From Hormiphora californensis (lineage: Eukaryota > Animalia > Ctenophora): a DNA stretch of 64,000 nucleotides. The stretch is taken from assembly GCA_020137815.1 (NCBI GenBank), contig CM035354.1, positions 1,116,001 to 1,180,000 of the forward strand. The letters are read 5' to 3'. Positions 1 through 64,000 of the stretch are shown piece after piece (position 1 is the stretch's first letter; each line of letters starts with the position of its first letter). Position numbers and translations under genes: made by a program. The notes under the pieces were generated by a model that was not told where the DNA came from, made no database searches, and was given only the letters and a program-made list of their open reading frames with translations.

Positions 1-1
1 T

Positions 2-927
2 AACGCCAACAAAACATCTTGCGTTATGGTGGAGTTAGAGTATATAGCCCTACACAACAGTTACTTGATCGGGGCCATCTTTTCATTTTTCGTAGGGCGA
101 GGCGCTGGCAGTTACATTTGGTATTGTCATCTATCGGAACGAAAGTCGTCCTGTGATAAAGGCATTCTGATGTAGGGTATCTCTACAACATTCTAATCAG
201 TCTTATGTTGGGTTTTGTCACTTCCATGGTCCCCATGCTACCTCCAACTTCAACGATCTGCTCTCTAGAGTACACTCTGTTTCTCGTTTTCACCACCATG
301 ACCACCACTAACCTAGCTTGGAAGTGCTGGAAAATATACGGAATATTTTCGAGCTCGGATAACTTTGATACTCCGAAATTCGCCTTCTTATTTAAGAAGA
401 AAGGACAGCTCGGCATCAATATTTTCAACCAGATCACCGTCTTGTTTTTTGTGTTTCTCAACTTGGTTTTCTTTGGGCCTGGATGGGTTTATATAAAATA
501 CCAGGCTTCACCCCACGATGTTATCAACCCAATCTGCACCGTTTCTACGGATACCGCTGCCATGGTAACGGCGTTAATCCCAGTCCTACTGCCAACCTTC
601 CTTCTCCTCTTCTCCCTCGTCATGGCTTTCAGAATGCGCCTCTTTCCCCACAATTTCAAGGAAACGCTCAACATTTTCGCTGCCACCCTGATTGTCGTGC
701 TGTGTTGTATCATGTTCCTAACGGGATACACTCTCTCCGATCCATTCTTCAGAGCTCTACTCAGAGCCATCGTCATGTTCCTGGCGAGTCCTGGCGTTCC
801 TTCTGGCCATATTCCTACCAAGAATAGCCGTGCTGATGAATGCTGCGGATGAACAGACCGAGAGGGAGAGTGTTGAGAATGATGTTAGGCATTTTGTTGT
901 GAGGAATAGCAATGTAAAGTTGAGATA
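2..927 (+). CDS. Class C GPCR (mGluR/CaSR-like), end of Cys-rich region plus 7TM domain; 5'-partial, three apparent 1-nt insertion frameshifts (error or pseudogene)
   Basis: Joining frames gives NANKTSC...ALAVTFGIVIYRNESRPVIKA/SDVGYLYNILISLML (cf. mGluR TPVVKAS), KCWKIYGIF, AFRMRLFPHNFKE (cf. PxNFNE) and TM7 LAFLLAIFLPRI. Frame breaks lie near 98, 166 and 790. Confidence 0.8.
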
Positions 928-1380
928 GAAAGAGAGAGTGTGTGTGAGACTTTGTGTGAGAGCGAGAGAGAGACGGTCGTGATCAGTGGTCGGCATCCCG
1001 TCCTACTCCCAAGGATGAAGGGATCTTGAACCAAATCCTTCTCGTAGAAATTTTTCCCGATATCAAACTGAAATCTTACACTTTTCAAAATACCTTTATA
1101 TCCGAATTTCTAAGTGTTGACAATTATATGGTGGTACTGAGCAGATGAGTCTCCTTCGGGACTTTCAGTGTGTGTGAGGAACGTGTTTATAATATTATTA
1201 AGTCTAGATACATATCTTGTTTTTCTGTTTCTGAATTGTTTTGAATTGTGAATCCTGATCTTTGTGTTCTTTACCCGCCATCTGGGGAGGGGGAAGGGGA
1301 AGGAATTTTGGAGGGTGGACCACACTGATAACGGGGGGGGGGGGGGGCAGGGGCCACACTGCAGATAACCTTAAACCTAC

Positions 1381-4300
1381 CTTGATAACAGATGAAGGAT
1401 CATCCAGCTCAAGGGTTCCCAGCACTGTTCCAGGGTTGAGGATGGACCCCGCATTCTGTTGGAAGTGCACACACCCACTAAGAGGTGCCATCACAGGCAT
1501 GATCATCTTCATCACCTCGATCTCGGCGAAGGGGTGGCCTGCCTGAACATGTTCACCATTCCCAACAAGGTACCGCATCAGTTTACCAGCCGAGGTTGAC
1601 CTAGTAAGGAGAAGGGGGTATTGTTATACCACAATTTGAGGGATAGGGAAAGTGACAGAACAGACAACTTAACTCTCCCACACCAGTAGGAACAAGTAAA
1701 CACAGTAGTACTGGTAGTACCCCCTTCTATGTACTGTGACAGTACATGGAAGGGGGGTCAGAACAATTCAACCCACTTCCCAACAGTGTAGAACTAAACC
1801 CAACCCCCAAACACCATAATGAACAGTACTAACACAGTGTAGAACTACCTGATAACAGTAGGATCATTATCCTTCTCGAAGATGCACGTTTTTCCTCCGA
1901 TTACAACCCGATATCCCGTCACCTCCTCCTTCATATGGGTCGTGTAGCTGTTACCCCCGAAGATAACAAGGTGTCCACCGTCATTCAGTCTGTGCAGCTC
2001 AACCTTTGGGGGGGTTAGTTTAAAGGATTGGAGGAGTTATATAACTTAGAGGGAGATTGGGGATTAGTTTAGAGGATTGGAGGAGTTATATAACTTAGAG
2101 GGAGATCGGGGATTAGTTTAGAGGATTGGAGGAGTTATATAACTTAGAGGGAGATTGGGGATTAGTTTAGGGGATTGGAGTAAATATATAACTTGGTTGT
2201 ACTGTAGTTTTATATCATTGATTATAACAAAATGCATGACTTATTCCTTTCCTCTAATATATTATGATGAATTATAGACCTCACTATTGGAGTCTATACA
2301 TACATTAGTTGCGCTATAAGTTGACCCCACCCTCGATAGAGAGGGATCACATCAATCAATAGCCTACCTCAATACCTCAATACAAGTTGTATCGGTGTGT
2401 ACCTCAAGAGACGAGTTGTTTAGAGCGAGATGGTAAGAGTTGGGCGATGTTTGGGCTGCTTGAAGGGTGTATTTAACATTGTCGTAGCACAGATCCACAT
2501 CTACAATACAGCTCAGGTGTTTCAGGCTCATAACTTGACCCCTGGAATTATGCAGATTATAGGGATGAATATAGTACATCACATACGAGGGAATCAGTGA
2601 CCAATTAACATCAAGTAATATCAATTAACATCAATCAACATCTATTACCTTTCTAGAGCGGCTCTAAAGCTGTTGTATCGAGACTGGATGGCATTGTCAG
2701 CAATGTGAAGGGTACAACAGACAACTGCTAGCATTGTGTCCACCTTCTCACTCCTCTTCTTGGCAGCAATGAGTCCATCCAACCAGCCTAGAGGGTTACA
2801 ATATAGAAATTAGAAGGAACCAGCCTAGAGAGTGATATTATAGAAACTAGAAGGATGGATTAGAAAGATTAATAATCACTGATTATAGATTAGTAGGATG
2901 GATTAGAAAGAGAGATCATAGATTTGGTTCGTTACGAAACACAACAGACCAGATTCACATATGTTCACAGTCTCCGTGAACAGGATTAACACGAATTCAA
3001 CATGTTGGGGAGCAACTGTTGTTGGGGGGCAACAGTCACGTACCGGTATCGTAGTCATTGTGACAGAACTCCCCTGTCTCAAGGATGGTGATCAGGAACT
3101 CAATGGTAGTTCGGAAGTCTGATTTAATGCTTAGCTCTTTTAGAGCCATTACCATGTTTCTGAAAAATGGGGGGGGGGATATTAATTGATCATTTTCAAC
3201 ATGTTAGATAAGGGACAGTACTACTGTCACGGTAGAGAGTGGGGGGTTTGAATGAAGGGTGATTTTGATGTAATTCACTTAGTCACTTACGTTCTAGCTT
3301 CCTCTCTGTCCTCTCCCCAGGAGAAACAATGTCCAAACTGACTATCAGCAAACTCGTGAAGTCCACCGGAAGCCTGCACAGAGAAGTACCCCCACACATT
3401 CTGGTTCGATCGGAATGTCAGTTCTTGGACTGTACCACTGTTCGGTTTAAATCCTTCGTCGGGGTTTTCCGCGGTGATACGACACGCCAGACAATGACCA
3501 TGGGGTCGGGGCGGGGTCTTCGGGTTATCAAAGTTGATTGGGTTCATTCCAAAGGGTGATTCCTTGTACATCATTCTAACACCCCTGATACGGTGAAGGG
3601 GAATACCCATGGCAATTTGGAGCTGCACCGCTGGTAGTTTAGTGCTGCTAATCATCTCAGTACAGGGGTGCTCAACTTGCAGTCTGGGATTTAGTTCCAG
3701 GAAATAGAAACCGTGGCCCTCCATGTAGAGGTACTCTACAGTTCCCGCACTGACATATCCCACCATCTTAGCGAGCCTGACAGCCGCCTTCTCCATCTCT
3801 TCAAACATCACTGGATCCTGTGAGGGGAGGGAGGTTTAGAGGGTGATGTGGTAAATATGTTTTGATTTGAGGAGATATTATATCCAGTATTGAAAACATG
3901 AATGGGTCTTCAACATCACGAAATGACCCCTCAAGCTCCCAGATACGTACAGTAATGACAGAGGGAGCCTCTTCGATAATCTTCTGATGTCGACGTTGCA
4001 CGGAGCAGTCACGGCCAAACAGGGAGATGGCGTTACCATACTCGTCCGCAATTATCTGAACTTCGATATGTCGTGCACTGAAATGGGTTGGAATTTAGAA
4101 TTGGGTTCAACCCCTGACTGGAGCAGCACAGCGCTTATCATAATGTGACACTTCTCTGGACTTCGTGGAAGTGACTAGAGCCACTTTGATGTATTAAAAG
4201 CCTATCGCCATATGTAATATGACTCACATGTGATGCTATGTGTGTGATAAAAATAATCCGAGTTTCTGCAGAAACAGGCACAGAAAATACATAACTAGCA

Positions 4301-5493
4301 CTTGAATACACATATGGTCCGATCTACCAACTACAATACGAAGAGACGCTGAACTCCCATTATAGCCAAGTGAGACTACAAAACTAATTGGATTATTGAA
4401 CTAATTACTACTAATTAAACTACTTACTTGTGTGCAAGTTTCATAACGAAGATGGGTGACCCAGGAATTTCTGCCTGGACCTGCTGGTACGCCAGCTCAA
4501 ATTCCTCAGCAGATTTGACCTTCCTGATTCCCTTTCCACCTCCTCCTTCAGATGCCTTGATCATAACAGGGAACCCGATCCTATTAGCAGCATCCAGTCC
4601 CTCCTTGTAGGAGTGAATACACCCCTTATCATACACATCCTCAGGGACAGTCATGCACTCTCCAGACTCTGCCCTCTCCATGGCACCCTCCATGATAATG
4701 TCCATACCATTCCAAGGTAGGGTAGGAACGTTGGCACTCTGGGCCAGGATAGAACTAGCGATCTTGTCACCTAGGGCCCACATAGCATGTTCGGGTGGTC
4801 CAATGAAGGTGATACCGTGCTGGTGGAGTAGCTCAGGGAGTTTTGGGTTCTCGGAAGCGTGGCCCCATCCCGCCCAAACAGCCTGGACTGGGATCCTCTT
4901 AGCAATGTCAAGGATTAGCTCCACGTTGGCGTAGTTGTAGTTGTTGGTGCCGCCCGGAACGGGAACTGAGAGATCAGCCATACGGATATACTCAGCATTT
5001 GCCTGTTCGGAGGGGGGGGGGGGGTGAATGGATGGAAAATATATTTTGGAGTCAGGTATAAAACACATTATTTGTTTTTTAAACTTTAAATTACACATAC
5101 CTTCATATCCTCTGGAGAGACCATGACCACGAACTTGATGGCCTTTTCATTTCCAAACAGCTCGTATGCCCATTTCCGAATGGTTCGCATACACTTGACC
5201 GCGGCAATACCATTGTTGGCAATGAGAACTTTCTCGATTACACGCTTCCCGCCGAAAGTCCGCACAAACTCAGTCGGTGTTGCAACCTGCAAGAGAGGAA
5301 TTTGTTTAGACTGGGATTGGAGTGGACCTCTCATTAATCAAGCAAGAAACATTGCAAGGATTTTTTGTTGGAAAATCAGCCAACATCGACAAACATAAAG
5401 CCATTAATTAAGAGGTTATAGTGCAGGTGGAAGAATTTCATTGCAAATAGAAAGTCTGGCCAGGCTTTGTGTGCGCATGTGTGTTGGTTTGTT

Positions 5494-5526
<33 letters not shown>

Positions 5527-7628
5527 TGGTTTGTTTGTGTGTGTGTGTGTGTGTGTCTGTGTGTGTCTGTGTGTGTGTGTGTCTGTGTGTGTGTGTGTTT
5601 ATGATGTGCGGCAATCAGCATTGGCTGTGTATATACGTGTTACGTACCATGTTTTAAAAACAATTGTGGAGAAAGTAATGTTTGTAAGTTGCTCGAGGAG
5701 GAGCCACATACGTATGTCAGATCAAATTATGTACAAGAACTGAGAGTGTCTTATCTGTCTTAAATATCATTGGTCGAGAAAAGGAAGAGGAATTTACATA
5801 GCCCTACATGGGAGGAACAAGGGTGTTTATTAGGGGCCAGCTCGACAATTCCAGTCTTACCAAAATGTGTGATTCGTCTTCATGTTCTTTAACGCTTTCA
5901 CCGGAAAGATTTCTACGGTGCCCTTTACGAAATTTAACCAAGGGATTCTTGTCAAGCGTAGGCATTTTACTTCTTTTCTCGTTGCATTGCTTTGGGACAG
6001 ATTTTTTTCAAAATTTGCAATGCGGTTCAAAGCTTCATTGAAACTGAATACAATTTATTTCTAGGAGATCATGCAGGAAGGAGTTTAAGAAACTACAAAT
6101 ACCAATTTCCTAACCAAACAAACCGTAAAGACTGAAGAGCCGAAGAGCCGTGATAACAAATTTAAATCTTACAATTTTCAAGAACGAACACGTGCACGGT
6201 GCGAAAAAAATTGAAATTTCTCAGAGAAATGAAATGCAGCGCAGTGAAGAACCATCTTGCGCGTTACATACAGTACCGCGCGGCTTAATTAAATACAGAT
6301 TTGATTAATAAATATTGTTTTAAAACTTTTCTTAACTTTTTTAAATTTAACTTTTTTGAAGTTTCGTTCGTAGATTTACTTTTAAGATACAACAAGGACT
6401 TTGCAATGTGAAAAAAACAGACATTGGGTGTAAGAGCAACCCTTTATTAGACAGGAGCCCTTGCTACACGATGATATAAGGTAAATGAAAGCATGTGAAA
6501 AGCAAAAGCATAAAAAACTGCTGGCTTCGTTGCTTTGATAACTTGAAAAGTTGTTAACTTTTGAAAGACCGCTCAAATCAAGATGAGGAACGTACCATTT
6601 GCTTTTGGATGCTCATGTTGTCAACTTCAGTTGGTGAAATCACGACCAATTCGTCCTTGCTCAAATTTTTATTCCTTCCAGACTCCCGGGTACCTTTCTT
6701 CATGGTGCCGATGAGAGAGGGACAAGCTGCTCAAACGACACAGAAAAACGAAAAGTAGTAGTGGTGTGATTTGGCGAGTGTGTGTGTATATCTGAATGTA
6801 ATGTTAGAACGCCCTCGCAGTGCAGGATTTGTCAAGAGTGAGTGGGTGTTATTGAGACATTCAGTGAATGTTTAGTGAGAGAGAGAGTGAGAGAGATAGG
6901 GAGAGAGCGTGAGAGAGAGATAGGGAGAGAGCGTGAGAGAGAGGGGGAAATATAGGAAGAGAGAGCGAGAGGGGTTTAGTGTAAGCCCCCAGTATTCCTG
7001 CTACGGCATATAAAACATCTCCATACGTCTGCTTACATAAGCGATCTGTCAATAAAGACTTACGTATTCATAGTCGGAATCCGATAGTCGTGGTGTTCGG
7101 TTTTCTTTTGGTCTTTTGGGCATTTTTCGGGTTCTTTGGATGTACCTCCGAGGGGCCCGAGGTATCCTCTGTCCGTCTGACTGGGAAGGGGACGGGTGTC
7201 AATTGCGGGACACCTTCCTGGTAGCCATCTCACCCACACGCCGTGACAGGATGTCGCAATTTCTAGAATATAGGCGGTTTGTAAAATTTCCGAGATATAC
7301 CTACTTTCAAAAGTCTAGACATTCTGCAGTTGCAAATCAAGTAAAACCATTATAAGCTGTCTGGCGGCACCGATTCGATCTGAGCCAGTGCCACCAGTAA
7401 GTGGGCATTAGACACAATTTAGGTATCCTGCAACTATACTAAATCTCTTCTCCCTCCTACAGCTCTTGGGACTGGTACCATTGCTACCTCTCTGCTTCAA
7501 GACCTCAATCTCGCTCGCAAGAGGTGTCAATGTCACCTGCACCAACTCCTGGCCTAATCTCATATCTCTCAAAAACACGTGCTCACCTGTGTATCTGACT
7601 CATCGAATGAGGGCGATTTGAACATCAT
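1381..7628 (-). CDS. ACC: Acetyl-CoA carboxylase, multi-exon: biotin carboxylase and BCCP domains; gene presumably continues left of the window
   Basis: Exons encode [75 protein letters not shown] and the biotinylation motif EVMKM. GT-AG introns; the first common exon begins at 5287 (cag|GTTGCAACA). The 5' boundary depends on which first exon is used. Confidence 0.95.
5470..5600. repeat. (GT)n microsatellite
   Basis: Imperfect GT/GTTT run in an ACC intron. Confidence 0.9.
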
Positions 7629-7854
7629 GGCGTCGCCGCCCCCTTAATAGTTAATTCAGCTAGGATATAAATAGCACGTTTTAATTTAGTTGCCTAAAAA
7701 TAGCAATGGAGGGTGGGGGCTACAATTCAAAAACTGAATATCCCAAATCACGACCCACAGAGAGCGAGTAATCCAAGATGTACCCGTTCTACAGTGATTG
7801 TTAGCAAAGATAGAGAGGTAACTGGACTCGGTGGGGGCATTGGGGTATGATGAT

Positions 7855-7856
<2 letters not shown>

Positions 7857-7936
<80 letters not shown>
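7857..7936. repeat. (GA)n microsatellite between the divergent ACC and peroxidase genes
   Basis: Perfect GA run of about 80 nt. Confidence 0.95.
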
Positions 7937-7938
<2 letters not shown>

Positions 7939-8416
7939 CAGGGTGGATGATCAATAGTGCAGCTGAATCACGTGGCTCTACAAGTAGTAGTACTACACCA
8001 TTCATCCCCGGATGATAGAGTGGTATCACTTTCATCAGCAAAATTGAGAGTGAGAGACACACAGAGTATTAGAGCAAGAACGAGAGCGAGTGAGAGAGTA
8101 GAGAGGGCAGAGAGAGAGAGATTCAGAGGGCTAGAAATAAGTTCTGCTGGATACTCGTTGCATACAGAGCACACCACCAGTAACTCAAACCAGCATAGAA
8201 TATTCCACAAATCCACACTGTAGCACTACTACTTGTGGTCCCTAATCTCATCTTCAAAAACTAAATTATTTTCCTGTTTCCCTCTCCCAAAATGGATACA
8301 CTACCACTTCAAGTAAGATATTCACCACTTGGTTTTCTGTATACTGTAGCTATTCGGTTACCATGGATCCCAGCCTTTATCTGAGATCAGCTGCTGTCTT
8401 ATGAGTGATGAGTCAT

Positions 8417-8465
8417 GTAACTATATATATCGTGTCATCACTGATGACACGATATATATAGTTAC
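8417..8465. repeat. Perfect palindrome, 24-bp arms, 1-nt spacer
   Basis: gtaactatatatatcgtgtcatca-c-tgatgacacgatatatatagttac. Confidence 0.9.
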
Positions 8466-8631
8466 CAATTCCTCGGTATAGATTCGAGAAGTCGAGAACG
8501 CCAGGATCAGATGTCAGGCTACAATGCTCTGAGTTTGACATAGATGTCAGCACATTGTCGACGTGGAGGTGAAACTTTAAAAACTGAGAGACTAAACAAA
8601 TCCATGATGATCTCTTATTCTTTTCTCCGTT

Positions 8632-11600
8632 ATGATTTGGGCCTTCGTCTTGTCAGCAGCTGTTACACTCTTCCATACAACTCTAGGTAAATGCTTTTCC
8701 TTCTCCCCTGGTCCCCAACTAGACTTCGCTTGTCCCCAAGTTCTCTCCTCGACCCAAGAAAGGCAATGTCCCCGTATATTCACCCACAGCTCCTTGTCCC
8801 CATACCCTGCAATGGCGCAATGCGAGAACCATGCCCTATCTCTTCACCCCTTTCTCGTCAATCGTCCCCAATTTCCCTTTCCAGGGCAAGAGGGGTGCAA
8901 GAATGTCTACTCTGACGATGATTGTGAGGAACTCAGGGGAAAGGGATTCTGTGTCAACACACAGACACGGGATGTTATGAAACTGAACTGTGCCAAATCC
9001 TGTGGACAATGTATTGTAAGTTAAGCTATCTGTTAAGCTAATCTGTCAGGCCAATGCTGATCTGACCGCGGCTGTTCTCGCACGCTCTATTGAAAGAAAT
9101 GAGAATAGGGCCAGCCTAATCCTATAGATAAATCAGTTCTCAGGGCGTGTGACTTAGATTGTATTAGGGCGTGTGTCGTGTGAGTTAGATTGTATCAGGT
9201 CTATTAAAATGCATCAACTTTCCAACTGTATGGCATTTGGTATTCGTTTATCCATAACCACATGCAACACCTGCGTCTCATGTCTCACTGTATCCTCAGT
9301 TTTCCCAATATCGTCCACGGCAATCGTCAATCACTAACACACAGATCGTTGCAAAATGTACACATTTCACTCAATGAAATAGTAAACCTCAAGGCAGCTA
9401 GCTTGCTTTACAGCTCTAGGCTCACTATAATAACAGCTGGTGCATCAGATGTATCACTTGCAGCAACAGCATAATGATATAGTAGGGCGTGGTGTGATTG
9501 ATACCCGTGACGACATGACTCTATTGTTGAATCGATATTACTAGGATTGTATGTAGAGGGGGTACTGAACACGAGGCAGCTCGCTCTATTACAAATACAA
9601 TTGTAGAGTGAGAGATAGGGATATAATGCAAAGAGATAGGGAGATAGAGAGATAGAGAATCCCCAATCCATGACTATTGACTATAACCCCCACTCCCCCA
9701 CTACACAGGAAGCTAGTACACAACAAGAGAAGTCAACAACAACATCAACACAGTGCGAGGACGAGGCAGATAACTGCGCTGACTGGCGTGATATCGGGCT
9801 GTGTAATCGTGACAGGGTTACCACTGAGATAGAGAGTGTAACAATAAACCAGTGTCAGGCAACGTGCGGGCTGTGTGGACAGGAGGAAGGGAAGGAGGAG
9901 ACATGTCAGGATAGGTTCTCCAAGATGCAATGTGCAAGGTATGCTTGATAGGAAATAGGGAACACAGTGGGCAGCGATGGATTGTGAGGGGATTGTGAGG
10001 GATTGTACCTTACCCATACAATTTGTATGAGGGGTTTAAAAGCTGTAAACGGTAGTCCGCAGTTGACCACTTTACCAATAGTTCAACGAATCTGACAGAG
10101 AGCTGGTTTATCTTCAAATTTCTGCAAAATTTGACCATATTTGGTCAGGACTCAGGGTAGTAGGATCCCTTGGTACCATTGCCACCTGTAATGGACTCGT
10201 TATTTTGAACTCGGTATAATTTGTTGCGCGACTTACGGCGACTTCGATCTCACAAGGTGTTCATATCATCAACCCCCCCCCCCCATTCAGGTATACATAC
10301 TTTCTAATACCCCCTTGTTGAGTAACTCCCTCCCCCCCCCCCCATTCAGGTTGGTGTCCCAGGGAAAGTGCCGGACCATGCGAACTATGATGTCCCGGAT
10401 GTGTGCTAATAGTTGCCGCTACTGCACAGATACAGACACATATTACGAGGAGGAGAAGGAGAAAGAGACTGCCTCAGGGTGGAATGAGTGGGGAGTCTGG
10501 TCGCTCTGTGATGTGGATCTGCTGGCGAGGGAGTGAGGTACCGATCCTAGGAACGTGCAGGGGAGGGTCGTGTGATGGTGTCGTGACGCAGTCCTAGTGC
10601 ATGCACTGTTACTGAGTGCCCAAAAGGTTTGTTTGTGCCCAAAGTTTTCTTTTATTCATCAAAAGGGGGGTTTGAGGGGTGACCAAAGTCATACCACACC
10701 ATCGTATGCCCGTTTGAGCTCTTAATCCCCCTCCGCTAGCTTGGTTTTGGGCTATGTCAACAAGCTATTGGGAGGAGGGAACGGTCCCAAAACCGATGCT
10801 TTTTCAAGCTAAATCTAAAGAAATCACTGTCACTCACCCCTCATGTGGAACCCTGTCACACCCGTGCTTGGAGCACAGAAGTCGGAGCGAGGTCACCCCT
10901 CAAACCCCCCTTTTGAGTTCTTTTATTCAAATATTTGGATTGGTAGATGATGATTTTACCAAACAAATCGACATGATACATATCTGAATTATATTTCGAT
11001 TCTGAAAACAACAAGATCTGAATCACCTTCCCCTATACAGATATCTGTCAAGGAGAGGAAGACCAGTACTGCCCTCAACTCAAAGACCTGGGCTACTGCC
11101 AAAGGGAGGGTAGTCTGGATTTCATGAACGAAAACTGTGCCGTATCCTGTGAGACATGTCGGTTGGTAGAGAATGGTTCAGCCGGGGAGGTATCTGATAG
11201 ATACAAGTTGTGTGTTGAGAGAGTGATGAATGATGTTATCTCTGCAACACTAAACACACTTCACCTCTTCCAGGTTGGTAGGCAAATAATGTGGTTTTGT
11301 TACCATGGTAACGAACTCACAGCCCTCGCTATGACAGTTTGCTCAGCGACCATACTATCCATATCATTGTACCAATCTCCAACTTATTGCAGGAGAACGA
11401 GAGGTCTAAGAATCAGATTATTACCAAAACCCGACTCCCAACAGAGGCCCAAGACAGTCTCAGAAAACTCTCCCGGCAAGGTCTTGCTCTCACCATTCAG
11501 GACAAGTTGTTCAGTGCGATAGTTGACGGCATCAACTCGATGTGCGGGGTCGAATCCCGTGGAACAAGGGGGTACATTGAGTCTCGTCTCCTCGAAAGTC

Positions 11601-13390
11601 AAGTCATCAAAGCATCCACCCTTGATTGCAGTGAGAGTTGTGGGGGGTCGTCCACACTGGGCCGTGTATTCAGGAGTTATAATGGCACGTGCAACAATTG
11701 TGATAACCCTACATGGGGATCAGCAGCCAGTAACATATTGAGAATCCTGGACGCTGAGTATGAGAATCAGGAGAGTTCCACACCGCGGGGCTGGGCCCAA
11801 AATGACCCCACCGTGCAGGCCCTACCGGAGCAGGAGGTGCCATCTGCCAGATTGGTCACTAAGATGCTGATTGAACAAAAGGCAGTTAAAGACAGCAGAT
11901 TGTCCCTGATGCATTTCCAGTGGGGCCAGTTCCTTGATCATGACCTGGTGCTAGTACCAACTAACCCTGAGAGTACAGCTGGTGGAGGAGATGTGAACTG
12001 TGCTAATGAGTGTACTAACAAGTATCCATGTTTCCCTATCCCGCTATCACCCAGTGACCCCATTGCGAACATGTCAGGAGGATGGCGGTCCTGTCTCCCC
12101 TTTACTCGATCAGCTGGGATCAAATTCAATGTACTGGGAGCTTCGTCGTACACAAACCAGATCAATGAGATAACATCTTATATAGATGGTAGCAATGTGT
12201 ACGGTAGTACCGAGTTCCTAGCAGTTCTCCTGAAGGGCCAGAATGGGGAGATGAGGGAGGGTGGGGAGTGTCCCATAGCTCACGAGGGACCTCTCCTACC
12301 AGACTGCCCGGAAGGGAACAACGCTCACTTTTGTGTGTGTGGGTTGGAGAATTGTCCTGAGAGGTACATAGCGGGTGATACTCGTGTTAACGAACAACCA
12401 ATGTTAACACTCATGCACACAATCTGGGTCCGGGAACACAACAGAATTGCTAGGAGGTTGAGGGAGATTAACCCGTGTTGGGATGGAGAGAGGGTTTACC
12501 AGGAAGCGAGAAAGATAGTGGTAGCAATACTCCAACATATCACCTACAAACTCTACCTCCCAGTGCTACTAGGACCGGCTGGATTTGCTCACTACATTGG
12601 TTTTGACTCCAAATACAACCCTGCCATCCAGGCGGGGATCTTGAATGAATTTGCCACGGCTGCGTTCCGTTTTGGGCACTCCCAGATCCCTGAATCGGTC
12701 CCTGTAATCAATACAAAATGGAAGGAAGTCCTACAAGAAGATCTGCACACGACATTCTTCAGAGCCAACATGTTGTGTAGTTGTGGGTTCGATAACATCA
12801 TCAGGGGCATGCTTCTCACTCCAGTCAACCAAGTGGATAATAACTTTGCGGACGATGTTGTAGACCGGTTATTTACACCCCACCATCACGGATTTGGGTT
12901 AGATCTGGTTAGTATCAACATTCAGCGAGGGAGAGACCACGGTTTAGCGCCCTATATGAGATACCAACGGTACTGCGAGCAGAAGTATCTAGTAAAACCC
13001 ACTCTCCACAATGAGGCTGAGACCCGGGCGAGGATTGATCTCGTTTACGGGGATATCGAGAAAACGGATCTGTTTGTCGGAGGTATCCTAGAGAATCCTG
13101 TAAATGATGGCCTCCTCGGACCCACATTTTCCTGTATCCTAGGGGAGCAGTTTAAACAACTGAGAGATGGGGACAGGTTCTTCTACACTCACAAGGGTGT
13201 CTTCACCCCAGAGCAACTAGACGAGATTCTAAAAAGCAGTCTGAGCAAGGTGATTTGTGAAAACACGAGGACTCTTGATAAAATGCCCCGAGCTGCCTTC
13301 CTGGTGGAGGATAGGGAGGATTTCGTGCCGTGTGGGGAGCTGCCTGGTATTGACCTGGAATTGTGGAGAGATGGACAGTGCAGTAGTTAA
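8632..13390 (+). CDS. Secreted animal heme peroxidase with ShK x3 - TSP1 - ShK N-terminus (multi-exon)
   Basis: Signal peptide MIWAFVLSAAVTLFHTTLG; ShK Cys patterns (CAKSCGQC, CQATCGLC, CANSCRYC, CAVSCETC); TSP1 start WNEWGVWSLC. Peroxidase motifs QWGQFLDHD, GDTRVNEQ, AAFRFGHSQ and INIQRGRDHG lie in the last exon (about 11393-13390). The TSP1 exon has apparent indels. Confidence 0.9.
10661..10914. mobile_element. Inverted-repeat-bounded element in a peroxidase intron
   Basis: 24-bp inverted repeat aaaaggggggtttgaggggtgacc / ggtcacccctcaaacccccctttt. Confidence 0.5.
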
Positions 13391-13476
13391 TCTGATAATT
13401 TTTTTGGGATCTTGAAAATACAACTGATTAGATGTGAATGTGATGTTATTCAGTCATTGCATCTCATCATTTACCG

Positions 13477-13848
13477 GGTAGGCGGTAAATGTTAACCAGA
13501 TCTGAGAAAAAACGTACGTGCAAAACCACGTTTTTGTCCATAACTCAGTCATTTCTTGACCAATTTGCAAAATCTTGGGCGCGTTGGAAAGAGGACATTG
13601 AGCTCTTTCAAATGAGCCCAATAAAACTAAAATCGGCGCAAAATGCGCGGCGTCATGGCGCAAAATGCGCGTTTTCGCCACCACGCCGCGCAATTTGCGC
13701 CAATTTTCATTTTCTTGAGCTCATTTGAGAGATCTCAATGTCCTCTTTCCAATGAGCCAAAGATCTTGCAAATTGGTCAAGAAATGGCTGAGTTATGGGC
13801 AAAAACGTGCGAAATTCTCACAGATCTGGTTAACATTTACCGCCTACC
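13477..13848. mobile_element. Foldback MITE, Mutator-like (9-bp TSD)
   Basis: TIRs GGTAGGCGGTAAATGTTAACCAGATCTG; near-palindromic throughout; CATTTACCG at 13468-13476 and 13849-13857. Confidence 0.85.
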
Positions 13849-14747
13849 CATTTACCGTGATCTCAGATGTTTTTCTTCTTAAAAGATCCTACAAACATGC
13901 TGCTGTTATAATCATGGTACCCGTGCTGTCTGGCGGTGCCGACCCGATCTGAGAATCAAAACGTGCTGCAGCCAACTGGTCAAATGATTGAAGTGCATGT
14001 GTGTGACGCGCCAGGTCATTGTTATGTTCCTTCTGGCGCGCACTCGTGTTACACACAGACCGTGGGAAGATTCCAACAACCGTCAGAGCAAGTCGGGGGC
14101 AACATGACAAAAGCAGAAAACAACAGGATTTTCTAAAAATTGAAACTCAAAAGATAGCAAACACAGTACATTACACACGCTTCACAATTTGTATTAACAG
14201 AATCAAATGCTTGTTCTGCTTCTCTCCCTCCTCGTTAAAGGCTAACTTTCTTTTTCTACGATACAGTTGACCTTATCATGCATCATTCCCCTGCTATAAA
14301 CTACATTGTGAATGAGCGTGTCTAGAAAAATTAATATAAGAAAAACAAACTTCACAATTCTCTCTCAATTCGTCTCTCCGCCCCGCAATTAGAATTAAAA
14401 ACAGAATACAACGAAGCTGGAATCACAACAACCACGTGATAAAAGCACACGTGGCTATAACATTCTCTCTGACGTCATAACATGTGTGTGACGTCATGTG
14501 TGACGTCATCACGACTAAAAACCTGGTTAGAATAATAGAAAAAACACCGTGCATAATGTATATATTGAGCTGATAATTATGTGTTGACTCAGAGATAAGA
14601 AAATTGTAAAATAATACCACGCGAGCCATTATATCTCTCTGTTATGTCCTCTCTGTCGATTTCCTAAACTTTCCAGTGTCAATCTTGTGAACACGATAAA
14701 ATATACTCCCTGTTATTATGACAGCTCCCTCTCTCTCTATCGCACCA

Positions 14748-39273
<24,526 letters not shown>

Positions 39274-39528
39274 TTCAACTGCAGTGTTGTTGTGCGGTTT
39301 TCAAGTGTCAAGTGCAGCACTGACAATGCAATACAGTCGTTATCCAAACATCGTACCGACTATAACTGAGTACACACACGGGTTAGTGCGGGGTCTTTAG
39401 CTGCGTGTAGACAACTAATACACAACAATTGTAAATATATAACGAAATAGATATACATAATGGCAATATGGTGCTAAAAAGGTCAAATAAAAATACATAA
39501 AAAGATATTTTCATGTCCTGAAAACTCT

Positions 39529-41361
39529 CTAATAGCCAACCAACGACAGCTTTGCTACATGATCCGTTTTCCTCTGCGTCGGTTTCAGATATCCCATGAA
39601 CTGAAGCTCTGAAATGCCCCGAATGAACCGGGCATGAATCTCACTAGTTAGTCTCTTGCTACCCAAAGATGAGCTATAGGACTGTATCCAATCGTGGAGG
39701 GATATCAGTCGACCATGTTCCTGAAACAACTCAAAGAGGTGACACAGATCAGGTTTTATCTCCACATCCTCGCCCTGTAGGTAGATGTGAGGTGAGGTTA
39801 GGGCACGGTGAATGCTAGCCCGACATCTCCCAACAAGCAGATTTCCCAATATCACGTGATCGGTCGCCCATATGATCTCGTGTAACGGCCATGTAGTTGG
39901 AGCTTTGATCATGCTCAAAAAGTCACTTATCCGAGAGGAGAACGTTAGCTGTTCCTCCTTACACCCCTCTCCGGGTTCCATCTTCTGGATTGTCTCTATC
40001 TCAGACCGCAGGACAAGAGTCAGCGCTTTTAGCATCTGTGGAACAGGCTCGGGAACCTCCTCACAAGCTGTAACCGCAGCAGTGAGCCGCTCTACAAAGG
40101 CATCTCGTTGTAGCATTGCAAAACACTTGAGTGCAACTTTGACTTCCTGAACCGTGTTGACTTGTCCACCGAGACACAGGGAGTACAACTCGAGGGGCTT
40201 GCTAACAAGTGCATTTCCAGGTAGATTCCTGATGAGAGAGTGCAGGACCCGGAATGTGTGAAAAAGAACACGATAGTTAGTGTCAAGGTCCTGTGACAGC
40301 TCCCTTATCATCCCCTCGTCCCCCTTTAGCAATTTACCGGCCCGGAATTTATCAGACACAACGAGACGTTCCACCTCACACTGAACGGAGGGAAGTTGTA
40401 GGAGTAGGGCTTTGTCAATGTCACTTAGAGGCTGTGTCTCCCGGGTTAGTTTTATAAGGGGTTGTGACATGCATTGATGGAGAAGGGCCACTCGGATAGT
40501 TTTCAGGACATCCTTAAGGCTGTAGTTAACCATACTAAACCTGCTGAGTAGCACTTCAAATGACCGGTACGAGAGCTTGAAAGGGAGGTCCGGGGAGAGG
40601 AGGGAGGATGTCAGGACACGCTCCAGCAGGAGAGTTGGTGAGATTACATCGGTAGGAGTGACGTTGAGAAGGGAGATGGAGGAACATGATAACCATTCAG
40701 TAGACAACTCCAGGCCGGTGGCCAGCCCGAATACAAAGAACAAGGTGAACCCAACCTCAGCCGCAGCGGTGTGACACAATTGGACGAGTGTGTCTGTTGT
40801 GGCGGGAGGGACTGCATCAAACCGGGGGAGGAACACGACCAATCCTGCTGAATCTTCCTTCAGATGCACCAATAGGTTCTTCAACAATAGCGTTCTTGTG
40901 AGAATCTTCTCCTCCGGTGAATTGGTTGTTAACAACTGACCAAAAATGCTCTTCATCAGATTTACAATGTCCTGTCCAGAGCTAGAATCCACGTTAACAG
41001 ATTTGATTTTATACTTCTCTCCAAGTATCCGTGATGAACTCTGATAAACACTGGTGAACTCCCTGAAATTTACACCTGTTTTTACCGTTAGAGTGGGGAC
41101 TCGGAGGAAATTAGACCGCTGCTTTGACATGTGTGAATCTACAAAACATGTCACGGCACCCACGACACTTTCTGTTACATCGCGGACAACCGACTGGACA
41201 GACGTCTCCAAACGAGACAGAGTGTTTTTATAAATCGTCTCTCGTTCCTGGCGATCTTCTGGTGACTCCTCTTGGTAGAGAGTAGGGAAGAGGGAGTCTT
41301 CTTTTAATTTGGAAGGTTTCACAACAAAACAACCCGTTGAAAGGGATGTAAAGTCTGCCAT
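39529..41361 (-). CDS. ORC3: Origin recognition complex subunit 3, intronless
   Basis: N-terminus SLSTGCFVVKP, FVFGLAT, PFKLS, and C-terminal winged helix GRLISLHDW...ARFIRGISELQFMGYLKPTQRKTDHVAKL, matching ORC3 termini. Confidence 0.93.
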   Translation of the reverse strand: MADFTSLSTGCFVVKPSKLKEDSLFPTLYQEESPEDRQERETIYKNTLSRLETSVQSVVRDVTESVVGAVTCFVDSHMSKQRSNFLRVPTLTVKTGVNFREFTSVYQSSSRILGEKYKIKSVNVDSSSGQDIVNLMKSIFGQLLTTNSPEEKILTRTLLLKNLLVHLKEDSAGLVVFLPRFDAVPPATTDTLVQLCHTAAAEVGFTLFFVFGLATGLELSTEWLSCSSISLLNVTPTDVISPTLLLERVLTSSLLSPDLPFKLSYRSFEVLLSRFSMVNYSLKDVLKTIRVALLHQCMSQPLIKLTRETQPLSDIDKALLLQLPSVQCEVERLVVSDKFRAGKLLKGDEGMIRELSQDLDTNYRVLFHTFRVLHSLIRNLPGNALVSKPLELYSLCLGGQVNTVQEVKVALKCFAMLQRDAFVERLTAAVTACEEVPEPVPQMLKALTLVLRSEIETIQKMEPGEGCKEEQLTFSSRISDFLSMIKAPTTWPLHEIIWATDHVILGNLLVGRCRASIHRALTSPHIYLQGEDVEIKPDLCHLFELFQEHGRLISLHDWIQSYSSSLGSKRLTSEIHARFIRGISELQFMGYLKPTQRKTDHVAKLSLVGY

Positions 41362-41545
41362 TCAACTAAAACTAGATGTATATATGTATGTACTTCGTTT
41401 TACATATTGCTCAGTTGATACATTTTGATTCTGACCGATCCAGCAAATTGCAATAACAAACAAGGTTCGTCAAGTATGTGCAAAAATTAATATAAAAATA
41501 CAAATAATACATACAGAGAACCAAATTCACATTCATTCAAAACTA

Positions 41546-42103
41546 TCACAAAGATTCAATAATCCACTCAAACGGTTTCATAGTAGTCTCATAATAGCAA
41601 GCATTGACATCAAAACATTTAAATTTCGATAACCGTTTCGTCGAGATGGACCAATAATTTAGAACTTCAGCTACTGTTATGCCAACCGTGCCCCGCATAT
41701 TAGCAACCAAAGCCACCGGACAGTCATTAGGAAAATCAGTATCGGTTATCATGGCAACACAAGATTCTTTCGACTGATCCAAATCACCAGCACTATCAAC
41801 AACGAACATCACAGCATTAGCCATATAAAAATAGTGTCTCCAAAGATTTCGACCAATTGAGTTGCCCGGAAAATCATTAAACAGAATAGTTTTTCCTTTA
41901 AATTTTAATTCTTCTTGACGTATACTTGGAATATGTACAGAGGTAAGGTGGTGGTAGAGAATTTGATCCAAAACTGCCGACTTTCCAGCACCATCGTTAC
42001 CATAAATATTGATAAAAACAGGGCGTCCCTGCCGTCTTGAAACAATCCCTCCCAGTGTTTCAGTTTTAAAGAGAAGCAAGAATAGCCTTTTTGTTGAACT
42101 CAA
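41546..42103 (-). CDS. ARF/ARL-like small GTPase with degenerate G2-G4 motifs; true start probably in an upstream exon
   Basis: G1 GNDGAGKS, G3 DFPG, RNLWRHYF, AVMFVVDS, PVALVAN, PFEWI. The ORF start codon is TTG, not ATG. Confidence 0.75.
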   Translation of the reverse strand: MSSTKRLFLLLFKTETLGGIVSRRQGRPVFINIYGNDGAGKSAVLDQILYHHLTSVHIPSIRQEELKFKGKTILFNDFPGNSIGRNLWRHYFYMANAVMFVVDSAGDLDQSKESCVAMITDTDFPNDCPVALVANMRGTVGITVAEVLNYWSISTKRLSKFKCFDVNACYYETTMKPFEWIIESL

Positions 42104-44678
42104 ATAAGCCTCTTCGGTCCTTTGAAACGAAAGCTGTTATAATCTTTTCCGATTGGATACGATAAACACTGCAATCCTCGGCACAGTTGACGTGAAGTCC
42201 CGGCTACCTTATCTCTATAAGAGAAAACGTTAGGTATCGTGTATTCAGAACGTTTCGATCGTTTTAAACATCATCATCACAAAATATCTATTATTCTGCT
42301 TTATAGCAACAACAATCGTGAGACTTCGCTAGACTCTAGCGGCTAGAGCCTAGGCCCTAGAATCCAAATTTTTTCCCAGTCCCGGGTCCTGAGCCACAAG
42401 AAATTATTAATTTGATAAGTAAATTTGATAATAACATATCCCTTCGTGGCATGAGGGTTTTATTTAGCCCTAATGTTTGTCTAGCCTCTAGGGGAAGTCA
42501 AAATAAATAAAATTTGACCTTGAAAAGTGTTTAAGAAAGGGCAGCGTGATCGATTTGGGCGCGATTATAATCTTGGTGCCTTGCAGCCTGTTTACAGGTG
42601 CGCGCTACCAAAAGAGTATACTTAGACCGACTTTTTTCAAACGGCTATAGCCATGGAACCACATGGCCGATTTGAGTAAACTAAACGGTATCAGTTAGAG
42701 AATCGATAGCCCTAACCGATAACCCCAAACCAAACCCTAACGGATAGCCCTAACCCGTCGCGCGCGCCAAAACTACGAATTGTTAGCAATGAAAGGCACC
42801 CAGATTTTAACGTTTTCCTCTCGATTTTAAATTTTGAGTTTTATTTTCAATTTTTTGACATTTTGAGATTTATCGCGCGCGCTCCGACGCGCAAAATATT
42901 AGCGCGCAAGTGAGAAAGCCACACTGCAAAATCGACGACATCGACGACATTTTTAATGAGCCTCGGCATCTTCCTCTGGCGGCGCCATGAACTATCGCCA
43001 GACCTGCTGGTGGCGTCAGACCCCCAGTCATCGGTGTCAAGTGCGGTCAGATCGCGTTGACGCCAGACAGAACACGAATAACCCGTCTGGCGCCACCGAG
43101 TCGGTGACCGACCCCATATGAGCGCACTGTCGTCGACAGTGCGCTCATATCAGAATCTCTATCTCATGAGATCTCATCAGGGCAATGACCATGGGCTGTG
43201 TGGCGGCGCCAGACCCCCATTTGCGACCCGACTATTATAATGCTTGGGTTTAGTACTCACTAAACGGTTATTCACTGTCAGAGCATTTGGACTGACCCTA
43301 TTCTCAGAACCTGAGAGCATGGGCCTGCAAGTGCAGGCTATCCAAGTTGGATTACAACATCATCTTGCCATTTATCACAAGGATGTCCCTTGTAATTTGG
43401 TGCCCTGTCTTTATATGAGGCATAAACTCTGGCCACTGGCACGTTATTTCAGATACCTTTCTCCCAGCGCGCCGCTGGGAGAAGGTAGCTGTAGTTTATC
43501 CGCCAGTGGCGGATAAACTGGTTTAAATCACGACGACGATCCCGAGGCGTAGCCGAGGGAGAGGCGGAGGGGTTTAAACCAATAACGTGCCATTGGTCAG
43601 AGTTTATGGGTTATATACCCTGCTTTAGTCGTTTGTTTCAAGTATTACACAATAACAAGAGAGAGAACACTAATGAAAACACACAAAGAGAACTGAGAAA
43701 CAGTCAAAAACATCTCTCAATTGAGTGTATAGTGTTTGGTAACAGTTACTAAGGAGAGAGAGAAAGAATTAACAAGATATGGGGCATGCCAGACATAACA
43801 CAGAGGAATTGAGATAGTGAGAAAGAAGGGGAGATAAAGAGAGAGTAATTGACGGAATGTGTTCTTTCTTTCTCTCCAATGTAGGGGAGATTCGCCTCAA
43901 ATGGGATACTTGGTCAAATGGGATATTGGGCTCCAGGGATTACTGTGGGATGTGCATGATTTTCTGACACAGGATGCTGTTCTGATATAATCTTACACCA
44001 TTCTTATAACGTTCAACAACTCATCTGAGAATTACAGTGCAAATAACACAGGGGTCCCCTTTGAAAAAAACGCAACTAGAAAGTTCAATCGAGCTCAGCT
44101 CGCTTTCTTATCTTTGTTGTGACTTGTATGCTAGATTTGACCGATCAATAGGTTAGTTTAAACAATTTTCATTCCACTCCTGCTATGAATTTAGTGATAA
44201 ATAACTATCTCATGACTTGATAACTTGATTTTACTTCATGCCTTGTTTTTGTTTAATGGGATGGTTTGCTGTTTGGCCAAATGGGGTATCCCATTTGACC
44301 AAATTTTTGGTATCTCATTTGACCAAAAATTTACTTTTCTTTAATTAGATTCGTAATGGCAGCGATTTCACGTCTAAAAAACTCGGAAAACCACTAGACA
44401 AAGCTGGGACACTGTCAGTATGAGGAAGGCCATCAAAGCTGTCAAGACAGGGGAATGTGGGTACCTCATGGCCTCGAAATTGTTCAACGTGCCCAAGAGC
44501 ACCCTCGAACGGAGAGTGAAAGGGAAGAATAAGTTTGCAGAGGGCGCCATGAAGATTCTGGGGAGCGGAACTACCATTTTTTCTGCAGATCTGGAACAGC
44601 AGTTGTGTGATCACTGATCACACAGGATCCTGCTACTGGAGGCGCATTTACGGGTGGGAAATTCACAACTGTGCTCCT

Positions 44679-45380
44679 CTAACACCGATGATGAGTCATA
44701 AGGGCCGATATGGATTTTGAGCGAGGTAATTGTACGGGGACCAATGCTCTGGTACCAAGACGGGTGTGCTCAGTAAACAGGAGACCCGTGCCGTTTGGAA
44801 CTACCTCATGAAGAACCTTCCAGACATGGATAATCATGTATCGCTCACGACGCCGCTGGAGGGACAAGATACCAAGATGTTGGAGCCGATCCCAGTACCC
44901 CATGCCGGAACAGCTCTCAATCCTACGTGTGAAGTGTCTTTGAGCCTCTTCAACCAGGGCGATATCAGACTTTTTCACCGGGCTCCATAATGGACAACAG
45001 TACTCCACCTGAGGCCTAATGATGGACTTCAGTAACGTTAGCATAGTATCATCGGATCTATCTCGAAACACACTAAGTGCCCAGCCACTCATCCGTCTAG
45101 CCTTGGCAGTAATGCTGCCTATGTGTTCTGACCAAGTGCAGTCTGCAGATACAAGGACCCCTAGATCTCTCACGGTGAAACTTGGTGATATTGTCTCGCC
45201 TCCGGGACCATTGTAAAGATAATTGTCAGTGGAGAAAGGAAGCTCCCTCAGGAGTTGGGTGGAGCGAAGTGTATAATTTATCACCTCAAACTTATCCTGA
45301 TGGAGTGACATATTGTTGTCTGAAGCCCAACGTCCAAATTCATTAAGACTCAGCTGCAGGTTATCTCTGTCGTTGAGTGA
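44679..45380 (-). pseudogene. Non-LTR retrotransposon RT C-terminal fragment (CR1/L2-like)
   Basis: VRDLGVLV, IRPQVEYCCPLWSP, SLQRRRERY; truncated on both sides. Confidence 0.85.
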
Positions 45381-45382
45381 CC

Positions 45383-46765
45383 TGAAAAGTTATTAAGAAA
45401 ACCTTGAAAAGTTTTTAAGAAAGAGCTGCGTGATCGATTTGGCATACGTTGCAGGCCCCTTATAATATAATATAAGGGGCCTGGAGGGAATACCGCGCTA
45501 GGGGGGAATACATAATCAATCATATCTCCGGTTCCAGATAAGGTACAGAAATCGTTTTGGTAGCGTTGGAAAGAGGAAGATAACAGCTTTCAAATGCAAC
45601 CGGTTTCAGGTCTCTATCTTATCAGGAACAGGAGATATGAACCAAACTCCGCAAAATCGAGTGCGGTAAAATCAAAATTTGAATGAAATTTTTAAAAAGG
45701 TGTCCCTGCAAGAATCTGTGACGTCACTTTTTGAAAACAACCCATCTTTCAACGGCTATTGCTCAGCCTCCTTAAGTCCAATTAACTTCTCTCAAAAACA
45801 GCAAGGTAGATAATCGTCAGATCTAACAACTGGTGAAAGAATAAAGTCAAACGGACTTCAGGAGCCAAAGTTATAAGCACCGCCGTTTTTTCGACCGCAA
45901 AGTTATCTTCGACCCAGCCGGGATCAGGCCAAACGCGCGCGCGGCATTCCCTCCAGTCCCCTCGTTGCGGGGGTGCGCGCATGAGGGGGCTGCAGCGCAT
46001 TCCAAGTGATCGATTGGCAAACGTTGCTGGCGCGGGATAAGGCAGCGCTTTTCAACGCGATCGATTATAAATTTTGAGTATACTCCATTTTTTTTCAACT
46101 GTTCACCCCCCAAAGTCGTGCGCGGAATTTTTTTGCGCGTCTATCACATGTTAACGTGTAGCGCGCGCAGCGTAAATTAAAATATCGCACGCGCACGAGT
46201 TGGGGGGTGAACAGTTGAATAAAAATGGACTTTATAGTCGAATTTTTTATTTAAGCGACAGGCCGCCGCGCATTCAAAGAGGTCGCGCGGCGTTGTATTT
46301 GCGCGTGATAATCGAGATCGAGTTCCTGGCAATCTTAAAACTTGAACCCAAAAGCGTTGGAAAGATAATTTCAAGACCTTTCCAACGCAACCAAGACCAA
46401 TTCTTTATCTCATCAGGAACGGGAGATATGAGAGAAAAGATTTCCCGAATTGTCACGCGCAAATACAACGCCGCGCGACTTCTTTGAATGCGCGGCGGCC
46501 TGTACGGTGGCAGATTCCGGCCAAGTGTTTTTTCAATCAAGTGAAATATTTTTGTTTGAAGTTTTATAAAAATTTTATTTCAAAATAAAAATAAACATGT
46601 CGTTAAAATATGGCCGGAATCTGCCACGCGGGTGGCAGATTCCGGCCAAGATTCTCAAAAAACCTTGGCCAGAATCTGCCACACGCGTGGCAGATCTGGC
46701 CAACCAACAAACTTGTTATATCAAAGCGAAAGCACTGTACCGAATTTTGATACGCTGAATCACGA
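45383..46765. mobile_element. Palindrome-rich DNA-transposon-like fragment
   Basis: Inverted repeats at 45451-45483, about 46068/46245 and about 46258/46503. The left end ccttgaaaag..gcgtgatcgatttgg is shared with 42518-42558. Confidence 0.55.
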
Positions 46766-47551
46766 TTCAACGTGCCCAAGAGCACCCTCGAACGGAGAGT
46801 GAAAGGGAAGAATAAGTTTGCAGAGGGCGCCATGAAGATTCTGGGGAGCGGAACTACCATTTTTTCTGCAGATCTGGAACAGCAGTTGTGTGATCACTGA
46901 TCACACAGGATCCTGCTACTGGAGGCGCATTTATTTGGTTTGAAGATAACGGACATCCGTCCACTGGCCTACGAGCTCGCAGAGCGACATAATATCAAGC
47001 ACAAGTGAAAGTGGTTGACCTCGATGACGTCGTTCTAGTGTTGGGAAAACCAGCTGTGGCCCCCAAGACTAGCAAGCGGTTGTCGTCTCAGCTACTGTTT
47101 GAAGACCCGCGGCTCCAATCTTTCCAGCCGATTTACTAGCTAGTAGCTTCTAATGTCTGCCAGACTCTATGTATAGATACGAATCATAACGTATCCCCTT
47201 GTATTTCTCTCTGACATCTCTAATGTCTGTTTATGATGATTAGCATCTGTCGTAGTAGTGTAAAACTTCATTTAGGTCAAATGGGATACCATTTTTTGGC
47301 CCAAATGGGATATCCCATATTACCAAAAAGTACTATCCCATTTTACCACATTTTATTTCGGCTGTAAAATTTGCACCCCAAATGGGATATCACGATATTC
47401 ACGCATCAGAGCATATTGGGCACATAAAATCATATTGGGGATATATATTGGGGCAAAACAGCATCCTGGGTTGTTAATCAGAAGGGATGAGTGTAATAAC
47501 GTATGAGGTGTAGTCAAAAATATAATGGTATCCCATTATACGCTAATCTCC

Positions 47552-48938
47552 GGGGAGATTCGCCTCAAATGGGATACTTGGTCAAATGGGATATTGGGCT
47601 CCAGGGATTACTGTGGGATGTGCATGATTTTCTGACACAGGATGCTGTTCTGATATAATCTTACACCATTCTTATAACGTTCAACAACTCATCTGAGAAT
47701 TACAGTGCAAATAACACAGGGGTCCCCTTTGAAAAAAACGCAACTAGAAAGTTCAATCGAGCTCAGCTCGCTTTCTTATCTTTGTTGTGACTTGTATGCT
47801 AGATTTGACCGATCAATAGGTTAGTTTAAACAATTTTCATTCCACTCCTGCTATGAATTTAGTGATAAATAACTATCTCATGACTTGATAACTTGATTTT
47901 ACTTCATGCCTTGTTTTTGTTTAATGGGATGGTTTGCTGTTTGGCCAAATGGGGTATCCCATTTGACCAAATTTTTGGTATCTCATTTGACCAAAAATTT
48001 ACTTTTCTTTAATTAGATTCGTAATGGCAGCGATTTCACGTCTAAAAAACTCGGAAAACCACTAGACAAAGCTGGGACACTGTCAGTATGAGGAAGGCCA
48101 TCAAAGCTGTCAAGACAGGGGAATGTGGGTACCTCATGGCCTCGAAATTGTTCAACGTGCCCAAGAGCACCCTCGAACGGAGAGTGAAAGGGAAGAATAA
48201 GTTTGCAGAGGGCGCCATGAAGATTCTGGGGAGCGGAACTACCATTTTTTCTGCAGATCTGGAACAGCAGTTGTGTGATCACTGATCACACAGGATCCTG
48301 CTACTGGAGGCGCATTTATTTGGTTTGAAGATAACGGACATCCGTCCACTGGCCTACGAGCTCGCAGAGCGACATAATATCAAGCACAAGTGAAAGTGGT
48401 TGACCTCGATGACGTCGTTCTAGTGTTGGGAAAACCAGCTGTGGCCCCCAAGACTAGCAAGCGGTTGTCGTCTCAGCTACTGTTTGAAGACCCGCGGCTC
48501 CAATCTTTCCAGCCGATTTACTAGCTAGTAGCTTCTAATGTCTGCCAGACTCTATGTATAGATACGAATCATAACGTATCCCCTTGTATTTCTCTCTGAC
48601 ATCTCTAATGTCTGTTTATGATGATTAGCATCTGTCGTAGTAGTGTAAAACTTCATTTAGGTCAAATGGGATACCATTTTTTGGCCCAAATGGGATATCC
48701 CATATTACCAAAAAGTACTATCCCATTTTACCACATTTTATTTCGGCTGTAAAATTTGCACCCCAAATGGGATATCACGATATTCACGCATCAGAGCATA
48801 TTGGGCACATAAAATCATATTGGGGATATATATTGGGGCAAAACAGCATCCTGGGTTGTTAATCAGAAGGGATGAGTGTAATAACGTATGAGGTGTAGTC
48901 AAAAATATAATGGTATCCCATTATACGCTAATCTCCCC
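47552..48938 (+). mobile_element. Pogo/Tigger-like non-autonomous DNA transposon, copy 2 (1387 bp, uninterrupted)
   Basis: Apparently identical to copy 1 outside the insert; ends AATCTCCCC followed by TA. Confidence 0.9.
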
Positions 48939-49140
48939 TAGTGTGTAACTCTTGCAAATAGTGTTCCCTCTGTATTTCAGTAAGAACTGATCATTTACAC
49001 TCACTTTGAATGTAACATAGGAGTTAATAATAAATAACCTGCCAGTGGGAAATAATCTGCCGCTGGACTAGCTGTTTATTGACAGCGCGCCAGTGGGACT
49101 TCTCGCCACTGGCGGGTTATTTAAGTTAGCAGGGTATATA

Positions 49141-49807
49141 TGAGGCATAAACTCTGGCCACTGGCACGTTATTTCAGATACCTTTCTCCCAGCGCGCCGC
49201 TGGGAGAAGGTAGCTGTAGTTTATCCGCCAGTGGCGGATAAACTGGTTTAAATCACGACGACGATCCTGAGGCGTAGCCGAGGGAGAGGCGGAGGGGTTT
49301 AAACCAATAACGTGCCATTGGTCAGAGTTACGGGTTATATACCCTGCTTTAGTTGTTTGTTTCAAGTATTACACACTAACAAGAGAGAGAACACTAATCA
49401 AAACACACAAAGAGAACTGAGAAACAGTCAAAAACATCTCTCAATTGAGTGTATATTGTTTGGTAACAGTTACTAAGGAGAGAGAGAAAGAAATAACAAG
49501 ATATGGGGCATGCCAGACATAACACAGAGGAATTGAGATAGTGAAACAAAAGGGGAGATAAAGAGAGAGAAATTGACGGAATGTGTTGTTTCTTTCTCTC
49601 CAATGCAGTGTGTAACTCTTGCAAACAGTGTTCCCTCTGTATTTCAGTAAGAACTGATCATTTACACACACTTTGAATGTAACATAGGAGTTAATAATAA
49701 ACAGCCAGCCAGTGGGAAATAATCTGCCGCTGGACTGGCTGTATATTGAGAGCGCGCCAGTGGGACTTCTCGCCGCTGGCGGGTTATTTAAGTTAGCAGG
49801 GTATATA
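49141..49807 (+). mobile_element. Repeat family A, copy 2 (head-to-tail with copy 1)
   Basis: Junction agcagggtatata|tgaggcataaac. Confidence 0.9.
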
Positions 49808-49966
49808 GTTCGATAACATCATACCACCTTGGAAAACAACTAAAACTCGAATTTTTAAAAGTTTGCGAACATGATTTTCATCGAACAACAAGAACCTGCT
49901 ATACGAATTTAAACAAGAATCAATTTGAGGAGTGTCTATCTATCTTTCAATCTTCTTTGTGGGCGC

Positions 49967-52900
49967 TTAGTTCCTCTCGCAGATGTATGCGGTGAACTTG
50001 TTGTTTGTCTTGCCACTTGTCTTTTTATTGGTCATACACCTGGAGGAGGGAAGTGTGGGTTAGAACTTTATATACCCTGCTAACTTAAATAACCCGCCAG
50101 TGGCGAGAAGTCCCACTGGCGCGCTGTCAATAAACAGCTAGTCCAGCGGCAGATTATTTCCCACTGGCAGGTTATTTATTATTAACTCCTATGTTACATT
50201 CAAAGTGAGTGTAAATGATCAGTTCTTACTGAAATACAGAGGGAACACTATTTGCAAGAGTTACACACTACATTGGAGAGAAAGAAAGAACACATTCCGT
50301 CAATTACTCTCTCTTTATCTCCCCTTCTTTCTCACTATCTCAATTCCTCTGTGTTATGTCTGGCATGCCCCATATCTTGTTAATTCTTTCTCTCTCTCCT
50401 TAGTAACTGTTACCAAACACTATACACTCAATTGAGAGATGTTTTTGACTGTTTCTCAGTTCTCTTTGTGTGTTTTCATTAGTGTTCTCTCTCTTGTTAT
50501 TGTGTAATACTTGAAACAAACGACTAAAGCAGGGTATATAACCCATAAACTCTGACCAATGGCACGTTATTGGTTTAAACCCCTCCGCCTCTCCCTCGGC
50601 TACGCCTCGGGATCGTCGTCGTGATTTAAACCAGTTTATCCGCCACTGGCGGATAAACTACAGCTACCTTCTCCCAGCGGCGCGCTGGGAGAAAGGTATC
50701 TGAAATAACGTGCCAGTGGCCAGAGTTTATGCCTCATGTAACTAGAAGAAAGTGGGAAAATATGGCGTAAAGATTTCGTAACGAAGTTACCCCTCCCGCG
50801 TGAAGGTCGGGGTTATTTCGCAACCAACGTAAAGATGGGGTTAGAATGGGAACTGACCGAATCAGGAAATACTGGTCCCTGATTGGCTGATAACCAGTCA
50901 CGTGACCTAAATAACTAGTTCTGATTGGTTGTTTACTTCAAGTGTCGGTGGTTCACTCACTTGTTCTTGTTCTTGCAGGAGATTCCAGCACATTTGGTGT
51001 CGGCTTCACACGCCTTAACAGCTGCCTCCATGCTCTGCATGCCGCTGAGCTTCTTCTTCAACTTGTAGCTCTCAACAGTTTTCCAGGTGCAAACCTCCTC
51101 GGGCTCATCGGTCTTCTCATCATCACCATCATCACCATCATCACCATCATCACCATCATCACCATCATCACCATCATCACCATCATCACTATCATCATCA
51201 GCCCTGGATCCTGGAGTGAGGGAAGGAAGGGGTTAGTGGTAGGTTTATAATAAGGGACATCAACTATAAGGTCCATTGTACAGCTACTTGTCTCATAAAA
51301 TACTGCACTGGGCTAAAGGTACAGTCAGTGCGCCTGACAAACAGCTCTAACCCCGTACTTACCAGAGATCATAGGGTAATGAGCGTAGTTGGCAATGGCA
51401 CAGGTGTTCAGGCTGTTTCCGGCGGTACCCCTAGCCATCTTGATGTGTCCTTTGTCTCCCCAGTTTCCTCCCCAGCTGTTTCGGCAGTTGAAGTAGGAAT
51501 CACCATTGGCGTGGATACCGTATCCAACAACATCGACAGCGTGGTTAACGGAGGAGCAGCTGGTAGCGGAGTAGACACCATCCTGAATGGGTGGGAGGTC
51601 TGTGAGTATACTAATGAGTATACACATTACACATGGTGTGAGAGGTGGGAGGTCTGTGAGTATACTAATGAGTATACATGGTGTGAGAAGTAAAGTGTGT
51701 ATCACACTCACTGAGTATAATACATGATAGATGATGGTGAGCCGTATGGCGGCGCCAGACCCCAATTTGATTCTCAACAGTGCGCTCAGATGGGGTCGCG
51801 GCGCCATACAGATTGTCTCTAATACCTTGTAAGAGTAGAAAGAGTTGATGACACCAATAGCGACGGAGAGGACACCAATGGTATCATCAGCAATAGCGGC
51901 AACAAGGGCATCATCAGACTTGCTGAGGTACTTGGTTCCTGAGATGGTGAATCCGGCGAGACCGTTCTTGGAGGCATCCTTCTGGCAAGTAGAATCTGAA
52001 AATGAGTAATATATAATATTATCATCTACGACTATGAAATAGCTCGCTTCGAAATAATTCTAATAGTAGCTGTCAGATCGTTGGTCTAACAGAATAGTAG
52101 AGAGCTAGAGAAAGTGTATTATAATAATTACCCTTGGCGGTGTAAGCATAGTCGGCAGTCTCAGCAAGGAGATTTCCGTTGTTCTTGGACCAGGTATAAC
52201 AAGAAGCGGGCCATCCTCCGTTGCAACCGTCCCTGGATCCCTCGTAGACACAGTCAAGATACTGCTGCTCGGACAGACTCTTCTTGGTAGACTGGAAGGT
52301 AGAAGGGAGGGTAAGTAATTGTTGTTTAGCTGGGAGCAATTTTTCACCATATATTGAGAGTGGTTCTGAGATTTAATCAGGGTTTAGAGGAGCCGGGAGG
52401 GAGCCGGGATAATAAAAACTTACATATCCCCGGTTGACTTGGTACTCCAGAGGTCCAACGGCTCCAAAGGCCCAGCAAGATCCACAGGATCCCTGGTTCT
52501 TGGGATCGGGGAGCACATCAGCGTAGTCAACATTATCAGCTCGTTTCACAAGAGATCGCCTGACCAGGGGCTCGACATCCCTCCTGGCGAGCTCGAGAGA
52601 AGAAGCGTTCAGTCCGGTGTAGGCTTTCTTCTCATCATCGGTCATAGTTGCGAACTGGTTGTATCCGGCATGCCAGTGGTCACCATCATTAGCGTTGTGT
52701 TCCTCAATTTCATCACAATTTCTGAGAGGGAGAGAGGGTTTAATAGTGAGACCGTGGAGTGAGAGAGGGAGGGTTTAGTGAGACCCCGTGGACAGTATCA
52801 ATGTAGCCTAATGTAAATTAAATGGTTAAACAATAAAGTGCAATAGTCAGATCAACACATTATCTGTCAGTACCTAAATCTGTAATAGCTGGGCGGTTGC

Positions 52901-53074
52901 AACTTACTTGCTGAAAGCTGCAAAATGGGCAGCTTGGTCCTCGGAAGAGGCCTGAAGGAAGTTCTCCTGGCCATTCTCAGAGACCAGCTTCTGGAACATT
53001 TTAGCTTTTTCTTCCTGAGTCAGGAGAGCCGAGGCAGCTCCGACCAGACAAGCCAGCACAATCAGGATCTTCAT
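49967..53074 (-). CDS. Cathepsin L-like (papain C1A) protease 1 with Gly-Asp linker and C-terminal Cys-rich domain
   Basis: Signal MKILIVLACLVGAASA; I29-like pro-region (NQFATMTDDE); QGSCGSCWAF, GCNGG, NHAV, RNSWG; about 7 exons. Confidence 0.92.
50069..50737 (-). mobile_element. Repeat family A, copy 3, inverted, in the last intron of cathepsin 1
   Basis: Reverse complement closely matches copy 1. Confidence 0.9.
51745..51809. mobile_element. Very short palindromic MITE-like repeat
   Basis: gtatggcggcgcc...cagtgcgctcagatggggtcgcggcgccatac; related copies at about 55719-55769 and 42977-43230. Confidence 0.6.
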
Positions 53075-53727
53075 GTCTTGAAGGGGGAGAGAGGGTTGGG
53101 TCAAATTGAAGATAGATATAACATGCTAGATCTAGAGAGTTTGGGAATTGATGATGTCGCATCATCAGAGAAAATAGGGATGGGCGGAGGGGTGGTTACT
53201 CGATCAGAAAGGGGGCGTTCTACCAAGGTTGTCATCTCGCAAGAGGAGCCAGGTAACAACTAAAGTGATAAAACTGACAGTGACCGGCCCCCCCCTTTTG
53301 TACCTGTTGTCGAGTTCCCGGAACCACACTACAAAGGGCAGCTCTTCGTTCTGTGTAGACAATGATGCCACAATGTAGACAATGTCCCGCCCACAATGGG
53401 CTGAATGGACGCTTTATCATCCAGGGGGTGGGGGCGTCTCTTTGTATATCTTTAACAAGCTAGTGCTCCTCTTTGTGCTCTTTGTTAGCTTTTAGAGGGG
53501 CGTCTGTGAAAACGTCAAACGACACTTCCAGGGTATTGGAGTAGACAGAGTTGAGGTAGAAAAGATGTGTCTCTTTGTATGAGAGAAGGAGAGAGGGAAA
53601 GAGAGAGAAGGAGAGAGGACAGAGAGGGAGGCAGAGAGGTGGAGGAAGAATAGAAATGGCAGCTAAACAAAGAAAACAAAAGCATTTTCAGCAGTAAAAG
53701 ATAGGTGGTCTGTAGTTGGTAACAATT

Positions 53728-56700
53728 TTACAATCGTTTGCATTGGTAAGCAGTAAACTTCAGTTTCGAGACAGATCCGTTCTTGCTGTTCAACTGGCAC
53801 CTATAACACAGAGGGGGCGGTTAGCAAGATGTAGTGATATGGCAGTTACTATTATAGCCTCAACTAACAGAGAGATGACGGAACAGACGATCTCCCATCT
53901 AGTAAGGAGACACACTTACTTTCCCTTGTCGTTACAGGAGACTCCCTTGCACTTTGCATTCTCCTGACACAGCTTCTTAGCCTCATCAATATCATAGACC
54001 AACTTGGAGAGGTTTCCTTTCATTCTCCTTTGGGTCATGGTATTCCAGCTACACGAGTCAGTATCATCACCCCCATCGTCACATTCAGAATCACTGGAAC
54101 CTGGGGGATTAATTGGTCACTAATTGATAATTAATTGGTAACTAATTAGCAACTAATTGGTAACTAATTAGCAACTAATTAGTAACTAATTGGTTACTTG
54201 GATAAGTGCCGGAAGAGAGAGGTGACCGTCAGGAATTGAGATGTAGAATTTGGGCTCACTATTTGGAGGGTCACACATGAAATACAGCCCCCCCCCACCC
54301 CCGAAATACACTCATACCTGTGACCCTTGGGTAGTGAGCATAGTTGGAGATAGCACATGTGCTCAGACTTGACTTGAGACCCCTCTTCATCTTGATATAA
54401 CCCTCGTCACCCCACGCGTCTCCCCAACTGTTTCGAACCAGGAAGTACCCAATTTTACCGGAGGTACCATATCCCACAATGTTGACCGCGTGGTTGACAC
54501 TGCTGCAGCTCTTGCCAGAGTAAACTCCTGACTATTAACGAGATGGAGATGATGTGAGATGTTAGATGGGATGTGAGATGTGATGTTAGATAGGATACAT
54601 CAGAAAGGGTGTTAGATGAGATGTGAGATGTTAGATAGGGTGCTAAATAGGGTGTTAGATGAGATGTGAGATGTTAGATAGGATGTCAGAAAGGGTGTCA
54701 GATGAGATGTGAGATGTTAGATAGGGTGCTAAATAGGGTGTTAGATAAGATGTTAGATAGGGTGCTAAATAGGGTGTTAGATAAGATGTTAGATAGGGTG
54801 CTAAATAGGGTGTTAGATAAGATGTTAGATAGGGTGCTAAATAGGGCGTTAGATAAGATGTTAGATGGGGTGTTAGATGAGATGTGAGATGTGAGATGTT
54901 AGATGTTAGATGTTCAGGCCAACTTGGAACCTTGTAGAGGGGGGGGGGAAGTAACTTATCTATACCTTGTAATTGTAGAAGTCGTTGACAACGCCAATAG
55001 CAACGGAGAGAACACCAATCGATTTATCAGCAACGGCCTCAGTCACTGCACTGTCAGTCTTGGGGCTAATGTAAGCGGTACCAGTGATCTTGAAACCAGA
55101 AATGGCATTCTTTACCTTTTTCACACACTTACCATCTGGAAATGGGAGGTGATTTACAGAAATTAGCTTTACATTATTCACGATATAATTTAGTTGATGT
55201 ATTTTGGTTACGCTGGCAAGGGAGGGGTAACTTCAATAGTATTTTACACTCACCAACTTTGTTGTAGGGCAAATCAGCGGTTGAGGCAGCATAATTCCCG
55301 TTGTTCTTTGACCAAGTATAGCACTCGGCGGGCCATCCTCCGTTGCAGCCGTCCCTAGAACCCTCATACACGCAATTCAGGTAGAGCTGCTCAGCCAGGT
55401 TCTTGTGACACTGAAATACAGATTTATTAATAGATGTAATGGTGTACTGGTGTAGGGCGGGGTATGGGTGAAAGAGAGGGGACAGCTAGATTCTTGTGAC
55501 ACTGAAATACAGATTTATTAATAGATGTAATGGTGTACTGGTGTAGGGCGGGGTATGGGTGAAAGAGAGGGGACAGCTAGATTCTTGTGACACTGAAATA
55601 TGTAATGGTGCAGTACTGGTGTAGGGGGGTGTTACAGTAGTGGTGAAAGAGAGGGGGACAGCTAGATTCTTGTGACACTGAAATACAGATAATAGGTGCG
55701 ATGGTAATGGTGTAGGCTGTATGGCGGCGCCATACCCCAGTGCGCTCAGATGGGGTCGCGGCGCAAGACAGGGTGTATGATTTGATTTTCAAACTAAAAG
55801 GTCTACAATACAGGGACACAAACACGCGTAGATATAGACACACATAATATAGGTATAAAGATAAATTTCCCTGTACAATAGAGCCAGATAGCGGAGGGCT
55901 GTAGACAGCGCTTACACCTATCAAGAGAAATATTAAATCAATTAATAGAATATATGATATTTATAGTATTATCATAGTTATTAAATAGTAATTAATTTTA
56001 TTGAGATTTGAGCATGAGCAGCCGCACGATGATAATGATCAACATGAGTAATAATGTTATGATGGTGCTTCTGCTATAATTGGAATATTTCCAAGACCAA
56101 GAGAGAGTAAATAACACGAGAGCGCTATTGGCTAATGGTGGAGAGATCACATGTTCAACACAAGCCAATAATTAGAGAGCAGTTAGGAACTGAAAGAATA
56201 GTTAGACAATAGGGAGAGAGAGAGAGCGAGAGGGAGAGAGAGAGAGAGAGAGGGAGAGAGAGAGAGAGAGAGAGAGAAAGAACAGAACTGACTGAGAGAG
56301 ACAGATGGGAACAATAGGAGAGATACTTGACAGAATACATAAATGAGGTATAAACTCTGGCCACTGGCGCGTTATTTCAGATAACTTTCTCCCAGCGCGC
56401 CGCTGGGAGAAGTTAGCTGAAGTTTATCCGCCGCTGGCGGATAAACTGGTTTAAATCACGACGACGATCCCGAGGCGGAGCCGAGGGAGAGGCGGAGGGG
56501 TTTAAACCTATAACGTGCCAGTGGTCAGAGTTTATAGGTTATATACCCTGCTTTAGTTGTTTATTTCAAGTATTACACACCAACAAGAGAGAGAACACTA
56601 ATCAAAACACTCAAAGAGGACTGAGAAATAGTTAAAACACCTCACAATTGAGTGTACACTGTTTGGTAACAGTTACTAAGCGGTTGCTAAGGAAAGAGAG

Positions 56701-59700
56701 TGAAAGAAATAGCCTGATAAGGGGCATGTCACACATAACACAGAGGAAGAGATAGTGAGACAAAAGGGGAGATAAAGAGAGAGTAATTTACGGAATGTGT
56801 CCTTTCTTTCTCTCCAATGTAGTGTGTAAGTGTTGCACATAGTGTTCCCTCTGTATTTTAGTAAGAACTGATCATTTACACACACTTTGAATGTTCAAAA
56901 TAAATAACCTGCCAGTGGGAAATAATCTGCCGCTGGACTGGCTGTTTATTGAGAGCGCGCTAGTGGGACTGGCGGGTTATTTAAGTTAGCAGGGTATATA
57001 AACGGTTAACGGGAGATCGCGCCAAAATGGAGTAGAGAGCACGAGTTAAATGCTGAAGTGAAACACTTTCGATATTATGAGAACGATAAAAGAAGACCCA
57101 TTTAGTGACTACCTAAGTGACACCCTGATCAGTCCCAGAACTATCCCAAAGATGTCTTTTTAATTGAGAAGAGAAAATTATGGGATCAGAAGTAGCTCTC
57201 AGGGAAAGCGGAAGAAGGTTCCAGAGCTTATGGGCACGGTAGAAGAAGGAATTTTCAAATATGTTAACTCTAGGAACCTCGGACGTCATCAGGTGGAGTG
57301 AATCCATATTGGATTGGGCCCTAGTGTTTATTACTATCTGGGAGGGGGTAAAGAACGAGAGATAAGGAGGGAGATCGATTGGGGAGGTACCATATATTAT
57401 TTTGTGCAGAAGCATTAAATCATTAAGCTCGAATTTATTACGAATAGGAGGTATGTTGAGGTTGGCAAGCTTGGAAAAATATTCTACCTCAGAGTAGCTA
57501 GAATTTTCTTCATCTAGTATCCATTTTATCGCTCGCTTCTGGAGTTTTTCTAGCTTTTCAATCCCAGCTGTACTAGTTGGTCTCCAGATTTGTGAGCAAT
57601 GTTCTAGTAAGGACCGCACAAGAGACAAGTATAGGGTCTTCCGTTCAGGTGGTGTTCTAGCTAATTTACTGTGCCTCTTTAATAACCCTAACTTTTGCCT
57701 CTGGGAAGCAAGAATAGAATTTCTGTGCTCCTCATAACTCAATCGGTTACTAATAAGAACGCCGAGGTCTTTCTCAGAGGAAACTGAAACAATTAATTCC
57801 CCTGCAAGAGTGTAAGAATGCGCTATTTCACGTCTATTTAGATTAAGCCTTATTAATTTACATTTAGCTGGGTGGAAGGAGATGCGGTTTTCTATAGACC
57901 ATTTGTGGAGGTTGTCGATATCGGATTGTAGGCTATCTGAGGGAGAGTGTACACTTTTCCATATTTTGAGATCATCAGCATATAGCCTACTATTGGTACC
58001 CTGATTGATTACACTAGTGATATCATTAATAAATAAGACAAAGAGAAGTGGTCCTAAAATGGATCCTTGAGGCACCCCAGAATGTACTGGTGCCCATTCA
58101 GAGGATATACTATCTATAACTACCCGCTGTTTTCTATCCCTAAGATATTCTATAATGAAACTTAACATTTTCCCATTAATATTGTAATGATCTCGGAGTT
58201 TATCTATAATTACATCATGATTAACACTATCAAAGGCCTTAGCAAAATCAAAATATACGATATCAGTCTGAAGATGGTTATTTATATTGTAGGCGAGGCT
58301 GTCAGTGAATTCAATCATCTGGGTACAGCATGATTTATTAGGTACAAAGCCATGTTGATGAGGAGAAATTTTATCTTGGCAAATAAGGAAGAGCTTGTCC
58401 CTAATAAGTCTTTCAAATACCTTCATTACTAGGCAGGTTAGAGATATAGGCCGATAATTTTTAACTAGAGACTTGTCCCCTTTCTTGTGGACTGGCACTA
58501 CATTTGCCTCTTTCCATTCTGATGGCAAATAACTGGAATGGTATGAGAGATTATAGATGTATGCAAGAGGGCGAGCTAGGACTGAAGAACATTTTTTAAG
58601 AACAATACCGTCTATATTGTCAGGACCAGTTGCTTTGGAGGGGTTTATATCCTTGAGGATTTTTTGAACATCCTCCTCTCTAAATAGAAGATTATTACAG
58701 TCATTTACGTGGTTCCTGTTAGGATCGATTACTGTATTGTAACTACTAATATCAGAAAATTGAGCACAGAAGAAGTTGTTGAACATGTTACATTTTTCAG
58801 AAGTTCTACAGGAAGAGTTGTTATTGTCACTAACAGAATCGGGAATTCTAGTGCTCCCTACTAAAGATTTAAGATACTTGTAGAACTTTTTAGTTATAGT
58901 ATTACTGTCATTCATTTCCTCGTCTGTATAGTAACTAGCTCTTTTGTCTTCTACAGAGAGTTTGTAATTGTCAGCCAGGGATACGTATTCGTCGTTTAAG
59001 GTGATATCGTCAGGATGCTTAAGATGAAGCTTGCGGGCTCTTTCTACAGATTTTCGGAGAGCTTTTAGGTCTTCATCGAACCAGGGTGGACGAGAGGAGG
59101 GTTTAACAGTGACCATAGGAACGTACCTTTTTAGGATAATGTCTAGTTTTGATTTGAGACAAGAGACACATTCTCGAGCATTAAGGCCCACAAAAAGAGC
59201 ATTCCAATTGCATGAGTTCAGATCTTGGTTAATCCGATCCCAGTTTGCTTTCTTATATGAAAATTTTCTAAACTTGGCAGTATTTTTCATGGAGACTCCT
59301 AAATTGATGGTACATTTAATTGTGCTATGATCAGATTTAACTAATAGATCCTGTTTAACTTTAACTTGATTATATATGCTAGGTCTATTTGTAAGAATGA
59401 GGTCTAGGATATTTCCTGAACGATGCGTAGGAGAGTTTATCAGGGATACCATACCAAGGTTACTTACGATTTCAAGGAAACTAGATTGTCTCCCAACATT
59501 GGATGAAGGCAAATCCCAGTTTTTTATAGAGCTAAGATTGAGGTCGCCTATTATTGTAAGGGAATTATATCGCTTCGAGAGATAGTTTAATAGGATACAG
59601 AGAGACAGTGCTGTTAGAAAGATTATAGTTTTTAGACATGAACGAGTGGTTTGTGGGGGGTGTGGTTGTGGATCATCCGTGCGGCTACTCATTTCCTCAA

Positions 59701-62600
59701 TAGAGTGAGGAAATGGTTGAGATCGGTGCTTCTTCGAGAGAGAGTGTACTTTGATAGATTGGAAGCATCCGACTCTGAATCTATAGAGTTGTAAATCGAT
59801 CATTATCGATTTTAAGTAAGCTTAACTAAACTTGTCGGTATGACTGGGGAGATTTCACTAGACTCCCTATTGAACTATAATATGCGGATTAAGAACTAGC
59901 TGGCTCTATTATACGGACTCAAAAGATACTTAAAAATATTGACTATATGCCTCTTTCCAAGAGCACTGGGGTGGAGCATACCTCGTCCAAACAATGAACG
60001 ATTAACACAGCACCCACAGTGCTCCAAGAAATCGTCAAAGCACTCAAGCCAGCCAACACCCATTTCACCATTACTCCCGAAATAGTCATCAATGACTCCC
60101 CTCATTGTTTGGTTAAATCTGATAATACGGGGGGCTAACTCAGGACGGTCCAGTCTCGGTAGAACGCTTAGACAGTTTATTGTTGCACGCGGAAAACGGT
60201 AACTAAGTAAATCAATGAGACCCAAATACATATGACATATATCTAAGATGCCATTAGGAGAAGCAATGTCATTGGTGCCCACTAGTAAACTGATGGAATC
60301 AATGTCCAAATCTCGAGTCCAAGATCCGCACACTCTAATCAAGTCAGGGATAGTGGCGCCCCCCATTGCATGAACTTGAGCTTGGTGTTGGTTGAAGTTC
60401 AGCTTGAGACCCCTGACCATGGAGTCGCCGATGATGAGGTGGCGTGTGGGGTGGTGTGGCACAGCCTGAGTTCGAGAAGGGTGCAAGACAGGAAGCCCGG
60501 AAGAGACGGCCGGTGGGGTCGCAGAGGTTGGTGGAGTGGTAGAGGAGTTAGGTGGGGGACCAGAAACCAATGGAGCGATGTCTAAGACCGGTGGGGTGTT
60601 GGAGTTGAGAGGTGGTGATTGGGTTTCAGAGACCACCGGTGCGATTTCAGAGACTGGTTGGGCGGTGGAGGTGAGAGGTGGGATTGGGGGTTCAGACAAT
60701 TCAGAGACCAGTTGATCATGATGTGGTACTGGGGATGGAGGTGAGGATTGTAGTGCCTCAGAGACCGGTGGGTCGGTCAGTGGTGAAGTGTGGGAGACAA
60801 TAGTTATGTCTGGGAGGTAGGGAGGCGGGGAGGACATTTCAGGCTGGTTTGAGGAAACAGACTGTAAAGTAGGTACAGGAGTTTCGGGTAATGTTGGCGG
60901 AGTCGGAGCCGAGGATTGATGCGATCGGATGGGGCGAGGCGTGGAGTTAAGCGGTGAGTGATTATCCGGTACCTTGACTCTTCGGAATGACAGAGCCACC
61001 CTCTCACCTGACTGACCTGGGTACTTTGGGCACCCATGCCAAAGTTGATCTTGGCACTCTGGCATAAACATGACCCCGTCACCATTGTACAGGGTGAGAC
61101 TACCCTCAAAACTGCTCTCTGCCCTGTATCTGCCATCTAGAAAGTCAAGGAAACGTGTTGCCCCAAGAGATATCGTAAAAATGGGGGAAGACGGGTCATT
61201 CATATCCTCCCTATCCTGGTGGAGGGGTAGATTCTCATCACCGTTCATGTAGCGTATCATAAGGCACCCATTAAAATTTGTTTTAAAGGTCCTGTTTACT
61301 CGCTGTAGGAGGGCTGACATGGGGACGGGAAAGGGGGAGGGCCTAAGAGAGATGTTGCCCCAGCCGTATGTAACCCCAGTCTCAGAATACCAGACGAACC
61401 TATTGCCTCTAGATACCCGGTGAGGAAGGTTCAGCTCACCCAATAATGACTCAGCTGAGAAAGAGTCTAGAAAACTGGAATAAAGCACTGCAAGGCCGTT
61501 TTTAATTGTCCGGGTGGGGATGGGGGGAGGGGTTTTATTTAGAGCCCTGGTAACAAGTAGTTCAAGGTCATCCCTACTCACGACCACAGAGTCTGTAGTA
61601 GATATCTCGAGCAGCGTCCTCTCAAGGTTGTCGTGCCTTATCGTTATCTCCCCAGTCATCCTCGAGACCATTCTATTTCATTGGGACCTAGAGGCCAAGC
61701 CTCAAATTAATTTGTTTAAAGTAGTGTTGAAAAGTTTGAAGGGTGTAGGGGTAAAAGAGAGGGGGACAGCTAGGTTCTTGTGGCACTGAAATATGTAATG
61801 GTGCAGCACTGGTGTAGGGGGGTGTTACAGTAGTGGTGAAAGAGAGGGGGACAGCTAGGTTCTTGTGGCACTGAAATATGTAATGGTGCAGCACTGGTGT
61901 AGGGGGGTGTTACAGTAGTGGTGAAAGAGAGGGGGACAGCTAGGTTCTTGTGGCACTGAAATACAGATAAAAGATGTGTTAATGGGGGTGATGGTGTGAT
62001 CTGCTAATTGAGGAACTATTTTAGAGTGAGAGCAGAGAGAGAGAGGTAGCTAGAGTCTAGATATCTGAGATGAGAGAGGGGGGCAGCTAGAATCTAGTGT
62101 CACTAAGTTACAACACCACTCACATCAACATTAGCAACATCTTTGTTAACTTGGTACTCCAAAGCAGCAACCGCACCAAAAGTCCAGCACGAACCACATC
62201 CACCCTGGTTCTTCGGAGCTGGAATACTGCCCCTATAGTCAGCACTATCGGCCCTTTTCACCAAACTCCTCTCCTCCATCTCCACCTCTTCCTCAACCTC
62301 CATCATCACAAGACTGGAGACATTGAGTCCGGTATAAGCAGCCCTCTCTGTTTCTGTCATGATAGAGAACTCATTAAAATCAGCCTGCCATTCCTCTCCA
62401 TCCTCAGCGTTGTGAACCTCAATAAACTCTGCTGTCTCTTTAAAGGCGGAAAAGTGGGCTCTCTGGTCAGCAGGGGATGCCTTCAGGATGGGCTCGTGGT
62501 GGTATTTGGAAACTAGCTCCCGGTATTTCTTAGCCAAGTCACCGGGACTCATGGCGGAGATAACGCCAATAATGGCACATAACAGGAACAGAGACTTCAT
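53728..62600 (-). CDS. Cathepsin L-like (papain C1A) protease 2 with C-terminal Cys-rich domain; LINE in intron 1
   Basis: Signal MKSLFLLCAIIGVISA; NEFSIMTETE; QGGCGSCWTF; GCNGG; NHAV; RNSWG; last exon CQLNSKNGSVSKLKFTAYQCKRL*. Confidence 0.9.
54540..54912. repeat. Intronic minisatellite (gttagat/agggtgctaaat units)
   Basis: Degenerate ~33-bp tandem units. Confidence 0.85.
56344..57000 (+). mobile_element. Repeat family A, copy 4, inside the LINE 3' UTR
   Basis: Same termini and internal hairpins as the other copies; more diverged. Confidence 0.88.
57113..59803 (-). CDS. LINE ORF2: partial APE endonuclease plus reverse transcriptase
   Basis: GDLN, LDL and SDH (C-terminal half of APE); YRPISL, QHGF, DFAKAFD, GVPQGSILGPLLF, YADD, KDLGV. 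Confidence 0.95.
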   Translation of the reverse strand: MIDLQLYRFRVGCFQSIKVHSLSKKHRSQPFPHSIEEMSSRTDDPQPHPPQTTRSCLKTIIFLTALSLCILLNYLSKRYNSLTIIGDLNLSSIKNWDLPSSNVGRQSSFLEIVSNLGMVSLINSPTHRSGNILDLILTNRPSIYNQVKVKQDLLVKSDHSTIKCTINLGVSMKNTAKFRKFSYKKANWDRINQDLNSCNWNALFVGLNARECVSCLKSKLDIILKRYVPMVTVKPSSRPPWFDEDLKALRKSVERARKLHLKHPDDITLNDEYVSLADNYKLSVEDKRASYYTDEEMNDSNTITKKFYKYLKSLVGSTRIPDSVSDNNNSSCRTSEKCNMFNNFFCAQFSDISSYNTVIDPNRNHVNDCNNLLFREEDVQKILKDINPSKATGPDNIDGIVLKKCSSVLARPLAYIYNLSYHSSYLPSEWKEANVVPVHKKGDKSLVKNYRPISLTCLVMKVFERLIRDKLFLICQDKISPHQHGFVPNKSCCTQMIEFTDSLAYNINNHLQTDIVYFDFAKAFDSVNHDVIIDKLRDHYNINGKMLSFIIEYLRDRKQRVVIDSISSEWAPVHSGVPQGSILGPLLFVLFINDITSVINQGTNSRLYADDLKIWKSVHSPSDSLQSDIDNLHKWSIENRISFHPAKCKLIRLNLNRREIAHSYTLAGELIVSVSSEKDLGVLISNRLSYEEHRNSILASQRQKLGLLKRHSKLARTPPERKTLYLSLVRSLLEHCSQIWRPTSTAGIEKLEKLQKRAIKWILDEENSSYSEVEYFSKLANLNIPPIRNKFELNDLMLLHKIIYGTSPIDLPPYLSFFTPSQIVINTRAQSNMDSLHLMTSEVPRVNIFENSFFYRAHKLWNLLPLSLRATSDPIIFSSQLKRHLWDSSGTDQGVT
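59896..61671 (-). CDS. LINE ORF1: AlkB-like 2OG-Fe(II) dioxygenase, Pro/Ser/Thr linker, SGNH hydrolase fold
   Basis: FNGCLMIRY..LHQD..IFTISLGATR..WHG..RVALSFR (HxD/H/RxxxxxR); IIGDS, GGAT, VGTND, MLHP. Confidence 0.9.
   Translation of the reverse strand: MVSRMTGEITIRHDNLERTLLEISTTDSVVVSRDDLELLVTRALNKTPPPIPTRTIKNGLAVLYSSFLDSFSAESLLGELNLPHRVSRGNRFVWYSETGVTYGWGNISLRPSPFPVPMSALLQRVNRTFKTNFNGCLMIRYMNGDENLPLHQDREDMNDPSSPIFTISLGATRFLDFLDGRYRAESSFEGSLTLYNGDGVMFMPECQDQLWHGCPKYPGQSGERVALSFRRVKVPDNHSPLNSTPRPIRSHQSSAPTPPTLPETPVPTLQSVSSNQPEMSSPPPYLPDITIVSHTSPLTDPPVSEALQSSPPSPVPHHDQLVSELSEPPIPPLTSTAQPVSEIAPVVSETQSPPLNSNTPPVLDIAPLVSGPPPNSSTTPPTSATPPAVSSGLPVLHPSRTQAVPHHPTRHLIIGDSMVRGLKLNFNQHQAQVHAMGGATIPDLIRVCGSWTRDLDIDSISLLVGTNDIASPNGILDICHMYLGLIDLLSYRFPRATINCLSVLPRLDRPELAPRIIRFNQTMRGVIDDYFGSNGEMGVGWLECFDDFLEHCGCCVNRSLFGRGMLHPSALGKRHIVNIFKYLLSPYNRAS
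61701..61740 (-). other. Retrotransposed spliced-leader sequence
   Basis: Minus strand TTCAAACTTTTCAACACTACTTTAAACAAATTAATTTGAG matches my recollection of the ctenophore SL; there is no downstream GT donor, so it is not an SL RNA gene. Confidence 0.85.
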
Positions 62601-63133
62601 CTCAGCAGCAGTAGTAGTAGTCTTGTTGTTTCAGATTGTGAATTGTGTCCGGGGAGGTCCGTTTTAAACTGTCCTACACCTGGCTACATCTGCCACCTGA
62701 AAGAGAGACAATAGCCGGGCTAATGGAGGGAGAAAGAGCTCGCCTGGGAGTGCTAATTACTGATCCAATTAAAACTTACCTGGTAGCATACAATAGAAAT
62801 GGCATCAAAGTGCGAGCTGTTTCCATTTTGTGTCCTCCTCTTTCTTTCTACAATAGTATAACAGGTCCCGTACTAGGTCTTGTAGTTTTATCCATGACTG
62901 AACCTACATAATGTTAATAACATGTTACAATAATATTATGAAACACAGAACAAAACAGCTGCAAACGTGCAAAATATGATGATGATGAATATAAACAGCT
63001 CTAAGTCTATCTTTTCTCGCTCTCTCTGACTTGTTATTTCTCACAACTATAATAATCTTCTCAAACGGACAAATTTAACTCTCCCACTCTCTCTCAGTTT
63101 TCTCGAGGGGGCGAGGACGGGGTAGTACAGTTG

Positions 63134-63680
63134 TCACAGTCCATGGTAACGCCCTTCTCTAACAGGAATCTCATTAGGGTCAAACATGAGTGAAATGTCC
63201 AGATTTAGAAGTTCCGCCCGAAGAAGGCAGTCCTTGAGTGTGTCATCTAGCTCTAACATCATCTGAACAAGATCATCTTGTTGTTTTAGAACCTCGTCAT
63301 AGTTTATCAGATCACCAACAACATCAGAGGTCGATCCTTCCATGCTAGATAGATATGGAGGAGTGAGGGAGTTGACATGTACTTGTCGCACACGCTGCCC
63401 GGTTCGGAGAGGGCAGTATTTTTGAGGCAAAGAGCTGGAGTGAATGGAAAAGGGTCTGGGCTCATCATACCATGTCGGTCAGGTCAAAAACAAAATCAAA
63501 TAGTGAAATACAGCAAAGTTTATTATTAGCATGTTAGGGAAGGTGTCTTTGAGATGGTTACTCAACAAGTTATTCTTGAACTTTATGAAAAACTTGGACG
63601 ACCCCATTTCTCCCAGGAACGAGTGTCCTGTCTTCTGATCCCGCTGTCAAGTTGAGGATCGCTTTGTTCACTTCCTGGGG
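63134..63680 (-). CDS. Probable 3' exons of an unidentified gene
   Basis: Acceptor-like sites precede a protein-like, acidic helical ORF (INYDEVLKQQDDLVQMMLELDDTLKD); no family recognised. Confidence 0.4.
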
Positions 63681-63890
63681 TAGTGGGTGGGGAATTAGTG
63701 AATGTCCAGAAAAACGTGCAATGTGCATGATCAACGAAAACAACGAAAATGAGTGAATTGATATTATATGGTATTCATTGCGTTCATGATATTGATGAAT
63801 TGATGAAACAGACATTCTACCAATCTCTAGGAGCGGTGTGACGAAGTGACACCCAAACCGCTCTTTTACTTAGATGAAAGACCGCAGTGG

Positions 63891-63970
63891 GGTGATTGTC
63901 GCCTGGTGATAGTGAACTATTTACCAAAGTCACAGTTATAGGTGCAATCAATCACCAGGCGACAATCACC
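63891..63970. repeat. 80-bp element with a perfect 20-bp inverted repeat
   Basis: ggtgattgtcgcctggtgat / atcaccaggcgacaatcacc. Confidence 0.75.
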
Positions 63971-64000
63971 TGGTGCATTGTATATACCTCACTCATTTTG

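Follow-up and report, generated by a model that had tools for sequence, protein, structure and literature searches.

A CR1-type LINE, probably of comb-jelly origin, encodes in its ORF1 an ALKBH2/3-like enzyme joined to an SGNH esterase. The AlkB domain would likely clear m1A/m3C-type methyl groups off the RNA of the element and thereby let the reverse transcriptase (RT) pass; taken as a whole, we regard this reading as evenly balanced between right and wrong. The pairing of the two predicted domains is a family trait, found in ∼100 distantly related proteins. In the literature library searched, no precedent for AlkB in a LINE ORF1 came to light, in line with the original prediction, which had overlooked AlkB in orchid Gypsy elements (PMC9289625). 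The known AlkB precedents in mobile or RNA genomes are these orchid elements and plant RNA viruses.

The element and its host site

The LINE copy is intronic to a gene for a cysteine protease of the papain family and has the same orientation. Within the 64-kb window (the whole stretch of Hormiphora DNA analyzed), the protease exon with the Peptidase_C1 and I29 domains spans 62106–62630, and later exon frames lie below 55485. The following features were assigned:

61740–61747, no strand: 5′ copy of the target-site duplication, an 8-bp direct repeat
55778–61739, minus strand: whole CR1-type LINE copy (5962 bp), delimited by the target duplication and the limits of flanking repeat homology
61672–61739, minus strand: 5′ UTR (68 nt, from sequence), with a two-codon upstream frame at its end, a single base ahead of the ATG of ORF1
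59896–61671, minus strand: ORF1 (591 aa), a single stop-free frame with a short helical N-terminus, AlkB domain, linker and SGNH domain (Pfam, predicted structure)
60967–61521, minus strand: predicted ALKBH2/3-like Fe(II)/2-oxoglutarate dioxygenase domain (aa 51–235) with a shortened F1 hairpin (Pfam, PDB sequence matches, fold, conservation)
60448–60966, minus strand: Pro/Ser/Thr-rich linker (aa 236–408), predicted disordered (composition, low pLDDT)
59899–60447, minus strand: predicted SGNH esterase domain (aa 409–591; Pfam, residues, conservation, fold)
59804–59895, minus strand: ORF1–ORF2 spacer (92 nt, from sequence)
57113–59803, minus strand: ORF2 (896 aa), RT intact (YADD; RVT_1, E 6.3e-28), endonuclease mostly deleted
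55778–57112, minus strand: 3′ UTR, split by a MITE-like repeat (sequence and repeat comparison)
56343–57017, no strand: high-copy MITE-like insertion in the 3′ UTR, recognized from other copies of the LINE without it
55770–55777, no strand: 3′ copy of the target-site duplication (8-bp direct repeat), after a short AAATC-like tail

Homology to the host intron repeat stops at 61742 and the following repeat starts at 55771, while a marine-metagenome contig departs from the window sequence at 61740. The 8-bp sequence of the target duplication occurs three times in the window, and eight matching letters were reached by 0.85% of random boundary pairs (n = 2000). A motif of the host repeat, at 61742/55709, was not accepted as the target duplication, being present eight times. 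The copy has the features of an APE-type LINE, namely an RVT_1 RT, an endonuclease remnant, the 8-bp duplication and a 3′ tail; by eye, its RT resembles CR1 entries of the PMC3708506 supplement, which makes the CR1 assignment provisional.

ORF1 runs from an ATG at 61671 to a TAG at 59896–59898, and the ATG of ORF2 is at 59801–59803, so that ORF1 is placed as originally predicted, 92 bp upstream of the RT frame and inside the target duplication. The spacer shows no unusual RNA fold (z −1.25).

ORF2 carries an in-frame internal deletion at ∼59581/59582, which removed at least 181 codons and most of the endonuclease and had been overlooked in the original prediction. The 90% identical relative P0002, which has endonuclease Pfam matches, aligns to ORF2 solely from its residue 182 on, and sequence inspection found neither an ETW nor an NPGP motif in ORF2. 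Contigs of sequencing run X2 that approach the deletion junction from either side read on beyond it. Because most of the endonuclease is deleted, the Hormiphora copy cannot move by itself. The MITE-like repeat has further copies at 43412, 49136 and 50067 (87–89% identical), and X2 contigs bypass the insertion at a depth of 293–524.

Domains of the ORF1 protein

At the N-terminus of ORF1, ahead of the AlkB domain, the structure model shows only two low-confidence helices (aa 2–45). The match of the AlkB domain to Pfam 2OG-FeII_Oxy_2 covers aa 91–230 (E 1.3e-13; 52 bits versus a cut-off of 31.2), and the domain bears the AlkB-family signature of His-x-Asp...His iron ligands plus Arg-x5-Arg, with His151 and Asp153 within 61213–61221, His212 at 61036–61038, Arg224 at 61000–61002 and Arg230 at 60982–60984. 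Tyr102, Trp104 and Glu155 of the base pocket align with Tyr122, Phe124 and Glu175 of ALKBH2, which help to grip the methylated base (PMC12295762). When the predicted model was compared with solved structures, its double-stranded beta-helix fold matched ALKBH3 (Z 22.6, rmsd 2.1 Å over 180 residues) and ALKBH2 (Z 22.1, rmsd 2.4 Å over 185 residues), and less closely the m6A erasers FTO (Z 16.3) and ALKBH5 (Z 15.6); AlkBs of viral polyproteins also match the model by fold. In a comparison of the family profile with solved structures, ALKBH3/2 scored E ∼1e-28 to 1e-25 and E. coli AlkB ∼1e-10, and neither ALKBH5 nor FTO was among the best 60 of 65 matches. Judged by profile and modeled fold, the domain groups with the m1A/m3C repair enzymes rather than with ALKBH5/FTO, and m6A, one of the substrates originally suggested, finds no support. 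ALKBH2 and ALKBH3 remove methyl groups from m1A and m3C (PMC2965238).

The linker (aa 236–408) consists of 25% Pro, 17% Ser and 10% Thr, and its counterparts across the AlkB-SGNH family span 4–148 aa between HMM bounds. In the esterase domain, the Lipase_GDSL_2 match at aa 429–574 stays under the Pfam cut-off (E 6.3e-5; 24 bits versus 32.9). Ser417, Gly438, Asn467 and His567 are in place, and the position of the triad Asp is occupied by Gly564; this Asp is kept in 65/89 relatives and is missing, as in the Hormiphora copy, from 24/89. Among SGNH structures, the family profile matches the ORF1 esterase of ZfL2-1 best (4c1b, E 2e-21).

The original prediction had read ORF1 as an AlkB domain with these Fe ligands and 2-oxoglutarate-binding Arg residues, a Pro/Ser/Thr linker and an SGNH domain without the triad Asp. 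The Pfam match, SGNH residues, linker composition and fold bear out this reading and the positions of the ligands, with Lipase_GDSL_2 remaining below cut-off. The AlkB extent given at the time was 60975–61450, but the folded domain begins near aa 51, upstream of 61450. The term "intact AlkB-type demethylase" goes too far for a predicted enzyme whose catalytic core is complete but in which, throughout the family, the F1 hairpin and the counterpart of Arg110 are reduced or lost. The F1 segment comprises 31 aa in Hormiphora ORF1, with a family median of 34, compared with 43 in free-standing relatives. A Pro-Arg motif that includes the counterpart of Arg110 occurs in 3/89 family members versus 14/18 free-standing relatives, and the Asn159 equivalent is Asn in 13/89 versus 17/18. 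In ABH2 and ABH3, deletion of F1 abolishes repair of 3-meC (PMC2965238), and R110A reduces ABH2 activity (PMC12295762). With F1 shortened and the Arg110 and Asn159 equivalents mostly lost, the domain is classed as ALKBH2/3-like and not placed in the ALKBH2/ALKBH3 subfamily, and its substrate may differ from that of ALKBH2/3.

Spread and conservation of the AlkB-SGNH family

AlkB and SGNH occur together in 107/150 of the best database representatives, with a median identity of ∼25% (pairwise and for the AlkB domain alone, 26%). Among 89 near-complete members, His151, Asp153, Arg224 and Arg230 are each conserved in 89 and His212 in 88, whereby the presence of AlkB in other family copies with conserved catalytic residues, a point raised in the original prediction, is established. 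The pocket Tyr (84), aromatic (88) and Glu (85) are as strictly conserved as in free-standing relatives. Named members are Mnemiopsis leidyi proteins and Atlas clusters point to Ctenophora; one 90% cluster contains four Mnemiopsis models spread over three chromosome-sized contigs. Nine of the scanned proteins carry a tandem duplication of AlkB.

AlkB and SGNH distances are correlated across 90 proteins (Mantel r 0.46; 0/999 permutations as high), and the nine closest within-cluster pairs hold too few changes for a comparison of the domains. Depth in run X2 is even over ORF1 and ORF2, and read comparison showed AlkB, SGNH and RT pieces in a second organism. None of the 21 runs listed with matching sequence was of RNA, which has no bearing on expression. 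Eighteen listed ORF1 differences, the best-supported of 594 rows, comprise 11 synonymous and seven other changes versus 24.5% expected; we give this synonymous excess little weight because the list is selected and only one difference falls in the AlkB domain. Two quick trees, both built without eukaryotic host ALKBH2/3 and viral sequences, were drawn for the origin of the AlkB domain: one AlkB-SGNH subgroup is intermixed with free-standing AlkBs in a 129-row tree, and the two-domain rows lie on one side, with support of 76, in a 54-row tree of 37 two-domain and 17 hand-chosen free rows.

A link between AlkB-SGNH and an endonuclease or RT was seen in three lineages only, and to this extent the AlkB-RT linkage considered in the original prediction holds; scans for more loci yielded none that was real. 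In the single record P0280, two AlkB domains occur together with SGNH, endonuclease and RT, and in the Mnemiopsis model P0274 AlkB is linked to partial SGNH and partial endonuclease. No further loci around AlkB-SGNH relatives were found in the viral contigs or the prokaryote genomes scanned. Two metagenome loci, from 129 pattern matches, were dismissed as an off-frame match in a gene that by eye resembles a bacterial outer-membrane receptor. A search for fused proteins of 1324–3780 aa gave none, which is weak evidence, and AlkB or SGNH was in frame in 0/120 ORF2 relatives. The AlkB-SGNH transposon proteins appear as hypothetical proteins in the NCBI listing, and they may inflate counts of ctenophore "ALKBH" genes.

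Possible roles and known counterparts

Reverse transcriptases stall at m1A and m3C. Like other LINE ORF1 proteins, ORF1p would coat its own mRNA, and the AlkB domain may double as its folded RNA-contacting part, since esterase ORF1s are without an RRM. With Fe(II) and 2-oxoglutarate bound, the domain would oxidize the methyl on a base gripped by Tyr102, Trp104 and Glu155. The shortened F1 hairpin would exclude an ALKBH2-like probing of duplex DNA, leaving single-stranded RNA or cDNA, and removal of the methyl from the base pairing face would allow the RT to copy the 6-kb template. The esterase would retain the membrane-binding role proposed for ZfL2-1. Why such repair should be needed is not obvious, because most LINEs copy long RNAs without AlkB.

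Alternatively, the enzyme could erase a deliberate host mark (m1A, m3C, m6A or DNA methyl) from transposon RNA or new DNA copies and so escape silencing or sequestration, which we consider a minority possibility. Retention of AlkB through a deep radiation, with nine tandem duplications and a remodeled lid, resembles an arms race; orchid Gypsy elements have a working m6A eraser, in connection with which transposon control by m6A is discussed (PMC9289625), and ALKBH2, ALKBH3 and AlkB are reported to oxidize 5mC in vitro (PMC6582317). However, the domain is nearest to ALKBH2/3 and not to ALKBH5/FTO, 85/89 members retain the Glu of the m1A/m3C pocket, and we came across no sign that ctenophore hosts write such marks on their transposons. 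In a bolder version that we find similarly doubtful, these LINEs would represent an old phylum-wide ctenophore radiation in which the RNA-binding part of ORF1 was swapped for an AlkB of remodeled specificity, doubled in some lineages, that erases a host-placed methyl mark on transposon RNA. If true, the ORF1 type would be new, and it would hint at a defence by RNA methylation in an animal group that branched off among the earliest.

It is also conceivable, if rather unlikely, that the domain acts as an iron oxygenase on a protein partner, a tRNA or a different base adduct, or that its chief role is to supply the RNA-binding fold otherwise missing from esterase ORF1s. Such a change would fit the loss, across the family, of the F1 hairpin and the counterparts of Arg110 and Asn159, as well as the observations that ABH2 without F1 still turns over 2-oxoglutarate without demethylation (PMC2965238) and that Repbase esterase ORF1s, as described in PMC3905857, have no structural RNA-binding domain. 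Against this, the Tyr/aromatic/Glu pocket is as strict as in free-standing relatives, and for binding alone five catalytic residues that hardly vary would be unnecessary. Clearance of alkyl lesions at integration from the target DNA, while single-stranded, or from first-strand cDNA, instead of from RNA, seems improbable, as the single-stranded DNA stage is short-lived, the host probably has repair enzymes of its own, and AlkBs of RNA viruses favor RNA (PMC2553587). Finally, the damage elsewhere in the Hormiphora copy (endonuclease deletion, MITE insertion) might suggest a decaying host ALKBH gene fragment captured by chance in a single LINE copy. We consider this extremely improbable and in effect refuted by the shared layout of the 107/150 representatives, the near-invariant catalytic residues and the Mnemiopsis cluster on three chromosome-sized contigs; the even X2 depth over both ORFs and the AlkB, SGNH and RT pieces of the second organism also argue against it.

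Of the LINE proteins, ORF1 varies most and is understood least. With ∼100 divergent proteins that pair an esterase with an enzyme of well-known and easily assayed chemistry, a standing question becomes testable, namely whether methylation of retroelement RNA, be it damage or host-made, holds back retrotransposition to a degree that favors elements with an eraser of their own. Natural AlkB variants lacking the F1 hairpin, some of them in tandem, are likewise available in the family. As of 2013, esterase ORF1s were reported to be always without a folded nucleic-acid-binding domain (PMC3905857).

The closest counterparts include the esterase-type (type IV) ORF1s of CR1/L2/RTEX LINEs such as zebrafish ZfL2-1 (4c1b), which share the C-terminal SGNH domain with its Ser, Gly, Asn and His residues and lie ahead of an endonuclease-RT ORF2; in these the esterase comes after a coiled coil, and a structural RNA-binding domain is missing, whereas the Hormiphora family has one or two AlkB domains before the esterase (PMC3905857, PMC4120745). 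The word AlkB does not occur in either paper. An enzyme domain for nucleic-acid processing was likewise gained by the ORF1 of oyster Tx1 LINEs, but that domain, NADAR, belongs to another enzyme family and the elements to another LINE clade (PMC12477816, where AlkB goes unmentioned). Human ALKBH2/ALKBH3 and prokaryotic relatives share the fold, the metal and 2-oxoglutarate ligands and the Tyr/aromatic/Glu pocket (PMC2965238, PMC12295762); in contrast to them, the family has a shortened F1 hairpin, has mostly lost the Arg110 and Asn159 equivalents, and forms part of a transposon protein together with an esterase. Plant RNA viruses such as the Flexiviridae are also mobile RNA genomes with their own AlkB, which repairs m1A/m3C with a preference for RNA (PMC2553587); the mechanism proposed for the LINE is modeled on this RNA repair. 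Their AlkB lies within the viral replicase, without SGNH or LINE context, while the Hormiphora family has its best solved matches in ALKBH2/3, with E. coli AlkB far behind. Phalaenopsis Ty3/Gypsy elements, too, are retrotransposons that keep an AlkB-family dioxygenase through replication, in this case as a separate ORF of an LTR element, recently captured and with demonstrated activity as an ALKBH5-like m6A eraser (PMC9289625). In contrast to the orchid elements, the Hormiphora AlkB is a predicted ALKBH2/3-like enzyme that is fused into the ORF1 of a non-LTR element and belongs to a deep radiation.

The AlkB–SGNH ORF1 and the LINE copy that carries it

Features of the window around the AlkB–SGNH ORF1
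59896–61671, minus strand: ORF1, single open frame of 591 aa
43412–43884, 49136–49807, 50067–50740 and 56343–57017: MITE-like repeat, 0.66 kb, four copies
55717–55771 and 51778–51811: short GC-rich high-copy repeat
44682–45389: second, distant LINE RT, 3′ fragment without ORF1
39532–41361: ORC3, long single-frame host gene
11312–13387: animal haem peroxidase, long single-frame host gene

Pfam analysis of ORF1 showed a 2OG-FeII_Oxy_2 domain at aa 91–230, above the cut-off, and, below threshold, a match to GDSL lipase at aa 429–574, and human ALKBH2 and ALKBH3 ranked first and second among solved structures in a sequence search. A sequence check placed all residues that the original prediction had named for an AlkB demethylase fused to an SGNH esterase exactly where it had put them. 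In the AlphaFold model, made from 87 relatives (mean pLDDT 76), a disordered linker separates two domains that are predicted with confidence. In fold searches with this model, aa 51–234 tied between ALKBH3 (Z 22.6, rmsd 2.1 over 180 residues) and ALKBH2 (Z 22.1), and aa 407–589 matched SGNH hydrolases (Z 20.8). A two-codon upstream frame, Met-Lys-stop (61673–61681), ends 1 base ahead of the ORF1 start.

The ORF1 stop lies 92 nt from the start of ORF2, which encodes the RT. Likeness to the host intron repeat stops at 61742 and a different high-copy repeat starts at 55771; exactly at these limits, both borders of the element carry an 8-bp direct repeat. The window contains this repeat three times, and 0.85% of 2000 random border pairs do equally well. 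Because the limits of repeat homology and the direct repeat coincide, the LINE extends from 55778 to 61739. It is located within an intron of a papain-family cysteine protease gene. Such genes stand in tandem at 51300–62630, and their introns harbor 85–91 bp repeats in which a splice acceptor and the beginning of the following exon are duplicated. The GC-rich repeat adjoins the 3′ target duplication on its outer side. The 3′ UTR of the LINE holds the MITE-like repeat, which is extremely abundant in the sequencing runs, and contigs without it are found in run X2.

Most of the endonuclease is missing from ORF2 of this copy. The relative P0002, 90% identical to ORF2, aligns from its residue 182 only, and X2 contigs extend beyond the deletion junction on either side. 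Compared by eye, the RT looks like the CR1 entries in the available part of the PMC3708506 supplement. An NPGP motif stands directly ahead of the endonuclease in 97 of 121 ORF2 relatives (P0002–P0121 and P0280) and was lost by deletion in this copy; it follows a hydrophobic stretch and lacks the D(V/I)E found in viral 2A peptides. PMC3708506 describes 2A-like motifs at the corresponding place.

Summed contig depth in X2, which is no copy number, was 443–998 over ORF1 and ORF2 compared to 72–264 in flanking host bins, and a single X2 contig runs from the last part of the AlkB domain through the linker and the SGNH domain into the beginning of ORF2. In run X15, from a second organism, separate contigs lie on the SGNH domain, the RT and the C-terminal half of the AlkB domain (52 of 326 letters differ, without gaps); at 80% likeness the ORF1 N-terminus is left uncovered. 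Some X6 contigs carry deletions in ORF1; therefore, decayed copies exist as well. Very many X2, X6 and X15 contigs match the 40 nt at the 5′ end of the element (61701–61740), with a bin depth of 55,000–76,000 and loose contig ends at 61701. This points to a 5′ motif common to many elements or to a non-autonomous partner.

A two-domain family and its link to LINE machinery

Among 1.84 billion representatives, 1750 matched with E up to 0.001, and the best 150 of them were analyzed. With profiles made from those same matches, 107 of the 150 had both domains, 38 AlkB only and five SGNH only; several single-domain proteins nest in two-domain tree groups and may be fragments. Independently, Pfam found both domains in nine of 14 hand-picked proteins, six of them above both cut-offs. 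Of the 107, 18 have a truncated domain and were set aside, which leaves 89 near-complete proteins from the best 150 of 1750. Among these, 88–89 retain both iron-binding His residues, the Asp and the two Arg; in the SGNH domain, Ser, Gly, Asn and His are retained in 87–89 and the triad Asp in 65. In this set the AlkB domains share a median pairwise identity of 26% and the SGNH domains one of 23%, and the distances of the two domains are correlated (r 0.46), indicating joint descent rather than function, because relatives share history.

At least nine proteins carry two AlkB domains (P0148, P0153, P0173, P0176, P0180, P0213, P0220, P0280 and P0281). For P0148, P0153 and P0176, a quick tree places the N-terminal copies as the sister group of the C-terminal ones. 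Among 20 ORF1-type or long proteins, NCBI names two clusters as Mnemiopsis leidyi hypothetical proteins, one with four models across three chromosome-sized contigs and the other corresponding to KAL5265523.1. Ctenophora is the commonest phylum, among few labelled members, in ESM Atlas clusters of this layout. The window itself is probably of ctenophore origin. In P0228 and P0266, an ALKBH2/3-like domain is found together with a superfamily 1 helicase and DUF4326, and one of the two also matches NADAR weakly.

AlkB–SGNH is joined directly to LINE machinery in three lineages, the window, P0280 and P0274. P0280, a predicted gene model, is a single 1443-aa record with two AlkB domains, SGNH, endonuclease and an RT region 40% identical to that of the window; P0274, a predicted Mnemiopsis model, contains AlkB and parts of the SGNH domain and endonuclease. 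Circumstantially, the longest contigs of several other members measure 5.9–6.9 kb, roughly as long as a complete element. DNA scans of viral contigs, prokaryote genomes and metagenomes for the other ∼100 family proteins returned no real locus. Penelope-like and RTE/RTEX elements also have SGNH domains, according to the available part of PMC3905857; therefore, some members may belong to other retroelements.

Substrate and possible role of the AlkB domain

Among the PDB matches listed, the family profile hits ALKBH3 and ALKBH2 with E of about 1e-28 to 1e-25, and E. coli AlkB far below (about 1e-10); in the model, fold matches to FTO and ALKBH5 are much weaker than those to ALKBH2/3. Numbered from the ORF1–ALKBH2 alignment, the family retains the positions of Tyr122, Phe124 and Glu175, which take part in holding m1A and m3C (PMC12295762, in part). 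Against such a substrate, the segment of the F1 hairpin, a lid feature of ALKBH2/3, falls ∼9–12 aa short of its length in 17 free-standing relatives, and the Arg110 motif is present in 3 of the 89 two-domain proteins (from the best 150 of 1750) versus 14 of 18 free-standing ones, a set hand-chosen among AlkB-only matches. The Asn159 equivalent is mostly Ser or Thr, where Asn159, Tyr161, His236 and Arg248 are what we take to be the ALKBH2 numbers of the aligned positions. With the pocket retained, F1 short and the Arg110 and Asn159 equivalents mostly lost, the enzyme core is strongly constrained and the lid remodelled. F1 deletion abolishes 3-meC repair by ABH2 and ABH3 (available text of PMC2965238). 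Four free-standing relatives bear the name AlkB; one of these is from Pseudomonadales, and another shares a cluster with an Actinomycetota protein. Polyproteins of Pinela virus and of unclassified Picornavirales/Riboviria are among the top viral fold matches of structure model m80f3bc6a1579, a lead to a possible RNA-virus link of the AlkB domain.

Methyl groups of the m1A/m3C type stall reverse transcriptases, and ORF1p would coat its own RNA, like other LINE ORF1 proteins. In the favoured reading, held with roughly even probability, the AlkB domain would work within the ribonucleoprotein and strip such groups from the element's own RNA, which would let the RT copy a long template. This proposal is modelled on plant-virus AlkB, which repairs m1A/m3C lesions and prefers RNA (PMC2553587, in part). 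A rival reading, that the substrate has changed or that RNA binding is the main role, we regard as unlikely, and we place at the same level the erasure of a mark written by the host. Repair of single-stranded DNA during integration appears improbable, and capture of the AlkB piece by chance, set beside its retained iron ligands, highly improbable.

Relation to known ORF1 types and AlkB proteins

Full-text literature searches turned up no AlkB–SGNH LINE ORF1; Repbase, Dfam, subscription journals and most supplements lay outside this scope and could contain a remark on CR1 elements of ctenophores. In the parts available, the word AlkB is absent from an ORF1 survey (PMC4120745) and from the esterase paper (PMC3905857), which reports a structural RNA-binding domain in no Repbase esterase ORF1, and the sections seen of PMC4738411, PMC12477816 and PMC12859917 hold no precedent for AlkB in a LINE ORF1. 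The AlkB–SGNH ORF1 is real and conserved, and apparently represents a so far undescribed ORF1 type built from two known parts. The top SGNH match of the family profile, among the PDB matches listed, is the ORF1 esterase of the ZfL2-1 LINE, and a retrotransposon precedent for AlkB is the m6A eraser of an orchid Gypsy element (PMC9289625, in part).
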